NCBI GenBank assembly: GCA_021810455.1
Contig: JAJZIU010000002.1
Location: forward strand, 1 to 59,424
Direction: 5' to 3'
From: Candidatus Micrarchaeota archaeon
GTDB taxonomy: Archaea > Micrarchaeota > Micrarchaeia > Micrarchaeales > CABMGC01
Length of the DNA stretch: 59,424 nt
Shown: positions 1 to 59,424 of the stretch, piece by piece
How the letters are laid out: each line of letters starts with the position of its first letter
Numbering within the stretch: the first letter of the stretch is position 1
Notes under the pieces: model-generated
Database searches by the model: none
What the model was told of the DNA's origin: nothing
Seen by the model: the letters and a program-made list of their open reading frames with translations, nothing else
Program-made: the position numbers and the translations under genes

Positions 1-151
1 GGGACAACTGTATGATGGAAACTAAAAGTGCCACAACTCCTTTCAATTTTATGTTCATAGCAATAACCGATAATTTGGTACAAAAGCTTTTAGTTATAAT
101 GAATAATAGTAAGATGTGTTATTGTTTTAAGGTATTTGTAAAGTGTAAAAA

Positions 152-1144
152 ATGAACAGGGAAGAAACCAATAGACTCATGTTGCGATATCTGAGCGAAG
201 ATTCTCGTTCTACAATAACAAAATTGTCATCTGTACTTAACTGTTCTAGACCAACTGTAATGAAAATACTGGAGTATTTGGAGAGGAACGCAGATCTTAG
301 ATACACACTTGAACTTGATCTGAGCAAAAAAATTCCACTTGAAAGACATCTGATAACAGTGAAATTTGCGGTAAAACCAAATGCATACGACATATCGGAA
401 TTGATTAAGAAGGACGGGTACATACACAACGCATACGCTACAGAAGGGGACTTTGATCTTGTGTTGCATGCGATCTCAAGGGATCCCTTGGAGTACATAC
501 GCTGGGAGAACAGAATTGTTACAGAATTGTCACAATACAAACCCGTATTCAAGCCTTCGGAACTGATAATGACACATTTTGGATTTCTTCCATTCAATAA
601 TGGCGTAAAGGACATTTTGAAGGGAATAATCAAGGAAAAGGATAACATGTTAATAGAAGAGCTGAATAAAAATTCAAGGACTTCTTATGCGGAATTGTCA
701 AAACTTACGGGAATAGATGAGGAGACAATAAGGTATAGGCTATTCAGGTTAAGGGAAAGTGGCATCATAAAACGGTTTACAACATATGTACAGAAACCCA
801 GGTATCCGTACAACATCATGTTCTTTGCGAATTATAGGTTCAATAAAGAAACGGCAAAGCACGCCGAGATGGCAAGGAATTCGTACATAAAAGCAAAAGC
901 TGAAAATGAACTCGGAAGCAATTACCAGTTATTGGCACCGTTGAGCGGAAGCTACAGGTTCTTTGCTATGGCAAATTTCGAAAGCAAAGAGGATGCTATG
1001 AAAAATGCCATAAGAAGGCACAAATTCATTTTTGAATCCGAGAATGTGGAGATAAAACATGCAAGAATTATTAGTGTGATGAAAGGGATGATGCCTTATA
1101 GGAATTTAGACATACAACGCAACTATACAAGGATAGACTGGTAA
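152..1144 (+). CDS. Tandem (duplicated) Lrp/AsnC-family transcriptional regulator
   Basis: 330-aa ORF with two winged-HTH segments (TITKLSSVLNCSRPTVMKILEYLE and SYAELSKLTGIDEETIRYRLFRLRESGII). Each is followed by a roughly 80-aa RAM-like region. Length is about twice a normal Lrp/AsnC protein. Confidence 0.7.
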   Translation: MNREETNRLMLRYLSEDSRSTITKLSSVLNCSRPTVMKILEYLERNADLRYTLELDLSKKIPLERHLITVKFAVKPNAYDISELIKKDGYIHNAYATEGDFDLVLHAISRDPLEYIRWENRIVTELSQYKPVFKPSELIMTHFGFLPFNNGVKDILKGIIKEKDNMLIEELNKNSRTSYAELSKLTGIDEETIRYRLFRLRESGIIKRFTTYVQKPRYPYNIMFFANYRFNKETAKHAEMARNSYIKAKAENELGSNYQLLAPLSGSYRFFAMANFESKEDAMKNAIRRHKFIFESENVEIKHARIISVMKGMMPYRNLDIQRNYTRIDW

Positions 1145-1348
1145 AGGAGTAGGTGATGAGGTCGAGTGGTGGGGATCGTCCTCAGCACGAATAGATGTTC
1201 TCAATTTCTAAATATTTAAACGTTATTATTTATGAAAATTTATAGTGATATTTTAGGCTTTTTGTAAATTTAAAGGATGGAGAAAATAAATCATATAATG
1301 CCGTATATGCCAATAGCGTCTTTTATTTTTTTGCGTCAAATTCCAATC

Positions 1349-2587
1349 ATGCAAACTTTAGACTTGTCAGACGATGAGATTATTGAAAAGATCACGAAAA
1401 AGGAGCTTCAGATGTATAAACTCGAAGAGTATCTGGGTCCGAATAAAGCGGTTGAAATAAGGAGGCAGATTGTTGAAAAAGCTACGAACTCTAACCTGGC
1501 CGATCTCTCTATCGAAGATGCGGATTACTCCCAAATGGTAAATAAGAATGCCGAGAATGTGATAGGTTTCATAAGAATGCCGATAGGCATAAGCGGACCT
1601 ATCACCATACACGGAGATTATGCGTCGGGTGAGTTTTATGTGCCATTGGCAACAACAGAAGGAGCGCTTATAGCAGGCATAAATAGGGGAATGAAAGCCA
1701 TATCTGAAAGCAACGGTTCTAAAGTCAAAATACTTGGAAATGCCATGGCAAGAGCCCCCCTTTTCGAGTTTGATTCGATAACAGAGGTTGGCGAATTTCT
1801 AAATTGGCTGGATTTGAATATGGACAATGTCAAAAAAATTGCAAATGCAACAACCTCGCACGGAAAGCTTAGAGATGTCAAGCCTTTCGTTACAGGTAAT
1901 AACGTGTGGCTGAGAATGTCGTTTGAAACAGGTGATGCCATGGGGATGAATATGGCAACAGTCGCTTCGGAAGCAGCGAGCAGTTACATAGAGGAGGAGT
2001 TCCCTAAAGCGCACTTAGTTACAGTAAGCGGTAACATGTGTTCTGATAAGAAGGAGTCGATGGTTAATAATCTTCTTGGAAGGGGGAAAACAGTAGTTGC
2101 CGATGCCGTGATAAACAGGAAGGTGTGCAGCGAGGTACTTAAAACGACACCAGAGCAGATAACAAGAGTGAACATGAAGAAAAACATGCTTGGAAACGCA
2201 AGAGCTGGAAGCACAAAGTTCTCAGGGCATTCTGCAAATATAGTCGCAGCTGCTTTTGCAGCTACGGGGCAAGACATAGCCCAGGTAGTCGAAAGCAGCA
2301 GTTGTTATACATGGGCAGAGGCCAGAGAAAGTGGATTGTACATATCGGTAACCTTGCCTTCATTAGAAGTAGGAACTGTGGGTGGCGGAACATCGCTTCC
2401 GTCCCAAAAGGCCGCACTGTCTATAATAGGAGCTGCTGGACAAGGAGAAACGATAGGAACCAACGCAAACAAGCTAGCAGAAATAATAGCTGCTGCAGTA
2501 CTAGCTGGTGAACTTAACCTTTTGGCAGCTCAGGGAAACAGAGAGCTGGGAAAGGCACATAGTAAACTGGGAAGAAACATCAAATAG
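1349..2587 (+). CDS. hmgA: Class I HMG-CoA reductase (mevalonate pathway)
   Basis: Motifs TTEGALIAG, GDAMGMNM, GTVGGGT and a C-terminal LGKAH. The ORF is open from 1277, but the ATG at 1349 (MQTLDLSDDEIIEK) fits the usual archaeal N-terminus better. Confidence 0.9.
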   Translation: MQTLDLSDDEIIEKITKKELQMYKLEEYLGPNKAVEIRRQIVEKATNSNLADLSIEDADYSQMVNKNAENVIGFIRMPIGISGPITIHGDYASGEFYVPLATTEGALIAGINRGMKAISESNGSKVKILGNAMARAPLFEFDSITEVGEFLNWLDLNMDNVKKIANATTSHGKLRDVKPFVTGNNVWLRMSFETGDAMGMNMATVASEAASSYIEEEFPKAHLVTVSGNMCSDKKESMVNNLLGRGKTVVADAVINRKVCSEVLKTTPEQITRVNMKKNMLGNARAGSTKFSGHSANIVAAAFAATGQDIAQVVESSSCYTWAEARESGLYISVTLPSLEVGTVGGGTSLPSQKAALSIIGAAGQGETIGTNANKLAEIIAAAVLAGELNLLAAQGNRELGKAHSKLGRNIK

Positions 2588-2634
2588 ACTATTTTAGAAC
2601 GGTATAAAGATTTTTACTGAGAATTAAAGAGCGG

Positions 2635-3561
2635 TTGTTTATGAAGGGCAGAGTGATTAAGGCAAAGGAAATAGTTCCTTACAAGGAGATAAATGCAATA
2701 GACATGCTTTACGATAAGTACGAAGGCAGAGATGTAAACCGTAGGCAGGAACTGACGAAGGCTGAGGTGTTTGGATTATGGTCATTCAAGCACACATTGT
2801 TCTCTCTTCAAGGATCTCCAAACCATGAGTACCATTCTCCTGCAAGATGGCTTCTTAACAAGATAGCATCCAGTTCAAATGCAACAAATGACATACTGCG
2901 TGAGATGGCTCTAAAATTGCGCGTGTACGACAAAGAAGATCCGATATTTACAAACATAGCATTGAATCCCAACACGCAGAACGATTCATTGTATGTGCTA
3001 CTTAGCAGACACAAAGAAGGGATTCTAGGAAGTACTTATGCAATAGGCAACATTGATACAATAATCGCAATAGTCAGCAATCAGTCTGCTGCTCCGGGCT
3101 TGCTTGGTTACATTGCAAATTATATAACAGTGTATGGTGGAGTTTACGATAAAGTAAACGTAGATGGCGAGAACGCGAAGAGATTTTCGGAAGAGGTTGA
3201 AAAAATCAGAACAGGAAACTCTACAAATAGTTACAAATCGGTGGATTTGGTAATGAAAGACGCGATAAGAGATTCATCGATAAGGGATCTGAAAGTTTCA
3301 AAAGGAAGGATGAGTAACATACTGCTAATTCTTGAAACTGTAGTAAACAATCCTAACGTTAGACCGGAAACTCTGGAAAATATAGAGTCATTCGTAAGGC
3401 TTGTTGGAGGTTCGGAGATGGACGGATTGATTCTGGCGTTGATGTACAATCCAAAAACACCGAAGGACAGCCTCGAAAGACTTACAAGGGTGGAGAATAC
3501 GGCACTTGCAGAATTTGCAAAAAACGCTCTGCGTGAGCGGAAAGAAGAGGAAACAGATTAG
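2635..3561 (+). CDS. Hypothetical protein with NPxT/NPKTP (leucine-rich-repeat-variant-like) helical repeats
   Basis: 308-aa ORF. Recurrent motifs ALNPNTQNDSL, VNNPNVRPETL and YNPKTPKDSL resemble LRV/HEAT-like repeats. No catalytic motif recognised. Confidence 0.45.
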   Translation: MFMKGRVIKAKEIVPYKEINAIDMLYDKYEGRDVNRRQELTKAEVFGLWSFKHTLFSLQGSPNHEYHSPARWLLNKIASSSNATNDILREMALKLRVYDKEDPIFTNIALNPNTQNDSLYVLLSRHKEGILGSTYAIGNIDTIIAIVSNQSAAPGLLGYIANYITVYGGVYDKVNVDGENAKRFSEEVEKIRTGNSTNSYKSVDLVMKDAIRDSSIRDLKVSKGRMSNILLILETVVNNPNVRPETLENIESFVRLVGGSEMDGLILALMYNPKTPKDSLERLTRVENTALAEFAKNALRERKEEETD

Positions 3562-3650
3562 TGATTTGAAGAATAGTAAAGCTTAAATATCACTTAAATC
3601 ATATTTATATCGGTAATCCGTTTAAAACGGCTATTTGTGAAGGTTTTGAA

Positions 3651-4286
3651 TTGAGAACAGTTAAAATATCAGGTAAAGTAGCAGAGAATATCCAGTTTCT
3701 GAAAGAAAATGGAGGGGTATCTGGAGTAAAGAAACTCGTTATGATAGATTCCTTAACAGGACTGAAAAACAGAAGGGCCTTTGACATAGATATTGAGAAT
3801 GAGATAGAGACTTATTCCAGAGGTCTGATTAATGGGTCGCCCAAAAAGATGCACATGGTCATGATAGACCTTAACAATTTCGGGCAGATAAACAATAATT
3901 ACGGACATACTGTTGGAGATGAAGCATTGACAGCCGTAGGAAAAACTATCATGAATGGAATAAGAAGCTCGGATAAGGCGTACAGGTATGGCGGAGATGA
4001 GATGGTATTGCTCCTATCAGATACGGACAATCCGAACGCAGTAGTATCCAGAATAGCAAACGGCATTGAAAACATAAAACTGGTTTCTGAAAAAGGAGAA
4101 AGAGTGGGATTAAGCATATCATTTGGTTATGTATCGATATCTGAAGTGGGAAATCGCCTGCTTAAAAATCCGAAGAAATTTGCGAAAAAGATGAAGGACA
4201 TGGCAGACGCAAGGATGTACACGCAAAAGGAAGAAAGTGATCACGGCAGAATTAAAGAAGTTAAATCCCTTGTGAGAAGCGATTAG
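3651..4286 (+). CDS. Stand-alone GGDEF-domain protein (putative diguanylate/dinucleotide cyclase)
   Basis: DSLTGLKNRRAF, MIDLNNFGQINNNYGHTVGDEAL, RSSD-KAYRY-GGDEM (RxxD I-site five residues before a GGDEF-type motif), then MADARMYTQK. The start is TTG at 3651; an ATG at 3741 (MIDSLTGL) is the alternative. Confidence 0.8.
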   Translation: MRTVKISGKVAENIQFLKENGGVSGVKKLVMIDSLTGLKNRRAFDIDIENEIETYSRGLINGSPKKMHMVMIDLNNFGQINNNYGHTVGDEALTAVGKTIMNGIRSSDKAYRYGGDEMVLLLSDTDNPNAVVSRIANGIENIKLVSEKGERVGLSISFGYVSISEVGNRLLKNPKKFAKKMKDMADARMYTQKEESDHGRIKEVKSLVRSD

Positions 4287-4612
4287 AAGATTTCTCCGGT
4301 TATTGCAGTTACGCCTCCTTTCATACTGTAAGATGTTATATTGTGCTTTTGCTTAAGGAACTTTGCAACGTACATTGATGTATTCCCGTGATAGCACACA
4401 AGAACCGAATTCTCAAATCTTTTAAGTTGCTCGCCAGAAGAGCTTAGGAAGTCGGAAGGCTCCGCTTTTATTATATCGCCTTCATGGAGACCGAGCAGTT
4501 CTGATATGTATTCAGCAGGCTCTCGTCCAAGCCAGACAAGCTTTGTATTGTGCTTTTTAGCTATGCTCAGTGATTCTTCAAACGTGCATTCTGAAGGCGC
4601 ATTGTTGTCCAT
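4283..4612 (-). CDS. Rhodanese-domain protein
   Basis: Single-domain rhodanese pattern with active-site loop VLVCYHGNTSMYVA and a C-terminal MKGGVTA. The start is taken at the internal Met (MDNNAPSE), because the longer ORF would run into the upstream gene. Confidence 0.7.
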   Translation of the reverse strand: MDNNAPSECTFEESLSIAKKHNTKLVWLGREPAEYISELLGLHEGDIIKAEPSDFLSSSGEQLKRFENSVLVCYHGNTSMYVAKFLKQKHNITSYSMKGGVTAITGEIF

Positions 4613-4640
4613 TATTATATTATAGACAAAAAGAAATAAA

Positions 4641-5252
4641 TTATGAGCGTACCAGTAACAATGCAACTATATCCTCGAAGAAAAAATGCAATTTTCTCTC
4701 ATCTAATAAAAGAAATGGCATACTCAATATGGTTCTTTTGAGGTTATTGAGATCGGATAATGAACTTGCAATGATTATTGCGTAAGATCCATAATTAAGA
4801 TGCTGCAATGATTGCGTTAAGAATTTTATTGTGAGCTCCACACCGGATAAGCCGCCACTTATTGCAGTGTGCAAGTTCCCATCCTCTTTGGAGGATATGA
4901 GGTACGGGGCATTGAACAGTATGATATCAAAAAACCCTTCGATGTTTGAGAACAGGTCACTGTTTACAAAGGAGCATTTCGATTTGATTTTTTCCCTATT
5001 AACATCAAAATTATGCATTGCCATGGTTATTGCTTCGTTATTCACATCAGCAAACACAACATCCGATACATTATCCTGAGATGCAGCCAGAAGACCGAGG
5101 ACACCGCTGCCAGTACCCATATCAAGAATCTTAATGTCTTTGTTTTTAATCATTTTCATGCATTTTAGAAAGGTTCTGAATGCTAGTTCGGAGTCTTCGC
5201 TGGGTGGATAGACCGTCTCTGATACATCAATCTGAAATCCGAAAAACTCCAT
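4641..5252 (-). CDS. SAM-dependent methyltransferase, HemK/Mtq2-like (N5-glutamine type)
   Basis: VYPPSEDS, SAM-binding loop ILDMGTGSGVLGL, and FNAPYL (an NPPY-type substrate motif). Confidence 0.75.
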   Translation of the reverse strand: MEFFGFQIDVSETVYPPSEDSELAFRTFLKCMKMIKNKDIKILDMGTGSGVLGLLAASQDNVSDVVFADVNNEAITMAMHNFDVNREKIKSKCSFVNSDLFSNIEGFFDIILFNAPYLISSKEDGNLHTAISGGLSGVELTIKFLTQSLQHLNYGSYAIIIASSLSDLNNLKRTILSMPFLLLDERKLHFFFEDIVALLLVRS

Positions 5253-5382
5253 AAAATCATTAAACGCAAAAAAGAAAAGTAAAAGTGTATAAAATAGCTA
5301 TAAACTATTAGAAACAAGATATAAAAACTTTGAACTTTCGAAGCACATTTTTAAACTTTTTGTTTCTGGAAAACTTAATATA

Positions 5383-5991
5383 GTGGTAAATCCATTATTG
5401 TATGATTTTATGATTCATGATGACATGCCAGCTTGGTTGGTCATGGAAGATATACTTATCAGAGTAAAGGAGGGATTGTTGTCAGTTGCTCTAGAAACAC
5501 TTCAAACAGAGATAGACGCAAAGCGTGTTCAGATAAATGGACATTTGATAAAAACTCCTGAAAGTTTAGATGACAAAGAGACCAACCTATTCATAATAAG
5601 CAACATAGTGTCTCGCGAGGGAGAGATAATTGAGATGTACGAACACGAAAAGAAAAAATTAGAATCAGGCAACGTATCTCCAGAGATTGCTTATGGAATC
5701 GATGAACTTAGAAAATTTGCCATGGCAGCAGTACAACTTTCCGTATTAATGAATTACGTAGAGATAACGAACAGATGGATGAATGATGTAAAGGAAGATA
5801 CAAAAAAGGAAAATGTTGAAAGATTGATAATCGATTCAATAAAAAGCGATAGAGAAAGAAGAAACCTTATCGAATTTATCTCGAAAAGCAAAGCGTTGGT
5901 AGACATAGGATCCGTATCGGCACAAGAGAGGGAAATGATGGCTGGTGTGATTAAAAATTTCCCGGAAGGCGAATCAGGGCAAAAATTGTGA
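5383..5991 (+). CDS. Hypothetical protein
   Basis: 202-aa ORF with a GTG start that fills the gap between flanking genes. Helical and charged; no motif recognised. Confidence 0.4.
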   Translation: MVNPLLYDFMIHDDMPAWLVMEDILIRVKEGLLSVALETLQTEIDAKRVQINGHLIKTPESLDDKETNLFIISNIVSREGEIIEMYEHEKKKLESGNVSPEIAYGIDELRKFAMAAVQLSVLMNYVEITNRWMNDVKEDTKKENVERLIIDSIKSDRERRNLIEFISKSKALVDIGSVSAQEREMMAGVIKNFPEGESGQKL

Positions 5992-5996
5992 TGTGT

Positions 5997-6833
5997 ATGA
6001 AGAAGGTAGGAAGACATGTTTCAATGGATAAGGAAATTGACAATACTTTTTTGAATGCGAAAGAGATAGGTTGCACATCCATGCAGGTGTTCATAAGCAG
6101 TCCGAGAAGATGGGATGTTAAAAGGTTTAATCATGAAGAAAAATTAAAATTTATTAGTGATTTGTCAAGATTCAACATTGAACCAGTTGTTGCACATATG
6201 CCATATCTGCCAAATCTTGCATCTCCGGTAAGAGAAATACATAAAAGATCCGTAGAAACCTTAAATGCGATAGCTACTGAGGCTTCGGAATTGGAAATAG
6301 AATACGTTGTTTTACACCTGGGAAGCCATATGGGAGAAGGAAGAGAATTGGGAGTAGGAAATTTCGTTAATGCCATAAATGAGGTCGAAGACTCTCTAAG
6401 AGGTGTTACTCTTTTACTTGAAAATGAAGCAGGGCAAAAGAATAGTATAGGATCAACACCGGAAGAGCTTATTGACATATTTGATAAGATTAATTCCAAG
6501 AAAGTGGGGTTTTGCATAGACACATGCCACATTTTTGCAGCTGGTTATGACATAGGAAATGTTGAAGTTATGGAAAAGATAGATAAAACGATAGACATTA
6601 GGAATGTGCACATTTTCCATTTGAACGATTCAAAGTTCGAGTTAGGATCCAGGTTAGACAGACATGATAACATAGGAAAGGGCAAAATAGGCGCTGAAAG
6701 ATTTAGAAAGTTCTTTGGATATAAAAACGTTTTATCAAAACCCATGATATTAGAAACACCGATAAATGGGATAGATACGAAAGAAGAGTTGGAAGGTGTG
6801 AAACACCTTATGGATAAGTCGTTAAATGATTAA
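5997..6833 (+). CDS. nfo: Endonuclease IV (AP endonuclease family 2)
   Basis: MKKVGRHVS start, HMPYLPNLASP, VLHLGSH, LLENEAGQKNSIG, CIDTCHIFAAGYD, HLNDSK...LGSRLDRHDNIGKGKIG. Confidence 0.9.
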   Translation: MKKVGRHVSMDKEIDNTFLNAKEIGCTSMQVFISSPRRWDVKRFNHEEKLKFISDLSRFNIEPVVAHMPYLPNLASPVREIHKRSVETLNAIATEASELEIEYVVLHLGSHMGEGRELGVGNFVNAINEVEDSLRGVTLLLENEAGQKNSIGSTPEELIDIFDKINSKKVGFCIDTCHIFAAGYDIGNVEVMEKIDKTIDIRNVHIFHLNDSKFELGSRLDRHDNIGKGKIGAERFRKFFGYKNVLSKPMILETPINGIDTKEELEGVKHLMDKSLND

Positions 6834-6843
6834 TGGTGCGCTT

Positions 6844-7761
6844 ATGGAAACTAAAGAACTTGGGAAAACAAAGGAAAAGATACCCGCACTAGGTATGGGT
6901 ACTTGGAAGATAGGCAGCAATGAATCTGAGGGGATAGAAGCGTTGAAAACAGGGATAGATATAGGTATGAGATTTATAGACACGGCAGAGATGTATGGTA
7001 CAGAGGAGATGGTAGGCAAGACAATCGAAGGAATGGATGATATGTTTATAGCAACAAAGGTATCACCTAACCACTTCAGATACGACGATGTAATAAAATC
7101 GTGCAATAGAAGTTTGGAAAAACTTAAAGTGAAGCAGATAGATCTTTACCAACTGCACTGGCCTAATTCAAGCATACCTATAACTGAAACCATGAAGGCC
7201 ATGGAAAAATTGGTGGATCTTGGAAAGATACGGTACATAGGTGTTAGTAATTTTTCTACAAAAGAGATGAAGGACGCTCAGAATGCATTGAAACATGAGG
7301 AGATAGTATCAAATCAGGTCGAGTATAGCGTACTAGTCAGATATGTGGAAAAAGAGATACTGAAATTCTGCCAAGATAACAAAATCACCGTTATAGCGTA
7401 TAGCCCGTTTGGATCTGGAAAACTTTATGGACAGAGATCGAACAGTATGTACGACTTATTGAGAAATGTAGGTAGCAAGTATCAAAAAACTCCAAGTCAG
7501 GTAGCACTAAACTGGCTGATGTCAAAGGACAGAGTGATGGCGATACCTAAGGCAGCGAATATTGCACACATGAAGGAAAATATCGGAGCTTTAGGCTGGA
7601 AGTTGGAAGATGCAGATATGAACAAGATAAATGATTTTTTATCGGATGAGAGACCGATGGTTTGGTCTCTCAATCCTTTGGTGAAAAGAACATCGTCATT
7701 TTGGGCGAGATTGATGGAATATAAAGAAATGGGAAGAAACATGCGCGGAAAAACCAAATAA
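6844..7761 (+). CDS. Aldo/keto reductase
   Basis: LGMGTWKIG, IDTAEMYG, IDLYQLHWP, IGVSNF, NQVEYS. Confidence 0.85.
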   Translation: METKELGKTKEKIPALGMGTWKIGSNESEGIEALKTGIDIGMRFIDTAEMYGTEEMVGKTIEGMDDMFIATKVSPNHFRYDDVIKSCNRSLEKLKVKQIDLYQLHWPNSSIPITETMKAMEKLVDLGKIRYIGVSNFSTKEMKDAQNALKHEEIVSNQVEYSVLVRYVEKEILKFCQDNKITVIAYSPFGSGKLYGQRSNSMYDLLRNVGSKYQKTPSQVALNWLMSKDRVMAIPKAANIAHMKENIGALGWKLEDADMNKINDFLSDERPMVWSLNPLVKRTSSFWARLMEYKEMGRNMRGKTK

Positions 7762-7825
7762 ATGACAAAATTTATATATACCAGATGTTTTAAGAATACG
7801 GGAAAGAAGGTAAGGGCAAGATCAG

Positions 7826-8569
7826 ATGGCGATAATTAAAAGTTTAGGTTACATAGTAGGCATAATAATAGTATTTATCTTTGGAATCTCAGGAACGTAT
7901 GTTTTGGGACATTATGAACATGGATTCAACGTTCCGATAAACTCCTTGTTAGATGCTGCTTATTTTACTACGATTACGCTTGCTACTGTAGGTTATGGAG
8001 ATATTGTACCGGTTACCAATATCGCTAAAATATTCGTAATGGTACTCATAATATCAGGAATAGGTGTGTTTATAACCTCAGTAACTGTTATAACTGGTGA
8101 ATTTGTGAACAGCAGAATGGAAAAATACTCTGGAAGATTATCAGGATTTGAAAGAAGGCTTCTAAAAAATCATGTAGTGTTGATCGGAGTTGATTCAGTA
8201 AATCTGAGATTAGCTGAAAGGCTCAAAAACAAGAAAGCAAAATTTTTGATAATAACCTCAGATAAGACGATGCTTGACCACCTTAGAAGCACGGGATATA
8301 AAGCATACCTGGCAGATGAAACAAACGAAGATGACATGAAAAACTTCGAGTTGGGTAAGGCAAAGGCAATAATAATGGATATGCGTGATAAATCAAGAAT
8401 GGTTTATGCAATACTATTAGTAAGGAATCTCGCAAAGGATTCGAGAATAGTTACAGTGGCCCATACCAAGGAGGAAGAGAGGAATACAAGAAGTATGGGG
8501 GTTTCGATAGGAATAATAAATCCTGCAGATCTTGCATCAGAGATACTAGCCAAGAAACTGATAGAATAA
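7826..8569 (+). CDS. Potassium channel with C-terminal RCK/TrkA-N domain (MthK/Kch-like)
   Basis: Two TM helices flank a pore helix and the selectivity filter TLATVGYGD. A Rossmann-like HVVLIGVDSVNLRLAERL domain follows. Confidence 0.85.
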   Translation: MAIIKSLGYIVGIIIVFIFGISGTYVLGHYEHGFNVPINSLLDAAYFTTITLATVGYGDIVPVTNIAKIFVMVLIISGIGVFITSVTVITGEFVNSRMEKYSGRLSGFERRLLKNHVVLIGVDSVNLRLAERLKNKKAKFLIITSDKTMLDHLRSTGYKAYLADETNEDDMKNFELGKAKAIIMDMRDKSRMVYAILLVRNLAKDSRIVTVAHTKEEERNTRSMGVSIGIINPADLASEILAKKLIE

Positions 8570-8579
8570 CGTGTGTTAA

Positions 8580-9626
8580 ATGCATACCGTTATTATTAAA
8601 ACTAAACACGGCAAGATAAACTCTAAAAACATGAAAAGCGCAGCGTCGGCCATACGCTCTGGAAAAGTAGTAGTTTTTCCAACGGAGACGGTGTATGGGA
8701 TAGGCGCTAATGCATTTGATGAAGAAGCATGCAAAAAGATATTCGAAGCTAAAGGAAGGCCCTCGGATAATCCACTAATAGTACACGTTTCAGATCTGAA
8801 CATGGCTAAAACTGTCTGTTTTATATCTAAAAAATATGAGAAGTATTTATTGAAAGTTTGGCCTGGACCATTAACAATAATATCTAAGGCAAAAAACACA
8901 GTAGGAAAAATAGTTACGGCAAATTTAGACACAGTTGCAGTTAGAATGCCATCGAGTAGTATAGCGTTGGAATTGATAAGGACCAGTGGTGTTCCCATCG
9001 CAGCGCCGAGTGCCAACATATCAAAGATGCCATCATCCACATCCGGAAAACATGCACTAGCATATTTCAATGGAAAAGTTGACATGATACTAGATGCAGG
9101 TAGGACTAAATACGGAATAGAATCAACGGTACTTGATTTGAGAACGTTCACAGTATTAAGACCAGGAGCATTTTCAGTAGAGGATTTGACACGGGCATTT
9201 GGAAAAAAGCCGAGGGTTCACTCTGAAAACGTTGTGAGTATTAAAAAAGTAAGAAGCCCGGGTATGAAGTACAGGCATTATTCTCCAAACACTCCATTAT
9301 TTTTGTATAAAGGCAACATCAGAGACTTGAACAAGATGCTTAAAAAACACAAGAAAATTGTTTTTATAGGATCAGATAATGCATGCTCTATGATAAAGGG
9401 GGTACAAAAGATAAGATTGGGAAATTATCAGGAGGAGATTGCACATAATTTGTTTGATGCGTTGATAAAGCTTGATTCGGTCAAAGCTAAGTTCGCAGTG
9501 ATACAGTCTTTTGGCATTGAAGGATTCGGGCTTGCAGTAATGAACAGGATAGAAAAAGCTTCTAATCATTTATCATTCAAAAATGAAAAGCAGTTGCATA
9601 AACTCATGAATGTTTACAAAAAATAA
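8580..9626 (+). CDS. sua5: L-threonylcarbamoyladenylate synthase (Sua5/YrdC; t6A pathway)
   Basis: VVVFPTETVYGIGANAFDEEACKKIFEAKGRPSDNPLIVHV, SANISK, and a C-terminal Sua5 domain (YRHYSP). Confidence 0.9.
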   Translation: MHTVIIKTKHGKINSKNMKSAASAIRSGKVVVFPTETVYGIGANAFDEEACKKIFEAKGRPSDNPLIVHVSDLNMAKTVCFISKKYEKYLLKVWPGPLTIISKAKNTVGKIVTANLDTVAVRMPSSSIALELIRTSGVPIAAPSANISKMPSSTSGKHALAYFNGKVDMILDAGRTKYGIESTVLDLRTFTVLRPGAFSVEDLTRAFGKKPRVHSENVVSIKKVRSPGMKYRHYSPNTPLFLYKGNIRDLNKMLKKHKKIVFIGSDNACSMIKGVQKIRLGNYQEEIAHNLFDALIKLDSVKAKFAVIQSFGIEGFGLAVMNRIEKASNHLSFKNEKQLHKLMNVYKK

Positions 9627-9661
9627 TACCATTTATATATTCTAATATTCTCATTTTTCCC

Positions 9662-10510
9662 ATGTCAAAGATAGTTGATGTGTTAAGACTTACAAGAATA
9701 GAACACAGTGTAATGCTAGTAATTGCCGTGGTAGCTGCCGAAATGATCACGAAGGCGCTGCCGAACTGGTACATATTAACACTGAGCATAATAACTCCGA
9801 TTTTCATAAGCATGGCTGCATTTGCAATAAACGATTATTTTGACATTGAAGTAGATAGGGCGAATATGAGAAAGAGACCATTGGTTAAAGGTACCCTCAA
9901 ACCGTCAGATGCATTGCACATTACGGTAGTTGGTATAGTTATAGGAGTAATTTCTAGCGCTTTCATAAACGTGTACTGCCTGGTTATTGCCATCTTATTT
10001 GGATTGCTTTCTGTGCTTTATAGTTATAGACTTAAGAGAATGCTGCTTTGGGGAAATATGTACATAGCGTTCTCCATGTCAATACCTTTTATATTCGGAA
10101 ATTTTGTAGTTAGCAGTAACATAAGCGCAGGGATAGCTTTGGTTTCCATAATGATATTCATTAGCGGAGTAGCGAGGGAAATACATGGAACCATTAGAGA
10201 TGTTAAAGGCGATAGAAAGAGAAACGCACAAACGATGCCGATACGATTTGGCACAGGTTTTTCTGCGGTTGTTGCTCTCATTCTTTATTTCATTGCGATA
10301 CTCATAAGTGCGTACCTAATCGCATTCGTACATCCGTTTAAGTACAATGTAGCATTCATTATTCCGATTTTAATAACTGATATGATTCTGGCATTTGTTT
10401 CGATAGGATATCTTATGAGAAGTAGCAGAGGTTTTTATGACTTATCAAGGAATTTGTCATTAGTGGCAATGGCTGTTGCGCTTTTGGCAATACTAGTGGC
10501 TCCAATTTAG
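9662..10510 (+). CDS. UbiA-family prenyltransferase (DGGGP synthase-like)
   Basis: Polytopic membrane protein with the Asp-rich motif NDYFDIEVDRAN and a second motif region IRDVKGD. Confidence 0.75.
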   Translation: MSKIVDVLRLTRIEHSVMLVIAVVAAEMITKALPNWYILTLSIITPIFISMAAFAINDYFDIEVDRANMRKRPLVKGTLKPSDALHITVVGIVIGVISSAFINVYCLVIAILFGLLSVLYSYRLKRMLLWGNMYIAFSMSIPFIFGNFVVSSNISAGIALVSIMIFISGVAREIHGTIRDVKGDRKRNAQTMPIRFGTGFSAVVALILYFIAILISAYLIAFVHPFKYNVAFIIPILITDMILAFVSIGYLMRSSRGFYDLSRNLSLVAMAVALLAILVAPI

Positions 10511-10933
10511 TTCCTTGCGTAGAAGCTCCACATTTCTGCTCATTTCGGTAGGACTTATCTGTTTTGAGTGTTCTATTCCTTCATACACGCTGTTGTTATC
10601 CGTTTGAAACTTATCTTTTTCGTTACGCGGTATAAAATGGAAGTGCAGATGGGGAACAGTCATGCCGGAATATTCGCCAACCTGTGCAGTAAAATCATAA
10701 GAATCAGCGTTGTACAGTTTGAATATCACTGGTTTTATCGTATTTAATGTATTGAATATATCAACAACTTCGTTTTTTTCTAATGCAGTTATATCCGCAA
10801 CGTGTCTTCTGGGTATTAATAATGAGTGCCCTGGAAGCACGGGTTTTATATCATAAACCGCCATGGTGCTTTCGGTCAAATAAAACGCATTATTCAATAT
10901 ATCTTTATTGCAAAACGGATCAAACTTCATCAT
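10493..10933 (-). CDS. HIT-family (histidine triad) nucleotide hydrolase/transferase
   Basis: Histidine triad VPHLHFHFIPR and PVLPGHSLLIPRRH. The start overlaps the stop of the upstream protease-like gene by 1 nt. Confidence 0.85.
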   Translation of the reverse strand: MMKFDPFCNKDILNNAFYLTESTMAVYDIKPVLPGHSLLIPRRHVADITALEKNEVVDIFNTLNTIKPVIFKLYNADSYDFTAQVGEYSGMTVPHLHFHFIPRNEKDKFQTDNNSVYEGIEHSKQISPTEMSRNVELLRKELNWSH

Positions 10934-12723
10934 TATCTTCGCCTTTGGGGCTTTTTGCCAATTTTTATCAGAATCGCGATGAGCGTGACCAGTATTGCTA
11001 TTATGACTATCGAGATTACAAGCAGTACATAATAGATTTGCGATATGCTTGTCTGAATCCCAGTTATCTCCCGTGTTACGTTCAGAGTGGAATTTGACTG
11101 GCTGATTATTGATGAGTTAAGTATGAGTTTGTTTGCATTGTTGAGATTTTTGGCAAGGACCGATACAGTGTATCCGGAAGACAAATTTGAAAGGTCGTTA
11201 GGTCTTAAGGATGACTCGTAAACATAGAACATTGCTTCGTTTCCGAATTGAGAAGGCCATACTCCAAACGTTGAATTCTTAGCGTTGGATATTGTCATGT
11301 TTTCAATTTCGCCTACAGTGTAGTTTGACATCAGATCGGGATTGTTCAGAACAGCAGCGTATATCGAACCGTACAACGCAGTACCATAATTGCTGTCATT
11401 ATAACTCTCCATTGCAGTTGAAAGATAGATATTGTTCCCGTAATTCTTTGCGATATTTATGTAGTTAAGCGCAGCGTATTTGACTTGTGGAGATAATTGT
11501 ATGTCTTGACCGCCCATCTGTGATGCAATAGAGTACATTTCGTTTGCGGCACCGCACCATTCTTGAGATGCAGAAGCAACGGATAACCCGTTCAGTATCT
11601 GATCGGTAGTTATGTTTGGTGTGTTTAGAGCCTGTATGTCGGATTGTATGTTATACAGTCCCCATTCCTGTCTCAATTGTCCACCTATAACATACTCGTA
11701 ATTGTTATTTGTCATTTGAGGAGGAGTCAAGGATGAACAGTATGTTGAGATGTTGTCAAGGAGTGCTTTAGTAGACCCAAGATTGTAATATTTTGTATTA
11801 GCCAGTACAAACGCATTTTGATATTGAAGGAATGCCAGATCCGCACCGACGTATAGATATCCTTTTTGTGCCATCTCGGCGTATTTGCTTAGCTGCTGAA
11901 GCATCTGTGCTTTTGTAACACCATAGGCGCTGGATATCGAATTTATTTCTAACGCGGTTTGATTTATAGTATAATTTGTAAGTGTGCCGAAATAACTGAC
12001 ATTGCAAATTGTACATGTTATGTTTGCATAAGGAAGATTATCTAGATTGTACGAAGAGGAGATGTTATACTGCAATGGCAGTATTGGATTGCCATTCGCA
12101 TAAGCATACTTTAGAGCTTGAGAAACGTTAGAAATCTCAACAATCGGCATACCTGACTGAGTTTGAGTTATGAAATAAAGAAGGTTATAAAAACTTCCGG
12201 GAGGGACTGCTGGTACCAATGCGTACTTCATACCCGAGGCCTTAGCAGCCTGCATTTTATCGTAAACGCCACCGATTTCCCCTATATCTCCATTGCTATT
12301 TATTGTACCTGTAACGGTAAAGTCGTTGTATAGTTGCTTGTGTTCTATGCCTGATATTGCAAGTAATGTGAATGCAAGTCCAGCACTTGGGCCGGATACG
12401 CTAACATTAGGGTCGTTTATGTAATAGGAAAAATTATAGTTGCTTGAGTTTATGCCAGTATAAGCTGCAGCGTACGTTACTGCAGACATTGCAGATTGTT
12501 GAGTACTTTGGCCAACAGAATAGGGACCGCTTACCGTAACGTGACCCGAACCAGGAGTTATATTGAGGCTTATTAATGTTAGCGCACCGGTATTTTGAGT
12601 TATTAGAACAGCCGGTGCATGTATTGAAGTGACATACGAGTGCACACTGAATAATGCAAACATTGTTGACAATACGAATATCTTCGTTGAAATTTCCATA
12701 TTTGTAAGATTAGAATAAAACAT
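10933..12723 (-). CDS. Extracellular, membrane-anchored Lon-like (S16) serine peptidase domain protein
   Basis: N-terminal signal/TM. Lon proteolytic-domain pattern VSGPSAGLAFTLLAISG...TGTINSNGDIGEIGGVYDKMQAAKASGMKYALVP. Large Asn/Ser/Thr-rich region with many N-x-S/T sequons, and a C-terminal TM plus basic tail. Confidence 0.6.
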   Translation of the reverse strand: MFYSNLTNMEISTKIFVLSTMFALFSVHSYVTSIHAPAVLITQNTGALTLISLNITPGSGHVTVSGPYSVGQSTQQSAMSAVTYAAAYTGINSSNYNFSYYINDPNVSVSGPSAGLAFTLLAISGIEHKQLYNDFTVTGTINSNGDIGEIGGVYDKMQAAKASGMKYALVPAVPPGSFYNLLYFITQTQSGMPIVEISNVSQALKYAYANGNPILPLQYNISSSYNLDNLPYANITCTICNVSYFGTLTNYTINQTALEINSISSAYGVTKAQMLQQLSKYAEMAQKGYLYVGADLAFLQYQNAFVLANTKYYNLGSTKALLDNISTYCSSLTPPQMTNNNYEYVIGGQLRQEWGLYNIQSDIQALNTPNITTDQILNGLSVASASQEWCGAANEMYSIASQMGGQDIQLSPQVKYAALNYINIAKNYGNNIYLSTAMESYNDSNYGTALYGSIYAAVLNNPDLMSNYTVGEIENMTISNAKNSTFGVWPSQFGNEAMFYVYESSLRPNDLSNLSSGYTVSVLAKNLNNANKLILNSSIISQSNSTLNVTREITGIQTSISQIYYVLLVISIVIIAILVTLIAILIKIGKKPQRRR

Positions 12724-13137
12724 TTAAATTGATTGTGCCGACTCATCAGATTTGGAGGTCTGCGCATTATACCGTGGTTCTTTGACACAGCGAGCTAAAA
12801 ATACCAAAGAAACCTTTGGTAATGATTTTATAGAAAAATGAAAGGTTTGTTGGATGAAAGAGAAACACAGGCGACTATATGTATGCATAATGCTTATAAT
12901 GGCATTCGTATTATCTAAAATGAGACGATGGTAACGGACTGCGTGTCAGAGGACAGAGGAAAGTCACACTTATGGAGGGAAGTAAAACCCCAACAATAGG
13001 CATTATTCAACTATATGAGAACCGATAACACATTATTTGAAGTTGCGGTGATTGCATGAATGCAGATGAAGCCCATACTATTTGCGTTTGGAAGGATGTT
13101 ACACAATAGATGAAATAATTTATCAAGAGGATTATTT

Positions 13138-13872
13138 ATGGAGGGTTATGGAGTTTTTGAATTGAGAGACGTGCCTACAAAGTATGGGAATGTGCACGTG
13201 TCACGCAGGCGAGGAGAAGGTAAAAAACTTTTACTTATACATGGTCTGGCTTCAAGCATGAAAACCTGGTCAAGATTTGTAGGATTCATGCCAAAAAACA
13301 CGGATTTGTGCATGATAGACTTGTTGGGACATGGTTTGTCAGATTCACCGCGCATGGATTACACGCTGGATACACAATTGTATATACTGAAAAAGGTAAT
13401 AGAAACAGAGGAGTTTGATAACGCCTACTTGATGGGACATTCTTATGGAGGATGGATAGCAACAGCTTATGCGATGAGTAATAGCGTTAATGGATTGATA
13501 CTTGAAGATGCTGCTGGGCTCAAGGAATTTTATGATAATGTTAGAGGTACTGAAGAAAGAGAAGCGTTGAAAAAGAAGATGTTGCATACGGCACTCGAAC
13601 TAGGAGCAAAGGAACACGTTATAAAAAGCATTCTTGATGATGAATTTAGGGACGGGCAACTGACTGAAGATGATTTTTCAAGGATAAAAACCCACGCATT
13701 GATAATATGGGGTGAAAACGACCAGGTCATAGATCCTGCGTTTGCGCAGATATTCCATGATAGAATGGAAGGAAGCGAAGTAGTGATAATAAAAGGTTCA
13801 AAACACACCCCACATTTTACCAACCCAGAAGATGTTGCAAGGGAAGTGGAAAGATTTATTTCGAAAACATAG
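13138..13872 (+). CDS. Alpha/beta-fold hydrolase
   Basis: LLLIHGLASS, nucleophile elbow MGHSYGG, and a C-terminal GSKHTPH. Confidence 0.8.
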   Translation: MEGYGVFELRDVPTKYGNVHVSRRRGEGKKLLLIHGLASSMKTWSRFVGFMPKNTDLCMIDLLGHGLSDSPRMDYTLDTQLYILKKVIETEEFDNAYLMGHSYGGWIATAYAMSNSVNGLILEDAAGLKEFYDNVRGTEEREALKKKMLHTALELGAKEHVIKSILDDEFRDGQLTEDDFSRIKTHALIIWGENDQVIDPAFAQIFHDRMEGSEVVIIKGSKHTPHFTNPEDVAREVERFISKT

Positions 13873-14932
13873 TCAGCAGAGATTCTGCAACGTTTCCAGC
13901 TATACTTTGATAAGCCTCGCACGCGGTCCAGTTGGATGGTTCATTTCCACTTTTTATTTCTTTTCGTATTTCCTTAGCTGTTTGATTGTACCACATTTTT
14001 TTCAGGTAAAAATCGGATTCTCTTATATTTCCTATTTTTTTATCCCACATTATGGAAGGATATACGTTTCCAAAACTATCCATGAAAAGTGATGCATCAA
14101 GACTCCTGCTTTTTATCTGAGGTTTGCCGGTCAAGACATAATCCACAAGCCTTTTTAGGAATACGGTTTCTATGATCGGTATGGCTCCGAACTCGAATTT
14201 TCTATTCTTTATCAGGGTTTTTATTTCTTCGGCGACGATGTCCTTGTTTATCGATAGTGTCATCGATTCGTTCCTATAGTAAGAACCAGATATCTGCCCT
14301 ATGTTAAAATGAAAATCGTTATATCTGATGTTAGGAATTAGTTTTTTGACCTCTGAATAAGTAGTGCTGAAGGATCCTTGATTGAATGGACTTACAGTGT
14401 ATCCGAAAACAAAGAAAAGATTTTTGTACTGCTTGCTGAGTTCTTGAAGGTCTTTGAACATGCTTACTGCTTTTTCAAAGTTTCCAGGGATTCCCCTTAT
14501 TTTATCATGAAGTTCTTTGTATCCATCGAGGCTTACGGTAATGGAAAGTTTAGGTATTCCTATATCAAGCATTTCTTTTATTTTTCCAAGAACCATTTCC
14601 CTGTTGCATAATGAGTTGGTCGGCATGGTTACAAGATAGAGATCTTTGTTGTTTTTATGAAAGGTTCGCACTATATCAACGATGTCGCTTCGGAGGAACG
14701 GTTCTCCCCCGGTTATTTCTATCCACTTGAAGAAATTATTTTTTGAAGCAAAATTTTTAATTTCATCCAGAGTTAGTTCTCCCTTAGGACGAATATCCCA
14801 TATATTGCAGGTCAAACATCTGGATTGGCACCAGTAGGTAATCGCAAATGTCAACTTGTATGGATTTTTAAGTTCGGAGAAGTTGTTCCTGAGTGCTGTC
14901 AGCCCCAAACTGGTTAATTGGTTTACTGCCAT
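13856..14932 (-). CDS. Radical SAM protein
   Basis: CQSRCLTCNIW (CxxxCxxC) cluster motif and ITGGEPFL. The 3' end overlaps the convergent hydrolase gene by 17 nt. Confidence 0.8.
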   Translation of the reverse strand: MAVNQLTSLGLTALRNNFSELKNPYKLTFAITYWCQSRCLTCNIWDIRPKGELTLDEIKNFASKNNFFKWIEITGGEPFLRSDIVDIVRTFHKNNKDLYLVTMPTNSLCNREMVLGKIKEMLDIGIPKLSITVSLDGYKELHDKIRGIPGNFEKAVSMFKDLQELSKQYKNLFFVFGYTVSPFNQGSFSTTYSEVKKLIPNIRYNDFHFNIGQISGSYYRNESMTLSINKDIVAEEIKTLIKNRKFEFGAIPIIETVFLKRLVDYVLTGKPQIKSRSLDASLFMDSFGNVYPSIMWDKKIGNIRESDFYLKKMWYNQTAKEIRKEIKSGNEPSNWTACEAYQSIAGNVAESLLTMFSK

Positions 14933-14975
14933 CTAATCCAATCTTATTATAAATGTTCTCAGATATTTAAGAGTT

Positions 14976-15653
14976 ATGTTAAAAGGGAAACGCGTTTCCA
15001 TAGTCATACCGACGTTAGATGAAGGCAAGAATATAGCAAAGGTGATAAAAGGCGTCAATGAAGTACTTGAAGGCATCGATCACGAAATACTGATAGTTGA
15101 CGGCATGTCTACCGATTCAACAGTAAGCATCGCAAAACGATTAGGAGCAAGAGTGATTTTTGATTCTGTTGGAAAAGGCCACGCGTTAAGAGAGGGTTTG
15201 GCAAAAGCACATGGAGACATATTGGTATCGATGGATGCGGATCTTTCAAACGAGCCTAAAGAACTCAGATTGCTCATAGACAGCATAGACATTGGTTACG
15301 ACATATGCATGGGATCACGATTCATAACTGGAGGAGGCACAGAGGACATGCCTGCAATAAGGAAATTTGGAAACAAACTGTTCGTAACACTAGTTAATCT
15401 GATATTCGGTTCACATTATAGCGATATGTGTTACGGATATAGGAGCTTCAGGAAAAGCGCATTTAAAAAACTCGACCTGAAGGAGAATGGATTCGGTATA
15501 GAAACCGAGATAAACATAAACGCTGCAAAGAAAAGACTTAAAGTGATAGAGATACCCAGCAATGAGAAAAAAAGAGTTGCCGGAGAAGCGAAACTAAGGA
15601 CGTTCAAGGATGGAGCCACAATATTAAAAACAATAATCAAGAATGTGGGTTAG
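14976..15653 (+). CDS. Family 2 glycosyltransferase (dolichol-phosphate sugar synthase-like)
   Basis: VSIVIPTLDEGKNI, VDGMSTDST and SMDADLS (DxD) motifs. Confidence 0.85.
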   Translation: MLKGKRVSIVIPTLDEGKNIAKVIKGVNEVLEGIDHEILIVDGMSTDSTVSIAKRLGARVIFDSVGKGHALREGLAKAHGDILVSMDADLSNEPKELRLLIDSIDIGYDICMGSRFITGGGTEDMPAIRKFGNKLFVTLVNLIFGSHYSDMCYGYRSFRKSAFKKLDLKENGFGIETEININAAKKRLKVIEIPSNEKKRVAGEAKLRTFKDGATILKTIIKNVG

Positions 15654-16867
15654 TCTTCGAATAGTTTGTACAGTATTTTTGTATCGGCAACCATGTTGTC
15701 TATAATCGCATATTCGTTTGGTTGATGTGCCACGTCATCAACAGTACTCCACGCCACAGCATCCATCCCATTCTGTCTTAGAAATGAAGCGCATGTGCCA
15801 CCACCAATACCAACTTTTATAGGAGCACTTCCCATCGTTTCGGTTATTACTTTTGACAATAGTAAAACTAATTCAGAATCTATTGGGGTTCTGGTTGGTT
15901 TATTGTGAAGTATAGTTTCAATATCTATTTTGGTGTTTTTGGATTCTGAAGCTTCTGCTATTTTTCTAATTTCATGGGCTATTTTATCGAGATCATATCC
16001 AGGTAATATCCTACAATCCATATACGATACATCAGTTCCAGGGGCTATGTTTATGCTGTCGGTGTTTTTTTCATGTTTTGTCATCTCAAACGTGGACACA
16101 TTCGGATCAAACATCTCATCTTTCATGGAATATTTTTCATGAAGATGCTTATCTATTTCGTTTAGCAAGATTATGGCTTTTCTGAATGCGTTTTCCCCTA
16201 GTTCAGGAGTGCTCGCATGTACCTGCTTTCCGTGCACCGTTATTTTCAACCATAACATGCCTTTTTCTGCCACCTCTATTTGATTTCCTTTAGGGCTGCC
16301 GAAATCAGGAACAAGGAATAGATCGTTCTTTTTGAATACCCCTTCTTCGATAAGTTTGCGTATTCCATAAACGCTACCAACCTCTTCATCAGCAACCAAT
16401 GCCAAACCAAAATTATATTTGGATTTTAGCCTTAAATCTTTTGCAAGTTTCAGTGCATACATGGATGATACAACAGCTTGTCCGTTGTCGCATGAGCCCC
16501 TGCCATAAACCTTCCCGTTTTTAACTACAGCAGTGAATGGGTCTGTTCCCCATAATGACATATCTCCTTCGGATACAGTATCTATGTGGGGTATTAGCCA
16601 TAATGTCCTATCCGATACCCCTGATTTAACAACAATGTTTGAACGCAAAAAACCAGAACCATCATCATAATCGTATCTTTTTGTTTTGAATCCCCATTCT
16701 TTAAGGGTTTTTTCCAGGAAATCGGCTCTTTTCGATTCTCCCGTTCCTCCGGAAACCGGAGATACGGATTTTATGCTTATCATTGTGGATAATGTATACA
16801 CCATGTCTTTTCTGTAGGAATCGATCATTTCTTCAGATCTAGAAATATTTTTCACCTTAAAAACCAA
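15650..16867 (-). CDS. M20-family metallopeptidase (ArgE/DapE/ACY1-like deacylase)
   Basis: LIPHIDTV, GRGSCDNGQ, LVADEEVGS, and a C-terminal HQPNEY. Confidence 0.85.
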   Translation of the reverse strand: MVFKVKNISRSEEMIDSYRKDMVYTLSTMISIKSVSPVSGGTGESKRADFLEKTLKEWGFKTKRYDYDDGSGFLRSNIVVKSGVSDRTLWLIPHIDTVSEGDMSLWGTDPFTAVVKNGKVYGRGSCDNGQAVVSSMYALKLAKDLRLKSKYNFGLALVADEEVGSVYGIRKLIEEGVFKKNDLFLVPDFGSPKGNQIEVAEKGMLWLKITVHGKQVHASTPELGENAFRKAIILLNEIDKHLHEKYSMKDEMFDPNVSTFEMTKHEKNTDSINIAPGTDVSYMDCRILPGYDLDKIAHEIRKIAEASESKNTKIDIETILHNKPTRTPIDSELVLLLSKVITETMGSAPIKVGIGGGTCASFLRQNGMDAVAWSTVDDVAHQPNEYAIIDNMVADTKILYKLFED

Positions 16868-16953
16868 TTTACAAATTAATGTTTATTTTTATAGATTTTT
16901 TGTATTGTGCCCAGTATGACTATTATATAAATACGATTACACTACACTTAAAT

Positions 16954-18204
16954 ATGCTAAAATTTGAGAAACAAATAAACGACAATGTACACGGATATAT
17001 AGGCCTAACTTCTGATGAGATAAAAGTAATAGATACAAAAATATTCCAACGGTTAAGGAACATAAAGCAGCTAGGAACAGCAGATCTGGTCTATCCGGGA
17101 GCCACACACACCAGATTTGCGCACTGTCTCGGTACAATGTTCGTACTGGATCAATTCGCAAAGAATACAGTACGTGAAGAGATAGACGATGACGAATTAC
17201 AAAAGTTAAGACTTGCGGCTTTAATGCACGACATAGGGCACTATCCGTTTTCACACGCTTTAGAGCATACAATAGTTAGAGAACTCGAAGGCAAAAATCA
17301 TGTTGAGTTTGGCATGAGTTTAATAAAAAGATTTATGTCAGACAAACTTGAAAGATTCAGTATTAATGAAATAATAGGCATAATGTCTGGGAAAAGAAAG
17401 GATGCTTTCGGCATGCTTATGTCATCAGCCCTTGATGCAGACAAAGCAGATTATATGCTGAGAGATTCATACAACGCAGGGGTTCCTTACGGACACATAG
17501 ACCTGTCTAGTCTGATGCGAATACTTACTTTCGAAAAAAATAGGATAGTTTTTGAAAAAGACGAAACGCCAGTGGAGAGTTTCTTGTTGGGCAGATATCA
17601 CTTGTACAGATCTGTGATTCACCATAAAGTTGTCGTGTCTTTTGGATTGATGCTTCAGAAAATATTCGAACTTCTAGTAAACGAGAATTACATAGAAGAC
17701 CCTAAATCGATCGTAAAGGAAAGTGAAGAAAAGATATCGGGATACACGGACGGTTTGGTGTACATGGCCATGCACGAGTACATACGCAGCGGAAAAAATC
17801 CACTCACTAGGGAATTGATCTTAATGTTTTTGGAGAGAAGGCCATTAGAATTGGCTTATGGGACTGCAGTAACGGCAAATACCGGAGAACCAGAGGAGTA
17901 TTCCTCCATAAAAAGAATGGAATCGAATAAGAGTGCCAAGAAGGTATTCTCCGAGAAAGCGAATGTGGAAAAAGAGTGGGTATTCCCAGTAGTGCTCAGG
18001 ACATTGGGATTGATAGATGAGGAAACGGAGATATACATAAGAAGAGGCAAGGACACAATCCGTTTGATCGATTCCAACGCGTTGGTTATGAAAATGATAG
18101 GAAAAAGAGTTCTGTTTGACGCGAGAATTTATACCAAACCAGGTAGTGGCAAAAAAATTTCAAAAGAATTTAGAAAGGAAAGAGGTTATGTGCATGTACA
18201 TTAG
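16954..18204 (+). CDS. HD-domain phosphohydrolase, SAMHD1/dGTPase-like
   Basis: FQRLRNIKQLG, HTRFAHCLGT, AALMHDIGHYPFSH, DADKADYMLRDSYNAGV. The start is taken at MLKFEKQ (ATG 16954). Confidence 0.8.
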   Translation: MLKFEKQINDNVHGYIGLTSDEIKVIDTKIFQRLRNIKQLGTADLVYPGATHTRFAHCLGTMFVLDQFAKNTVREEIDDDELQKLRLAALMHDIGHYPFSHALEHTIVRELEGKNHVEFGMSLIKRFMSDKLERFSINEIIGIMSGKRKDAFGMLMSSALDADKADYMLRDSYNAGVPYGHIDLSSLMRILTFEKNRIVFEKDETPVESFLLGRYHLYRSVIHHKVVVSFGLMLQKIFELLVNENYIEDPKSIVKESEEKISGYTDGLVYMAMHEYIRSGKNPLTRELILMFLERRPLELAYGTAVTANTGEPEEYSSIKRMESNKSAKKVFSEKANVEKEWVFPVVLRTLGLIDEETEIYIRRGKDTIRLIDSNALVMKMIGKRVLFDARIYTKPGSGKKISKEFRKERGYVHVH

Positions 18205-20032
18205 AGACGCATTTTTAGATATTATAGAAAACGCTATAAGAAACGCATTCGATGGAACGGTAGTGATCGGCAGGAAGGAGATCGATTATTCTGTGCTCTT
18301 TCCAGCAGGAGAACATGCGGATATAAGTTCATCCGTAGCATTCAGAATTGCAAAAATTGTCAAGGATAATCCGAAGAACGTGGCGGATAAGATTATCGAA
18401 TCTGTCAAACCGATAAATCCAATAGTAAAAATGTCAAATCTCAATGGATACATAAATGCACAGTTAGATGAAAAAGAATACTGCAGAATGGTAATTGATG
18501 AAATTGAAAAAAAGAAGGGCAAGTATGGAAATTTGAATTTGGGAAATCTAAAAAAAGTCGTGATAGAGTTCCCAAGTGTAAATCCGAATAAACCATGGCA
18601 TATAGGACACTTAAGATGCGCATTGCTTGGAGATTCAATATCAAACGTGATGGAACATTGCAATTACAAAGTAGAGCGAATGGACTACATAGATGATCTC
18701 GGGCTTCAGATGGCGGAAATACTTTTAGCCATAGGAAATAAAAAAATTGAAAAGAAGTATGATTTGTTTTTAGGGGAAGAGTATGTACGGATAAACACTG
18801 AGATAAGGGAGGGACATTTGGAAAGCAAGGTTTCCGATATTTTGAAAAAAATGGAGGAGACAGAAACTGAGGAAAATAGAAGAGTGAGAGAAATTGCTGA
18901 AAGATGCGTACATGCACAGTACGAAACAGCTTTTGATTATGGGATATACCACGATTCCCTTGTTTTTGAAACAGACGTTGTTAGAGAAGGCTTATTTAAC
19001 ACAGCCATGGATCTGTTGAAAAAGGAAGGTATGGCATCAATAAGAACCGATGGCAATTATAAAGGTTGTTTAGTACTGGGAAGCAAAGAAACTGAAGAAG
19101 GAGAAGGGAAGGTTTTGATAAGAAGCACAGGTGTTCCAACATATATAGGCAAGGATATAGCATTTCATATGTGGAAATTGGGAATTCTAGAAAAGAAATT
19201 CAGATTTAATGAATTTATAAAACAGCCAAATGGAAAGATCGCGTATTCATCATCGCAAAATGGTAGAGAGATGGATTTTGGAGGCTCGGATCTTGCGATA
19301 AACATAATAGGTTCGGCACAGCAACTAAATCAGAAGTTACTGTCAGATTCATTCGAAATACTTGGCAATGGGAGAAAAAGCATAGTGCATCTTGCTTACG
19401 GAGAAGTGAATTTAAAGGAAGGATCGCTTAGCGGTAGGAGTGGCGGATGGATGGGAAGCGGAGCGAACTACACTGCAGATGACTTGTTAAGAGAGACGAC
19501 AACAAGGATAATAGATGTCTCAAGAAAGAACAAAAAACTCGAAGAAGGGAAAATCAACAGCACTTCCAAGAAGGTTGCAGTGGGAGCTATAAGATTTGAA
19601 TACCTTAGAATAGATCCGCTTAAGAAGGTGATATTCGAATGGAGTAGGGCTTTGGATTTGGAATCCAACAGTGGACCATACTGTATGTACATGCACGCAA
19701 GAGCTACAAGCATAATAGAGAAGGCAGGATATACGGAATCCTTGAAGGTTGATGATTACAAGCAGATGACACGCGGCTATGATTTTGAATTGATAAAGCT
19801 ATTGGGAAATGCTGAAGAGATAGTTAGAAAAGCGTGTGTAGAACTTAGGCCAAATGTCATAGCGGAGTATTTGATAGATATCAGTTCGGCTTTCAGCAGA
19901 TTTTATGAAAACATGCCGGTTTTAACAGGGGGAGATGCTATGAGATTAAGGCTTGCAATAGTTATCGCTTCGAAGCAAGTAATAAATAACATGCTTGGTT
20001 TATTAGGTATAGAAACGGTAGAAAAGATGTAA
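18188..20032 (+). CDS. argS: Arginine--tRNA ligase
   Basis: Class I synthetase with PSVNPNKPWHIGHLR (HIGH) and a C-terminal anticodon-binding domain. The start is taken at ATG 18188 (or 18194), overlapping the end of the HD gene. Confidence 0.9.
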   Translation: MCMYIRDAFLDIIENAIRNAFDGTVVIGRKEIDYSVLFPAGEHADISSSVAFRIAKIVKDNPKNVADKIIESVKPINPIVKMSNLNGYINAQLDEKEYCRMVIDEIEKKKGKYGNLNLGNLKKVVIEFPSVNPNKPWHIGHLRCALLGDSISNVMEHCNYKVERMDYIDDLGLQMAEILLAIGNKKIEKKYDLFLGEEYVRINTEIREGHLESKVSDILKKMEETETEENRRVREIAERCVHAQYETAFDYGIYHDSLVFETDVVREGLFNTAMDLLKKEGMASIRTDGNYKGCLVLGSKETEEGEGKVLIRSTGVPTYIGKDIAFHMWKLGILEKKFRFNEFIKQPNGKIAYSSSQNGREMDFGGSDLAINIIGSAQQLNQKLLSDSFEILGNGRKSIVHLAYGEVNLKEGSLSGRSGGWMGSGANYTADDLLRETTTRIIDVSRKNKKLEEGKINSTSKKVAVGAIRFEYLRIDPLKKVIFEWSRALDLESNSGPYCMYMHARATSIIEKAGYTESLKVDDYKQMTRGYDFELIKLLGNAEEIVRKACVELRPNVIAEYLIDISSAFSRFYENMPVLTGGDAMRLRLAIVIASKQVINNMLGLLGIETVEKM

Positions 20033-20144
20033 GGGCCTGTAGCTCAGCTTGGATAGAGCAGCACCGTCCTAAGGTGATGGTCGCGGGTTCAAAGTGTTTT
20101 TGCATTTTGTATGATTCAGAAACATGAAAATCCCGCCAGGCCCG
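20033..20144 (+). tRNA. tRNA-Arg(CCT) interrupted by a ~37-nt non-canonical intron in the T-loop
   Basis: Hand-folded. Acceptor GGGCCTG/CAGGCCC, D-arm GCTC/GAGC, anticodon loop GTCCTAA (CCT at 20068-20070), T-stem GCGGG (20083-20087)/CCCGC (20132-20136). TTCAAA and T are separated by 20094-20130. Confidence 0.75.
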
Positions 20145-20195
20145 TACATATTAATAAATCTGTTATAACAATTGTATTTCAGCTTGGTTATTTGC

Positions 20196-21230
20196 ATGGA
20201 AAACAGAAACAGGTCGAGAGAACCGAAAATACTCGTCAAACCTTTGGGCAGGTATGGTGGTTTGGACAATATACACCTCAGCCTTATAGTACTGGTTGCC
20301 ATACTGGTGACATTGCTCCTTGTGATATCTTATTATAAGCCACCAATAATGCCCAGCACCCAGAATAACAACTGCACTTATGCTTACAACGGATTATGCT
20401 CTGAGCCTATTCACAATGCAAGTATGATAAGTAAGATTGCTGCGCAGGAACTCGCAAGTTACAATTACGTGAACACGTCCTTATCGTTAATACCATACAT
20501 ATCAGATGTAAACAATGAAAGCATTTCTTACATGCCAAAAGAAAGCGATTGGTATGTTAATGTTCCAATGAAAAATCCTGGATCAAACACAATAGTCAAC
20601 TTTGGAATGCTGATAAATGATAAAAACGTTAGTGACATCGTTCCATTCCTTCAGACCGTTAGGCCACAAACCACACCAAATCAGTATGTGGTTTCAAAAG
20701 GCGTGGTTAAGTTGGGTGGAAAGGTTTCGTGTAATCAGAGCGGTCCGCTGCAAGTTTACTGGTTCATAGATCCTTATGCGAATGGAAACATCAGAAGCTT
20801 ATTCAATGCAGTTAATATTAGCAGTGAATATGGTAAAAACGTTTCAGTATCCACGTACATATTATCAACACAATCCACGCAGGCCATGATTAGCACGTAT
20901 GGTATTGGCGCATTGAATCTTGGCAAGTATGTTTACTGCGCTTCTAGACAGGAGAATTATGCGGATTTTGTCAAGGCTTTGAACATAAGTTACGTAGGCA
21001 CTTACATACCACAATCTACATTGCAAGACATAGCAAATTCATCCGGATTGAACATGAGCCAATTGAATAGCTGTATCGCATCTTCTCAGACTGTAATAAA
21101 TAGACAGGCGGTGCTTGCCAGCTATTATAACATCACTTCGACTCCCACCGTAGTAACAGATTGCCAGTACCTATCGATACCGCAAACCGAAAGCGAAGCG
21201 CTCTGCTATGCAGACAAAAGATTCTGCTGA
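20196..21230 (+). CDS. Membrane-anchored extracellular protein, DsbA-like thioredoxin fold without CxxC
   Basis: N-terminal TM (LSLIVLVAILVTLLLVI) and many N-x-S/T sequons. The C-terminal ~170 aa follow the DsbA/COG1651 pattern (VYWFIDPYANG ... YVYCASRQENYADFVKAL ... NITSTPTVV), with DPYANG where F-x-D-x-x-CPxC is expected. Confidence 0.45.
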   Translation: MENRNRSREPKILVKPLGRYGGLDNIHLSLIVLVAILVTLLLVISYYKPPIMPSTQNNNCTYAYNGLCSEPIHNASMISKIAAQELASYNYVNTSLSLIPYISDVNNESISYMPKESDWYVNVPMKNPGSNTIVNFGMLINDKNVSDIVPFLQTVRPQTTPNQYVVSKGVVKLGGKVSCNQSGPLQVYWFIDPYANGNIRSLFNAVNISSEYGKNVSVSTYILSTQSTQAMISTYGIGALNLGKYVYCASRQENYADFVKALNISYVGTYIPQSTLQDIANSSGLNMSQLNSCIASSQTVINRQAVLASYYNITSTPTVVTDCQYLSIPQTESEALCYADKRFC

Positions 21231-21236
21231 ATCACG

Positions 21237-21596
21237 ATGTATATAATAGTTGGAGTTGACACAGGAAAAACCTCAGCGATAGCGTGTGTGGATCTCAGTA
21301 GAAGATTGGTTTTCACTTCTACAAGGAGATTTGGAGGAATCGAATGGTTTGTGGAAACAATAAGAAACCGCGGTTCTCCAGTAATAATGGCAAGTGACAA
21401 GCATAAAGCAAACGGTTCGATAATTAAACTAGCTTCTATTTTTGACGCTGTACTTTATGTGCCACGAGAGGACATAAGCGTTGGGAAAAAGAAGGAAGTT
21501 GCCGGAAATCTTGGCAGAAGTGTGCATGAGAGAGATGCCGTATCTGCGGCAATGTCAGCTTATAACAAATATGCAAATAAGGTAAATCAGGCATAG
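21237..21596 (+). CDS. DUF460-like RNase H-fold (RuvC-like) domain protein, short form
   Basis: MYIIVGVDTGKTSAIACVDL start typical of RuvC/DUF460 nuclease folds, and later HERDAVSAA. Confidence 0.5.
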   Translation: MYIIVGVDTGKTSAIACVDLSRRLVFTSTRRFGGIEWFVETIRNRGSPVIMASDKHKANGSIIKLASIFDAVLYVPREDISVGKKKEVAGNLGRSVHERDAVSAAMSAYNKYANKVNQA

Positions 21597-21872
21597 AACA
21601 TGGCGAAAGAAGTCGGCATGTCTGACGTTGATACGGTTAAGGCATTGGTAATAAAGAAACATTCAGTGTATGAAGCCCTTATAGGCAAAAAAGCAGAAGA
21701 TTTGTTAGATGATATCAGACAGATTTAGCCGGATATTTGTACTTTTATCTGGTTGGTTTTTTGGAGAGTGATTTTTGAGAGGACAATACCGTAACATTAT
21801 TAAAGTCTCACTTTTAATTATGTATCGACAATTTTTAATTTACAGCGGCCAGATATTTGATAGATGTTATTT

Positions 21873-22196
21873 ATGGAAAAGCCTACATCAATAAAAGAGG
21901 TCCAAGTTGCTGAACAGAAGGCAAAACTTATTTTGGATAATGCTCTGGCTGAAAAGGAATCATCTATTTCAAAGGCTGCGAGTAAAGCGCAGAAGAATAT
22001 CGATGAAAGCATCGAAAATTCAAAGAAAATTCATGAAAAGACACTTAGAGATGCTGAACTGAAACTGATTTCAGAAAGAAAGGAGGCACTATCAAAAGCA
22101 CACAAGGATGCGGCGAAGTTGAAGAAATCTTCGATGAATAAAACAGCATTGGAGAAAGCCGTAAAAATAGCTATAAAAGAAATATTAGGTATGTAA
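21873..22196 (+). CDS. atpH: A-type ATP synthase subunit H
   Basis: Small charged coiled-coil protein directly upstream of atpI. Assigned by position in the conserved archaeal H-I-K-E-C-F-A-B-D order. Confidence 0.55.
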   Translation: MEKPTSIKEVQVAEQKAKLILDNALAEKESSISKAASKAQKNIDESIENSKKIHEKTLRDAELKLISERKEALSKAHKDAAKLKKSSMNKTALEKAVKIAIKEILGM

Positions 22197-24062
22197 ATGC
22201 TACGCACCGAGCCTATGCAAAAGATAAGGCTCCTTTGCCTTGATAAGGATAAGGATAGTGTAATCATTGCATTGCACAAGTTGGGTGCAGTAGATCTTAG
22301 AAAAAGCAAATTGGATTTGCAGGATTACGGTTCTTCTACGGAAATAGGAGAACTTTCCGAATTATTAGTAAGGGTTCAGGGAGCAATAGACGCACTTGAA
22401 AAACGTGAAGTTAAAAAAGAGAAACATTTGTCCAGAGATCTTCTCGTAAATAGAGTCAAAAAATTTAGTGCGATAAATGATATATACGCACTAAACGAAA
22501 AACGAAGAGACATCAGAGAGGAAGAAAAGTTATTGGATTATGCCGAAGAAGTCGCACGTGCTTTCGAAAGTTCAAACATTGATTTTTCTTACTGTGACAC
22601 AAAGTATATTACAGTGAGAGGATTCCAGGTTGAGAATAAACAAATAAAAGTTATAGAGAAGGAACTCGGGCAGAAATCCACAGATGTAACAGTAGACATT
22701 TCTCGCATTGATAAGGATTACTCATCATTACTTGTAGCATATGAGAAAGGCAAAGCTGGAATTGAGGAATTGGTAAGAACGTACAAATTAAGAGAGTACG
22801 ATTTCAAAGCTGCATTCTTGACAGGTGTACCAAAACAGGTAATGCATACGGTATCTTCTAAGAGAAAGAGGAATAGTGAAGAACTGTCACTGATAAGTAA
22901 AAGGATGTCAAAACTCAGTGATCAGAATTATTCGAAACTGGTAGGATTTGCAGAGATGCTTCGCATAGAAATAGAACGTGCAGAGATAAGCGTAAATCTG
23001 AAAAGAACGGAGAGGAGCATAATGTTAGAAGGCTGGGTTCCGAAGAAACAGATGGAAGCTACACGCAATGCAATTTCGAAAGATACTAGGGGCAGGTTTG
23101 TTATAGAGGACATGGATGCTGAAGATGAACTAGCACCAACGCTTCTTAACAGGCCAAAATTCCTTAAGCCGTTTGACTATATGGTTGAATTTTTCTCCGT
23201 GCCTAGAAGTGATGAGATAGATCCGACATGGATTTTTATAATATCATTTCCGATATTCTACGGACTGATGATATCGGACGTGGGGTACGGTGTGGCTTCA
23301 TTTCTATTTGTGACATGGGTAAGAAAGATAACAAATCCAGAAGGATTGGTTTACAACGCAGCAGGAATATGGCAACTGTGCGCATTATCTGCTATTTTCT
23401 TCGGATTTCTATCAAACCAATACTTTGGATTACAGTTGAATCAATACTTCATTAAAAATTTCATGCCTCTTGATTGGTTCGGCAATGTGAGTTCGATAAT
23501 AATGCTTACCGTGTATTTTGGAATAGCACAAGTGATACTTGGACTTGCTTTTGGATTTGTAAATAGCTACAAAAAGAGGCACATGAAAATCGCGGCGAGT
23601 AAATTGACTTCAATAGCGCTTATTGCATTCAGTTACGTTAGCATAGGAGGCGCATTCTTCGGAGCCTTCAACGGAACTGCAACCATAACGGCAACCGTGT
23701 TTGCAGTGATGATGCTCATAGCCACAGCAATATTGACAGGCAGTGAAGCTGTGGAGATAACAAATCTGCTCACGCACATATTAAGTTATACAAGAATAAT
23801 GGGTTTTGGATTAGGAAGCGTGATAATAGCATTTCTCATAGATCAGGCGTTTACGCCAACTTTTAGCCATGGTATACTATTATTTGTCGTTTATCTGATA
23901 ATGTTTATAGTGCTTCACTTCTTAAACATGATTGTTGGAATTTTTGAAGGCATTGTTCAAGGAATAAGGCTTAATTTCGTTGAATTCTTTACAAAGTTTT
24001 ATGAAGGAGGAGGAATCAAGTTCAAACCTTTCTCATACAAGAGAGTTTATACTAAAGAATAG
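22197..24062 (+). CDS. atpI: A-type ATP synthase subunit I (a-like stator/proton channel)
   Basis: 621 aa with a soluble coiled-coil N-half and a polytopic C-half. Contains LSYTRIMGFGLGS (conserved Arg region). Confidence 0.9.
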   Translation: MLRTEPMQKIRLLCLDKDKDSVIIALHKLGAVDLRKSKLDLQDYGSSTEIGELSELLVRVQGAIDALEKREVKKEKHLSRDLLVNRVKKFSAINDIYALNEKRRDIREEEKLLDYAEEVARAFESSNIDFSYCDTKYITVRGFQVENKQIKVIEKELGQKSTDVTVDISRIDKDYSSLLVAYEKGKAGIEELVRTYKLREYDFKAAFLTGVPKQVMHTVSSKRKRNSEELSLISKRMSKLSDQNYSKLVGFAEMLRIEIERAEISVNLKRTERSIMLEGWVPKKQMEATRNAISKDTRGRFVIEDMDAEDELAPTLLNRPKFLKPFDYMVEFFSVPRSDEIDPTWIFIISFPIFYGLMISDVGYGVASFLFVTWVRKITNPEGLVYNAAGIWQLCALSAIFFGFLSNQYFGLQLNQYFIKNFMPLDWFGNVSSIIMLTVYFGIAQVILGLAFGFVNSYKKRHMKIAASKLTSIALIAFSYVSIGGAFFGAFNGTATITATVFAVMMLIATAILTGSEAVEITNLLTHILSYTRIMGFGLGSVIIAFLIDQAFTPTFSHGILLFVVYLIMFIVLHFLNMIVGIFEGIVQGIRLNFVEFFTKFYEGGGIKFKPFSYKRVYTKE

Positions 24063-24070
24063 GTGAAAAT

Positions 24071-24307
24071 GTGGTAATAACTTCCGCAGCTGCAACAGCT
24101 GCAATAGGAGCAGGATTGGCTATATTTGGAGGAGCCATAGGTACAGGAATCGCACAGTCAGGAATAGGAGCTGCAGGACTTGGACTGCTTGCAGAGAAAC
24201 CTGAAGAAATGGGAAGAGTGTTGCTCTTCATAGTACTTCCTGAAACGCTGGTCATATTCGGCCTTGTAATAGCAATTCTTATACTCTTAAGCGCTGGTGT
24301 AGTATAA
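24071..24307 (+). CDS. atpK: A-type ATP synthase subunit K (c/proteolipid, single hairpin)
   Basis: 78 aa, Gly/Ala-rich helix 1 (AIGAGLAIFGGAIGTGIAQ) and an ion-binding Glu in LPETLVIFGLV. GTG start. Confidence 0.9.
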   Translation: MVITSAAATAAIGAGLAIFGGAIGTGIAQSGIGAAGLGLLAEKPEEMGRVLLFIVLPETLVIFGLVIAILILLSAGVV

Positions 24308-24317
24308 AGGTGTAAGT

Positions 24318-24869
24318 GTGGCTTTGCCAGAGCTTAAAAGAGACATTGAGAATGAGGCCAGGGCTAAAGTGAAGGCCGTGGAAAAGGAAACCGAAAAAGA
24401 GGTGGAAAAAATACTGAAGGAGGCCAAAGCAGAATCGGAGAAAATAATCTCTAAGGCCAAGGAGGAAGCCAACAAGGAAGCTAAAGCGAAACTTGCTGAA
24501 GGTAAAGCAGAAATAGGAATGGAGATTGAATCTGTAATAAATGCAGCCAAGACTGAAGCCATAGATACACACTTCAACGTTTTCAAGAAAAAACTGTCGG
24601 TTGAGCTTTCCAAGCACATGCAAGAGATAGCTAAAAACGCCATAAAGCAGTTCCGGAATGTTGTAGGAGATGAAGAGGTGTTTGTTGAGACAAACAAGAA
24701 AAACGCATTAATGATGAAAGGCGTAAAGAATGTGAAGTATGCGGATATAGAAGGATTTACATTATATACCTCAGACAAGAAAATAAGCCTTCACGTTAGT
24801 GTGGACCGACTCATAAGTGATAGAGAACATGAGTTGAAGAGCATAATGGCAGCGCATGTATTCAAGTGA
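24318..24869 (+). CDS. atpE: A-type ATP synthase subunit E
   Basis: Lys/Glu/Ala-rich N-terminal helix followed by a globular C-terminus. Operon position supports the call. GTG start. Confidence 0.8.
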   Translation: MALPELKRDIENEARAKVKAVEKETEKEVEKILKEAKAESEKIISKAKEEANKEAKAKLAEGKAEIGMEIESVINAAKTEAIDTHFNVFKKKLSVELSKHMQEIAKNAIKQFRNVVGDEEVFVETNKKNALMMKGVKNVKYADIEGFTLYTSDKKISLHVSVDRLISDREHELKSIMAAHVFK

Positions 24870-24875
24870 TTTTTG

Positions 24876-25934
24876 ATGGGTTACTCGGCAATAATGAAGT
24901 ATGCTTACCCAAGCACCAGAGTAAAGGCCATGGAAGCCAAACTGCTCAGTAGCTCTGCCATGAAAAGCATAGCTACAGCAAAGGATGTAGGCTCAATAAT
25001 GTCAGTGTTAATCCAGACGGACTACAACAAGGCGTTATCTGAGTTTGGTGGAATAGCGATAAAGCATTCGCTGATAGACTTTGCATTAAGCAAGAACATG
25101 GCAGAGAGGTTAGGCAAACTCATAGGAGTAACACCTAAACAAAACAGAAGCGTTCTGAGGAATGTGACTGGAAAGCTGGAGCTTAATAACGTAAAACTTG
25201 CAATAGAAGCAAAGGATCGCAATCTAGGATACGATGCAATATCCTCATACATAATAGACTATGGGATTTACAACCAATCTGCAGTGAAAGAAGCCATGAG
25301 AGAACCCTCCATAGAAGACATGCTCTCGAGATTTATGAAGAATTCGCCTTATGCAGACATAATAAAGGATGCGATAGACATTTACAAGAGCAGCAAAGAC
25401 GCCATTGAAACGGTTAGTGCCATAGATGTAAGATATTATAAATTATTAGGCACTTCCATAAACAAACTCCTACAGACATCGGACAGATCATCAGCTATAT
25501 TAAGAATGGATATCGATATGAGAAACTTGCTCATTCTTATAAGAGCAAAGAAAAGAAAAATCGCATTCTCGGAAGTTTCTAAAAACCTGATAAGTAATGG
25601 AAATGTCAATGAAAATGCATTGGCAGGGATGTATAATGGATCAGAGGACGTAAGTACGTTTGCTGGTTCGATTAAAAGTTTTGATTTGAAGGAAGCTATT
25701 GAACAGTACAAGAAAAATGGACAGTTGATAGCGTTTGAAATAGGGATGAGAAATTCGCTTTTTGCAAAGAGCTTGAGTGTACTGAGATGTTCGACGTTGT
25801 CGTTCGCAAGTCTTCTCGCATATGTATACTTAAAAGAGACGGAGGTTTTTGCGCTTAGAATATTAATAAAGAGCAAAATGTACGGACTTTCGGAGGAAGA
25901 GATATCAAGGTTGATAACATGGAAGATCGCATAA
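24876..25934 (+). CDS. atpC: A-type ATP synthase subunit C (d-like)
   Basis: ~350-aa all-helical protein starting YAYPSTRVKAMEAKLL, in the expected operon position. Confidence 0.8.
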   Translation: MGYSAIMKYAYPSTRVKAMEAKLLSSSAMKSIATAKDVGSIMSVLIQTDYNKALSEFGGIAIKHSLIDFALSKNMAERLGKLIGVTPKQNRSVLRNVTGKLELNNVKLAIEAKDRNLGYDAISSYIIDYGIYNQSAVKEAMREPSIEDMLSRFMKNSPYADIIKDAIDIYKSSKDAIETVSAIDVRYYKLLGTSINKLLQTSDRSSAILRMDIDMRNLLILIRAKKRKIAFSEVSKNLISNGNVNENALAGMYNGSEDVSTFAGSIKSFDLKEAIEQYKKNGQLIAFEIGMRNSLFAKSLSVLRCSTLSFASLLAYVYLKETEVFALRILIKSKMYGLSEEEISRLITWKIA

Positions 25935-26263
25935 AGGGAGATTATAAAATAGCAGTTGTAGCAAACAACGAAGCAGTCTTGGGATTCAAGATTGCAGGAG
26001 TTCGTGATGCACGCACTGTTGAAACTCAGGAGGAAGCAGAATCAGTAGTAAAGGACATATTGGAGAAAAAAGATATTGGAGTTGTCATAATAACGTCAAA
26101 TATTTCAAGAATGATAAAGGATAGGAGGTTACACAACGCAATACAGAGTAGCCTTTTGCCTATGTTCGTAGAAGTGCCAGAGTACAATGAGGAATTTAAA
26201 CCTGATACGCTCAGGGCACTAGTTATGCGAGCACTTGGAATAGATATAAACAGAATAGGTTGA
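25919..26263 (+). CDS. atpF: A-type ATP synthase subunit F
   Basis: ~110 aa with [18 protein letters not shown], in the expected operon position. Confidence 0.85.
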
Positions 26264-26267
26264 AATT

Positions 26268-28049
26268 ATGGGAATTATACAAAGAGTATCTGGACCGCTT
26301 GTTATAGCAAAGGATATGCTTGGAAGCAGAATGTACGATGTGGTAAAAGTTGGCAGTGGTGAGCTCGTAGGCGAGATAATTCAACTTAAGGGGAGCTCCG
26401 CAGTCATACAGGTTTATGAAGATACTACAGGAGTGAAACCAGGAGATGAAGTGTACACGACAGGCGCGCCATTATCAGTAGAACTGGGCCCAGGAATACT
26501 CGGAATGATATATGATGGTATTCAAAGGCCATTGGATGATTTATTCAAAAAGAGTGGTGCGTTTATAGGAAAGGGAATAAGCGTTGCATCGTTAGACAGA
26601 AATAAAAAATGGAAATTCAATGCTTCGGTTAAGAAAGGTGTCAGAGTAAGTGAAGGGGAAATATTAGGTTACGTGCAGGAAACCCCAACAATCAAGCATT
26701 ACATAATGGTTCCGTATGGAGTGAATGGCAAAGTGAAGGAGATAAGGAGTGGTAACTTTTCCATAGATAGCACTATTGCCAAAGTAGAACATAACGGCAA
26801 AACTATGGAGATCAAGATGCTTCAAAAAAGACCGGTAAGGATACAAAGTAAGTTCAAAAGAAAATTCGGCACTAATGAACCATTAGTTACAGGGCAGAGA
26901 GTCGTGGATACAATGTTTCCTATAGCTAAGGGAGGTACAGCTGCAGTTCCAGGACCATTTGGATCTGGAAAAACAGTACTTCAACAAAGCTTGGCAAAAT
27001 GGTCTAATGCAGATATAGTGGTTTATGTAGGTTGCGGAGAAAGAGGCAACGAGATGACAGACGTACTTACCGAATTCCCAGAATTGAAAGATCCTAACAC
27101 AGGAAGACCCTTAATGGAACGAACAGTGCTTATAGCAAATACGAGTAACATGCCCGTAGCTGCGAGAGAAGCAAGTATATACGCAGGCATAACAATAGCA
27201 GAGTATTTCAGAGACATGGGATACGAAGTTGCAGTTATGGCAGACTCGACATCAAGATGGGCCGAAGCGATGAGAGAGATATCAGCAAGACTTGAGGAGA
27301 TGCCAGGTGAGGAAGCATATCCAGCTTATCTTCCAAAAAGACTTGCGGAATATTACGAAAGAAGCGGAAGAGTCGAAGCTTTGAGTGGCAAGAAAGGCGG
27401 TATTACATTGATAGGGGCTGTTTCACCAACCGGAGGAGACATATCAGAACCAGTATCGCAGGGAACGCTCAGGGTAGTGAAGGTGTTTTGGGCACTTGAT
27501 GCATCATTGGCTGGTTCTAGGCATTTTCCGGCAATAAACTGGCTTAACAGTTACTCGTTGTATATGGATTCACTTAAGGATTGGTACTCTAGCAACGTTA
27601 GCAGCGATTTCGTAAGCAGAAGAAACGATGCGATGAAACTGCTACAGAGAGAAGCTGAACTCAAAGACATAGTACAGCTTGTTGGAGAGGATGCTTTGCC
27701 TGATTCTGAACGCATAGTGCTTACAATAGGCAGGATGTTGAGGGAAGATTACCTTAGACAAAGTGCATTTGATGAAATAGATGCATACTCCACTTTGAAG
27801 AAGCAGAATCTCATGCTTGATGCCATAATGCATTTTGCAAAATATGCTACAGAAGCAGTAAAGAAAGGTGTTGGAGCTGAGAGCATAGCAAACATGAAAG
27901 TAAAATCGGAAATTGCCAGAATGAAAGGTATAAAGGAGAACGAGATAGAGAGTTCTGCAAAAAAGATAATGGAGAACATAAACAAGGAGATGGATACACT
28001 GATAAGAGCTGAGCAGGAAGTGGAAAAGGAGGAGGTAAGAAAGAAATGA
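26268..28049 (+). CDS. atpA: A-type ATP synthase catalytic subunit A
   Basis: Walker [17 protein letters not shown], and the non-homologous insert region typical of A/V-type A subunits. At 593 aa there is no intein. Confidence 0.95.
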
Positions 28050-28058
28050 GGCGTTTGT

Positions 28059-29438
28059 ATGAAATTCGAGATAGATTATAAAACAATAGAGAGTGTTGCT
28101 GGACCGTTGATAGTAGTAGGAAGGGTAGGAAATGCCGCGTACAATGAGATAGTTAAAATAAAAATGCAGGATGGCGAATACAGGCTGGGCCAGGTTCTTG
28201 ACACCAGTGATCAGCATGCGATTGTGCAGGTGTTCGGGCCTACGCACGGAATAGACATAAGGGATACGGCAGTGACATTCTTAGGCGATACGTTTAAAAC
28301 AGGTGTAAGCGAGGAAATGCTGGGTAGAATATTCGATGGACAGGGAAGGTCTATAGACTCAGGATCCTCGATTACGTACTCAGATAAAAGAGATATAAAC
28401 GGCGAACCGATAAATCCAGCAGCAAGAGGAATGCCAAGCGATTTCATAGAGACAGGCATTTCAACAATAGACGGACTGAATACACTTGTCAGAGGGCAGA
28501 AATTGCCATTGTTCACAGGATCAGGGCTTCCGCACAACATGCTTGCAGCGCAGATAACAAGACAGGCTAGAGTCAAAGATCAGAGTGAAGGATTCGCAGT
28601 GGTTTTTGCAGGTATAGGAATCACTTACGATGATGCGGATTACTTCATAAAAGAATTTAGGAAAACAGGAGCACTAAAGAGAACGATAGCATTCATTAAC
28701 TTGGCGGGAGATCCCAGCATAGAAAGAATATTAACACCAAGACTTGCGCTTACAACCGCAGAGTATCTCGCGTTTGAGAAGAACATGCACGTCCTAGTTA
28801 TACTAAATGATATGACCAACTATGCCGAAGCATTAAGAGAGTTATCTAGTGCAAGAGAGGAGGTACCAGGAAGGAGGGGATATCCAGGATATATGTATAC
28901 GGATTTGGCAAGCATTTTTGAAAGAGCAGGGATAGTGAAGGGCAAGAAAGGCAGTATAACACAATTGAGCATAGAAACGATGCCGAGTGATGATGTCACA
29001 CACCCGATAATAGACCTCACAGGATACATAACAGAGGGACAGATGTTCCTTGACAGAAATCTGAATAACAAGGGGATATACCCTCCGATAAATCCGATAG
29101 GATCGTTATCAAGACTTATGAATTTCGGGATAGGAAAGGGAAAAACCAGAGAAGACCATAGAGGAGTTGCAGACCAACTTTATGGAGCTTATGCAAGGGC
29201 GCAGGATGCAAAGAACCTAAGCTCAATAGTAGGTGCAGAGGCATTGAGTGAGAGCGATAGGAGATACCTTGAATTTGGAGAGGCTTTTGAAAACAGATTC
29301 ATAAGACAGGGTTTTGATGAAAGCAGAACAATAGAAGAAACCCTCACGATAGGTTGGGAGTTGCTTTCCATGCTTCCTGAAAGCGAATTGACAAGAATAA
29401 AAGAGGAGTACGTAAAGAAGTATTACAAAAAGGGCTAA
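28059..29438 (+). CDS. atpB: A-type ATP synthase subunit B
   Basis: [38 protein letters not shown]. Confidence 0.95.
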
Positions 29439-29439
29439 C

Positions 29440-30051
29440 ATGCAACAAAGAGTAAATCCGACGAGAATGAATCTTATAACTACAAAGCGTAGAATAAGAA
29501 CGGCCAATAGAGGTTACTCGATACTTAAGAAAAAACGTGAAGCGTTGGTGCTAGAGTTCATGAAGTTGTTGAAACACTCCGGAAATGATAGAGATTATCT
29601 TAACACACTTATGCAAAGATCTTATAAAACAGTAATAGTTGCTTCTGCATATGTGGGCAATTTCGAACTTGAGGAAACCGCATACCATGTAAAAGAAACC
29701 GAATCGGTTAGCATGTCGGTGAGGAACATAATGGGGGTAAAGATACCAGAAGCCGTACGCATGAAGAATAAAGGTCACATAGATCTGATATCATCAAGTA
29801 TTGCGGTTGAAGATATCAATGATTCGTTCGGCGATTTGATAGATACAGTAATAGACGTAGCGAGGAAGGAACAGGGATTAAGGAGATTGGTTTTAGAAGT
29901 GGAAAAAACCAAGAGAAGAGTTAATGCTCTCGACTACATAGTAATCCCGAATCTTAAAAATCAGTCAAAGTACATAGCCATGCGTCTTGAGGAAATAGAC
30001 AGGGACATGTTTTCAGCCTTAAAGCACGTCAAGAAGAAGCTTGGAAAATGA
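29440..30051 (+). CDS. atpD: A-type ATP synthase subunit D (central stalk)
   Basis: NPTRMNL...LKKKREALV N-terminus and a coiled-coil C-terminus. Last gene of the operon. Confidence 0.9.
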   Translation: MQQRVNPTRMNLITTKRRIRTANRGYSILKKKREALVLEFMKLLKHSGNDRDYLNTLMQRSYKTVIVASAYVGNFELEETAYHVKETESVSMSVRNIMGVKIPEAVRMKNKGHIDLISSSIAVEDINDSFGDLIDTVIDVARKEQGLRRLVLEVEKTKRRVNALDYIVIPNLKNQSKYIAMRLEEIDRDMFSALKHVKKKLGK

Positions 30052-30201
30052 GATGTAGTTTTACCAATGATTAATCGGACAGATTACAATGCAAAATTGG
30101 TAATAGTTACGAACAGCGAGAAGGTAAAAGAGTCTGTGGAAAGGCAAAGCAAAGGCAAAACAGAGTGCATAGTGATCAGGTAAACTTAGCCAAAAGACGA
30201 A

Positions 30202-30309
30202 TTTGGACTCCACCTAAACCGGGAATTCAGGTGTAGTTTTGGAAGAAACCCACTCGACAAACGAGACTACACCAAAAAGCAAGAGCTATAATAGAAGGTG
30301 GAGTCCAAA
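30202..30309. repeat. Nested inverted repeat / candidate structured RNA element
   Basis: Perfect 14-nt inverted repeat TTTGGACTCCACCT (30202-30215) / AGGTGGAGTCCAAA (30296-30309). It encloses a second 8-nt inverted repeat, GGTGTAGT (30230-30237) / ACTACACC (30266-30273). Confidence 0.5.
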
Positions 30310-30430
30310 CCCATTTTCTACGTCATTCAACGCTTTATTAAAAATGTGTATTATTCCATTTAATTACAGCAATAGATACCTACAGTACGTGCAATCAATG
30401 TATTCGACTTCTCATGAAGATGTAAACATC

Positions 30431-31545
30431 TATGTAAAAACGCCGTTCTAATGTAACATCATACTCGACAAACACCTTTTTATAACATTTCGTGAAGTTT
30501 TATTACTTGTGAGGAGCCACACAACATACATCTATAAGCAGCCTAGGGTGCAGTTCGATTAGTTGTTTTGTTGGGGTGCAGTCAGTTGGGAGACCTCGGC
30601 GGGTCGCGTTTAATAAAGCACTTCCTCATTTCCTCACCTTATAGATTACTTGCCATAGCTCTCGCCGTAGGGTTCACCTCTCGTAAGTATCCAATACATG
30701 ATCTCTACCAATTTTCCTTGCAACTGAGACTATCGCTCTCTGATGGCCTTTCCTGCGCTTCTTCCTAAGGTAAAGTTTCCTGAATCTTCCTGAACACCTG
30801 ATGGCTGCGTTTGCACCCTGGATCAATATGCGGCGCGGTTGTTTGTCTCAGTGTACAAGTCCGCTATCAAATCTTGTTTCTCCAGACTGATATATTCTTG
30901 GTACAAGGCACGCATAACTTGCCAGTTCCTCGTCCGATGCAACTCTGCCGATATAGTCTATGGTAGACACGATATGTACAGCAGAGTAATAACTTATGCC
31001 TGGAATGGTGTCCAGCAACTGCGCCTCTTTTGAGGCGTTGTATATGCCCCTCTTATTTTTACATCGTAGTCCCCAATATGACCTGTCAAAGTTCCTCAGA
31101 TATGTACGAGTCTATTCCCCTCCGTTGGCGGATAGTGTCACGAATTTTCCTAGTCTTTTCTTCTGGAATGTGGCACTGAGGCACAGTCCCCACCCTGCAA
31201 AGATCCGCAAGTTTCTTTGCATCAGTGCGATCTGTCTTCTTTTCTGAGTCATAAATCAGCTTCATCTTCGAAGGATTTGCGACAACAACATCGGCATTTA
31301 CCTCTCTCAGGCAGTCCAACACAAACATCCCATGCGTCGATGCCACCAAGACGAATTTGTTGCGCTTACCTGTCTTTCCGATGAGTTTACCAACGCCCTC
31401 TTTGGAAGTCGGGAACGTCCTATCAAGCCTTACGTTGCCGTTTCGGTCTGTACCAACGCACACAATTTCGTTCTTGCTTATATCAAGTCCTACATACATT
31501 TCAACACCTTTCTACATTATTATCGTATAAAGGCGTTTTTACATA
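30431..31545 (-). mobile_element. Decayed IS110-family insertion sequence (IS1111-like, with inverted repeats)
   Basis: 14-bp perfect inverted repeat TATGTAAAAACGCC (30431-30444) / GGCGTTTTTACATA (31532-31545). It brackets a disrupted DEDD-type transposase gene and ~230 bp of 3' non-coding sequence. Confidence 0.65.
30674..31499 (-). pseudogene. IS110-family (DEDD) transposase, disrupted
   Basis: Intact N-terminal 137 aa (MYVGLDISKNEIV...). There is a frameshift near 31086-31090, and the linker between the RCKNK and LLDTIPGIS motifs is far shorter than usual. An in-frame TGA lies at 30848-30850, followed by ...PRRILIQGANAAIR...RKGHQRAIVSVARKI, a typical IS110 C-terminus. Confidence 0.75.
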
Positions 31546-31552
31546 CCCTCAG

Positions 31553-32584
31553 TTGCGTATTTGTGGCCAGAACATAGCAACGCTTTTAAGCATTCTTATC
31601 GTATGGAATGTGGATTCCGTGAATACGTACAGAAGAAAAAGTAGCTCTCTCTCTCTCTCTCTGGGAAGGCGCGACGGCAGATATAGCTTAAGACATTCAG
31701 TCTTTTTTCATCAGCATAAATCTACGTCAAGATCGCAAAGCGCAATGGAATACCTGATGACTTATGGATGGTCTATACTAATAATTGCAGTAGTTCTCGG
31801 CGCACTGTCGTTTCTCGGTGTGTTCAATCCTGTTACGTTTGCACCTAAGGCTGCACCTGGAAGTTGCCAGATTGTAAAGAATTCCGAATTAGGAATAAGC
31901 AACCTTGTAGGAAGCTGCAACAACCAAGTGCCGCAGTATGTCGCATCTCTTAACGGTTCAAGCAGCGACATAGTTATAACTAATCCAAACAGCCTTTCTA
32001 GTGATAATCTTACAGTAACTGCGTGGATTGACCCAACTGCAGCATCTACCGGAGGAGGCATAGCAGGCATTGTTAGCTACGGAAGTGGATGCAGCTCTAA
32101 TACGGCAGCATTAATCATGTGGAATGGATACTTGTATAAAGATGGTTGTGGAGACAATTATAATAGTATGTTAAAACCTAGCGCAAATGTTTGGGAATTT
32201 GTTGCCATGGTCGTAAACAGTACTGATACCCGCCTTTATCTAAATTCAGCTTACAATACATCAAATACTGCAGGTACACCTTACATATCTTCATTGGAGA
32301 TAAACATAGGTTGTGATATAGAACCATTAAGCGGCTGTCAGTCTGGAGATATGTTTGGAGGATACGTTGCCGATGTGCAGATATACAATACATCGCTTAC
32401 AAATTCTTCGGTGCAGGAATTGTATCGTGAAGGGTTAGGCGGATTGCCAATAAACCTTCAGAAACTGGTAAATTGGTACCCGCTGAATGGCAATGCCAAT
32501 GACTATTCCGGAAACCAGAATAACGGAGCGCAGACAAAGGTGGTGTACACAAGCAGTTGGTATGGCGGGTATACACAACCGTGA
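31553..32584 (+). CDS. Class III signal (type IV pilin-like) protein with LamG/concanavalin-like domain, paralog A
   Basis: QSAMEYLMTYGWSILIIAVVLGALSFLG pilin-type N-terminus and LamG hallmarks (LTVTAWI, WEFVAMVV, GGYVADVQIYNTSLTNSSVQELYREG). The only in-frame start upstream of the signal is TTG 31553, which gives an atypical 64-aa leader. ATG 31745 would remove the leader. Confidence 0.7.
   Translation: MRICGQNIATLLSILIVWNVDSVNTYRRKSSSLSLSLGRRDGRYSLRHSVFFHQHKSTSRSQSAMEYLMTYGWSILIIAVVLGALSFLGVFNPVTFAPKAAPGSCQIVKNSELGISNLVGSCNNQVPQYVASLNGSSSDIVITNPNSLSSDNLTVTAWIDPTAASTGGGIAGIVSYGSGCSSNTAALIMWNGYLYKDGCGDNYNSMLKPSANVWEFVAMVVNSTDTRLYLNSAYNTSNTAGTPYISSLEINIGCDIEPLSGCQSGDMFGGYVADVQIYNTSLTNSSVQELYREGLGGLPINLQKLVNWYPLNGNANDYSGNQNNGAQTKVVYTSSWYGGYTQP
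31645..31662 (+). repeat. (CT)9 dinucleotide microsatellite
   Basis: Nine uninterrupted CT units read directly from the sequence. The tract lies inside the only ORF extension that gives the first pilin-like gene a start codon. Confidence 0.95.
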
Positions 32585-32589
32585 TATTT

Positions 32590-35082
32590 ATGAAAACTTT
32601 TTCCAAAAATTTCATCAAAAATCAATCCGAGAAACTCTTTAGAAAAGAGTTTCATCAGAAATCGCAATCCGCAATGGAATACCTGATGACTTATGGATGG
32701 TCGATACTTGTAATCGCCATCATGGTTTCCTTTCTCTACTTCTTCGTTCTTGCACCTTCCAATTTAGTTCCTACTCGATGTACGACAAGCAGTGAACTAA
32801 ACTGCCAGGACATAGTGTTCGGTGCAAACCAACTACTTTCAAAAACAGTATTGTTCCTGACAAATGCGCAATTGCATCCAATCCAGAATCCCTCCATTTC
32901 AATTAATGTGAGCGGGGTCGGAGTCGGGAGTGGAACCTGCACCCCTAATTACGTACTTCCCGGAGGAGCAATAATCTGCAACGTCACCTTTACCAGACCG
33001 TTGCATTATGGGTCTTTAGTAGTGGGAAAAATACTGCTTAGTGGAAATGTATGCACGAATTTGGCAACAGGAGGATGCGCAAGCCCTCAATCACAGACTT
33101 ATCAGGGCAGCTTCAGTGCGCACGTAGTACCGATACTCAGCCAGACTGGACTTAACGTGACAATAATTTCGCAAGGGCCGTTCCTTGCCGACGGAAGTTT
33201 GTACAAGATAACTGCAAAGGTAAAACTCCTCGGTTATCCTCTTTCAGGCGCAACGGTCAACTTCACAAACACGGGCAACTGCGGAGTGATTTCGCAGCAG
33301 TACGCAACAACCGACAGCAACGGCAATGCGACTACGTACGTTTCAAGCACGTCGCAATGCAGCGGATCGATAAACGCAACGTTCGTGGGACACTCGAACA
33401 CCACAAAAGTTACGTTCCTGAAACCGGTTTATGCAACATTCAGCATGAACCAACCAAATACTGGTTACACAGTAGTTACTCTCAGTGGAGTTTCATTCTC
33501 CAACTTGCCAATAAAAATCGCATTTGCTCCAAATTCAACTGCATCATATTCATTCCAGTCAACAGTGCAGGACACGGCAAGTGAAAGGTACGCATTCTCA
33601 TCAGTTGTTAACAATTGCAACGGTGCCAATACGCAGTCAGGATCAATTACAATGACAAACAATTGCAGCGTAGTCGCATCCTACACACTGCAATACTACC
33701 TGACTGCATTTGCATCTCCAAGTAGCGGCGGCAGCGTATCCCCTGCAAGCAACTGGTACAACACGGGCACGCTTGTGCAGGAAAATGCATATGCCACGTC
33801 CAATTATCAGTTCAACAACTGGGCAATCAATCCGACTTCCGCAGGAAGCAGCACCACTTCATCAATAACATTGAACGTTTCAACTCCGGTCAGCGCAGAG
33901 GCAGTGTTCCAAACCACCACATCAACATCCACGAGTACAACCACTTCCACTTCAACATCAACTACAAGTACGACAACATCAACAACCACTTCAACATCTA
34001 CGACCACCTCAACTTCCACTTCCACAAGTACAACAATAACTACACTTACCACATCTTCTACAACAACATCCACAACAACTAGTACAAGCACCAGTACTTC
34101 CACCACAACGATATATTATGCAAACAAGGTAATCGACACTATTGCGGTAGGCAACGACCCAGCTGGAGTGGCATTCAGCCCATCAGGCAACCTTGCATAC
34201 GTTGCGAATGAGGGCAGTTCCACAGTAAGTGTAATCAGCGTAGCTACCAATACAGTCATAGACACTATTACAGTACCTCACGGTGTTTACAGGGTAGCAT
34301 TTAATCCTTCAGGCACACTGGCGTACGTTACGAACAATCAAGATGGTCCGTCTGGAAATACAAGTATAATCAACGTAGGCACTAACACAGTCACTGGAGT
34401 TATTACTTCAAACGTAGGGTGGCCGAATGGGTGGACAGGGGGCGTATATCCGAGTGGCGTGGCATTCAATCCCAATGGCACCACAGCATTCATCGCATAT
34501 CATGGAGTCTGCAACGGTGCGGATCGTGGCAATGAAGTGGTTGGAGTGATCAACGTAGCCACAGATGCAATGATAGGCTATATTTCTGGAAATGGATGTC
34601 CAAACAGCATAGCATTCAGCCCCTCAGGCAACCTTGCATACGTTACGCTTGCTTATGCAGGTGGGGCAGTGGAAGTGCTCGCAATCAGTGGAACCACAGT
34701 TACAAATCCGAACAACATTAACATAGGCACCTATCCTACTGACAGTGTGGCATTTAATCCTTCAGGCACACTGGCATACGTTTCTGATGGTGGCAACGCC
34801 ACAGTAAGTGTAATCAATGTAGCTACCAATACAGTAACGAAAAATATCGGCGTAGGAGTCTCTCCGTACGGCATGGCCTTAAACCCCTCTGGCACACTGG
34901 CATACGTCTCAAACTATGTCAACAACACCGTAACGGTAGTTAATGTAACCACAGGTACAATCACGAACATTGTTGGCGTAGGCACCCAGCCGGGTTTCGT
35001 GGCTATAGATCCAACATATAACATTGCATACGTTACGAATTCCAACAGCAATACGGTGAGTGTGATATCAACGTATCCATAA
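32590..35082 (+). CDS. Class III signal multi-domain adhesin-like protein (Ig-like region, Thr/Ser linker, 7-blade YVTN beta-propeller)
   Basis: Leader MKTFSKNF...FHQKSQ followed by SAMEYLMTYGWSILVIAIMV. Big_1-like segment (ATVNFTNTG...TTDSNGNATTYVSS), an InlB-B-repeat-like segment (GGSVSPASNWYNTGTLV...YQFNNWA) and a 66-aa T/S tract. Seven repeats of the P.GVAF(S/N)PSG(N/T)LAYV.N....V(S/T)VI(N/S)V.T type follow. Confidence 0.75.
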   Translation: MKTFSKNFIKNQSEKLFRKEFHQKSQSAMEYLMTYGWSILVIAIMVSFLYFFVLAPSNLVPTRCTTSSELNCQDIVFGANQLLSKTVLFLTNAQLHPIQNPSISINVSGVGVGSGTCTPNYVLPGGAIICNVTFTRPLHYGSLVVGKILLSGNVCTNLATGGCASPQSQTYQGSFSAHVVPILSQTGLNVTIISQGPFLADGSLYKITAKVKLLGYPLSGATVNFTNTGNCGVISQQYATTDSNGNATTYVSSTSQCSGSINATFVGHSNTTKVTFLKPVYATFSMNQPNTGYTVVTLSGVSFSNLPIKIAFAPNSTASYSFQSTVQDTASERYAFSSVVNNCNGANTQSGSITMTNNCSVVASYTLQYYLTAFASPSSGGSVSPASNWYNTGTLVQENAYATSNYQFNNWAINPTSAGSSTTSSITLNVSTPVSAEAVFQTTTSTSTSTTTSTSTSTTSTTTSTTTSTSTTTSTSTSTSTTITTLTTSSTTTSTTTSTSTSTSTTTIYYANKVIDTIAVGNDPAGVAFSPSGNLAYVANEGSSTVSVISVATNTVIDTITVPHGVYRVAFNPSGTLAYVTNNQDGPSGNTSIINVGTNTVTGVITSNVGWPNGWTGGVYPSGVAFNPNGTTAFIAYHGVCNGADRGNEVVGVINVATDAMIGYISGNGCPNSIAFSPSGNLAYVTLAYAGGAVEVLAISGTTVTNPNNINIGTYPTDSVAFNPSGTLAYVSDGGNATVSVINVATNTVTKNIGVGVSPYGMALNPSGTLAYVSNYVNNTVTVVNVTTGTITNIVGVGTQPGFVAIDPTYNIAYVTNSNSNTVSVISTYP
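33913..34110 (+). repeat. Thr/Ser-rich low-complexity coding tract (ACN/TCN/AGY codon repeats)
   Basis: 66 consecutive codons that are almost all Thr or Ser (TTTSTSTSTTTSTSTSTTSTTT...), lying between the N-terminal domains and the propeller of the adhesin. Confidence 0.9.
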
Positions 35083-35111
35083 TAAGTACAATCACAAACT
35101 CAGGATATATT

Positions 35112-36017
35112 ATGAATAAGTCGCAATCAGCAATGGAATACCTGATGACTTATGGATGGAGTATACTCATTGTTGCAGTGGTATTGGGCGCACTGTCGTT
35201 TCTCGGTGTGTTCAAACCTGTTACGTTTGCGCCCAAAGCTGCACCTGGAAGTTGTCAGATTGTAAAGAATTCCGAATTGGGAATAAGCAACCTTGTAGGA
35301 AGCTGCAACAACCAGGTGCCACAGTATGTTGCATATTTTGATGGCAAAGGAGCATATGCAAATCTTGGAAACAGCCCTACACTTAGTCCCGAAGCAGGTA
35401 CCGAGGGTAAGATGACTTTTTGTATGTGGTATAAAATAAATTCGCTTTCTGGTTATGCAGGCCCGATGCTTAAAGGTGCATATTCTCCAAGCGATGGGAA
35501 TTACTGGGAATATACTCTTGATCAAGGTGGAGGCTCCGAAGGTTTTACTGTGTGGGCTGCAGATGGCGCAACAATCGCATCAGCATCGAGCGATTATTAT
35601 TCATTCAGCTATCTATTAAATCAGTGGGTTTTTGCATGCTTCACCTACGACTACACTGCAGGATCTTCGTATTACTACGTAGGTTATCCAGGGTACTCTG
35701 CACCGATACCTTTCAATTCTCCCGTGTCTGGGATGGCAAGTCAAGGCACTGGATCACTGGTTCTGGGTGCTGGTGAAGGTGGGTATTCAAATGTCAGCAT
35801 ATCTAATGTTCAAATGTATAATACATCATTAAGCAGTTCAGCAATAAATTCCTTATACCAGGAAGGCATTGGAGGAGTACCCATAGATTCGCAGAATTTG
35901 GTAGGCTGGTGGCCGCTGAATGGAAATGCTAACGATTATTCAGGGAACAGTAATGATGGGATCGCCACTAATGTGATATTCACGAGCAATTGGTATGGTG
36001 GATACACGCAACCGTGA
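35112..36017 (+). CDS. Class III signal (pilin-like) LamG-domain protein, paralog C
   Basis: MNKSQ leader plus SAMEYLMTYGWSILIVAVVLGALSFLG. The first ~70 aa are nearly identical to paralog A. The LamG core is divergent (MTFCMWYK, WVFACFTY, ISNVQMYNTSLSSSAINSLYQEG) and the C-terminal WWPLNGNANDYSGN...WYGGYTQP is shared. Confidence 0.8.
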   Translation: MNKSQSAMEYLMTYGWSILIVAVVLGALSFLGVFKPVTFAPKAAPGSCQIVKNSELGISNLVGSCNNQVPQYVAYFDGKGAYANLGNSPTLSPEAGTEGKMTFCMWYKINSLSGYAGPMLKGAYSPSDGNYWEYTLDQGGGSEGFTVWAADGATIASASSDYYSFSYLLNQWVFACFTYDYTAGSSYYYVGYPGYSAPIPFNSPVSGMASQGTGSLVLGAGEGGYSNVSISNVQMYNTSLSSSAINSLYQEGIGGVPIDSQNLVGWWPLNGNANDYSGNSNDGIATNVIFTSNWYGGYTQP

Positions 36018-36021
36018 TAGA

Positions 36022-36885
36022 ATGAAATCGCAAAGTGCAATGGAGTATTTGATGACCTATGGATGGTCGATACTCATTATCGCAGTAGTGCTCGGTGCGC
36101 TTTCATTTCTCGGTATATTCAATCCTTTGACATTTGCACCTAAGGCAACTGCCGGCAATTGCCAAGTGATAAGGAACGGTGAACTTGGAATAAGCAATCT
36201 GGAAGGTAGTTGCAACAACCAAGTGCCGCAGTATGTCGCACGATTCATAGGTTATAACAACATCCCGACAACAGATGCGCAGAAACTGACTTCATTTACA
36301 ATGTTGGACTGGTTTTATGATAACTCTGGAAACCAGCTCGGAAGTGTGCAGCAATCGAAATGTGGAGTGACAGTAGGACCTGCATGGAGCTGGTGTAGCG
36401 GAGGATGGGCTTGTTTCGATCCATGCTCATGCTACCTAAGCTCGACAGGACAGGCAATAGGATGCAATGGCTATGCACAGGTAAGTGGATTGCCAAATAC
36501 GTGGAATATGGTGGCTGTGAGCGTTGCGGTGAATGGCACCGTTTTTATGTACGACTTTGTAAATGGAAAGGAGTACTCGAATTCATATTCTTTCGGACAA
36601 GGAATATACGCATCTTCGGGAAGCGTGAATATTGGAGATTGGCCCGGATGGTTGTTTGATGGTATGGTTTCTAATGTGCAGATATACAATACCTCACTGA
36701 GTAATGTTGCGATAGAAGCCATGTACAACGAAGGCATAGGAGGAGCTCCAGTAGATTTACAGAATCTCGTAGGATGGTGGCCACTGAATGGGAACGTTAA
36801 TGATTATTCAAATAGTGGTAATTCAGGAATGACTGAAAATCTGACATTTACAAGCAGTTGGTATGGTGGATACACGCAACCGTGA
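36022..36885 (+). CDS. Class III signal (pilin-like) LamG-domain protein, paralog D (Cys-rich core)
   Basis: MKSQ leader plus SAMEYLMTYGWSILIIAVVLGALSFLG. The core is divergent and Cys-rich (CGVTVGPAWSWCSGGWACFDPCSCY). MVSNVQIYNTSLSNVAIEAMYNEG and the WWPLNGNVNDYS...WYGGYTQP C-terminus are present. Confidence 0.8.
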   Translation: MKSQSAMEYLMTYGWSILIIAVVLGALSFLGIFNPLTFAPKATAGNCQVIRNGELGISNLEGSCNNQVPQYVARFIGYNNIPTTDAQKLTSFTMLDWFYDNSGNQLGSVQQSKCGVTVGPAWSWCSGGWACFDPCSCYLSSTGQAIGCNGYAQVSGLPNTWNMVAVSVAVNGTVFMYDFVNGKEYSNSYSFGQGIYASSGSVNIGDWPGWLFDGMVSNVQIYNTSLSNVAIEAMYNEGIGGAPVDLQNLVGWWPLNGNVNDYSNSGNSGMTENLTFTSSWYGGYTQP

Positions 36886-36889
36886 TAGA

Positions 36890-38080
36890 ATGAGACGCAT
36901 TGGCATAGTAATCTGGATGGCATTTTTAACGTGTATTTTCCTTTTTATTTGTCAGAGGCATCTGAATGCCACAGTAATACATGTGCCTCAAGTAAATGTA
37001 TCATTAAACAGTTCCATTTCAAATGTCACGGAAGGGATTATAATACCGCTGTATTTTTACCCAAATCAGGAATGGGCTAAGCTCGAAAATTATACTCCGG
37101 GATTATATGCAGTGATAATCAATCCGGACAGCGGACCAGGTACGAATTTCGATCCTGTTTACAATAAATGGATAAATGATTTGCGTAGTAGCGGAATAGA
37201 GGTTTTAGGATACGTGCCGACGTTCTTCAATGATGGTACATTGACACTGAATGAAGATGAAGGATACATAAATGATTATTATAAGTGGTATAATGTAAGT
37301 GGAATATTCTTAGATCAGGTTGCTTCGAATTGCAATGAATCCAACATAAAGTTTTACGGAACCCTTTACAATTACATAAAAGGAAATCAAATCGCAGGAA
37401 ATATGGTGTTTATGGATCCTGGTGTTGGTGTCGGCCAATGTTACAGGAATATCTCAGATATAATAAACATATTTGAAAACAATTATTCGGTTTTTGTTAA
37501 AGAAAATATGACGTATGTGAAAACAAGTTCGTATAACCCAAACCATTTATCAATGATAGTGTATGATGTACCAAACAGTACAAACATGAAACACGTAATA
37601 AACATTTCAAGGAATTTAGGGATAGGTTACGTGTTTATAACAAATAGATCAGGAAGTAATCCGTTTGATTCATTGCCTGAATATATAAAGAATGAAACCG
37701 ATTCGGTAAATCCGATCAGAGTTTCATTATACAAACAAGAATCTGATAATAACGGAAATCTTACAATAACTTTGAAATTTAAAGCTACAGGAGGCAATGG
37801 AGGATACTCGTTTTTATTTGGCAGATTACCAGCATTCTGTGATGTGTTTAATGAATCACAGATTGAGTGCACTCCTAAAGAAGCAGGTAACTTTACAATT
37901 TTAATGAAAGTTAACGATAGCTTAGGATTCGAAAGGGATTTTTATTATAGTGTAAATATGACAGAGGCAAAAATCAAAAACACGTATTGGACCACATATG
38001 ATACGGGATACGTACTTTTTTTAATCATAATGATCATCGTGATAAGTTACTTTGTGAGATTTAGGATTAAACACAAATAA
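36890..38080 (+). CDS. Membrane-anchored spherulin-4 family (Sph3/GH135-like) protein with C-terminal Ig-like domain
   Basis: N-terminal signal/TM, then IIIPLYFYPNQEWAKL...AVIINPDSGPG...GIEVLGYVPTFF, which matches my recollection of the spherulation-specific family 4 signature. GGNGGYSF Ig-like segment and a C-terminal TM plus basic tail. The start sits in the same 35-nt junction sequence as paralog D. Confidence 0.6.
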   Translation: MRRIGIVIWMAFLTCIFLFICQRHLNATVIHVPQVNVSLNSSISNVTEGIIIPLYFYPNQEWAKLENYTPGLYAVIINPDSGPGTNFDPVYNKWINDLRSSGIEVLGYVPTFFNDGTLTLNEDEGYINDYYKWYNVSGIFLDQVASNCNESNIKFYGTLYNYIKGNQIAGNMVFMDPGVGVGQCYRNISDIINIFENNYSVFVKENMTYVKTSSYNPNHLSMIVYDVPNSTNMKHVINISRNLGIGYVFITNRSGSNPFDSLPEYIKNETDSVNPIRVSLYKQESDNNGNLTITLKFKATGGNGGYSFLFGRLPAFCDVFNESQIECTPKEAGNFTILMKVNDSLGFERDFYYSVNMTEAKIKNTYWTTYDTGYVLFLIIMIIVISYFVRFRIKHK

Positions 38081-38081
38081 A

Positions 38082-39326
38082 CTACAATTGTATTTTTAGA
38101 ATGCTCTTTACTTTTTCAAATGCATTTATCATCTGGTCTATTTCTTCCTTCGTATTATAAAGGTAGAAACTTGCCCTAGCCACAGCAGGCTCCATTATGA
38201 CTTTGTTAACTAATGGCATCGCACAATGGTGTCCAGCGCGTATTGCTATGCCCTGGGAATCAAAGATAGAAGCTATATCGTGCGGATGGGCTTTGTCCAT
38301 AGTGAACGATATAACTCCGGATCTGTTGTTATCAGAAGATTTATCAATACCCAGCCCATGAACTTTTATGTAACCAAGTTCTGACATTCTTTTAAGTGCG
38401 TATTGTGTGAGTTCTATTTCGTGTTGATGAATGTTTGACATTCCGATATTTTGAAGATAGTCGATAGCAGCTCCGAAACCTATTCCCCCTTCTATATTCG
38501 AAGTTCCTGCCTCAAATTTCCAAGGAAGTTCATTCCAAGTACTTTCGGAGAAATCAACACTTCGTATCATATCCCCGCCTCCAAAAATAGGAGGCATTTC
38601 TTCAAGAAGATCTTCTTTGCCGTATAATACGCCTATACCAGAAGGCCCAAGCATTTTATGACTAGAAAACGCCATGAAATCGCAATCAAGTTTTTTCACA
38701 TCGACAGGCATGTGTGGCACAGATTGCGCAGCGTCTATTAGCACCTTGGCGCCGTTTTTATGCGCAAGATTTGTTATTTCCTGTGCATTATTAATAGTGC
38801 CAAGGACATTTGAAACATGGGAAAACGAAACAAGTTTTGGATTCAGATTTAGTTTCTCTTTATAATCATCAATGTTTAAAATCGAAGAATCGATAAGATT
38901 TACATAATCTATGATGGCTTTTTTTCTCTTGGCAAGAAGTTGCCAAGGAACCATATTACTGTGGTGCTCCATTTTCGTAAGAAGTATGTGATCGTTTTCA
39001 CGTATGTTTGATTCCGCCCACGATAAAGCAACAAGATTTATGGCCTCTGTAGTGTTCTTGCAGTATACTATGTTTCTATAGGAATTTGCATTTATAAGAC
39101 GTGCAACTTTCTCTTTCGATTCCGTGTAAGCTTCAGTTGCTTTGATGGATATCTCGTATAGTCCACGATGTATATTTGCATTATATGTTTTGTAATAAGT
39201 TGAAATCGCGTCTATTACTTGATTTGGTTTTTGTGAAGTTGCGGCGCTATCCAAATAAACAAGAGGTTTGTTGTTCCTTTTTGTAGAGAGTATTGGGAAG
39301 TCTTTTCTTACGTTTTTTACATCCAT
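38082..39326 (-). CDS. sufS: Cysteine desulfurase (SufS type, class V aminotransferase)
   Basis: PLP-Lys motif FSSHKMLGPSGIG, active-site Cys RAGHHCAMPL, and position downstream of sufBDC. Confidence 0.9.
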   Translation of the reverse strand: MDVKNVRKDFPILSTKRNNKPLVYLDSAATSQKPNQVIDAISTYYKTYNANIHRGLYEISIKATEAYTESKEKVARLINANSYRNIVYCKNTTEAINLVALSWAESNIRENDHILLTKMEHHSNMVPWQLLAKRKKAIIDYVNLIDSSILNIDDYKEKLNLNPKLVSFSHVSNVLGTINNAQEITNLAHKNGAKVLIDAAQSVPHMPVDVKKLDCDFMAFSSHKMLGPSGIGVLYGKEDLLEEMPPIFGGGDMIRSVDFSESTWNELPWKFEAGTSNIEGGIGFGAAIDYLQNIGMSNIHQHEIELTQYALKRMSELGYIKVHGLGIDKSSDNNRSGVISFTMDKAHPHDIASIFDSQGIAIRAGHHCAMPLVNKVIMEPAVARASFYLYNTKEEIDQMINAFEKVKSILKIQL

Positions 39327-39349
39327 TAAGTCAACTTTTTTTACAATGT

Positions 39350-40072
39350 TTAGAGCTTATAACCTTTCGTTTCAACTTCGTTTATAAGATCTTTTCCACC
39401 ATCTTTTTTTATCACTCCGTCTTTCATTATGTGTATGAATTGTGGTTCCATGTAATTTAGGATTCTGCTGTAGTGTGTTATGAGCAATATCCCCATTTTG
39501 TTTTTTTGTCTCAGTTCATTTATATTTTCTGCAACAGTTTTCACCGCATCTATATCCAATCCAGAATCAGGTTCATCCAATATTGCAAGTTTCGGTTTTA
39601 GTACGGCCATTTGTAACATTTCTATCTTTTTCTTTTCTCCTCCAGAAAAACCAAAGTTCAATGACCTTCCCACAAGTTCTTCTTTTATGGAGAGTTTTTT
39701 TGTAGAATTCTTTACTTCAGACATGAAATCTTTGAACTGCATGTCACTATGGATGGAACCCCTAGCCGCATTTAAGAAGTTCATCAGACCCAGCCCCTCC
39801 ACCTCTACAGGATTTTGGAATTGCAGGAATATACCCAGTTTTGCTCTGTCATTTACCTTGGTATTGACTATGCTTTTCCCATCGGCAAGGATATCCCCTT
39901 TTGTTACTGACAATTCAGGATGGCCCATTATCGCTTTGGCTAATGTGGTTTTTCCAGAACCATTAGGACCCATTATTACATGAAGTTCGCCTTCATTTAT
40001 AGAAAGGTTTACTCCTTTTACTATCTCTTTGTCTTCTGCAGATACGTGTAAGTCTTTTATCTCTAATTTCAT
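39350..40072 (-). CDS. sufC: Fe-S cluster assembly ATPase SufC
   Basis: Walker A GPNGSGKTT, ABC signature FSGGEKKK, Walker B LAILDEPDSGLD, and ITHY. Confidence 0.95.
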   Translation of the reverse strand: MKLEIKDLHVSAEDKEIVKGVNLSINEGELHVIMGPNGSGKTTLAKAIMGHPELSVTKGDILADGKSIVNTKVNDRAKLGIFLQFQNPVEVEGLGLMNFLNAARGSIHSDMQFKDFMSEVKNSTKKLSIKEELVGRSLNFGFSGGEKKKIEMLQMAVLKPKLAILDEPDSGLDIDAVKTVAENINELRQKNKMGILLITHYSRILNYMEPQFIHIMKDGVIKKDGGKDLINEVETKGYKL

Positions 40073-41293
40073 TTATTCACCTTTTTCGGTAGACCACACT
40101 CCTTTTGTGGTCATTTCACTCGGTTTTCCGAAATAACCGTACTCTAATTTGTTCAACATTATCGATGATGAAAGTTCGCGTGCGAACGGATCATTTATAT
40201 TGGACAGATGCTTTGATATGAAAGCAGATATGAACATCTTTCTTGCATCGTTTTCGCCCACACCCCTTGATTCCATATAAAATAATGCGTCATTATCTAG
40301 AGGCGCAGTTGCAGCGCTGTGCGTTGCAGACACACCATCACTGTAGTCTATCGACATATCGGGTAGTGCATCTATATGCGCATCTTTACTTAGTAGTATA
40401 CCTCTTTCAGTTATTTTAGATTTTGCATTCTTGGTCCATTTGTCAATTTTAGCATATCCTTTTAACGCACAATAAGAGTTATTGTCCAATATTACACCAG
40501 AATCAAGAAATGCGGAACTATTCTGTTTTGAGTTTGTTATTGAAGTTGTAAGATCGAACTTTTGTTCTGATATACCGTATGCAAGTTCATTGAGCCTTGC
40601 GCAGCTTTTAGATCCGTTTGATATAAACTCAGATAGAGACTTTGTTACAGTTGAACCGTTGTATATTGAATTTATATTAAGGGTTGAATTGTCATTTACA
40701 ACACCTTTCGAAAGGTTTAGTAAAGTTGTGTTTTCATTTTCATTGTGTATCTGATTTATTTCGATAGTTGAATTGTTTACATCAAATTCGTGCAATGATG
40801 ACATTATTGAATGTTGTTTTGAATTTGATAGATAAAATTCGGTTATGTTTAAATCAGAATCGTGTGTATTGACAAACGTCTGCATGAGAAGATTCCCATT
40901 ATTTACAAATAATATTTTTATGTTCTCTTTTTTACCATTTGATTCTATGAGCAATGCCTTGCTGGAGTGTGCATTTGAAAAGGCTACAAATTTTGATTCG
41001 TTGCTTTTGTACAATTTATTTTTTAGGTTTTTATCGAGTTCGTCCATTCCGATTATCTTTACGATTTTACTGTTTGATCGTACCATATCGCATGATATAA
41101 CAACATCGAAATCGGTATGGATACCTTTTTCCACATTGTTAATGAACGTATAGGATTCTGAGGTAGGTTTATGTAACTCTTGCTCGCTAGGCAACTCTAT
41201 AGACAAGCTGTATTTTTTATATAGCTCATTAGTTTCATATGGAAGAGATTGCAGTTGTGCAAGTGCATCTTCCCTGAATTCTTTGTATTTCAA
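40073..41293 (-). CDS. sufD: Fe-S cluster assembly protein SufD
   Basis: 406-aa beta-helix-type protein with the SufBD C-terminus (ATHSAATAPLDNDALFYMESRGV), lying between sufB and sufC. Confidence 0.8.
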   Translation of the reverse strand: MKYKEFREDALAQLQSLPYETNELYKKYSLSIELPSEQELHKPTSESYTFINNVEKGIHTDFDVVISCDMVRSNSKIVKIIGMDELDKNLKNKLYKSNESKFVAFSNAHSSKALLIESNGKKENIKILFVNNGNLLMQTFVNTHDSDLNITEFYLSNSKQHSIMSSLHEFDVNNSTIEINQIHNENENTTLLNLSKGVVNDNSTLNINSIYNGSTVTKSLSEFISNGSKSCARLNELAYGISEQKFDLTTSITNSKQNSSAFLDSGVILDNNSYCALKGYAKIDKWTKNAKSKITERGILLSKDAHIDALPDMSIDYSDGVSATHSAATAPLDNDALFYMESRGVGENDARKMFISAFISKHLSNINDPFARELSSSIMLNKLEYGYFGKPSEMTTKGVWSTEKGE

Positions 41294-41310
41294 AAATGTA
41301 CACCTTTGTT

Positions 41311-42723
41311 TTATCCTACTCCGCCGCTAGTGTCCAACTTTATTAGTCTTTTTAATTCTAAGGAGTATTCCATCGGAAGTATCTTAGTGAGATCCTCCAT
41401 AAATCCGAGAACTATCATGGCTATCGCATCGTCTTCAGGTATACCTCTCGACATTAGATAGAATATCGCATCACTACTTATTTTGCCAACCTTTGCCTCA
41501 TGGCTCATTATTGCATCGTTTCGATTTATCTGGTTGTATGGATAAGTGTTTGTTTTGGCCAGATCATCAAGAAGCAGTGCATCACAAGATACATGAGCCT
41601 TAACATTTCCTGCATTTTTAGCAACATGCATAAGACCTCTGAACGTAGTTACACCACTACCTTTAGATACACTCTTGGATATGATTTTTGAAGTTGTATT
41701 TGGTGCAAGATGATATATTTTGCCACCAGAGTCTTGGACTTGGCCGTCACCTGCCAATGCTATGGAAAGTACCTCACCACTTGCCCCGTTGCCTTTTAGA
41801 AAAATGCTAGGATATTTCATGTTTACCTTGCTACCTATGTTTGCATCTATCCATTCTACTTTTGCATTTTCATCAGCATGCGCTCTTTGTGTAACTAGAT
41901 TGTATACGTTTTTTGACCAGTTTTGTATTGTTACATATCTTATGTGAGCCCCTTTTAGAGCGACCAATTCGACAACGGCAGAGTGTAATGAGTTGGCGGC
42001 ATAAACAGGAGCAGTACAACCTTCGATGTAGGTTACATCAGCACCTTCATCAGCTATGATGAGCGTTCTTTCGAACTGGCCTGATTTTTCTGCGTTTATT
42101 CTAAAGTAGGCATTGAGAGGCATTGGAGCCTTTACACCTTTAGGTATGTATATGAAACTACCACCAGACCATACGGCAGTGTTAAGCGCAGCAAATTTGT
42201 TATCGTTAGGTGGTATAACCATTCCAAAGTATTTTTTCATGAGCTCAGGATACTTTTTAACTGCACTATCAGTATCAGTAAAAATTATTCCCAACTTGTT
42301 AAGCTCCTCATTTACATGGGAGTATACGACAGAGGAATCGAATTGTGCTTCTGCTCCTGCAAAGAATTTTCTTTCAGCTTCTGGAACTCCGAGTTTGTCG
42401 AATGTTCGTTTAATATCCTCAGGTACCTTTTCCCAATCGTTAGTTTCCTTTGCTTTTGGATTTCGATAGTAGTATACATCCTCGAAATCTATATCGCTAA
42501 GGTCTGCGCCCCACATCGGCATTCGTTTGCTTTCGAAAATTTTATACCCGGTAAGTCTTTTTTCAAGCATCCAGTCGGGTTCATTCTTTAATTTGGAAAT
42601 CTTTCTTACAGTGTCTTCTGATAATCCTTTGTCAAAATGCTCGTATTCTATTTTTTCGCTAAATCCATACTTTTCTATGTATTCATTCGCTTCTACGAGC
42701 TTTTCTATCTGCTTGTCCTTCAT
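41311..42723 (-). CDS. sufB: Fe-S cluster assembly scaffold SufB
   Basis: FERTLIIADEGADVTYIEGCTAP, ...SHEAKVGKISSDAIFYLMSRGI. The start is taken at MKDKQIEK (ATG 42723), 2 nt after the upstream stop. Confidence 0.95.
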   Translation of the reverse strand: MKDKQIEKLVEANEYIEKYGFSEKIEYEHFDKGLSEDTVRKISKLKNEPDWMLEKRLTGYKIFESKRMPMWGADLSDIDFEDVYYYRNPKAKETNDWEKVPEDIKRTFDKLGVPEAERKFFAGAEAQFDSSVVYSHVNEELNKLGIIFTDTDSAVKKYPELMKKYFGMVIPPNDNKFAALNTAVWSGGSFIYIPKGVKAPMPLNAYFRINAEKSGQFERTLIIADEGADVTYIEGCTAPVYAANSLHSAVVELVALKGAHIRYVTIQNWSKNVYNLVTQRAHADENAKVEWIDANIGSKVNMKYPSIFLKGNGASGEVLSIALAGDGQVQDSGGKIYHLAPNTTSKIISKSVSKGSGVTTFRGLMHVAKNAGNVKAHVSCDALLLDDLAKTNTYPYNQINRNDAIMSHEAKVGKISSDAIFYLMSRGIPEDDAIAMIVLGFMEDLTKILPMEYSLELKRLIKLDTSGGVG

Positions 42724-42725
42724 GG

Positions 42726-43052
42726 TCACACCTTTGAACCATAATAGAACCCGCAGCCAAAGTCGTTCATGCTTTTGCATACATTACATACGCATTTGTT
42801 TACAGCATCGGCATTTCCAAGTACCATGTCCTTAGCACAGGATGCTATTACTTCCTTGCTTATTGAGTTTTCTACAAGTTTTATCTTATCCGAACATTTG
42901 TTTCTCACATATTTACTGACTGCAGCCTGCGTTATCCCGAGTTTTTTTGATATTTCTTCCTCTTTTATGTGGTACTGTGATTTCAACTCCTTAGCCAATG
43001 CAGATCTTACTGCAGGTAATATTTCTTTAGCAGCTTTTTCATATCCTAGCAC
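42726..43052 (-). CDS. HTH transcriptional regulator with C-terminal Cys cluster (putative suf-operon regulator)
   Basis: 108 aa with the HTH segment EEISKKLGITQAAVSKYVRNK. C-terminal cysteines lie in CAKD...NKCVCNVCKSMNDFGCGF. It is the first gene of the sufBDCS transcription unit. Confidence 0.6.
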   Translation of the reverse strand: MLGYEKAAKEILPAVRSALAKELKSQYHIKEEEISKKLGITQAAVSKYVRNKCSDKIKLVENSISKEVIASCAKDMVLGNADAVNKCVCNVCKSMNDFGCGFYYGSKV

Positions 43053-43218
43053 GAAAATACCTCATATAACAGAGTTATATGACAGGCAAGTTTTATAATA
43101 CTTAGCATATTACATAGGAACCTATCTGACAATTTAGTTTAATATATTAAAAGTAAACAAATATGCATTTTCTTGCGTTGAATTATTAAATTATAAATCA
43201 GGAACTATTTTGATTAAA

Positions 43219-45522
43219 ATGATAGAGCTACTCGAGCTCCAGAACTGGAAAACGCACGGTTCCAGTACGCTCTCGTTTTCAAAAGGCACAAACATATTAT
43301 TAGGCCAGATGGGCGCAGGAAAGAGTTCTGTGATGGATGCGATATCGTTTGCCCTTTTTGGCACATTTCCGGCAATAAAAAATCGGAGAATGTCGATAAA
43401 TGATGTGATAAGCAATAGACCTGTGCCAAAAGACAGAGCTGTTGTTAGGTTAAAATTTAGATTAGGGAATGACATTTATACAGTTGAAAGAGAGGTTGCA
43501 CTGAACAACTCTCCAAAGGCAAAATTTGAAAAAAATGGAGTTCATGTGCAATCACAACCACAGAGAGTTACCGAGGAAATAGAGAGGTTATTGAAGATAG
43601 ATTATGATCTATTTTCCAGAGTGGTTTATTCTGAACAAAATAGATTGGATTACTTCTTGGAACTTAAATCAGCAGATAGAAAAAAACAGATAGATAACCT
43701 CCTAGGATTGGATAAATTTGCAGTGGCCCAGGATAATGTAACGAGCCTCATAAATAGAATAAAAAGTATGATAGAAGAGGAAGAAAAGGCTCTGGAAGGC
43801 ATAGACATGAAGGAGTTAGAGCTTCAGCTTGCTAATTCGAAAGAATCACTTGAAAAAATTGTAACAGAATCCAAGAAACTTAAGAAAGAACATGACGAAT
43901 CAGTAAATAAAAGGGAAATGATAGAATCGAGATACAAGAAAGCCAAGGATCTTCTAAGTAAAAAAATTGCATTGTCTAAGGAAATAGTAGAAGATGAAGG
44001 TAAAATCAGCACATTGAATGATGAAATAAAAAAGATAGATAAATTAGAATTGGGCAGTGAAGAGGAACTCAGTAGAAAATTTGCAGAGTTTAATCTAAAG
44101 AATGTAGAGTTAAAAAAAGAAGAAAACATAGTGACAGACCGTATGCAAGAGGTCCAGTTACGCATGGGAAAACTACAGAATCAGATATCTGACCTTGAAA
44201 GAAAAAAGACCACTAAAGAAAAACTATTAGCAGACATGAAGGACATCGATAAAGCAGAATTTTCAAAGCGTTTTGACGACTCAAAATTAAAGTATGAAGA
44301 ATTAGAAAAAGAACTCGCGTTGGTAAAAGTCACGAAAAAAGAAAATGAGAAATGGATCACCGAATTGGAAAAGCATATAAGCAAATGTCCGGTATGTGAA
44401 AGGAATTTGGATAGTGATACAAAAGAGGGCATACTTGGAGATAAGAGGAAACACGTTTTGGAACTATCGAATAAGGAGAATGAAATTGAAGTTGAGAGAC
44501 GACAACTTAAGAGTATTCTGAATGGCGTTGAAGAAAAACTCTCACAGATAAAGATTGCCGAAGAAAAATTGTTAGAGTATGGAGATGTGGAAAAAAGGCT
44601 TGAAGAAGCTGGAAAACTTGAAAAAAAATCTTCAGAGGAATTAATGGAAATAAAAATTAAAAGAGATGAAATAAGTAAGAAGAGAGAAGAACAGACTAGG
44701 GAAATATTATCTATAAAATCGTCATTGGATCAGATTACGCGTAAGAATTCGTACATTAAAAATGTAAGAGAGATTTTTGCTCTTGTAGCAGAAAAAAAGA
44801 GTAAGCTTGGCGAGATAAAGATTGATGACGAAGAAATAGATAAAATGCAAAAAGAACTTGTGGATATAAATTCTCTAATAAGCAGAAATCTGGCGATCCT
44901 GGAATCTAGTGAAAGGGAACGTAGAGAAAAAGAATCACGAATAGAAGAAAAATCAAAAGAAATAGATAGAGTGAGGAAACTTATTGAGAGGATAAAATCA
45001 AGAAATAAAACTGTTGACGGACTTACAAAATTCAAAAACGCACTGCAGGAAACGCAGGTAGTACTTAGAAATAAACTAGTTAACTCTGTTAATGAAGTTA
45101 TGCAAGACATATGGCCGGATCTTTATCCGTACGGAGATTATATAGGAATAAATCTTCAGGCTACAGAAGGAGATTATGTACTCAGGGTTAAAACTGATAA
45201 GAATGGGGAGGGATGGAATGACGTAGATTCGATAGCAAGCGGGGGAGAAAGGAGCACAGCGTGCTTAACTATGAGAATAGCGTTTGCTATGGTTCTAACA
45301 CCTAATCTAAAGTGGATAATATTGGATGAACCAACACACAACATAGACCAACAGGGGATAACTAAATTGGTAAGACTTTTCAGCGAGGTGCTTCCTGAGA
45401 TAATAGAACAGATATTCATAATAACTCATGACGAGCAGCTAAAACAGATAACGAACGGCAAGATTTACATGTTAAAACGGAATAAGACAGAAAGTGGAGC
45501 TACAGAAATAGATGAAGTATGA
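43219..45522 (+). CDS. rad50: Rad50-type SMC-like ATPase
   Basis: Walker A GQMGAGKSSVMDAISFALFG, long coiled coil with zinc hook KCPVCERNL, signature SGGERSTACL, Walker B/D-loop IILDEPTHNIDQ. Confidence 0.85.
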   Translation: MIELLELQNWKTHGSSTLSFSKGTNILLGQMGAGKSSVMDAISFALFGTFPAIKNRRMSINDVISNRPVPKDRAVVRLKFRLGNDIYTVEREVALNNSPKAKFEKNGVHVQSQPQRVTEEIERLLKIDYDLFSRVVYSEQNRLDYFLELKSADRKKQIDNLLGLDKFAVAQDNVTSLINRIKSMIEEEEKALEGIDMKELELQLANSKESLEKIVTESKKLKKEHDESVNKREMIESRYKKAKDLLSKKIALSKEIVEDEGKISTLNDEIKKIDKLELGSEEELSRKFAEFNLKNVELKKEENIVTDRMQEVQLRMGKLQNQISDLERKKTTKEKLLADMKDIDKAEFSKRFDDSKLKYEELEKELALVKVTKKENEKWITELEKHISKCPVCERNLDSDTKEGILGDKRKHVLELSNKENEIEVERRQLKSILNGVEEKLSQIKIAEEKLLEYGDVEKRLEEAGKLEKKSSEELMEIKIKRDEISKKREEQTREILSIKSSLDQITRKNSYIKNVREIFALVAEKKSKLGEIKIDDEEIDKMQKELVDINSLISRNLAILESSERERREKESRIEEKSKEIDRVRKLIERIKSRNKTVDGLTKFKNALQETQVVLRNKLVNSVNEVMQDIWPDLYPYGDYIGINLQATEGDYVLRVKTDKNGEGWNDVDSIASGGERSTACLTMRIAFAMVLTPNLKWIILDEPTHNIDQQGITKLVRLFSEVLPEIIEQIFIITHDEQLKQITNGKIYMLKRNKTESGATEIDEV

Positions 45523-45582
45523 CATTCTAAAACGGAATAAGACAGAAAGTGGAGCTACAGAAATAGATGAAGTATGACATTC
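45473..45582. repeat. Perfect 55-bp tandem direct duplication (2 copies)
   Basis: TAAAACGGAATAAGACAGAAAGTGGAGCTACAGAAATAGATGAAGTATGACATTC occurs at 45473-45527 and again at 45528-45582. Copy 1 contains the last 16 codons and the stop of rad50. Copy 2 ends inside the ftsZ stop codon. Confidence 0.95.
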
Positions 45583-46603
45583 ACAGTCTGCCAAGACCAA
45601 GCCCTGATTCAGTTTTCCTTGAGTTTCCGAGAATCGAGGATCCAGTAACTCCAGTAAATATTGCTATTACTTCAGTGTTACTTGAGTATGAAGGATCAAG
45701 TCTTGCACCCCATATTACGTTTGCGTCACTAGCTATTTTTTCAGTGAGTTTTTCACCTATGCGCGTAGCTTCTCCCAAAGTCATATCTGAGCCACCAGTT
45801 ATGTGGAAAAGTATGCCTTTGGCATCTTCATAATTTACATCAAGCAATCTGTTATTTAGGGTGTCTTTTACAACATCCTCAACACGATTGTTCCCATTTG
45901 CACTACCTATGCTTATCATTGCAAGGCCACCGTGAGACATTATCTGTCGTATATCTGCGAAGTCTATGTTAACCATGCTGGGTTGTGTTATTGTTTCGGT
46001 TATACCACGCACAGCCTTTGCAGTTACCTCATCAGCTATCGAGAAGGTTTTTTCTATAGGGAGGTTTGGATACAGAGACACCAGTCTTTGGTTATCTATG
46101 ACTATTAGTGTGTCTATGTTTTCTCTGAGTTTTTCAATGCCTCTCCTTGCAGTTTCTAGTCGTACCCTTTCTAATGAGAAAGGCATCGTGACTATACCAA
46201 CCACTATGGCGCCGTTTTCTTTAGCTATCCTGGCAACCACCGGAGCTGCACCGGTACCGGTACCACCACCCATACCTGCAGTCAGAAATACGAGATTCAT
46301 GTCTTTGAGTAGCATGTCTATATTTTGTGATGAGAGTTCAGCGGCCTTTTCGCCAACTTCAGGATAACCACCAGCCCCGAAACCATGTGTTATCTCATTT
46401 CCTAACATTACTTTTGTGATATTGTCATTTAGCATGCCTAATTGTTTCGCGTCTGTATTGAAAGCGAATAGAGATGCACCTTTTATATCCATAGCGCTGA
46501 GCCTATGCACGGTGTTGTTTCCACCACCTCCCACTCCTACAACGCCTATCCTAGGCTTGAAGAAATCTTCATTTTCACCGAATTGCGTATTATTTTCGTA
46601 CAT
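45581..46603 (-). CDS. ftsZ: Cell division GTPase FtsZ
   Basis: GVGGGGNNTV and the tubulin signature GMGGGTGTGAAPVVA. The ORF is open to 46669, but ATG 46603 leaves a plausible divergent promoter region. Confidence 0.9.
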   Translation of the reverse strand: MYENNTQFGENEDFFKPRIGVVGVGGGGNNTVHRLSAMDIKGASLFAFNTDAKQLGMLNDNITKVMLGNEITHGFGAGGYPEVGEKAAELSSQNIDMLLKDMNLVFLTAGMGGGTGTGAAPVVARIAKENGAIVVGIVTMPFSLERVRLETARRGIEKLRENIDTLIVIDNQRLVSLYPNLPIEKTFSIADEVTAKAVRGITETITQPSMVNIDFADIRQIMSHGGLAMISIGSANGNNRVEDVVKDTLNNRLLDVNYEDAKGILFHITGGSDMTLGEATRIGEKLTEKIASDANVIWGARLDPSYSSNTEVIAIFTGVTGSSILGNSRKTESGLGLGRL

Positions 46604-46705
46604 TGTATTGGAATTATATGCAAAAGAATAAAATATCTCTCTTTTATCAGATATTGGCTTGTTCAGCATATATTTGGAGCGATTGGATTTTTTGTTGTGG
46701 TTAGC

Positions 46706-47410
46706 ATGAAAAACATAATGAAACTTGATAGAAGTGTCATAGTGTCATGTGATGTGAAATCTCTTAAAGAACTTGAAAATCTCATCAGATCAACAAATGA
46801 TGTAGAGAAAATAGGTGGTTACAAGGTTGGACCTTTGCTCACTATACCGTTTGGATTGAGAAACGTGTCTAAGATTATAAGAGACTATAGTGACCTTCCG
46901 ATAATATACGATCATCAGAAAGGTGGTACTGACATACCAGAGTTAGGAGAAGATTTCGTAGACGTGACAGTTTCATCTGGTGCTGATGCCATTATATTGT
47001 TCCCAATGTCTGGACCAAATACTGAGAAAGCGTGGATAGAAGCCTGCAATAACAAAGATGTGTGTGTGATCGTTGGAGGAGAGATGACACATCAAGGATA
47101 CAAAACAAGTGAGGGAGGTTATATATCTGATGAAGCATTGGATAGGATTTATACATTGGCAGCTGAATTAGGAGTAACAAATTATGTAGTTCCGGGGAAT
47201 AGGGTTGATAGGATTAAGCACTATTTGAGCCTATTGGAAAGCAAAGCAGATAGGATAGAACTGTTTTCTCCAGGGTTAATAACCCAGGGAGGTTCGATAA
47301 CTGATGCTGCACGTGCTGCGGGAAAGAGATGGCATGCGATAGTAGGTAGGTACATATATAGGGCAGAGGATATCAGAGCTGCTGCTATTGAAGCAACAAG
47401 CCAACTTTGA
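46706..47410 (+). CDS. Orotidine 5'-phosphate decarboxylase-like protein (OMPDC/HPS superfamily)
   Basis: VIVSCDVKSLKEL, IGGYKVG, PIIYDHQKGGTDIP (resembling the D-x-K-x-x-D-I-P motif), VVPG. The start is taken at MKNIMKLD (ATG 46706). A PyrF assignment is tentative. Confidence 0.5.
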   Translation: MKNIMKLDRSVIVSCDVKSLKELENLIRSTNDVEKIGGYKVGPLLTIPFGLRNVSKIIRDYSDLPIIYDHQKGGTDIPELGEDFVDVTVSSGADAIILFPMSGPNTEKAWIEACNNKDVCVIVGGEMTHQGYKTSEGGYISDEALDRIYTLAAELGVTNYVVPGNRVDRIKHYLSLLESKADRIELFSPGLITQGGSITDAARAAGKRWHAIVGRYIYRAEDIRAAAIEATSQL

Positions 47411-47464
47411 ATGTTCAGCAAAGATTTTTATTATATAACAGCCAATAAAGCCATATTAATAAGT

Positions 47465-47537
47465 GCGAGCGTAGTCTAGCCTGGTAGGACTTTGCCTTGC
47501 CAAGGCAAGAACCCGGGTTCAAATCCCGGCACTCGCA
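47465..47537 (+). tRNA. tRNA-Gly(GCC)
   Basis: Hand-folded cloverleaf. Acceptor GCGAGCG/CACTCGC (one C-A mismatch), D-arm GTCT/GGAC, anticodon loop TTGCCAA (GCC at 47499-47501), T-arm CCGGG-TTCAAAT-CCCGG. Confidence 0.85.
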
Positions 47538-47576
47538 TTTGATTTTTCATTTACTAAGAATAAGTAAGTTTTATCT

Positions 47577-48053
47577 ATGTGCGAGTTTGTCATAAGAAAG
47601 GGTACAGAAAAAGATTTTGGCGATGTACTTACTCAGATAAAAGAACTTGCGGAATTTGAAAAGGCACCGAATGCAGTGACAAATTCGATTAGTCAGATGA
47701 AACATGAAAAGAACTTATTTGATTTTTTTGTTGCTATACAGAAAGGAAAGATGATAGGATATGCACTGTACTTTTTCTCTTATTCCACATGGGTTGGGAA
47801 AAGCCTTTATCTGGAAGATATTTATGTAAGGCCAGAATGTAGGAATGTTAAGGTAGGAAGTAGATTATTGATGAAGGTGTTTGAAGTTGCAAGGAAAGAA
47901 AAATGTAAGAGGATACGCTGGCAGGTATTGAAATGGAACAAAACTGCGATAGAGTTTTACAAACGGTATGGGGCAGAAATACACCATGAATGGTTGAATT
48001 GTGACTTTGACGAAGAGGGAATAAAAGAAGTTCTAAGAAAAAATCAAAAATGA
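47577..48053 (+). CDS. GNAT-family N-acetyltransferase (diamine acetyltransferase-like)
   Basis: LYLEDIYVRPECRNVKVGSRLL (acetyl-CoA binding Q/RxxGxG/A-type motif) and NKTAIEFYKRYGA. Confidence 0.85.
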   Translation: MCEFVIRKGTEKDFGDVLTQIKELAEFEKAPNAVTNSISQMKHEKNLFDFFVAIQKGKMIGYALYFFSYSTWVGKSLYLEDIYVRPECRNVKVGSRLLMKVFEVARKEKCKRIRWQVLKWNKTAIEFYKRYGAEIHHEWLNCDFDEEGIKEVLRKNQK

Positions 48054-48066
48054 GAGCAGTTATCAT

Positions 48067-48558
48067 TTAAGTTTTCGTTTCTGAAAGTTGTACTTCCACT
48101 CTCCTATCAACATTGCTTGTGATAAAAACTTTAGTCGGATGAATCTTGAAGAATCTGAACTCCGCAGGTTCAAGATAATCATCGGGCCTATATCTTTGTG
48201 TTGGAGACATGTCAGAATCCGGGAACAGTTTTTCGCAATATAGATTTATCACCCCAGTTATTACATCTTTACCAACAACAGACGCAGTGGCTTCTGCTTG
48301 TATGCCTTCAGATAAACCTATTGCCTGTGTAGAATTGAATATTGCGATGCTTACTTGGGGATTTGAAGTTATGTTCTTTGCATGCACCGAATCTATTGCA
48401 GAAAGAAAATAGAAATCATAATTTTGATCATGGACATACAATATAGGAGATGCCCAAGGTTTTAATTTTTGATCAGAAGTTGCCAAAACCATATATTTAT
48501 TATTTTTTATAAGCTTTAATGCTAATTCTTTTTCTGTTATGTATTTTCCATCAGACAT
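48067..48558 (-). CDS. Pyridoxamine 5'-phosphate oxidase-like FMN-binding split-barrel protein
   Basis: YMVLATSDQKLKPWASPILYVHDQNYDFYFLS pattern typical of the PNPOx-like family. Confidence 0.65.
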   Translation of the reverse strand: MSDGKYITEKELALKLIKNNKYMVLATSDQKLKPWASPILYVHDQNYDFYFLSAIDSVHAKNITSNPQVSIAIFNSTQAIGLSEGIQAEATASVVGKDVITGVINLYCEKLFPDSDMSPTQRYRPDDYLEPAEFRFFKIHPTKVFITSNVDRRVEVQLSETKT

Positions 48559-48619
48559 CGATTCACCAAACAGATATGAACTCTAAGACAAAATTTAAAA
48601 AGGTGAGTACTTGGAACGC

Positions 48620-49837
48620 TCAATTTGGGAAAATATTGTTTATTATGAAATTCGGATCGTATCGTATAAGATCGTTATAACCTTCACCAGTACCAAAATA
48701 TAGTATAGGTATGCTAGTTTCACTTAGAATAGATAGCGTATTTCCGCCTTTTGCATCACAATCTAATTTTGTTAGAATTATGCCATCTATACCTATAGCG
48801 TTATTAAACTCTTTAACCTGTTCGAGTAAGGAATTACCAGTTATACTTTCTCCAACAAATAGTTTTAAGTTAGGCTTTGCCACACGGTTCATTTTTTTTA
48901 ATTCCTCAATGAGGCTTTTGTTTGTTTCCTGTCTTCCGGCACTGTCTATCAGCACGACGTCTATACCTCTTGCTTTTGCGTGTACTATGGCATCGAATGC
49001 GATGCTTGATGGATCTGAACCATACGCCCCTTTTACAACTTCGATTCCGAGTTTCTGCGCATGTATGGCAGTTTGCTCTATGGCTGCAGCTCTGAACGTG
49101 TCGCTTGCGGATAGAAGGCAGGTCAGATTATTTTCCATAAACATTTCGGCTATTTTTGCCATGGTGGTTGTCTTGCCAGCACCATTTGGACCTATGAATA
49201 ATATTTTGAACGGCGTCTCTCCGTTATTTTTTGAATTGGAAGCCAGTTGTAATAAGTCAACATTGCTACTTTTCATCAATACAGACAATATAGAATTTTT
49301 AATCATGGAATATAGTTCGGTTTCTATGTTCCTTGATTCTATAGTTTTGCCAGTAAGATCTCTTTTTATTGCGCTGAGTATTTTCTCTGCGGCTTCGTAA
49401 TTGACATCAGATTGAAGAAGTTCTAAATGGAGTTTTTCGATGAATGGTTCAACATCATTCTCGGATATTTTTACTTTGCCAACAAGTACACTTTTTATTT
49501 TTGTACTTATTCCGACTTTGGCTGCGGACTGATTTTGTATAGGTCTTGGTTCTTTTGATTTTTCCACGATTTTTTGAGGCTCGGTTTGTGGTTTAAGTTC
49601 TTTTGGTTTTGCAATAGTTGGTTTCTCATATTTTTCTGGTTCCTTTGTTTTTGAAATTTTCGGCTCTTCTTTTTGGATCTCTTGTTCTTTGACAGAAGGT
49701 TTAGGCAGTACTTGTTCTTCAATTGACTTTGATTCCACAATTTGTGTCTCTTTAGCTTCCTCTTCGACCTTTTCTTCCTCTTTCTTGGAAAGTGAGTTTA
49801 CAAAGCTTGAGAATTTCTTTTTTAGACCTTCAAACAT
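48620..49837 (-). CDS. ftsY: Signal recognition particle receptor FtsY
   Basis: Lys/Glu/Pro-rich acidic-basic N-terminus, NG domain with GPNGAGKTTT, DTFRAAA, DSAGRQ, TKLD. Confidence 0.9.
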   Translation of the reverse strand: MFEGLKKKFSSFVNSLSKKEEEKVEEEAKETQIVESKSIEEQVLPKPSVKEQEIQKEEPKISKTKEPEKYEKPTIAKPKELKPQTEPQKIVEKSKEPRPIQNQSAAKVGISTKIKSVLVGKVKISENDVEPFIEKLHLELLQSDVNYEAAEKILSAIKRDLTGKTIESRNIETELYSMIKNSILSVLMKSSNVDLLQLASNSKNNGETPFKILFIGPNGAGKTTTMAKIAEMFMENNLTCLLSASDTFRAAAIEQTAIHAQKLGIEVVKGAYGSDPSSIAFDAIVHAKARGIDVVLIDSAGRQETNKSLIEELKKMNRVAKPNLKLFVGESITGNSLLEQVKEFNNAIGIDGIILTKLDCDAKGGNTLSILSETSIPILYFGTGEGYNDLIRYDPNFIINNIFPN

Positions 49838-49848
49838 TCAAATACCCA

Positions 49849-50265
49849 TCACTGCATCAAGGAAAGTTTGTAGGATATATCAACGAGCTCATTCTGGAGT
49901 CTCTGTTTCTCAGTAACAAGTTTTTTTATAACATCTTCGTTTTTCTTACTACTTTCCGAAACAAACACAGTTGCTTCTTCTACATTCTTTTCTACAAGAT
50001 AACCTGCACCTATGTAAGTTATCACTTTGTTTATTGATTTTATTGATGCTTCTATGTAGGTGCCACCATCACAATTTATAAGAGTGTTAGAATTCTCTAG
50101 TTTTTTTATGTTATCAAGCATTAACTTGCTGTTGGAGAGCGAATTTAGAGCCATAGAGTAGTTGGCTATCTCATTTTCTACTATTTCGTACTGTTGTGAG
50201 TAAACGTTTTGTAGATATCTAAGTTGCATGACAGCTTCGGATGTGTCTGTCTTATTGATTTCCAT
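49849..50265 (-). CDS. pfdA: Prefoldin alpha subunit
   Basis: 138 aa with a coiled coil / beta-hairpins / coiled coil layout, in the conserved position between aIF6 and FtsY. Confidence 0.75.
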   Translation of the reverse strand: MEINKTDTSEAVMQLRYLQNVYSQQYEIVENEIANYSMALNSLSNSKLMLDNIKKLENSNTLINCDGGTYIEASIKSINKVITYIGAGYLVEKNVEEATVFVSESSKKNEDVIKKLVTEKQRLQNELVDISYKLSLMQ

Positions 50266-50327
50266 TTATATCACAAATATAATCAATCACGGATTTATAA
50301 ATTTGTCTACAATGAACATTATCTGGA

Positions 50328-51002
50328 TTATAAACCAAGAGCATTGGACATGTTAGCAAGCTCGTATCCAGTAGTTTCACTTCCTGTTAACAAACCATTA
50401 GAATTTGCAGAAACACATATTCCGATATGAACAGATCCCAGATTTGCAGTGGATTGCTCTACATTTCCGAAAATTTTTTTAAGTTCGTCAATCTCTTCTT
50501 CTGTTGCCTTATTGTTTACAACCATCCCCTTGTTAGTTAATACGTTGTTTGCACCTACTGTGTTATAACCGCCGATCGAGATGCGTATTATTTCAGTGTC
50601 AAGAGCATCACGTATCTTTTTTTCATCATTTTTACTAAATTCAGGATTTATCAGGGATATTTTATCGTTTGATAGTATGTTATTACCAAGTGCATTTAAC
50701 TCTGAATTTATAACAGCGATGTTGATATCTTGAAGCTCTTGTTTTATTCTTTGTAACTCATCCTTGTATAAAAGATCCGGTAGCAGTAAGGACCTGGAGT
50801 TAGAGCGCGAGTATATGCCAACCAGATTAGAGCCATTTATACTCAATCTTGCAACATTAGTTTTTAGTGTGTCTTTTACTATGTGTTCGATGTTTAGAGT
50901 TATGTCATTGCCAATTATGGTGAATTGATCAGATGCGAGTACGAATGCGCCCACATAGCTATTCCCATTTATATCGATTTTTGTTATTCCCATAGTCAGC
51001 AC
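50328..51002 (-). CDS. eif6: Translation initiation factor 6 (aIF6)
   Basis: Pentein repeats, INGNSYVGAFVLASDQFTIIG, and SVHIGICVSANSNGLLTG. Confidence 0.9.
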   Translation of the reverse strand: MLTMGITKIDINGNSYVGAFVLASDQFTIIGNDITLNIEHIVKDTLKTNVARLSINGSNLVGIYSRSNSRSLLLPDLLYKDELQRIKQELQDINIAVINSELNALGNNILSNDKISLINPEFSKNDEKKIRDALDTEIIRISIGGYNTVGANNVLTNKGMVVNNKATEEEIDELKKIFGNVEQSTANLGSVHIGICVSANSNGLLTGSETTGYELANMSNALGL

Positions 51003-51052
51003 TTGGAAAATAGAAGGAGCATGTGAAGGCGTGAGCTCTGATATTTGTTGTG

Positions 51053-51478
51053 TTACGCCTTCTTCTCTTCCGATTGTTCTTCTACATTTTTACTGTTTTG
51101 CTGTTTTTGTGACTTTGTATTTTTTACAGGCTTTTTTGTACTGTTTTCAGTGTTTTGCAATTGCTGTTTTTCTTCCTTTTTAGGTTGTTTTTGTGTTTGT
51201 TGTTCCTTTAGAGTTGCAGAAACTTTGTTCTTCATTTCCGCAGGAAGATCAAGCACAAGTTTCTGACCATTCTTCTCTGCATTTATTTTTATTTTGCTCA
51301 TGCTTGAAACATTTTGCATTATATAACTGTTCAATCCGGTAGTTATGCTTATGTTCTGCTCGTTTTCATTTAAGAAACGCGCAGTATGGCCTTTGACAAG
51401 AGCAACAGCATTTCCTACTCTTTTTGCCCCATGTTTACTTAACAACTTGTGCCTCAGATTTATGGTCATTATTGCCAT
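51053..51478 (-). CDS. rpl31e: Ribosomal protein L31e with Lys/Gln-rich C-terminal extension
   Basis: N-terminal ~85 aa resemble L31e (TINLRHKLLSKHGAKRVGNAVALVKGHTARFL). A ~55-aa K/Q/E-rich tail follows. Confidence 0.75.
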   Translation of the reverse strand: MAIMTINLRHKLLSKHGAKRVGNAVALVKGHTARFLNENEQNISITTGLNSYIMQNVSSMSKIKINAEKNGQKLVLDLPAEMKNKVSATLKEQQTQKQPKKEEKQQLQNTENSTKKPVKNTKSQKQQNSKNVEEQSEEKKA

Positions 51479-51610
51479 TTAATCACTTATCCTAAGTTTT
51501 CTTCGCCTCCAATCGCGTTGGAACTTGTTGTACTGTACACGCCTGTGTGTCCTAAGCATTGCGAGTACCGGTATCCTCTTGTTCTGTTTTAACTTGTTTC
51601 CAAGTCGCAT
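51479..51610 (-). CDS. rpl39e: Ribosomal protein L39e
   Basis: Not in the ORF track because it is only 43 aa. Hand translation gives MRLGNKLKQNKRIPVLAMLRTHRRVQYNKFQRDWRRRKLRISD, matching the L39e pattern. It sits between the PDCD5-like gene and L31e as in other archaea. Confidence 0.85.
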   Translation of the reverse strand: MRLGNKLKQNKRIPVLAMLRTHRRVQYNKFQRDWRRRKLRISD

Positions 51611-51641
51611 TTTTTTCAATTTGCTTTTCTTGCTCATAAAA

Positions 51642-51953
51642 TCACTTATGTTTTATTTCGATTTTAGGTTCTGGTCTGAACGTAAGTCTTGCCAGAAGAT
51701 CCTTAAGTTGAGTTTCATTTATTTTGGAGCCTAATTTGTTGCTTTGTGCCATCGAAATTATAAGATCGAGAAGCTGGGAATACAGTTGCGGGTTCGAGAT
51801 TCTCACATTCATCAGTCTTTCGTAAGCATCCGGAGTCATATATCTTTTTACTATTTCTTTCTTTTGCTGTTCTATCTGCATTGCCCTTATACGTTTAGAG
51901 TAAGCCTTCCTTATCCTGTCTTCATCTTGCTGTTCTTCAGCCATTTTATGCAC
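51642..51953 (-). CDS. PDCD5/TFAR19-like dsDNA-binding protein
   Basis: MQIEQQKKEIVKRYMTPDAYERLMNVRISNPQLYSQLLDLII pattern, in the conserved position after S19e. Confidence 0.8.
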   Translation of the reverse strand: MHKMAEEQQDEDRIRKAYSKRIRAMQIEQQKKEIVKRYMTPDAYERLMNVRISNPQLYSQLLDLIISMAQSNKLGSKINETQLKDLLARLTFRPEPKIEIKHK

Positions 51954-52362
51954 TCTTCTTTATACTTTCAGCGGTCTTATCCATAAGCGATCTTCCAGAA
52001 GGGGTGATTACTCTTCCTGATTTTGTTTTTTTGATATAGCCTGATTTCTCAAGTGTGTCAAAAGCGTCTTTTATTATGCTACCCCCCGACCTTACATGAT
52101 GATGCCTATGTACGACATGTCTTTTCCTATTGCCATATCTTGTCCTTAGGCGAGATATGCCTATCGGACCGTTGAAATAAACCTGTCTTAATATAGAAGC
52201 ACATCTAGTGTACCAGAAATCTGGGCTCGTCGGGACTCTATCTTTACCAGCGCCGGTTTTAACAAGACCGACATATGCAGGTTTTTGTATTCCTGTCTCT
52301 TTTAGTTTATCTGCGAGTTTGTTTACAAGCTCTGACGTATCAACTTCATTTATGTTTGCCAT
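51946..52362 (-). CDS. rps19e: Ribosomal protein S19e
   Basis: PDFWYTRCASILRQVY, GISRLRTRYG, GSIIKDAFDTLEKSGYI. Confidence 0.9.
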   Translation of the reverse strand: MANINEVDTSELVNKLADKLKETGIQKPAYVGLVKTGAGKDRVPTSPDFWYTRCASILRQVYFNGPIGISRLRTRYGNRKRHVVHRHHHVRSGGSIIKDAFDTLEKSGYIKKTKSGRVITPSGRSLMDKTAESIKKSA

Positions 52363-52561
52363 CTCTGCACCACGAATTTAGCAGTATTATGAGCTAATTA
52401 AGGTATTTATTTGTTTGCTATCTAGAATAGAGCTAGAATATTTAGCTTTCTAAAGTCGCATACCTTAAGTAACAACTAAAGTATACATCAGAAAACTATT
52501 TAAAAGATTTATCTCATGTATACTCTGTGATTGCCTGAAATACAGACGCTCAGAGAAACAT

Positions 52562-54226
52562 GTGAAGACTATTAAGAAAACAAAAAACGGGAAAAAGAAC
52601 AGCAATCCATACGTTTTGATAGTTGCAGTGTTGCTTTTTGCAATAGTGATTAACGCTGCGGTTTACGCGTTTTCGCATATTGAAGGTCCGAGTACCTATG
52701 GAGATGATGCAAATTATTTGTGGTTGGCAAATTCCGTTGACAATGGGAGTTTCCTCATAAATCCAGGTTACATATTTTCAGTAAGGCTAATGCAGTTTAT
52801 GCCTATCGCCTTATTTTACAAGATCTTCGGATTTACGCTTGTAGGAGCAACGTTTTGGGACATTATGGCATACATTGGCGGTATATTAGTAACATTCATG
52901 ATTGGAAAATTTATTTACGGTTATAAAGAAGCGCTTTTAGGTGCATTTTTGTTTAGCATATTCCCGGTTGTTACAAAATTTGCAGTGAACACAGGGGAAG
53001 ATGTACCGCTAACATTTGTCTCAGGGTTGACGATTTTGATGTTTCTGTACGGTGAAAGATTCCAGGGTTTAAAAGGCAGAATACCTTATCTTGTTAGTGG
53101 GATTTTACTTGTTGTTGCATGGCTTATAGGTTATGAAGCAGGGATAATAATTGCGTTTGTGTTGTTATACGGCTTTATTGAATTGTTTAGAAGGAAGATT
53201 ATTATTGATGGAAAGGCCTTGTTCTTCGTTTATGGAATTATACTTGCATTTGTAGTTACCTTCGTGTTTAGTTACCTGAATTCGCATCTTGCTTTTGCCA
53301 CAATAACCGTGAATAATAGGTTTTATAGTGCGATAGGATCTAAGGTAAATAACTTACCGACCATACCTACTGCTAACCAGAATCTTGACTTTTACTTAGA
53401 GGGCATGTTCCCTTACGGAATTGTAAATATTCTTCTGCATGGTGGAGGCTTAGGCAACGCAGTACACACAGTTTATAATGAAGTACTGACATTGCCAGCG
53501 AATGATAGTGATTTCGGAGTATACTTCTATCTTTTCGTTATATTTGCAATTGTCCTACTACTGTATAGAGACAGGAGTTCGTATTTTTTCCTTGCATGGT
53601 TTGGTGTGGCATTTGCACTCCTAGAGTTCGGACCGATGCATGTTGGATTAGGTTTGAACCCCATACACGTAACATACATACTTGCGCATAGATTGAGAAG
53701 ATTCTTGATGATACTTGCCATACCGTTGGTTCTTGTTGTTTCTAGAGGAATGTTTGCGCTAATAAAGCCAAAAAACAGGTATTTCAGATTTGTAGGTTTC
53801 GCTGTGTTCTTGACATTGATAGTTTTCATATATCTCACAAGTTCACTGCTTACTAATTTCTGGTATTATTTGCAAGAACAACAGAATGGCAGCACTCTGG
53901 CCGCTGGTACATACATCAGAAGCCTGGGAAGTAATGTCACAGTTTATGTGGAGGATATGCAGGGGCCCATAATAACAGCACAGGGGTCAGATTTTCCAGC
54001 TTTTGCAGGAAGACCACAGAGTCAGAACATAGTGAATGTTAATAGTACCGAACTTTGTTCGGCTTATAACCCAGGCAGTTACGTCGTGTGGAATGGTACG
54101 AAAGAATGTAGCAATTGGATAAATGTATATAATATAAGTGTAACAAATCTTAATCAAAAAACAATAAATGAAATCGGATGGTATCAGATACCTTATAGTC
54201 CTACTAATGTCTATAGAGTTGGGTAG
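52562..54226 (+). CDS. GT-C fold glycosyltransferase (ArnT/PMT_2-like, polyprenyl-phosphate-sugar dependent)
   Basis: 554 aa with more than 10 predicted TM helices. Acidic motif YGDDANYLW in the first external loop, and a soluble C-terminal domain. No WWDYG, so it is not AglB. GTG start. Confidence 0.6.
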   Translation: MKTIKKTKNGKKNSNPYVLIVAVLLFAIVINAAVYAFSHIEGPSTYGDDANYLWLANSVDNGSFLINPGYIFSVRLMQFMPIALFYKIFGFTLVGATFWDIMAYIGGILVTFMIGKFIYGYKEALLGAFLFSIFPVVTKFAVNTGEDVPLTFVSGLTILMFLYGERFQGLKGRIPYLVSGILLVVAWLIGYEAGIIIAFVLLYGFIELFRRKIIIDGKALFFVYGIILAFVVTFVFSYLNSHLAFATITVNNRFYSAIGSKVNNLPTIPTANQNLDFYLEGMFPYGIVNILLHGGGLGNAVHTVYNEVLTLPANDSDFGVYFYLFVIFAIVLLLYRDRSSYFFLAWFGVAFALLEFGPMHVGLGLNPIHVTYILAHRLRRFLMILAIPLVLVVSRGMFALIKPKNRYFRFVGFAVFLTLIVFIYLTSSLLTNFWYYLQEQQNGSTLAAGTYIRSLGSNVTVYVEDMQGPIITAQGSDFPAFAGRPQSQNIVNVNSTELCSAYNPGSYVVWNGTKECSNWINVYNISVTNLNQKTINEIGWYQIPYSPTNVYRVG

Positions 54227-55816
54227 ATGGGAATTTCAAATAGAATGTTTGTTTTAGCGATGATTGTCTGGGTTTTTGCAACGGGTAGTTTTTTTGCCCA
54301 ATCATGCAACTACAATATAATGGGAAACAACAATTCAGAATACACATATTCGAATTGTTCTACCATAACTGTGAATTTTGGATCAGGAGCGATGAACAAC
54401 AGTTTCAGCTGTAATAATAGCAGGACAATTAAACTAACTTCAGCGATTTTTGGAAATGGAACTTACAACAACACTATTTACAATTGTACATACTCTAATG
54501 CAAAAATATACGTAATGCACAACTCATCCAACAACCTCATAGGGAATGAGGGCAACAGATCCTTGATTTTTGCTGACAACGAATCTAGTATTGCAGAAGG
54601 CTACTACTTTAAATTTGTGTCTTTAAACAGGCAAGGGAAAACAGGAATAGAGGGTTTTGCGGCGCTGTTCCCATATGCACTAGAGGTATATAGCAATAGA
54701 GCAGCTAATGACCAAGACATAACACTTAATTTCTTGAGACAGATAGCTAATAATAACAATTATATGATGCCTAGATTTGGATATTATATACCGGGACCTG
54801 TTGGAGCAGGCAATGTTTCGTTTGCAGTTGAAAAAGAACTTATTTATAAGAACAAGAATGTTAATTTCAATCCCTATTGGTTTATAGTGCCGTATTGGGG
54901 TCATGACATACTCTCATTCAAGGAGTTTAATATAACTGGCAATATGAATTACACGCCAACATTTGTTGTGCCAGATATGGCAGAATGGTATCAGATGCCG
55001 GATAATGCAAATGTATACTGGAATTATACCGTTATAAAATACAGCAATGCGCCAAACATGACTGCGTATTTGTGGAAAGGTTGGCAAGCATCTCCAAACG
55101 GAAGCATAATATACACAGTTGGAAACATTACCAATGAAACGATACGTTTTGATAGGGGAAGGCAAACATTAGGGATACACGAAACTATAGCTGTTCTTAA
55201 GTCCCCTAGTGTTGGAGAGCAAGACAATTCTACAACTGAAACTTATTCTGTAGGGCTTTCAGCATGCACCGTAATACCTTTGAATATGTCAGGATATTAT
55301 TCGATGAATGTACATGAATTATACCTTCCCGGGATATTTCAACCGACAAATAAGACATGCGATTACGCAGTTACTGTTGATATAAGCAATGTTACAATAA
55401 ATTGTAAAGGGGGAGTAATAAATTCTACGAAACAGAGCATACAAGTTTTTGACTCTAAAAATGTTAACTTTGAGAATTGCAATATTGAAGGAAATGCATT
55501 TAACTTGTATAATTCGAGTGTGGAAGTTATTAACTCGAGTGTGAAAGCAGATTATCACAATAACACTTTAGTTTCAGGAATGCTGTCAAACATAACTTTT
55601 GTTTACACAAAGATAAACGGATACAATTACACACCAGAATCAAATCAGACATTAAAGATATTATATGATAATAAGTTGGTGCGTAGCACTACAAAAGCAG
55701 TTAGCACTGCGGGAGTTTCGTTTAAGCCAGCTTATTATGCGTTGGGAGCATTCATTTGCATGGTAATCATAAGTGCAATAGTTTATCTTGCGATGGTTAA
55801 AACGTTGAAGCTTTAG
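54227..55816 (+). CDS. Secreted, C-terminally anchored sequon-rich protein with probable right-handed beta-helix segment
   Basis: Signal peptide (MFVLAMIVWVFATGSFFAQS) and very many N-x-S/T sequons. Repeats resembling beta-helix turns (NVTINCKGGVINS..., NVNFENCNIEGNAFNLYNSSVEVINSSV). C-terminal TM. The ATG directly follows the stop of the GT-C gene. Confidence 0.5.
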   Translation: MGISNRMFVLAMIVWVFATGSFFAQSCNYNIMGNNNSEYTYSNCSTITVNFGSGAMNNSFSCNNSRTIKLTSAIFGNGTYNNTIYNCTYSNAKIYVMHNSSNNLIGNEGNRSLIFADNESSIAEGYYFKFVSLNRQGKTGIEGFAALFPYALEVYSNRAANDQDITLNFLRQIANNNNYMMPRFGYYIPGPVGAGNVSFAVEKELIYKNKNVNFNPYWFIVPYWGHDILSFKEFNITGNMNYTPTFVVPDMAEWYQMPDNANVYWNYTVIKYSNAPNMTAYLWKGWQASPNGSIIYTVGNITNETIRFDRGRQTLGIHETIAVLKSPSVGEQDNSTTETYSVGLSACTVIPLNMSGYYSMNVHELYLPGIFQPTNKTCDYAVTVDISNVTINCKGGVINSTKQSIQVFDSKNVNFENCNIEGNAFNLYNSSVEVINSSVKADYHNNTLVSGMLSNITFVYTKINGYNYTPESNQTLKILYDNKLVRSTTKAVSTAGVSFKPAYYALGAFICMVIISAIVYLAMVKTLKL

Positions 55817-57537
55817 AGTTTCTTTTCAACAAAAAACGAACCTATAGAAAGATTCTTCGCCCCTGTATTAAGTAATGTCCATATTGCGTTTTCAGGGTTT
55901 ATGGCTATTGGAAAACCGTGTTTGTTAAGGCTAGTGTTGAGTACCGCACCAATACCTGTTTTCTTTTTAAGTGTTAAAAGAAGTTCGCGATAAAGCTTAT
56001 TTTCATTCCCGAGCATCTGAGGCCTCGTAGTTCCGTCTATATGCGAAGCGGCAGCCAAGCTTCCTGCGTTATCCTTATTTACATTGTAAGCTACAGTCAT
56101 GAATCTATTTGTTTTTGCTGCGTTTTCTAGTAGTTCATTTTTATCTTCTTCCAGAATCGTGCTCGCGAATGGTTGGTAATAAGGGCGCTTCTTTATTATC
56201 AGATTTATGGCTTTCCTATTTTCGATCTTGTTTGCCAAAGCGATTACACTCCTGTTTCCTAATGCCCTCGGACCGTATTCCATCCTACCTTGAAACCATA
56301 GGAATATGTCGTTTTTATCAACCATTTTTTCTGCAGTAAACCCAGCTATATCTACTCTTTCTTCATATGTTATCTTATTCTCTGAAGAATACTTTTTTAA
56401 CACATGTTCTATTTCTTCTGGGGAATACTCTGGACCGTAGTACACATTATCTATCTGCTTGTGGTTTATCCTGCCATTTGTGAGGAAATCCACATAAAAA
56501 GCTGCTCCAAGAGCAAGACCTCCATCGCCCATTTGAGGAAAAACAAAAAGATTGTCTACTTCGGGTAGTTGATTTACCAACATATTTACTATAACATTTG
56601 AGAAAAACCCACCAGCAACAGCAACATTGTGGATGTTTGTCTCATGTATGTACTGCTTTATGATCTTGAGAACTTGAGATTCCACATGGCGTTGTACTGC
56701 ATATGCAAAAGCTTCTCTTTCATGATTCCAAAGGAAATGATTTTTTAGGTATTCTGCTAGAAGATATTCGAATTTCGGTCCCTTTTTGCTTACTAGTTGA
56801 CGTTTATGTTCATCATAGTGCACCACATCATTTAATTCCTTTATCTCTGTGGGATAAGAATATGCAGCAAGGCTCATTAATTTGCCTTCGTCTTCACTAT
56901 ATCGCATATCCAATGCGATAGTAGCTGCTCCGTAGAATATACCGAGACTTGATCCTGCATTGAATTGGTTTATTCGTTTGATTGTGCCATTGTCACCTAT
57001 GGAAACAGTGCCGCTTAACCCATCACCGGCTCCATCCAGAGTTATAATTAATGCTTCTTTGAATCCTGAAGGATAATAAGCCGAGGAAGCATGTGCAAGA
57101 TGATGATCAACAAAATGTATCTTTTTATTTATTCCGAAATTCGATAATCTTTTGCTAATAATCCGCGTACCTATGCCTACACCAGCCCTTTTCCACAATG
57201 ATTTTGGCCTTTGGTTTTGCATAACGTTAAAAATCATGTTTCGGAAATTAAGACTTAGATTTGATGGTTTTTTGACTTCCTTTCTCCAAAGCATCCTTCT
57301 ATTTGCCTCTAGTTTAGGATACATTCTTGCAAAAAGTGCGCTGCCTCCGTACCAAGGAACTGCTATATTTTGCACGTCTTCGGATGTTTCAAGTAAATAT
57401 CGTATAGAATGAATTGGAAACCCAACATCATTCTTCTTTTTAGTGAATCTTTCCTCGTTTATTGCGCCTTTTATCACACCATCGGCTACTGTTGCAGCAC
57501 CGGCATCGTGCATATCATGAATACCAAGTGTTGTCAT
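55813..57537 (-). CDS. Carbamoyltransferase (NodU/CmcH/TobZ family)
   Basis: LGIHDMHDAGAATVADG...NEERFTKKKN N-terminus (ASKHA/Kae1-like), HHLAHASSAYY, and a C-terminal LNTSLNKHGFPI. Confidence 0.85.
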   Translation of the reverse strand: MTTLGIHDMHDAGAATVADGVIKGAINEERFTKKKNDVGFPIHSIRYLLETSEDVQNIAVPWYGGSALFARMYPKLEANRRMLWRKEVKKPSNLSLNFRNMIFNVMQNQRPKSLWKRAGVGIGTRIISKRLSNFGINKKIHFVDHHLAHASSAYYPSGFKEALIITLDGAGDGLSGTVSIGDNGTIKRINQFNAGSSLGIFYGAATIALDMRYSEDEGKLMSLAAYSYPTEIKELNDVVHYDEHKRQLVSKKGPKFEYLLAEYLKNHFLWNHEREAFAYAVQRHVESQVLKIIKQYIHETNIHNVAVAGGFFSNVIVNMLVNQLPEVDNLFVFPQMGDGGLALGAAFYVDFLTNGRINHKQIDNVYYGPEYSPEEIEHVLKKYSSENKITYEERVDIAGFTAEKMVDKNDIFLWFQGRMEYGPRALGNRSVIALANKIENRKAINLIIKKRPYYQPFASTILEEDKNELLENAAKTNRFMTVAYNVNKDNAGSLAAASHIDGTTRPQMLGNENKLYRELLLTLKKKTGIGAVLNTSLNKHGFPIAINPENAIWTLLNTGAKNLSIGSFFVEKKL

Positions 57538-57668
57538 TTTATCAGATTATTAATAGATTGTTAAGTAGTACAGATTTAAACCCTTTAGTACAGGTCTGGT
57601 TTTGGTTTTATTGAAATAGATAGTCTTATATCCTTTAACCCATTAATATCTTCATAAGGGCAGATATT

Positions 57669-57935
57669 ATGAAGCTTAACATAATAGAAGATGAACCTAA
57701 GAATCTTATAATTGAATTCGATGAAGTAGATAGGGGTGTAGCGGAACTCATAAAAGATAAATTATATAAGAATAAGGAAGTCGAATTTGTAACGGTTATG
57801 CAAACTCATCCGGAAACAGGAAAGCCAAGACTGATAGTTAAATCTACAAAAAATGCAAGAACACTAGTCCTAAAATCATTGGAAGATCTGCAAGAGGAAT
57901 TTAAAGAACTCACATCCCAGTTCCCTAAAAAATGA
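57669..57935 (+). CDS. rpoL: DNA-directed RNA polymerase subunit L (Rpo11)
   Basis: 88 aa with the MKLNIIEDEPKNLIIEFDEVDRGVAELIKDKL...VEFVTVMQTHP pattern of RpoL. Confidence 0.8.
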   Translation: MKLNIIEDEPKNLIIEFDEVDRGVAELIKDKLYKNKEVEFVTVMQTHPETGKPRLIVKSTKNARTLVLKSLEDLQEEFKELTSQFPKK

Positions 57936-58492
57936 AGGCTACATTGAAGAAAGGCATACGAATACTCGCAATTGATGATGCGAGATACACAAAAGGTAAT
58001 GGGAAGGTTCTGGTAGTAGGTGTTGTTGGCAGGGATGAAACTGTTGAAGGTGTTTTGTCATTTCTAGTAGATCATGATGGAAATGATGCCACAAAAAAAG
58101 TTTATGCTTCATTGAAAAAATCAAGATTTGGAGACCAAGTAAAACTTATTGTTATAAATGGGATAACATTAGGAGGATTGAACATTGTAGACATGCAATA
58201 TTTAGCAAAAAATACAAGCATACCTGCAGTTGGTGTCACTAGGAAAAAACCACACATAGAATTACTCAGAAAAGCAGTGATGAAAAGTGAGAGAAATTCG
58301 GATAAATTAACCATACTGAACAACGTATCTAAACATGTCAAAATTTACAAAATGAAAGGATACTACGTACAATGTTTCGGAGTTAGTAAAGAAAGTTTAC
58401 TACCTTTTGCAGATAGTATTATATCGCTACTTAGACTTGCGCACATCATAGCCAGAGGAGTATCATCAGGAGAGTCGAAGGGAAGAATATGA
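57932..58492 (+). CDS. DUF99/UPF0215 family protein (endonuclease V-like fold)
   Basis: IRILAIDDA...VVGVVGR...VEGVL...DGNDAT pattern. Overlaps the rpoL stop by 4 nt. Confidence 0.7.
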   Translation: MKATLKKGIRILAIDDARYTKGNGKVLVVGVVGRDETVEGVLSFLVDHDGNDATKKVYASLKKSRFGDQVKLIVINGITLGGLNIVDMQYLAKNTSIPAVGVTRKKPHIELLRKAVMKSERNSDKLTILNNVSKHVKIYKMKGYYVQCFGVSKESLLPFADSIISLLRLAHIIARGVSSGESKGRI

Positions 58493-58497
58493 TGGAG

Positions 58498-59226
58498 TTA
58501 TCTCTTAAGATTTTTCATTAATGCGAGTACTTCACCATACTCTTTGAAATTTCCATTTGATTTTGCAATTTGAGCGCCTTCTTCTAAAGCCTTAATAGCA
58601 GCATCCTTGTTACTGCCAAAACCCAATATTGTACCATTAGCCTCAACGTTTGCGTAGGATATTAACGTTTTTACAGCCTTTTCAGAGTATTCTGACTTGA
58701 GTGCAGGAAAACCGAATTGTGAAGCTATCTGAGATGCATCATTGTAAAATTTTGCAGCGCGCACAGGATAGTCGGAATAATCATTTCCTAGTTTAACATA
58801 TTCGTTTATCGCATATTTTGCTATATCCCTTGAAATTTTTGTATTTCCAGAGGCTTGGATTTGATCTGCCAACATCATCGTGCTTTGAATTGCCGAGATA
58901 GGATTGACTATGGCTTGTGATTCTGCGTTTTCCATCCCGATCTTTATTGGAGAATTATTTGGCATGCGATTTAGCCATGTTTGTGAAGAAACACGGGTTT
59001 GAACTTCTGGAGACTTTTGTAATTGGGTAGAATTTCCATTTGTACTTAGTATAAGTACTGCTGCAGCAGCCCCAGCAACAACTGCATTTCTAACAAGTTT
59101 AGAAGGATTGACACGCCAAGTTTTTCTAGTTGAAGGTTTTCTTACCACTTCAGATAATTCTACATTATGCATTTTTGTTAATGGTTCCTTATTTGTGCTA
59201 TTGGATTTAATTTTCATATAAAACAT
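58498..59226 (-). CDS. Hypothetical single-pass membrane protein
   Basis: 242-aa ORF with one TM (AVVAGAAAAVLILS) and a helical C-terminal domain. No motif recognised. Confidence 0.4.
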   Translation of the reverse strand: MFYMKIKSNSTNKEPLTKMHNVELSEVVRKPSTRKTWRVNPSKLVRNAVVAGAAAAVLILSTNGNSTQLQKSPEVQTRVSSQTWLNRMPNNSPIKIGMENAESQAIVNPISAIQSTMMLADQIQASGNTKISRDIAKYAINEYVKLGNDYSDYPVRAAKFYNDASQIASQFGFPALKSEYSEKAVKTLISYANVEANGTILGFGSNKDAAIKALEEGAQIAKSNGNFKEYGEVLALMKNLKR

Positions 59227-59424
59227 TCCTCACGAATAGAGCTTGTAGTACGAGTAAAGTAGTATTGATCTTGATATTTAAATGTTTCTATATCATGGGC
59301 TGTGTCCAATAAATACGACCAAATGATGATATCCGACACTAGGATTAGTGATGTTTAATTCAGGCGATGTATCTGTTGTACATCACTGCCTTTAAAAGAA
59401 GTTCTTTTTCTATCATCTTTGTCG

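What the first reader, a model, noticed from the sequence alone, without database searches (positions are those of the whole stretch)
3651..4286. Stand-alone GGDEF cyclase with intact I-site in an archaeal genome
The domain is complete. It has the DxLTGLxNRR start, the metal-binding Asp in MIDLNNFG, a GGDEM active-site variant, and an RSSD I-site spaced exactly five residues upstream, as in PleD-type enzymes. It has at most ~30 residues of N-terminal sequence, so there is no sensor domain. Cyclic-di-GMP signalling is regarded as essentially bacterial, and archaeal GGDEF proteins are rare and uncharacterised. No EAL, HD-GYP or PilZ partner is present in this window. It may be a horizontally acquired cyclase making c-di-GMP or another dinucleotide (as in Hypr-type GGDEFs).
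Basis: partly seen in the sequence, partly recalled or inferred. Interest (0 to 1): 0.65.

Follow-up and report, generated by a model that had tools for sequence, protein, structure and literature searches.

The report
Genuine archaeal minimal GGDEF protein
An archaeon from acid mine drainage carries a real, long-resident gene for a small GGDEF protein, the bacterial type of enzyme that makes the signal molecule cyclic di-GMP; the gene sits at the same place in four related archaeal lineages, so it is not contamination, but this copy has lost a conserved active-site lysine and its activity is uncertain.

Summary
ORF 3651-4286 (+, TTG start, 211 aa) is a full-length GGDEF domain (Pfam E=5e-31). 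An AlphaFold model (pLDDT 89) superposes on solved diguanylate cyclases. It has an RSSD I-site five residues before GGDEM, the metal Asp, and guanine-binding Asn and Asp, so it is not Hypr-type. It has no sensor domain.

The window is clearly archaeal. It holds no EAL, HD-GYP, PilZ or c-di-GMP riboswitch.

New findings:
- The gene is not a recent transfer or a contaminant. GC and codon usage are native. Population SNPs are 4 synonymous to 1 non-synonymous.
- A GGDEF gene occupies the same slot, between HMG-CoA reductase and a HemK-type methyltransferase, in four other related archaeal lineages (27-39% identical). It is absent from three.
- All five archaeal copies share an insertion that is rare in bacterial GGDEFs.
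- No bacterial donor is identifiable; the best non-self match is 33-50% identical.
- This copy replaces the transition-state Lys (PleD K332) with Gly and lacks the basic residue at the R446 position. Its stalk helix is kinked.

Most likely it is a weak, product-inhibited diguanylate cyclase. A c-di-GMP or GTP binding role is the main rival. Only the gene is shown, not the messenger. Interest is moderate.

The parts
3651..4286 (+). GGDEF protein gene, 211 codons plus stop, TTG start
   Evidence: ORF list. Pfam PF00990 E=5.4e-31. The identical protein occurs on independent public assemblies. The N-terminal residues E12 and N13 are invariant in the five archaeal orthologues, which supports the TTG start over the ATG at 3741.
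3604..3610 (+). TTTATAT, an archaeal TATA-box-like element 41-47 nt upstream of the start codon. A weak Shine-Dalgarno-like AAGGT lies at 3640-3644.
   Evidence: Read directly from the sequence. Orthologues also carry TTTATA(TA) upstream. Promoter function is inferred, not shown.
3651..3740 (+). N-terminal 30 residues: two short helices (8-19 and 22-30) separated by a Gly-Gly kink. This is a shortened stalk and there is no sensor domain.
   Evidence: AF2 secondary structure, pLDDT 61-79 in this part. Orthologues have longer uninterrupted heptad-like segments here.
3741..4232 (+). GGDEF catalytic domain (residues 31-194)
   Evidence: Pfam envelope. Foldseek best matches 4urs/4urg, 3i5c, 3ign, PleD and DosC.
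3867..3869 (+). Asp73, the metal-binding Asp (PleD D327)
   Evidence: Invariant in 242 aligned domains. Role taken from PMC7288161.
3882..3884 (+). Gly78 at the position of the transition-state Lys (PleD K332)
   Evidence: The four orthologues all have Lys. Among the 237 other aligned domains the counts are K 195, G 23, R 9, H 9. Gly78 is unchanged in the two populations whose contigs cover this codon (X5, X6). Role taken from PMC12943098.
3891..3920 (+). Asn81 to Asp90, the guanine-binding pair (PleD N335 and D344). Asp90 argues against Hypr specificity.
   Evidence: Both residues are invariant in the alignments. Hypr enzymes carry Ser at D344.
3963..3974 (+). R105-S-S-D108, the primary inhibitory (I) site RxxD
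   Evidence: Read from the sequence. It lies five residues before GGDEM. The secondary I-site Arg (PleD R390) is R134 and the R313-like Arg is R57.
3990..4004 (+). G114-G-D-E-M118, the active-site hairpin (a GGDEF motif with Phe replaced by Met)
   Evidence: Read from the sequence. The Phe position also holds I or L in 26 of the 237 other aligned domains.
4137..4202 (+). Insertion between the last strand and the final helix, specific to this archaeal family
   Evidence: The G159-to-D186 spacing is 25-42 residues in all five archaeal orthologues. The median is 17 in the 237 other domains, and only 2% reach 26.
4227..4250 (+). K193 (PleD K442) followed by E-E-S-D197-H-G-R200. The canonical +4 Arg (R446) is Asp. 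A Gly-Arg pair sits at +6/+7, as in orthologue L022.
   Evidence: Alignments.
4283..4612 (-). Conserved convergent neighbour: a small rhodanese-like protein of 109 aa
   Evidence: Homologous 107-108 aa gene at the same place in L017 and L027. Weak GlpE hit. No functional link is shown.
4641..5252 (-). HemK/Mtq2-type methyltransferase, the downstream synteny anchor
   Evidence: NCBIfam PRK14968 and TIGR00537. Present beside the GGDEF slot in the syntenic loci except L023 (L023).
1277..2587 (+). Class I HMG-CoA reductase, the upstream synteny anchor used to find related loci
   Evidence: Pfam E=2.6e-124. Homologue search.

Best explanation
This is a genuine, long-resident archaeal gene for a minimal GGDEF protein: a short N-terminal stalk helix plus one catalytic domain. 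It belongs to a small, fast-evolving family confined so far to a clade of acid-mine-drainage archaea. An ancestor of that clade probably took the gene from bacteria long ago. It has since been inherited vertically at one chromosomal position and lost in some lineages.

Most likely mechanism (inferred, not shown):
- Two copies pair through the N-terminal helices.
- Each binds one Mg-GTP, using Asp73 and Asp116/Glu117 for the metal, Asn81 and Asp90 for guanine, and Lys193 for phosphate.
- Together they form c-di-GMP.
- The product then binds the intact I-site (Arg105/Asp108, Arg134) and shuts the enzyme off.

Turnover in this particular copy is probably low. The transition-state Lys is Gly78, the R446-position residue is Asp197, and the stalk is kinked by Gly21-Gly22. 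What the signal controls is unknown.
For: Real GGDEF domain and fold:
- Family matches and fold are clear.

Genuinely archaeal context:
- The gene lies on a 59-kb contig with archaeal genes on both sides.
- The same arrangement appears in independent assemblies and in a 12-kb contig of another study.

Native composition and selection:
- GC and codon usage are typical of the window.
- Population variants are 4 synonymous to 1 conservative non-synonymous.

Conserved synteny:
- A GGDEF gene sits in the same slot in L017-19, L021, L022 and L023.
- All five copies share a rare insertion.
- GGDEF-less loci L020 and L025 nest among GGDEF-bearing ones in an HMGR tree, which points to loss.

Conservation pattern:
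- At about 33% mean identity, the 24 invariant residues of the five orthologues include the GTP-, metal- and I-site residues D33, L35, N40, D73, N81, D90, R105, D108, R112, D116, E117 and K193.
- Orthologue L017 has every canonical catalytic residue.
- Gly or His at the K332 position occurs in about 13% of the otherwise canonical non-archaeal domains aligned here, so the Lys may not be indispensable.
Against: - Gly78 replaces the residue that reviews call the transition-state stabiliser. The window protein is the only one of the five orthologues to do so.
- The natural Gly/His subclass has Lys or Arg right after the N335 position. The window has Asn there.
- The +4 basic residue after K193 is Asp.
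- Two orthologues (L021, L023) have two-residue insertions inside the GG hairpin. This suggests relaxed constraint on catalysis in the family.
- No c-di-GMP has ever been detected in an archaeon.
- No degrading enzyme or receptor gene was seen in the window or in any related locus.
- There is no transcript evidence.
Confidence: 0.5

Rival explanations
1. The protein is catalytically dead or nearly so. It works as a nucleotide-binding module, either a c-di-GMP receptor through the intact I-site or a GTP sensor through the A-site, and passes the signal to a partner by protein-protein contact. Degenerate bacterial GGDEF proteins work this way.
For: - K332 is Gly and the R446 position is Asp.
- The stalk is kinked and short.
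- The I-site residues R105, D108, R134 and R57 are all kept.
- Relatives L021 and L023 have disrupted GG hairpins yet keep RxxD.
Against: - Known receptor-type GGDEFs usually have a degenerate GG(D/E)EF motif (general statement). Here GGDE, D73, N81 and D90 are all intact.
- A receptor needs a source of c-di-GMP, and no other cyclase is known in this organism. The window holds only one GGDEF locus.
Confidence: 0.3
2. It makes a different nucleotide product, such as 3',3'-cGAMP or c-di-AMP as Hypr-type GGDEF enzymes do, or a linear dinucleotide.
For: The active site is atypical (Gly78, Met118), and archaea are known to use adenine-based messengers.
Against: The Hypr determinant is Ser at PleD D344. 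Here and in all four orthologues it is Asp, with the partner Asn also kept. This is the signature of guanine specificity.
Confidence: 0.07
3. It is a decaying relic of an old transfer that is no longer used.
For: - Distribution is patchy: the gene is absent from three syntenic loci.
- The family diverges fast, at 27-39% identity between orthologues whose HMGR is 60-66% identical.
- This copy has active-site substitutions.
Against: - The reading frame is intact over 211 codons.
- Population variants are 4 synonymous to 1 non-synonymous. This is about 1.6% likely if three quarters of changes were non-synonymous, but it rests on only five sites.
- Functional residues are invariant across five lineages.
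- The model is confidently folded.
Confidence: 0.1
4. It is bacterial contamination, a mis-assembly, or a very recent transfer into one strain.
For: The literature explicitly raises this worry for GGDEF genes on archaeal contigs. The best named sequence relatives are Desulfosporosinus, bacteria of the same acidic habitats.
Against: - The flanks are the same in independent assemblies from three studies.
- Composition is native.
- Syntenic orthologues exist in other archaeal lineages.
- Identity to Desulfosporosinus is only 38-51% over 46-67% of the protein.
Confidence: 0.03

Closest known systems
Bacterial diguanylate cyclases of the GGDEF family with an I-site (PleD, WspR, DosC, T. maritima TM1788)
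   Same: - Same fold (Foldseek TM-score up to 0.86, rmsd 2.2 A).
- Same D-x-LTGL-x-NRR start, metal Asp, Asn/Asp guanine pair, GG(D/E)E hairpin, RxxD five residues upstream, R390-like Arg and K442-like Lys.
   Different: - No REC, PAS, GAF, haem or membrane sensor domain; only a 30-residue kinked helix.
- K332 is Gly.
- The R446 position is Asp.
- Phe of the motif is Met.
- An insertion of about 9 residues precedes the last helix.
- The host is an archaeon.
Minimal 'coiled-coil stalk + GGDEF' cyclases: P. aeruginosa SiaD (7e6g) and C. crescentus DgcB (6ttr)
   Same: - Short proteins in which an N-terminal helix is the only extra element.
- Among the best structural and NCBIfam matches.
- SiaD needs a partner protein on its stalk, which offers a possible model for regulation here.
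   Different: - The SiaD equivalog score is 96.9 against a cut-off of 290, so this is not a member.
- The stalk here is much shorter and broken by Gly-Gly.
- No SiaC-like partner gene is present.
Short two-TM GGDEF proteins of Desulfosporosinus (D. acidiphilus SJ4, D. shakirovi, D. lacus)
   Same: - Best named sequence relatives (38-51% identity over the core).
- Similar size (about 225 aa).
- 'NN' instead of 'ND' after the P-loop.
- Acidic mine-type habitat.
   Different: - They have two N-terminal membrane helices.
- They keep a basic residue (Arg) at K332.
- They lack the archaeal insertion.
- Identity is too low to call them donors.
Previously reported archaeal GGDEF hits: Methanocella arvoryzae CAJ37382; REC plus inactivated GGDEF in Ca. 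Micrarchaeum acidiphilum; more than 300 BLAST hits in Asgard and DPANN MAGs
   Same: GGDEF domains annotated on archaeal sequence, uncharacterised, several from acid-mine-drainage lineages.
   Different: - Those reports left open whether the genes are truly archaeal.
- Here residency is shown by synteny, composition and population data.
- This protein has no REC domain and has an intact GGDE motif.
- No direct sequence comparison with those proteins was possible with the tools.
Hypr GGDEF enzymes (Geobacter GacA, Bdellovibrio Bd0367)
   Same: GGDEF fold. The Geobacter Hypr domain structure 6d9m is among the sequence hits.
   Different: They have Ser at the D344 position. Here it is Asp.

Membership tests
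GGDEF domain family (Pfam PF00990 / TIGR00254) | Profile score above the curated threshold over the whole domain | tested here: met
   108 bits against 23.8, profile positions 2-156 of 161. 112 bits against 37.4.
GGDEF domain family (Pfam PF00990 / TIGR00254) | GGDEF fold (five-stranded sheet with flanking helices, palm-like) | tested here: met
   AF2 pLDDT 89.3. Foldseek probability 1.00 to more than 50 solved GGDEF chains, TM-score up to 0.86. This rests on a predicted model, not a solved structure.
Catalytically competent diguanylate cyclase | GG(D/E)EF hairpin with both Gly and both acidic residues | tested here: met
   G114 G115 D116 E117 are present. The fifth residue is Met instead of Phe, a hydrophobic replacement.
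Catalytically competent diguanylate cyclase | Metal-binding Asp (PleD D327) and guanine-binding Asn and Asp (N335, D344) | tested here: met
   D73, N81 and D90 are invariant in the 242-domain alignment. Roles.
Catalytically competent diguanylate cyclase | Transition-state stabilising Lys (PleD K332) | tested here: not met
   Gly78. All four archaeal orthologues have Lys. Among the 237 others the counts are K 195, G 23, R 9, H 9. Role.
Catalytically competent diguanylate cyclase | Phosphate-binding Lys and Arg on the last helix (PleD K442, R446) | tested here: inconclusive
   K193 is present. The +4 position is Asp197. Arg200 follows a Gly at +6/+7, as in orthologue L022, so a local three-residue insertion may shift the Arg.
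Catalytically competent diguanylate cyclase | A means of homodimerisation (regulatory or coiled-coil domain N-terminal to the GGDEF domain) | tested here: inconclusive
   Only helices 8-19 and 22-30 with a Gly-Gly break. Orthologues have longer helices. No oligomer prediction was possible.
Catalytically competent diguanylate cyclase | Formation of c-di-GMP from GTP | not testable with these tools
   Needs an enzyme assay.
Product-inhibited (I-site) cyclases, PleD/WspR type | RxxD exactly five residues upstream of GG(D/E)EF, plus the secondary Arg (PleD R390) | tested here: met
   R105-S-S-D108, then KAYRY, then GGDEM. R134 aligns with R390 and R57 with R313.
PleD/WspR response-regulator cyclases | N-terminal REC domain(s) | tested here: not met
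   No REC hit. The PleD equivalog scores 94.6 against a cut-off of 474.
Hypr GGDEF (cGAMP synthases) | Ser in place of the guanine-binding Asp (PleD D344) | tested here: not met
   Asp90 here and Asp in all orthologues. Determinant.
SiaD family | NCBIfam equivalog NF038266 score above cut-off | tested here: not met
   96.9 bits against 290.
Degenerate receptor-type GGDEF domains (I-site kept, A-site lost) | Degenerate GG(D/E)EF motif and A-site together with an intact RxxD | tested here: inconclusive
   RxxD is intact. The A-site is mostly intact, with only K332 and the R446 position changed.

The most novel reading that the evidence does not exclude
This clade of acid-mine-drainage archaea runs a working c-di-GMP (or related dinucleotide) signalling system, inherited vertically. 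Minimal stalk-GGDEF cyclases would be the writers. The readers and erasers would be unrelated to the bacterial EAL, HD-GYP and PilZ set. That would be the first c-di-GMP signalling in the domain Archaea.
Probability: 0.3. Interest if true: 0.8.

Novelty: new member of a known kind. Interest (0 to 1): 0.5.

Why it matters
Reviews state that c-di-GMP has never been detected in an archaeon. They also say GGDEF genes on archaeal contigs still need to be shown to be archaeal rather than bacterial contamination.

This locus supplies that demonstration for one lineage:
- a GGDEF gene embedded in archaeal core genes;
- native in composition;
- under purifying selection;
- conserved in position across five lineages.

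It also gives a natural experiment for testing whether any archaeon makes c-di-GMP. One orthologue has a fully canonical active site (L017 type). This window's copy lacks the transition-state Lys. Two others have insertions in the GG hairpin. All are small soluble proteins that are easy to express.

The find itself is a member of a very well known domain family, and nothing here shows that the messenger exists.

Tried and rejected
1. Donor hunt.
- A word-indexed search, a genome-collection scan and an exhaustive phmmer of 1.84 billion representatives found no relative above about 50% partial identity.
- No bacterial donor can be named.

2. Phylogeny.
- A neighbour-joining tree of 242 GGDEF domains is saturated, with distances of about 1.1-1.2.
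- It pairs the window only with L022 (bootstrap 21%) and does not recover the five archaeal proteins as a clade.
- Common ancestry therefore rests on synteny and a shared insertion, not on the tree.

3. Profile search.
- A profile of the five orthologues found no further family members. Scores drop from 272 to 134 bits.
- It also failed to list the L017 and L022 proteins themselves, so its sensitivity is limited.

4. Transcription.
- Three metatranscriptomes of the same study contain nothing from window 1-12000 at contig level.
- This is uninformative, not negative.

5. Partner genes.
- Pfam scans of 62 ORFs, Rfam and PADLOC found no EAL, HD-GYP, PilZ, riboswitch or defence context.
- The HD protein at 16879-18204 matches only the generic Pfam HD domain. 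Its HDIGHYPFSH motif looks dNTPase-like rather than HD-GYP; that reading is mine and was not tested.

6. Upstream genes.
- The upstream 308-aa ORF is unrelated to the small ORF that precedes the GGDEF gene in relatives.
- That small ORF has no copy in the window.

7. Remnants.
- No GGDEF remnant is detectable in the GGDEF-less syntenic loci.

8. Phylum.
- One conspecific NCBI MAG is labelled Candidatus Marsarchaeota.
- An HMGR tree, local synteny, FtsZ and histone genes point to Micrarchaeota-like MAGs.
- The question is not resolved.

9. Literature.
- No mutational data on K332 were found in the searchable library.
Full report
**1. The observation**

The ORF listing gives one ORF at exactly 3651..4286 on the + strand. 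It has 211 codons and starts with TTG. That TTG is the first start codon after an in-frame TAA at 3615-3617; the only other candidate is the ATG at 3741 (Met31).

Pfam GGDEF (PF00990) matches residues 31-194 at E=5.4e-31. The match covers profile positions 2-156 of 161, so the domain is full length. TIGR00254 gives E=2e-32. The best solved relatives by sequence are bona fide cyclase domains: 3ign, DosC, WspR and a Geobacter GGDEF.

An AlphaFold2 model built on a 42-sequence alignment is confident (mean pLDDT 89.3, pTM 0.82). Foldseek places it on the T. maritima GGDEF domain (4urs/4urg, TM-score 0.84-0.86, rmsd 2.2-2.3 A). More than 50 further diguanylate cyclase chains follow.

- D33-SLTGLKNRR;
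- D73 in MIDLNNFG;
- R105-SS-D108, followed by five residues and then G114-GDEM118.

The 30 residues before the domain form two short helices (8-19 and 22-30) separated by Gly21-Gly22. No second domain is found.

**2. The host is archaeal and no partner gene lies nearby**

Pfam scans of 52 long and 10 short ORFs found these archaeal markers:
- eIF6, ribosomal proteins S19e and L39e, prefoldin;
- RNA polymerase subunit L, a PDCD5-like DNA-binding protein;
- a complete A-type ATPase operon;
- Rad50, FtsZ and class I HMG-CoA reductase;
- four proteins with archaeal pilin-type N-termini (QSAMEYLMTYGWSILI).

None of the 62 ORFs hits EAL, HD-GYP, PilZ or MshEN. The HD protein at 16879-18204 matches only the generic HD domain and carries HDIGHYPFSH; I read this as dNTPase-like rather than HD-GYP, but did not test it. 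Rfam finds only a tRNA-Gly, so there is no c-di-GMP riboswitch. PADLOC finds no defence-system context. The window holds only one GGDEF locus.

Sequencing runs that hold this DNA are mine-drainage, mine-tailings and sediment metagenomes.

**3. It is a resident gene, not contamination or a recent transfer**

The literature raises exactly this doubt. Galperin et al. 2018 note that the only accepted archaeal GGDEF was in Methanocella arvoryzae, and that GGDEF-bearing contigs of Ca. Micrarchaeum might be contaminated. Romling 2022 says presence in archaeal contigs needs confirmation. Braun et al. 2021 report more than 300 unverified BLAST hits in archaeal MAGs, and no c-di-GMP detected in Haloferax or Sulfolobus.

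Four lines of evidence apply here.

(a) The identical protein with the same flanking genes occurs in independent assemblies. A 12-kb contig from a different study covers 2600-5300 without a break.

(b) GC is 39.5% against a window mean of 38.8%. Synonymous codon usage ranks 29th of 52 genes, which is typical.

(c) Variants between populations within the gene are four synonymous (K28, A43, G58, L59) and one conservative non-synonymous (S63T, in a loop). If three quarters of random changes were non-synonymous, one or fewer out of five has a probability of about 0.016. This is weak but consistent evidence of purifying selection.

(d) I used the adjacent HMG-CoA reductase to find related genomes; the closest is only 65% identical. 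Pfam-annotated GGDEF genes lie in the same slot, downstream of HMGR and just before the HemK/Mtq2-type methyltransferase (in L017 also before the small rhodanese-like gene). They occur in four further lineages (in L023 the methyltransferase is missing and the next conserved genes follow directly):
- L017-19, 271 aa;
- L021, 262 aa;
- L022, 213 aa;
- L023, 242 aa.

Three other syntenic loci lack the gene and show no remnant: L020, L025 (which has a PIN gene with an upstream small ORF there, possibly a toxin-antitoxin pair) and L027. In a neighbour-joining HMGR tree, the GGDEF-less L020 and L025 sit inside the GGDEF-bearing group, next to L021. That fits an ancestral presence followed by losses.

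**4. Relationship to bacterial GGDEFs**

The orthologues are only 27-39% identical to the window protein. This is no closer than the best bacterial hits.
- Short two-TM Desulfosporosinus proteins are 38-51% identical over 46-67% of the query.
- An exhaustive phmmer over 1.84 billion representatives found 363,602 relatives at E<=0.001. Nothing scored above 130 bits apart from the protein itself.
- A neighbour-joining tree of 242 domains is saturated. It pairs the window with L022 at 21% bootstrap and does not recover the five archaeal proteins as a clade.

Sequence phylogeny therefore neither names a donor nor proves that the family is monophyletic.

A rare shared character does support common ancestry. 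The segment between the last strand (G159) and the final helix (D186) is 25-42 residues in all five archaeal proteins. The median is 17 in the 237 others, and only 2% reach 26. The window and L022 also share a three-residue insertion after K193.

A profile of the five finds no additional members. Scores drop from 272 to 134 bits. The family looks small and lineage-restricted, with the caveat that this search also failed to list two of its own query proteins.

**5. Careful residue check**

I used PleD numbering. Residue roles come from two reviews. My register for PleD comes from my own recall of its sequence. It reproduces all published residue numbers: L294, D327, K332, N335, D344, R359, D362, E370, R390, K442 and R446.

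| PleD position | Window residue | Note |
|---|---|---|
| L294 | L35 | conserved |
| D327 | D73 | conserved |
| N335 | N81 | conserved |
| D344 | D90 | conserved |
| R359xxD362 | R105xxD108 | conserved |
| R366 | R112 | conserved |
| G368-E371 | G114-E117 | conserved |
| R390 | R134 | conserved |
| K442 | K193 | conserved |
| F372 | M118 | I or L also occur in 26 of 237 others |
| K332 | G78 | deviates |
| R446 | D197 | deviates; a Gly-Arg pair sits three residues later |

K332 is described as the transition-state stabiliser. All four orthologues keep Lys. Among 237 other domains the counts are K 195, G 23, R 9 and H 9. The Gly/His-bearing domains form a distinct subclass with Lys or Arg immediately after the N335 position, whereas the window has Asn there.

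Gly78 is unchanged in the two populations whose contigs cover this codon (X5, X6), and all database copies carry it, so it is not a sequencing error.

Asp at the D344 position excludes the Hypr signature, which is Ser.

Across the five orthologues, at about 33% mean identity, the 24 invariant residues include the GTP-, metal- and I-site residues. Two orthologues carry two-residue insertions inside the GG hairpin: L021 has G-DR-GDEF and L023 has G-RG-ADEF. L022 has RTGKD instead of RxxD. L017 is fully canonical.

**6. What it most likely is and does**

Shown:
- a folded, selected, resident archaeal GGDEF-domain protein;
- an intact guanine/metal site and an intact I-site;
- no sensor domain.

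Inferred: it dimerises through the short N-terminal helix, condenses two GTP into c-di-GMP, and is feedback-inhibited through R105/D108/R134. Turnover is probably low because of Gly78, Asp197 and the kinked stalk. I put this at about 0.5.

The main rival, at about 0.3, is a non-catalytic nucleotide-binding role through the I-site or A-site. Against it, the GGDE motif is intact and no other cyclase is known in the organism. A different product (0.07), a decaying relic (0.1) and contamination or recent transfer (0.03) are less likely, for the reasons above.

No effector, phosphodiesterase or transcript was found, so the existence of the messenger in this organism is not shown.

**7. Taxonomy caveat**

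Proteins at least 90% identical to several window proteins belong to an NCBI MAG labelled Candidatus Marsarchaeota archaeon.

Other evidence points elsewhere:
- The HMGR tree groups the window clade with MAGs labelled Micrarchaeota or Micrarchaeia.
- The window shares the POR-HMGR and K-channel-Sua5 gene pairs with one such MAG.
- The window has FtsZ, and relatives have histones.

I leave the phylum open. 'Archaeal' is secure.

**8. Comparison, novelty, verdict**

In family terms this is a member of the GGDEF domain family. It meets most, but not all, sequence criteria of an active, product-inhibited diguanylate cyclase. It is not a PleD, SiaD or Hypr member.

It works most like minimal stalk-GGDEF cyclases such as SiaD and DgcB, and like the isolated TM1788 domain.

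I rate it a new member of a known kind. Its value is the demonstration that a GGDEF gene is truly resident and conserved in an archaeal lineage, together with a ready set of natural active-site variants for testing archaeal c-di-GMP synthesis. Interest 0.5.

Noticed in passing
window 31553-36885 (+), with 30052-31499: Four consecutive genes encode proteins with archaeal pilin-type N-termini (QSAMEYLMTYGWSILI). Three have a LamG/ConA-like domain. The fourth, 841 aa, has a long Thr/Ser-rich linker and beta-propeller repeats. The block has raised GC (43-45% against about 38%) and the most atypical codon usage in the window. It is preceded by an IS110-family transposase fragment (31086-31499, minus strand) and about 1 kb without a convincing gene. 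It may be an acquired surface-structure island.
   Followed up: partly
window 2635-3561 (+): The 308-aa ORF just upstream of the GGDEF gene has no Pfam hit. It carries repeated 'NP(N/K)T..D.L' segments and gives weak hits to designed armadillo-repeat proteins (E about 1e-5 for the whole sequence; no single stretch passes on its own). It has no counterpart at this position in the related loci, which have an unrelated small ORF there instead.
   Followed up: partly
L021 9849-10193, L020 2441-2974, L022 9487-9987, L025 8803-9228: A conserved small protein (motif EYWEGF..KEYE.R.Y..KDGIRLFQSSTIEA.SP) lies between HMGR and the GGDEF slot in relatives. In L021 its stop overlaps the GGDEF start. It persists in loci that have lost the GGDEF gene. 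It is absent from the window.
   Followed up: partly
L021 10190-10978 and L023 4869-5597: These orthologous archaeal GGDEF proteins have two-residue insertions inside the GG hairpin (G-DR-GDEF and G-RG-ADEF) while keeping the metal, guanine and RxxD residues. This is an unusual natural variant of the signature motif.
   Followed up: partly
window 16879-18204 (+): A 441-aa HD-domain protein with an HDIGHYPFSH motif. It matches only the generic Pfam HD domain and looks dNTP-triphosphohydrolase/SAMHD1-like rather than HD-GYP.
   Followed up: partly
window 21864-30051 (+): An A-type ATP synthase operon: an unassigned 110-aa first ORF with no Pfam hit, then subunits I, K, E, C, F, A, B and D.
   Followed up: partly
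window 38082-42780 (-): A SUF iron-sulfur assembly cluster (SufS, SufC, SufD-like, SufB), with a small HTH protein gene at 42726-43052.
   Followed up: no
window 10933-12723 (-): A 596-aa protein with a Lon-protease C-terminal (S16) domain, many N-x-S/T sequons and a C-terminal membrane anchor. This is an odd architecture and was not analysed further.
   Followed up: no
L025 93-2078 (-): The 2-oxoacid:ferredoxin oxidoreductase beta subunit of a related archaeon is 661 aa instead of about 295. It carries intein and LAGLIDADG hits, so it appears to be interrupted by an intein.
   Followed up: no
window 45581-46669 (-) and 46505-47410 (+): The longest ORF for the OMP-decarboxylase-like gene overlaps the 5' end of ftsZ by about 165 bp. 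Its true start is probably an internal Met.
   Followed up: no
P0299-P0432 (hits): A sizeable subclass of 450-530-aa GGDEF proteins has D.D.F(G/H)..N(K/R).(Y/F)G(F/Y/W)P.GD and (V/T)DW.ARYGGEEFC(V/I). The K332 Lys is replaced by Gly or His, and a basic residue follows the guanine-binding Asn. I could not link this subclass to a characterised enzyme.
   Followed up: no

Follow-up and report, generated by a model that had tools for sequence, protein, structure and literature searches.

A Micrarchaeota gene block joining LamG-headed, pilin-like proteins to a predicted Spherulin-4/GH135-like enzyme

Little is known of how DPANN archaea recognise their hosts and stay attached to them, and none of the adhesins of Micrarchaeota has been characterised. 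In the sections of the 'Ca. Mancarchaeum acidiphilum' Mia14 paper considered here (Golyshina et al. 2017, PMC5498576), LamG-like proteins are described as expanded in Micrarchaeota and DPANN archaea, with a proposed role in host interaction; part of the LamG set lies on genomic islands and is associated with type IV pilus loci, and the Mia14 genome encodes two such pilus systems, a single FlaK-like peptidase and beta-propeller (YVTN/PKD) surface proteins. None of the Mia14 LamG-like jellyroll proteins has been characterised.

The Sulfolobus bindosome consists of sugar-binding proteins with class III signals, which are assembled by a pilus-like system. Methanococcus EpdE has Gln at +1 and Glu at +5 (QxAME). 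FlaFind-type rules demand Gly or Ala at -1, and Ser, Asn or Leu at this position is unusual for prepilin peptidases. The Epd-type or 'system 1' pili of Methanococcales and DPANN archaea comprise many pilin types and large DUF2341 (concanavalin-clan) putative adhesins with class III signals (Makarova et al. 2016, PMC4858521; bioRxiv 10.64898/2026.04.22.720090). S. sanguinis PilC, the product of a single gene in the pil locus, combines a class III signal and an N-terminal helix with a lectin module of concanavalin type; the module binds glycans of the host and is displayed on the type IV filament as an adhesin (2023, PMC9934059). Aspergillus Sph3 (GH135) is a membrane-bound hydrolase with an N-terminal anchor that acts on GalNAc-rich galactosaminogalactan (PMC12054363) and is encoded in a five-gene biosynthetic cluster with a synthase, an epimerase, a deacetylase and a GH114 enzyme.

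The window analysed here is a 59,424-nt (59-kb) stretch of contig JAJZIU010000002.1, and the organism is a tiny, host-dependent Micrarchaeota (DPANN) archaeon; homologs of its proteins carry the names Candidatus Micrarchaeota or Micrarchaeaceae. A sequence-only reading of the window had described five co-directional genes separated by 4-29 nt next to a dead IS, with no pilus ATPase, platform protein or prepilin peptidase in the window, and each of these points holds. The ORFs of g1 to g5 have the coordinates claimed, with gaps of 5, 29, 4 and 4 nt when the start codons of that reading are used, and the block is flanked by the atp and suf operons. The degraded IS110-family transposase gene alongside it (30560..31499, minus strand), recognised by Pfam annotation and three-frame translation, retains an intact N-terminal DEDD_Tnp_IS110 ORF (31086-31499), and its C-terminal Transposase_20-like part is in a different frame with an internal stop. 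Pfam family searches found no match to T2SSE/FlaI, TadC/FlaJ or Peptidase_A24 in any gene of the 59-kb window. The five genes do not form a conserved unit.

Three of the genes encode LamG-headed, pilin-like proteins, in agreement with the earlier assignment of LamG/concanavalin-type domains: g1 (31745..32584, plus strand; 279 aa from the ATG; Laminin_G_3 E=1.8e-15), g3 (35112..36017, plus strand; 301 aa; E=1.9e-10) and g4 (36022..36885, plus strand; 287 aa; E=1.4e-5). With g1 at 57.8 bits and g3 at 41.5 bits, both exceed the 27.6-bit gathering cut-off of Pfam PF13385 (Laminin_G_3), and g4 lies slightly under it at 25.8 bits; g4 is clearly homologous, as its whole length can be aligned with g1, g3 and the LamG-pilin family. 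In g3, the leader MNKS is followed by the QSAMEYLMTYGW helix and then, after a linker that contains a conserved Cys pair, by the LamG jellyroll; in g4 the leader MKS precedes QSAMEYLMTYGW. Consistently, the AlphaFold2 model of g3 (pLDDT 83, pTM 0.81) consists of a helix at residues 4-30 and a confident LamG-like jellyroll, with a low-confidence linker of ~40 residues containing the Cys pair between them and no separate pilin head. Among PDB entries, Foldseek places the PAPP-A LamG domain, pentraxins and BoNT Hc highest (E from 3e-8 to 1e-6 against PAPP-A LamG, pentraxins and a Bacteroides carbohydrate-binding protein), and an identity of 12-18% is too low to transfer binding-site residues. A class III signal, an N-terminal helix and a concanavalin-type lectin module are common to PilC and, by prediction, to the LamG pilins; PilC is bacterial, and no homology between them was detected. 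In PilC the lectin has been added to a complete pilin module; the LamG-pilin jellyroll comes after the helix and linker, and the LamG pilins form a family of dozens scattered round the genome rather than a single gene in a pil locus.

The 5' end of g1 differs from those of g3 and g4. From the TTG at 31553 to the ATG at 31745 there is no ATG, GTG or TTG, and translation from the ATG begins at MEYLMTYGW and lacks a leader. Upstream of QSAMEY, in-frame leader-like codons (HKSTSRS, 31715-31735) are present, again with no start codon. The gene may have lost its 5' end, may be silent, or may be translated with no leader at all. Over the first 72 codons g1 and g3 differ by dS=0.34, and the remainder is saturated. 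This N-terminal mosaic shows, as read from these divergences, recombination among paralogs with at least one recent 5' exchange.

The sequence-only reading had given g1 to g4 a short basic leader followed by a hydrophobic helix and had taken this to be an archaeal class III signal. The helix and the motif are present in all four proteins, but the leader of g2 is 27 aa long and that of g1 has no start codon. In a six-frame scan of the 59-kb window, QSAMEYLMTYGWSIL occurs four times, always inside the g1-g4 part of the block. The residues before the presumed cleavage site are ...HQKS in g2, MNKS in g3 and MKS in g4, with Lys at -2 and Ser at -1, and a hydrophobic helix predicted to be ~27 residues long begins straight after the site, with Glu at +5. 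In 105 of 120 LamG homologs QSAMEYLMTYGW is nearly invariant after a leader of 3-44 aa; among these 105 family members -2 is mostly Lys or Arg, and -1 is Ser in 42, Ala in 22, Asn in 12 and Leu in 11. In QSAME(+5)YLMTYGWSILIVAVVLGALSFLGVF, the Q, E, Y, T, Y and W residues are invariant in 88 sequences. The same N-terminus is joined to LamG, Big_1/propeller, DUF2341 and Kelch cargo across Micrarchaeota and is also found on a pilin-sized ORF of ~160 aa (locus L096). The class III, type IV pilin-like reading of these N-termini is therefore well supported by sequence logic.

Two features depart from a textbook class III signal. The -1 residue is Ser in g1 to g4 instead of Gly or Ala, which is often seen at -1 in the g2 family, and a search of the first 63-67 residues of g3 and g2 with PF04021 (Class_IIIsignal/DUF361) finds no match with a threshold as loose as E<=10. 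These proteins share Gln at +1 and Glu at +5 with the Epd-type pilins, and the Micrarchaeota DUF2341 proteins have the same N-terminus as g1 to g4; unlike the system 1 proteins, g1 to g4 have Ser rather than Gly at -1, no PF04021/DUF361 match (g2 and g3 tested) and a position outside a pilus locus. An improbable alternative is that the N-terminus is an uncleaved signal-anchor (a type II membrane anchor) or a tag for another sorting route, with each protein standing alone as a spike in the membrane or S-layer instead of joining a filament. The missing PF04021 match, the Ser, Asn or Leu at -1 in many members and the lack of pilus machinery in the 59-kb window and beside the LamG genes examined, including family members on the long contigs P0007, P0101, P0028 and P0246, would all suit such an anchor. 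So would signs that the leader may be dispensable: it has lost its start in g1 and, through an ATG-to-ATA change, in the LamG paralog of locus L095, and ~12% of database gene calls for LamG homologs begin at MEYL or MTYGW. However, Gln(+1), Glu(+5) and the first ~15 residues are near-invariant over unrelated cargo, a hallmark of subunits with a shared peptidase and a common helical core and not expected of a simple membrane anchor, and the leader varies freely in length and sequence up to exactly Gln(+1). Genes for type IV pilus systems and for a FlaK-like peptidase in published Micrarchaeota genomes, as described in the sections of PMC5498576 considered here, also argue against an uncleaved anchor.

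The LamG proteins of the block belong to a large Micrarchaeota family of at least 2468 clusters, the genes of which are mostly scattered singletons among housekeeping genes, as is one DUF2341 member. When 1.84 billion representatives were searched exhaustively with a profile of the LamG-pilin family, 213,133 matches were returned, a count that is swamped by generic multi-LamG giant proteins and is uninformative on the size of the pilin-like subfamily. A scan of viral contigs with the LamG-pilin alignment found no viral copies, only short matches to a generic C-terminal LamG motif. The conserved C-terminal tail WPLNGNANDYSGN was considered as a special donor strand or a sign of circular permutation, and this idea was dropped because the tail is the usual inter-repeat lead-in of LamG_3 arrays. 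The locus is mostly another instance of the LamG expansion already published for Micrarchaeota, being of the same phylum and domain family as the Mia14 proteins. The earlier remark that no characterised archaeal system of this composition was known went too far, as the expansion, a host role and a partial pilus linkage are described in the sections of PMC5498576 considered here. Unlike the present analysis, those sections describe no invariant class-III-type N-terminus, no layout of conserved ends around a variable middle and no link to Spherulin-4/GH135.

The second gene, g2 (32590..35082, plus strand), encodes a predicted class-III-signal adhesin of 830 aa, as characterised by TIGR02276, Pfam and DNA repeat analysis. 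Its N-terminus (32590-32760) consists of the 27-aa basic leader and the QSAMEYLMTYGWSIL helix, followed by a Big_1 Ig-like domain (~33181-33417), InlB B-repeat domains up to ~33885, a Ser/Thr-rich linker (~33920-34105) and a YVTN beta-propeller (~34114-35079). The TIGR02276 YVTN repeat scores 120 bits against a cut-off of 27.85 bits (E=2.9e-35) in four separately scored stretches, and the DNA repeat families D4 and D6 have a spacing of 126 nt. The multi-domain YVTN adhesin of ~830 aa that had been read from the ORF is thus borne out, with the Big_1 and InlB-repeat domains in addition. Modular pilins of the S. sanguinis PilB/PilC type combine a complete pilin module, made of a helix and a globular pilin head, with an added functional module; g2 has several grafted modules. 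Its family comprises 83 proteins; the source names are all Micrarchaeota but one (Marsarchaeota), and most matches are unnamed. A paralog of g2 with 81% identity lies elsewhere in the same genome and has no LamG or Spherulin-4 partner.

The last gene, g5 (36890..38080, plus strand), encodes a membrane-anchored Spherulin-4/GH135-like protein of 396 aa, as the sequence-only reading had proposed. It scores 132 bits on Pfam PF12138 (Spherulin4; E=3.2e-38; cut-off 30.2 bits) over profile positions 2-237 of 239, and it consists of an N-terminal hydrophobic signal or anchor, a (beta/alpha)8 barrel (~37037-37702), an Ig-like beta-sandwich (~37718-37960) and a C-terminal TM helix with a basic tail (~38003-38074). 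Sequence comparison with the Sph3 structures (PDB 5c5g/5d6t) gives E~1e-8, and the AlphaFold2 model of g5 (pLDDT 82) has 5d6t and 5c5g as its top Foldseek matches (E=6e-14, target TM-score 0.77-0.78, rmsd 2.8-3.4 A). The Sph3 catalytic residues were taken from PMC12054363, which prints Asp196/Glu222, together with the alignment offset, which points to Asp166/Glu222. By alignment, the conserved GH135 motifs GIF(F/L)D and (F/Y)E(N/D) contain the Sph3 nucleophile Asp and acid/base Glu; Asp142 of g5 (GIFLD) aligns with the Asp of Sph3 GIFFD and Glu196 (IFEN) with the Glu of Sph3 VFEA. Asp142 is invariant in 38 homologs, and Glu196 is invariant in the three Micrarchaeota enzymes and replaced by Asp in one distant homolog (P0134). 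The position after the catalytic Asp is Gln in g5, Met in two close relatives and Glu in the wider family, including Sph3, where Glu167 matters for function. Judging from the alignment and the model, g5 is probably a retaining endo-alpha-1,4-N-acetylgalactosaminidase-like hydrolase. It shares the Pfam family, the (beta/alpha)8 fold, the catalytic Asp/Glu pair and membrane anchoring with Sph3 and differs in having a C-terminal anchor and an extra Ig-like domain; none of the other four components of the Sph3 cluster is found at the g5 block.

A scan of genome contigs with a 9-sequence Spherulin-4 alignment identified the enzyme in two other Micrarchaeota species, with 43-44% identity to g5 and directly followed by two to three co-directional LamG-pilin genes. 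The enzyme gene thus adjoins co-directional LamG-pilin genes in all three Micrarchaeota species found to have it, at two genomic sites and in two gene orders, since the locus in the other two species reads EF-2/Sph4-LamG-LamG(-LamG)/LigT. The spacer between the two gene types is 4 nt in the g1-g5 block and ~34-45 nt in the other species. Of 80 Spherulin-4 loci retrieved, the 78 from outside Micrarchaeota all lack a LamG-pilin neighbour, and a scan of metagenome contigs for more Micrarchaeota-type loci gave one distant locus among the matches listed. Because background LamG density is low (with the anchor genes set aside, ~148 kb of flanking Micrarchaeota DNA holds ~3 extra copies, or ~1 per 50 kb), LamG-GH135 adjacency at two independent sites is unlikely by chance (below 1% by a rough estimate). 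Among the papers searched, none covers both GH135 and Micrarchaeota, and the link of LamG pilins to a GH135-type enzyme appears to be unreported. The pairing does not extend to g2. Nor does it reflect an ancestral Sph4-LamG block: in the other species, the LamG genes next to the enzyme come from different sub-lineages and are neither orthologs nor the closest relatives of g1, g3 or g4, and no such block has been preserved.

These data bear on whether the genes were merely gathered together. In that case, fast-evolving, multi-copy surface-protein genes would have accumulated at a recombination-prone spot next to an IS remnant, each protein acting alone and the enzyme having no coupling to the LamG proteins. 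The dispersal of most LamG-pilin genes and of the DUF2341 member, the partnerless g2 paralog in the same MAG, the differing LamG sub-lineages beside the enzyme, the g1/g3 mosaic, and the dead IS110 and a (CT)9 tract flanking the block would all fit such gathering. In contrast, the adjacency in 3/3 species at two loci and in two orders, the short spacers and the sparse LamG background speak for a real association, and chance gathering is unlikely. If the pairing were coincidental all the same, the locus would be one more example of the known LamG expansion.

The preferred interpretation, to which we give an even chance, is that the block is an accessory cell-surface module in which adhesins with class III signals are displayed by pilus machinery encoded elsewhere and act together with an ecto-hydrolase that cuts the Gal/GalNAc-rich matrix of a host or biofilm. 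Processing of the signal, incorporation into filaments, binding of glycans, the substrate of the enzyme, co-transcription and functional coupling are all predicted parts of this interpretation. In this scheme g2, g3 and g4, and g1 if expressed, would be made with a class III, type IV pilin-like signal, to be cleaved between the basic leader (Lys or Arg at -2) and Gln(+1) by a prepilin peptidase from another part of the genome. The mature N-terminus, QSAME(+5)YLMTYGW..., would contribute its helix of ~27 residues to the core of a type IV filament or anchor the protein in the membrane, so displaying a LamG (lectin-type) jellyroll, which is variable, or the YVTN propeller of g2 on its stalk of Ig repeats. 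The lectin heads may bind glycans of the host or biofilm matrix, and g5, as a type I membrane-anchored ecto-enzyme of GH135 (Sph3) type, may locally cut the Gal/GalNAc-rich matrix, so that the tiny cell could gain access to the surface of its host or reshape it. In a cultured Micrarchaeon, Gal/GalNAc/Man lectins stain the matrix of the Thermoplasmatales host, and the signal of one Gal/GalNAc lectin is lost in co-culture (PMC8975820). Points against this interpretation are the lack of pilus machinery in the window and beside the LamG genes examined, the missing PF04021 match, the residues at -1, the leader of g1 that has no start codon, the Gln after the catalytic Asp of g5, the different LamG lineages beside the enzyme in the other species and the place of g2 outside the recurring pairing. 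The attachment module of lectin-headed pilins and an EPS-active enzyme proposed earlier thus stands in part: the domains are as described and the LamG-GH135 pairing recurs, but the five genes do not form a unit, the g2 paralog has no partners and LamG genes are mostly scattered. The locus offers expressible candidates, namely three lectin-type heads on a pilin-like stalk, an Ig/propeller adhesin and an ecto-glycosidase with a nearest characterised relative that cuts a GalNAc-rich exopolysaccharide, and the repeated pairing raises a "bind, then cut" hypothesis for existing co-cultures.

Glycan foraging of a bindosome- or Sus-like kind, in which the LamG proteins capture polysaccharide and the anchored GH135-like enzyme frees oligosaccharides for uptake by a metabolically limited cell, has a distinctly low probability. 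The Sulfolobus bindosome, a system mentioned in PMC4858521, would be its precedent, as a class III signal there displays non-pilin, carbohydrate-binding-type cargo at the archaeal surface, which is also predicted for g1 to g4. An ecto-glycosidase beside carbohydrate-binding-type folds, the TCA-cycle enzymes on the contig and the soil Thaumarchaeota GH135 genes read as serving polysaccharide degradation for carbon (PMC10640624) would agree with foraging. However, bindosome cargo comprises ABC-transporter substrate-binding proteins encoded with transporters, whereas LamG and propeller domains are found here, and in none of the three species does the block or the DNA next to it contain a sugar transporter or a downstream catabolic gene. 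The hypervariable LamG heads, with 19-26% identity in the central region, better fit diverse surfaces than a single nutrient, and the Ig stalk and propeller of g2 have the architecture of an adhesin.

The LamG-pilin genes have near-identical 5' ends and conserved 3' ends around hypervariable lectin cores, and some copies have no leader start codon (g1 and the L095 paralog). A bolder extension of the adhesin interpretation, which we regard as a long shot, is that the family forms a recombining repertoire of interchangeable adhesin heads, in which expressed and silent cassettes would exchange sequence by gene conversion and so change the host or glycan that is recognised, much as in Neisseria pilE/pilS, with the GH135 ecto-hydrolase co-inherited to breach a GalNAc-rich Thermoplasmatales host matrix. 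If true, this would be the first pilin-variation system in archaea and would open the host range of DPANN archaea to molecular study.

The (CT)9 dinucleotide repeat (31645..31662, plus strand) lies between the IS remnant and g1 within a long TTG-initiated ORF. Phase variation via this tract was considered, and there is no sign of it, as the tract length is identical in all five other same-species contigs holding the repeat. The contig also has TCA-cycle enzyme genes. Recent horizontal acquisition of g1-g5 is unsupported by composition, as GC3 of the block (0.33-0.45) overlaps that of the flanks (0.32-0.42). The IS110 remnant has a GC3 of 0.51 against 0.32-0.45 in the neighbouring genes, and the overall GC of g1-g5 is raised via codon position 2, that is, by amino-acid composition.

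The five surface-protein genes lie on the + strand between 31.5 and 38.1 kb when the most sensible start codons are chosen, namely g1 (31745-32584), g2 (32590-35082), g3 (35112-36017), g4 (36022-36885) and g5 (36890-38080). They are separated by intergenic gaps of only 5, 29, 4 and 4 nt, in agreement with the co-directional and tightly packed arrangement described by the sequence-only reading. The A-type ATPase genes are located upstream of the block, the last of them being atpD, which ends at 30051, and the stop of the convergent sufS gene is 1 nt from the g5 stop codon. An IS110-family transposase gene on the minus strand between atpD and g1 retains an intact ORF for its DEDD N-terminal domain (31086-31499), and its C-terminal domain is out of frame and interrupted by a stop, confirming the degraded IS that had been placed beside the block. 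The exact g3 protein is found on 13 contigs, drawn from a number of MAGs and metagenome assemblies, and the synteny is identical in all of them.

The surface-gene block is a real feature that was correctly annotated at the outset, and its domain calls are all borne out. Laminin_G_3 is matched by g1 (1.8e-15), by g3 (1.9e-10) and, below threshold, by g4 (25.8 bits against 27.6); g2 matches the YVTN repeat TIGR02276 (2.9e-35) and g5 matches Spherulin4 (3.2e-38). Piecewise scanning of g2 reveals a Big_1 Ig-like domain and InlB B-repeat domains, followed by a Ser/Thr-rich linker and then the propeller. The g1, g3 and g4 proteins align with one another over their full length, with conserved stretches of ~75 residues at either end and an identity of only 19-26% in the middle region. 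An AlphaFold2 model of g3 built on an 88-sequence alignment (pLDDT 83, pTM 0.81) places a helix at the N-terminus (residues 4-30), then a linker of lower confidence that contains an invariant Cys pair, and finally a confidently predicted jellyroll. The best PDB matches of the model are the PAPP-A LamG-like domain, pentraxins, Hc domains of botulinum toxin and a carbohydrate-binding protein from Bacteroides. In profile searches, the LamG-pilin profile also picks up giant proteins, 4000-7600 aa in length and containing as many as 29 LamG repeats, as well as a group of ~1100-aa proteins in which 4-5 repeats are present. The C-terminal tail conserved among g1, g3 and g4 has its counterpart in the inter-repeat lead-in of these arrays.

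In the g5 model (pLDDT 82), a hydrophobic helix at the N-terminus is followed by a (beta/alpha)8 barrel, then by an Ig-like sandwich and, at the C-terminus, by a transmembrane helix; the top structural matches of the model are Aspergillus clavatus Sph3 structures (5d6t and 5c5g; E=6e-14, target TM-score 0.78). Sequence alignment places Asp142 (GIFLD) and Glu196 (IFEN) of g5 at the positions of the Sph3 nucleophile and acid/base residues (PMC12054363), respectively. Asp142 is kept in all 38 homologs, and Glu196 does not vary among the three Micrarchaeota enzymes; one distant homolog has Asp at this position. Directly after the catalytic Asp, g5 has Gln and its closest relatives have Met, at a position that Glu occupies in most of the family. 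Profile, modelled fold and predicted catalytic residues make g5 a true member of the Spherulin-4/GH135 family, whose fungal member Sph3 has a gene context entirely unlike that of g5.

The named homologs of g3 and g2 belong to Candidatus Micrarchaeota/Micrarchaeaceae, with single exceptions in Acidoferrales and Marsarchaeota, which places the source organism among the DPANN archaea. A search of a 90%-clustered database at E<=1e-3 yields at least 2468 relatives of g3. On three further Micrarchaeota contigs, LamG-pilin genes are singletons amid genes such as those for ribosomal proteins, tRNA synthetases and FtsZ, and one to three copies are present per 21 kb around the anchor gene. A g2 paralog with 81% identity over the N-terminal two-thirds is encoded on another contig of the same MAG (GCA_027334405.1, contig DAHWXB010000022.1), and neither a LamG nor a Spherulin-4 gene was found beside it; the five-gene block is not a conserved unit. 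At positions 1-19126 of that contig, the paralog adjoins eight co-directional genes (274-573 aa) that lack Pfam matches, and an IS605 OrfB/TnpB gene, an 817-aa protein without a Pfam match and a GT4 glycosyltransferase are also present, so that the region may be another surface or mobile island.

The g5 protein has only 43 detectable relatives in an indexed search, and a scan of 185,579 species genomes finds its subfamily in only two other Micrarchaeota, whose enzymes share 42-44% identity with g5 and have the same Ig-like domain and C-terminal anchor. In both of these species, two or three co-directional LamG-pilin genes directly follow the enzyme gene. The locus differs from that in the window, being flanked by EF-2 and a LigT-like gene, and the gene order is reversed. 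Of the 80 Spherulin-4 loci fetched, the 78 outside Micrarchaeota (Thaumarchaeota, Chloroflexota, Actinomycetota and others) have no LamG-pilin ORF within 10 kb. In the other two species, the LamG genes adjoining the enzyme gene are not those most closely related to g1, g3 or g4, and therefore the recurrent adjacency does not represent an ancestral block kept intact. A chance grouping of fast-evolving surface genes beside an IS would be in keeping with the IS110 remnant; since ~148 kb of Micrarchaeota sequence, anchor genes set aside, contains only about three further LamG-pilin genes, the probability of chance adjacency at two independent loci is roughly <1% by a crude estimate, and coincidence is unlikely. 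The linkage of LamG-pilins to a GH135 enzyme thus appears real, with moderate support from gene neighbourhoods.

The QSAMEYLMTYGWSIL form of Q...E[YF] plus a hydrophobic run occurs only four times in the six frames of the 59-kb window, each time where one of g1-g4 begins. In 105 of 120 LamG relatives, there is hardly any variation from the Gln on (QSAMEYLMTYGW[AS]IL...), and the leader before the Gln is 3-44 aa long and freely variable in length and sequence, except for K/R at -2. A helix of ~27 residues is predicted. The same N-terminus is carried by unrelated cargo, namely LamG, Big_1/propeller, DUF2341 and Kelch proteins. Methanococcus Epd pilins start with QxAME, which Gln(+1) and Glu(+5) of the g1-g4 family mirror; this resemblance extends to the 'system 1' pilins, whose pili are reported in methanogens and DPANN together with DUF2341 adhesins. 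In another Micrarchaeon (locus L096, 18551-20023), a LamG-pilin gene is directly preceded by a pilin-sized ORF of ~160 aa (MMKS followed by QSALEYLTMYGWAII...), a candidate major pilin with the same N-terminus. This pattern would fit subunits sharing one common peptidase and one helical assembly core. The archaeal class III signal proposed by the sequence-only reading is upheld in part: the near-invariant sequence from Gln, the K/R at -2 and the helix length agree with it; against it, the N-termini of g2 and g3 do not match PF04021 even at E<=10, and g1-g4 have Ser at -1. The -1 residue is often Gly or Ala in the g2 family and is Asn or Leu in about a fifth of relatives. An uncleaved signal-anchor without a filament would accord with the PF04021 result; a plain membrane anchor is not expected to give the observed N-terminal pattern, which makes this explanation improbable, and 'class-III-type, pilin-like' is the best, as yet unproven, reading. 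As had been noted, a pilus ATPase, platform protein or peptidase is not encoded in the window, and none was found near any inspected family member, which also counts against the class III reading. The 27-aa leader of g2 (32590-32670) is MKTFSKNFIKN-QSEKLFRKEFHQKS, the start of which resembles the complete leader of other members (MKTFEKSFIKN before QSAMEY), and a similar long leader is found on P0009, a LamG protein, so that leaders appear to be shuffled between cargo types.

No ATG, GTG or TTG is present between TTG 31553 and ATG 31745 upstream of g1. In-frame leader-like codons (...FHQHKSTSRS) precede QSAMEY in g1 and resemble the long '...KEFHQKS' leaders of g2 and some relatives, and because they have no start codon, the native 5' end of g1 seems to have been lost, beside the IS remnant and a (CT)9 dinucleotide repeat (31645-31662). 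This tract sits within the sole ORF able to supply a g1 leader, and its length does not change in the 5 further contigs of this species in which it is present. Two LamG-pilin paralogs of another Micrarchaeon (locus L095, 9908-10861 and 18647-19786) have the common leader (M/I)ARASNPSAA..RKLRS; one of them has ATA in place of the ATG that would start the leader, and its gene call accordingly begins at MEYLM. For the family as a whole, about 12% of the gene calls in databases begin within the mature N-terminus (at MEYL or MTYGW). The first 72 codons of g1 and g3 (31733-31950 and 35121-35340) differ by dS=0.34, whereas their middle and 3' parts are saturated (dS>3), and therefore the two paralogs have swapped 5' ends fairly recently, by exchange or gene conversion. 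Lost leader starts and 5' exchange leave room for a cassette-type variation mechanism without establishing one.

LamG-like jellyroll proteins have been described by Golyshina et al. (2017; PMC5498576) as expanded in Mia14, a Micrarchaeon in culture, and across DPANN as a whole, with a proposed role in host interaction and with some of them linked to type IV pilus loci and located on a genomic island; the same paper describes an expansion of YVTN/PKD propeller surface proteins and a Mia14 genome with two type IV pilus systems and one FlaK-like peptidase. Therefore, the general idea is not new, the earlier claim of no characterised archaeal counterpart is too strong, and most of the block is a further instance of a known, uncharacterised surface-protein expansion, which is also its closest parallel by homology. 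[quoted passage not shown] What is new is the recurrent coupling of LamG-pilins to a predicted GH135-type ecto-enzyme, the documentation of a family-wide class-III-like N-terminus with unusual -1 residues, and the signs of 5' exchange together with copies lacking a start codon.

The architecture, the modelled folds, the conserved catalytic pair and the recurrent adjacency are directly supported, and the mechanism proposed for the block is inferred: the adhesins would be processed between K/R-x and Q by the prepilin peptidase of the genome and displayed on or by type IV filament machinery encoded elsewhere, or at least anchored by their helices. The variable LamG heads and the g2 propeller may bind surface or matrix glycans, and g5, in the same membrane, may cut an alpha-linked Gal/GalNAc-type polymer. 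The matrix and surface of the Thermoplasmatales host of a cultured Micrarchaeon stain with galactose-, GalNAc- and mannose-specific lectins, and one Gal/GalNAc lectin signal is gone in the co-culture (PMC8975820). Together with the specificity of GH135 Sph3 for GalNAc-rich galactosaminogalactan, the host staining makes binding and then cutting of the host matrix a concrete, testable idea, for which the lectin data, coming from a different species, are circumstantial. A bindosome- or Sus-like foraging role would likewise join glycan binding to cleavage; a transporter is absent nearby, and this role seems rather doubtful.

Elsewhere in the window, a 211-aa ORF (3651-4286, +) of this DPANN archaeon has a strong GGDEF diguanylate-cyclase domain (Pfam E=5.4e-31); c-di-GMP signalling is not known to be established in archaea. 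A PMT_2-family glycosyltransferase (554 aa) abuts a 529-aa protein without a Pfam match (52562-55816, +) and a GT2 gene is located at 14976-15653, a possible protein glycosylation capacity unlinked to the block.

Follow-up and report, generated by a model that had tools for sequence, protein, structure and literature searches.

Genes A, C and D of a tandem array in a Candidatus Micrarchaeota (DPANN archaeon) genome are predicted, from their sequences and a structural model, to encode archaeal type IV pilin-like proteins in which conserved ends flank divergent LamG cores. Purifying selection on the protein maintains this conserved-variable-conserved pattern. In addition, the conserved blocks undergo short-patch gene conversion, both between neighbouring paralogues and with paralogues from the genome's other arrays. 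Its effect is strongest in the 5′ block, where the copies of one genome evolve in concert. The array belongs to a multigene family of surface proteins that is ordinary in kind and shows concerted evolution, and a probability of about 0.7 is assigned to the overall explanation, that these are modular-pilin-type surface proteins with ends shaped by purifying selection plus short-patch conversion.

The window (the whole stretch of 59,424 nt that was analysed) carries genes A to D and a Spherulin4-family gene as a tightly packed, operon-like array on the same strand (Table 1). Gene A has no nearby ATG, so its ORF was taken from the TTG at 31553 through a long leader that contains (CT)9, and the mature part begins at Q (31736). 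Part of this leader (FHQHKS...) resembles the long leaders of gene B and of the homologues P0040 and P0052. Gene B has the same pilin-like N-terminus as A, C and D, followed by a Ser/Thr-rich linker and a YVTN beta-propeller. The Spherulin4-family gene, which starts 4 nt past gene D, is not a paralogue of A, C and D.

Table 1. Features of the array and its surroundings (positions of the window).
Feature	Position	Strand	Basis or description
IS110 transposase remnant, frameshifted	30674–31499		only mobile-element trace found
Gene A, pilin-like LamG protein	31553–32584	+	ORF and translation; Pfam Laminin_G_3, 1.8e-15, 57.8 bits
5′ conserved block of A	31733–31948	+	signal-cleavage region, hydrophobic helix, two-cysteine linker
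Polymorphic tract in A	31768–31798	+	10 nucleotide changes, all synonymous (contigs L002, L003)
3′ block of A	32369–32584		homologous to that of C
Gene B	32590–35082	+	ORF; NCBIfam TIGR02276 beta_rpt_yvtn, 2.5e-35
Gene C, pilin-like LamG protein (MNKS↓QSAMEYL...)	35112–36017	+	Pfam Laminin_G_3, 1.9e-10
3′ conserved block of C	35802–36017	+	YNTSLS...LYQEGIGG...LVGWWPLNGNANDYSGN...WYGGYTQP
Junction repeat, copy 1	35990–36025	+	last 8 codons of C, TGA, TAGA spacer, ATGA of D
Gene D, pilin-like LamG protein (MKS↓QSAMEYL...)	36022–36885	+	ORF; N- and C-terminal blocks as in A and C
3′ block of D	36670–36885		homologous to that of C
Junction repeat, copy 2	36858–36893	+	last 8 codons of D, TGA, TAGA, ATGA of the Spherulin4-family gene
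Spherulin4-family gene, hydrophobic N-terminus	36890–38080	+	Pfam PF12138, 3e-38

Homologues are numerous (2,392 at E ≤ 1e-10) and carry generic names only. All related loci (at least 551 matches) come from Micrarchaeota MAGs, with up to 14 family copies per genome among the loci examined and tandem arrays of 2–5 genes. The Laminin_G_3 profile (PF13385, cut-off 27.6 bits) matches A and C (41.5 bits) above the cut-off, and D (25.7 bits) slightly below it. In the AF2 model of C (pLDDT 88.5), a helix at residues 7–30 (by DSSP, pLDDT ~90) precedes a beta-sandwich (73–236) and an ordered tail (pLDDT 81–92). Foldseek matched this model to LamG-like domains. Its top PDB matches, with probability 1.0, were dimethylformamidase (6lve), PAPP-A and BACOVA_03559 (4dqa); pentraxin, neurexin LNS and agrin were ranked lower. 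A homologue with two LamG units (P0055) repeats the tail after each of them, showing that the tail is part of the preceding module, and the pLDDT and secondary structure of the model suggest that the tail may pack into the jelly-roll. A circular permutation, in which the tail (LVGWWPLNGNANDYSGN...) would correspond to the canonical first LamG strand, was considered and rejected, as neither the tail nor a permuted construct gave a useful match to PDB sequences or NCBIfam.

The N-terminus of C (MNKS↓QSAMEYLMTYGWSILIVAVVLGALSF) carries a motif that is near-invariant in 115 homologues. It has the form of a class-III-type signal, [K/R/N][S/N]↓QSAMEYL with Glu at +5, and leads into a hydrophobic N-terminal alpha-helix. 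In the LamG genes there follow a linker with two invariant cysteines (C48 and C65 in the 115 homologues), a LamG/concanavalin-like jelly-roll with a hypervariable centre of 150 residues, and a conserved C-terminal framework and tail. The leaders of A and B, at 30 aa or longer, are atypical for a class III signal. Searches with the N-terminal 74–78 residues gave no Pfam match to a class III signal or archaeal pilin, even at E ≤ 10, and an NCBIfam search of C gave no match to models of either kind; the assignment as pilins is drawn from the sequence motif, the run of hydrophobic residues and the helix in the model. Neither the window nor the regions flanking the loci examined encode a pilus ATPase, a platform protein or a prepilin peptidase. 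Through the helix, the proteins would enter the membrane, be processed by a prepilin peptidase and join a structure resembling a type IV pilus, either within it or at its tip. The variable LamG cores would confer differing ligand specificities, probably for host glycans.

Codon alignment and sliding-window identity confirmed the conserved gene ends and divergent cores that an earlier note on this DNA had described for A, C and D. Identity is not uniform along the genes: a 5′ block of ~215 nt and a 3′ block of ~225 nt flank cores that are effectively unalignable (5–43% nucleotide identity), and the core of C scored 0 bits against A and D by BLASTP, in keeping with the note's description of them as barely alignable. 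Within the 5′ block (~73 codons), nucleotide identity is 82–97% for A–C, 65–83% for A–D and 62–78% for C–D; amino-acid identity is 55–100% per 20-codon window and 84–96% across the first 45 codons. The near-identity of the first 200 nt claimed for all three genes holds in nucleotide sequence for A–C only (89.9% over 218 nt) and was overstated for D. The 3′ block (~75 codons) is 47–80% identical in nucleotide sequence among the three.

The same profile is common to more than 2,300 homologues across the phylum, and so is a family-wide property of the protein, not one specific to this locus. Across the 115 homologues, positions 1–80 and 231–301 are conserved (majority-residue fraction 0.54–0.93) and positions 81–230 variable (0.19–0.50). 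The fraction of synonymous codon differences is 0.56 within genomes and 0.61 between genomes. Most paralogue pairs, including C–D and the 3′ block of A–C, are near synonymous saturation, a sign that the ends are under purifying selection. Gene C and its closest full-length relative, X2, have diverged evenly along the gene (amino-acid identity 72–96% per 25-codon window, synonymous codon differences ~0.5–0.6). Given a family-wide profile and paralogue pairs near saturation, the conservation of the ends is explicable without recombination.

The 5′ blocks of A and C depart from this state, with synonymous differences at 16 of 66 codons as against 36 of 60 for C–X2 (Fisher p = 6e-5). The 5′ block of A is also a mosaic (permutation P = 5e-4): nt 1–63 (up to ~31798) resemble the paralogue Z5, which lies in a separate array of A's own MAG (GCA_027366495.1), and nt 72–213 (from ~31807) resemble C. 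The breakpoint (31798–31807) coincides with the edge of the polymorphic tract of A. This is one of three strain-variable short tracts (31768–31798, 36222–36228 and 36854–36866), and its 31 nt hold 10 changes, all synonymous (a serine codon switched from TCT to AGC, and seven others), in a stretch of 1.6 kb that is otherwise identical. A second small tract in A, at 31924/31927, occurs in all four of the four possible combinations with it among contigs. The donor of the 31768–31798 tract was absent from all loci examined, including two other arrays of the same species, and the best matches among all these loci differ at 5 of 36 nt; it is possible that the donor was the orthologue of a diverged strain instead of a paralogue. 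Separately, it was observed that the synonymous deficit between A and C occurs despite the cores of the two genes being unalignable.

Across the family, the 5′ block was closer to paralogues of the same genome with unrelated cores than to the core-orthologue of another genome in 19 of 22 genes (Wilcoxon p = 2e-4); the corresponding comparison of the 3′ block showed no same-genome bias. Presumably the 5′ blocks remain particular to each genome because every subunit has to suit a single peptidase and a single assembly system. It is very improbable that recombination played no part, so that an old tandem duplication with purified ends and fast-evolving cores would account for the array, and strain or paralogue assembly artefacts for the clustered SNPs. 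Such an account would fit the family-wide conservation of the ends, the synonymous near-saturation of C–D and of the A–C 3′ block, and the fact that all variation data come from assemblies. However, the variant at 31768–31798 matches no paralogue in the window, and so cannot be an assembly chimera from within the array; it was seen in two assemblies (L002, L003) that differ elsewhere, and its serine switch with seven other synonymous changes in 31 nt rules out independent mutations. The A–C deficit, the Z5/C mosaic and the concerted 5′ blocks are, moreover, independent of the SNP data.

A 35-nt perfect repeat noted at the gene junctions (TGGTATGGTGGATACACGCAACCGTGATAGAATGA) does occur in exactly two copies, at 35991–36025 and 36859–36893, and gains one further base leftward to give 36 nt. 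As had been described, it spans a stop, a 4-nt spacer and the next ATG, with the codons for WYGGYTQP, then TGA, TAGA and ATGA, at both copies; the gene that follows is D in the first case and the Spherulin4-family gene in the second. Within an alignment of 224 nt at 75% identity, shuffling of the match positions gave P = 6e-4 for an exact run of 36 nt, and the next longest exact run is 9 nt. The last ~62 nt of C (through the downstream ATGAAA) differ from gene X1 of another array by 2 mismatches, and identical or near-identical stop-spacer-start junctions were found in other arrays (L022, L079, L088 and L065/L084). The exact 36-nt junction would represent a local conversion tract, its identity probably reinforced by selection on the stop-4 nt-start arrangement, in which a Shine-Dalgarno-like core precedes the next ATG.

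It is possible, if rather doubtful, that the identity of the 36 nt is due to nucleotide-level selection for translational coupling or re-initiation, with no need of conversion; the ribosome-binding sequence of the downstream gene would then sit in the last codons of the upstream gene. A stop, 4–5 nt and an ATG follow one another at every one of the array's four junctions, and numerous further arrays show the same order. The sequence CCG TGA T places GTGAT 5–9 nt before the next ATG; we take this to be a Shine-Dalgarno-like core from what is generally known of archaeal 16S 3′ ends, the window itself having no 16S gene. The junction preceding the unrelated Spherulin4-family gene is identical too, and 29 nt of it (TGGTATGGTGGATACACGCAACCGTGATA) also end gene X1 of contig L088, other genes of which are only ~75% identical in nucleotide sequence to those of the window. 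However, at the end of gene A four codons differ synonymously and the spacer is another one, yet B is equally close. The repeat is itself polymorphic: in two contigs (L001 and L009), A replaces G at 36854, 36865 and 36866, and copy 2 contains the last two of these sites. No notable RNA structure was found at the junctions (z −1.3 to +1.6), and a ribosome-binding constraint would span ~6–10 nt, not 36.

Variation in the population was examined in metagenome contigs, which were found by exact-protein anchors (13 with protein C, 21 with AtpD). About 20 contigs of the array, from several samples, were all collinear, with no indel, copy-number variant or chimeric core. Two SNPs, both synonymous, were found in the core of C, and none in the cores of A and D. 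With collinear contigs and almost invariant cores, no core swapping is seen at this array. Of the earlier proposal that the conserved ends serve as recombination substrates, short-patch exchange in the ends was thus upheld, but the shuffling or replacement of cores was not: at contig level, the array shows no structural variants and its cores are nearly invariant.

A programmed cassette switching like that of pilE/pilS, in which the flanks are recombination substrates that often replace or shuffle the LamG cores, or in which leaders and promoters are re-assorted with cores to give rapid surface or ligand variation, is an improbable reading of the array. It could draw on the conversion tracts and mosaicism in the flanks, on the many contigs that stop within conserved blocks, and on the contexts of related genes: C-type cores lie in another array (L088) and upstream of a V-ATPase operon (L090) in relatives, and one long leader is joined to different cores (W, P0040 and P0052) at different loci. 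A further case is gene V1 of contig L101, in which the upstream region, leader and first ~90 nt of X1 are joined to the rest of W, implying a crossover between paralogues 9.6 kb apart. However, the sole source is L101, a metagenome contig of 5.9 kb from a sister locus, which could have been misassembled. This sister array (L088, L089, L103 and L101) has the same GC (0.39) as the window and occurs in the same samples; the two share no overlapping single-copy genes, and contigs of the sister array are absent from MAGs with the window locus. Each of B, C and D is an entire gene with a start and signal of its own, and the ORF of A is likewise complete, leader included; the array thus has no arrangement of an expression site with silent copies. 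No recombinase was found besides the degraded IS110 remnant, and the near-saturation of most flank pairs indicates that exchange is infrequent. Core shuffling on an evolutionary scale is a possibility, at which the candidate X1::W recombinant hints.

Specific switching systems were also considered and rejected. For a silent-cassette system of the pilE/pilS type, truncated promoterless donor copies are absent from the array, and conversion of variable regions was not seen among the ~20 contigs. For an integron or shufflon, there are no meaningful inverted repeats at the borders, no intact recombinase and no RNA or DNA structure that stands out at the junctions, and for a DGR there is no template/variable repeat pair for the cores. 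A sigma-70-type promoter and terminator scan returned fewer sites than shuffled sequence and is uninformative for an archaeon.

Micrarchaeota and other DPANN live attached to host archaea, and host recognition is largely unexplained. A very large family of pilin-like proteins that spans the phylum, bears hypervariable LamG heads and reaches a dozen or more copies in a ~1 Mb genome is a strong candidate for a recognition layer. A bolder view, which we consider a long shot, is that these episymbionts run a recombination-driven adhesin repertoire with the 5′ blocks as portable crossover sites. Homogenised, genome-specific 5′ blocks (leader, helix and linker), common to a dozen or more dispersed LamG genes, would allow crossovers that re-assort promoters and leaders with cores and duplicate or delete the intervening DNA, and the X1::W chimera and the polymorphic tracts would be their footprints. 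If true, there would be population-level variation in host-binding specificity, an archaeal analogue of bacterial pilin and adhesin antigenic variation. The N-terminal assembly module evolves in concert per genome, and the ligand-facing core is stable in the population and very divergent between paralogues; both results give proteomics, cryo-ET and glycan-binding studies something concrete to aim at in the few Micrarchaeota in culture. The cassette look of this locus should not count as evidence of active domain swapping.

Surface variation by gene conversion, with conserved segments flanking variable ones, is known from Neisseria pilE/pilS, Borrelia vlsE and Mycoplasma MgPar. The array resembles these systems in having multiple paralogous copies with short-tract conversion between them. 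It differs in that its genes are complete and separately translatable in an operon-like array, and in that the tracts lie in conserved blocks while the cores are invariant in the sampled population. A parallel to the genome-specific 5′ blocks is offered by the adhesion pilins PilA1-6 of Haloferax volcanii, reportedly described by Esquivel et al. in 2013 and said to have an identical hydrophobic N-terminal domain. There, too, several paralogues of one genome combine a near-identical N-terminus with a diverged remainder, but the PilA proteins belong to another sequence family, are small, have no LamG module and do not form tandem arrays with exact junctions.

Within the same phylum, an expansion of jelly-roll LamG-like proteins, some copies of which are linked to type IV pilus loci, was reported in the cultured Micrarchaeon Mia14, 'Ca. 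Mancarchaeum acidiphilum', and a role in host interaction was proposed (Golyshina et al. 2017, PMC5498576). That report describes no class-III-type N-terminus, conserved end blocks, tandem junctions or recombination between copies. Bacterial modular type IV pilins, such as Streptococcus sanguinis PilC (Raynaud et al. 2021, PMC8179133), likewise combine a class III signal and helix, a linker and a PF13385 module that is presumed to bind ligand. In contrast to these, the Micrarchaeota proteins have an archaeal QSAMEYL-type N-terminus and not the bacterial N-methylation motif, only a two-cysteine linker of ~40 residues and no pilin globular module between helix and LamG, a conserved C-terminal tail, and many copies per genome in tandem arrays.

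Between 31.5 and 38.1 kb, five genes lie on the same strand, separated by 4–29 nt: the LamG genes A, C and D, gene B, and a gene of the Spherulin4 family. B, C and D are complete genes, each of which could be started separately, while A forms a complete ORF that runs through a long leader, with no ATG near the signal motif. A dinucleotide repeat in this leader looks like a slipped-strand contingency tract, and no variation in its length was found among the population contigs that cover it. Mobile elements have left a single trace, the frameshifted remnant of an IS110 transposase upstream of A: a 137-aa ORF with a DEDD domain and, downstream of it in other frames, two short fragments. The N-terminus of the Spherulin4-family protein is hydrophobic and a membrane segment lies C-terminally; the protein may act on glycans in partnership with the lectin-like proteins. 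The locus was seen in several MAGs and assemblies of one Candidatus Micrarchaeota population, and the related loci are all from Micrarchaeota.

Features of the LamG array, its variable sites and related loci (L-numbers denote other contigs)
Feature	Position	Strand	Remarks
Degraded IS110-family transposase	30674-31499	-	between atpD and A; in contigs reaching that far
Gene A	31553/31736-32584
(CT)9 perfect dinucleotide repeat	31645-31662		in the long in-frame leader of A; translated SLSLSL
Polymorphic tract	31768-31798		10 changes, none altering an amino acid; one serine codon switched TCT>AGC
Polymorphic tract	31924/31927
Gene B	32590-35082
Gene C	35112-36017
Gene D	36022-36885
Polymorphic tract	36222-36228
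Polymorphic tract	36854/36865/36866		some strains lose the perfect junction repeat here
Spherulin4-family (PF12138) gene	36890-38080		4 nt after D, the last LamG gene; exact junction in common
Five tandem LamG-family genes	L102:2415-6888		adjoin dnaJ-dnaK-grpE
One more LamG-family gene, nearby	L102:10921-11760
Pair of LamG-family genes	L104/L105:5001-6852		adjoin IMPDH
Candidate chimeric gene V1	L101:1935-2840		compared with L088:9100-9389 and L103:39-992

Past the leader, all four proteins A–D start with QSAMEYLMTYGWSIL and continue in a hydrophobic stretch, which matches the pattern of archaeal class III signal peptides and type IV pilin-like proteins (Q at +1, E at +5). The Pfam model Laminin_G_3 matches A and C over the cut-off and D just under it; B pairs the N-terminus of the A/C/D type with a YVTN beta-propeller, joined by a Ser/Thr-rich linker. 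For C, an AlphaFold2 model from 115 homologues (pLDDT 88.5) places a helix at residues 7–30, a less confident linker, a beta-sandwich at 73–236 and a confidently placed tail with a further helix (242–251) and more strands. Foldseek searches with this model returned LamG-like domains with a probability of 1.0. Curated pilin and class-III-signal profiles did not match the N-terminus and no pilus machinery is encoded within the window, so it is the motif and the predicted helix that suggest a pilin-like nature for A–D.

A codon-based sliding window divides A, C and D into three zones, in agreement with the earlier note, which had described conserved gene ends around barely alignable cores. The 5′ block covers about 73 codons and the 3′ block about 75 codons (47–80% nucleotide identity), and the cores between them are unalignable, at 5–43% nucleotide identity, with the core of C scoring 0 bits against those of A and D by BLASTP. 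The near-identity claimed for all three 5′ ends holds at the nucleotide level for A and C (82–97%) but does not extend to D (A-D, 65–83%; C-D, 62–78%).

The same profile is found throughout the family. A protein search returned 2392 homologues at E ≤ 1e-10, all with generic names, and a genome scan gave at least 551 matches; a genome often has many of them, standing singly or in tandem arrays of 2–5. In the alignment of 115 homologues, positions 1–80 and 231–301 are conserved, with two invariant cysteines and the motif LVGWWPLNGNANDYSGN, while positions 81–230 are highly variable; conserved ends around a variable core are therefore a protein-level property of the whole family. In the two-LamG homologue P0055 the tail recurs after each LamG unit, showing that it is part of the domain module. 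The ends correspond on one side to the helix for assembly and anchoring, plus its linker, and on the other to the jelly-roll framework plus the tail; the core corresponds to where the domain varies. MAGs of the same species (GCA_027366495.1 and GCA_027334405.1) contain at least two further arrays; the first MAG also contains the window locus and, on L102, an array of five genes together with a sixth gene, so that the genome holds at least a dozen LamG-family copies.

Most of the conservation of the ends is explained by purifying selection. C and its closest full-length relative, X2, which lies in another array (L088), share 83% amino-acid identity and show even divergence over the gene's whole length, with differences at about half of their synonymous codons or more, while amino-acid identity is 72–96% per 25-codon window. 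Across 113 family genes, codons for identical residues differ at a fraction of 0.61 between genomes and of 0.56 for paralogues at different loci of one genome; two blocks of the window genes come close to this family ceiling, the 5′ block for C-D (0.54) and the 3′ block for A-C (0.57).

Gene conversion acts on the conserved ends as well. In the 5′ block, A and C differ at 16 of 66 synonymous codons, compared with 36 of 60 for C and X2 (Fisher p = 6e-5), although the cores of A and C cannot be aligned. The 5′ block of A is a mosaic, resembling Z5, a paralogue in the L102 array, over nt 1–63 and C over nt 72–213; its informative sites read 121111121111 on one side of the switch and 2222122222... 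on the other (permutation P = 5e-4). Among about 20 population contigs, variation in the array consists mostly of short multi-nucleotide tracts in the conserved blocks, and neighbouring tracts are present in all four combinations. The last ~62 nt of C, through the downstream ATGAAA, differ at two positions from the end of X1, a paralogue with an unrelated core. In 19 of 22 genes, the 5′ block resembles that of paralogues in the same genome, whose cores are unrelated, more closely than that of the cross-genome core-orthologue (identity 0.86 vs 0.73; Wilcoxon p = 2e-4), a same-genome bias not found for the 3′ block in this family-wide comparison. Together, these patterns show that the 5′ block evolves in concert within genomes, in keeping with occasional conversion and, alongside it, selection for fit to one peptidase and one assembly system.

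Gene B has a cluster of six nucleotide changes at 34849–34862 in contigs L002, L005 and L008, which replace three residues in one blade of the beta-propeller (G>F, V>N and S>N); no donor for it was found in the window.

The perfect repeat at the C/D and D/Spherulin4 junctions, previously reported as a 35-mer, does occur exactly twice but is 36 nt long (35990–36025 and 36858–36893). It comprises the WYGGYTQP codons, the TGA stop, a TAGA spacer and the ATGA of the next gene. The C/D 3′ alignment (224 nt, 75% identical) has no other run longer than 9 nt, and shuffling its match and mismatch positions gave P = 6e-4 for a run of 36. A stop, 4–5 nt and an ATG form the recurring junction layout of the array, and similar junctions, often repeated, occur in other arrays. 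The sequence CCG TGA T puts GTGAT 5–9 nt ahead of the next ATG, where, going by archaeal 16S 3′ ends, it could act as a ribosome-binding core; nothing pointed to an RNA structure at the junctions. The different synonymous codons of A and the polymorphism in copy 2 argue against selection as the sole cause of identity over all 36 nt, and the exact repeat is read as a short conversion tract laid over a functionally constrained junction.

The earlier note had also proposed that recombination could replace the cores, with structural variants expected at the array. Its recombination idea survives for the flanks, as conversion, but core replacement is unsupported: contigs reaching the array from several samples are all collinear, without indels, and the cores of A, C and D together show two SNPs, both synonymous. 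No core swapping is seen at this array at the contig level. Many contigs end within the conserved blocks, as is expected of repeats and strain bubbles, and this is not evidence of rearrangement. The defining features of silent-cassette, integron-like and shufflon systems were not found.

A sister array provides a candidate for a larger event. In L088 and L103 the X1-X2-X3 array has the LamG gene W upstream of it, at a distance of 9.6 kb. In L101, from another MAG, gene V1 is identical to X1 in its upstream region, leader and first ~90 nt and identical to W from there on, and is followed by the downstream genes of W. Such a gene implies that two paralogues underwent an unequal crossover within the 5′ block, V1 being a candidate duplication junction or circle; the event would have duplicated or circularised a block with the essential genes L21e, TBP, Rpb7, Spt4 and GluRS. 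The alternative, that V1 is a chimera of the k=141 assembly, is unlikely, since X1 and W match exactly over just ~25–30 nt where the crossover would lie. One 39-residue leader heads different cores at different loci, and this and the crossover candidate V1 are the best hints of larger block-mediated rearrangements over evolutionary time.

Elsewhere in the window, a perfect 55-nt tandem duplication (45473–45582) lies across the 3′ ends at which the Rad50-like and FtsZ genes converge; it is present as a single copy in L001–L003 and L007 and as two copies in L004 and L005. In the stretch that separates the DUF460 gene from V-ATPase subunit I (~21700–22170), gene calls vary by strain, with DUF460 products of 61–158 aa, and a contig of a related species (L090) carries a C-type LamG gene at the matching position. 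Some contigs have one or two alignment gaps, not localised, in their match to the window.

In multigene surface families, conserved segments commonly evolve in concert. Expansion of LamG proteins has been reported in a cultured Micrarchaeon (PMC5498576). The closest known kind to the window genes are the modular pilins of bacteria, in which the joining of a pilin N-terminus to a lectin module is well documented (PMC8179133). Set beside these, the array is a real and nicely structured example, and not a new kind of system.
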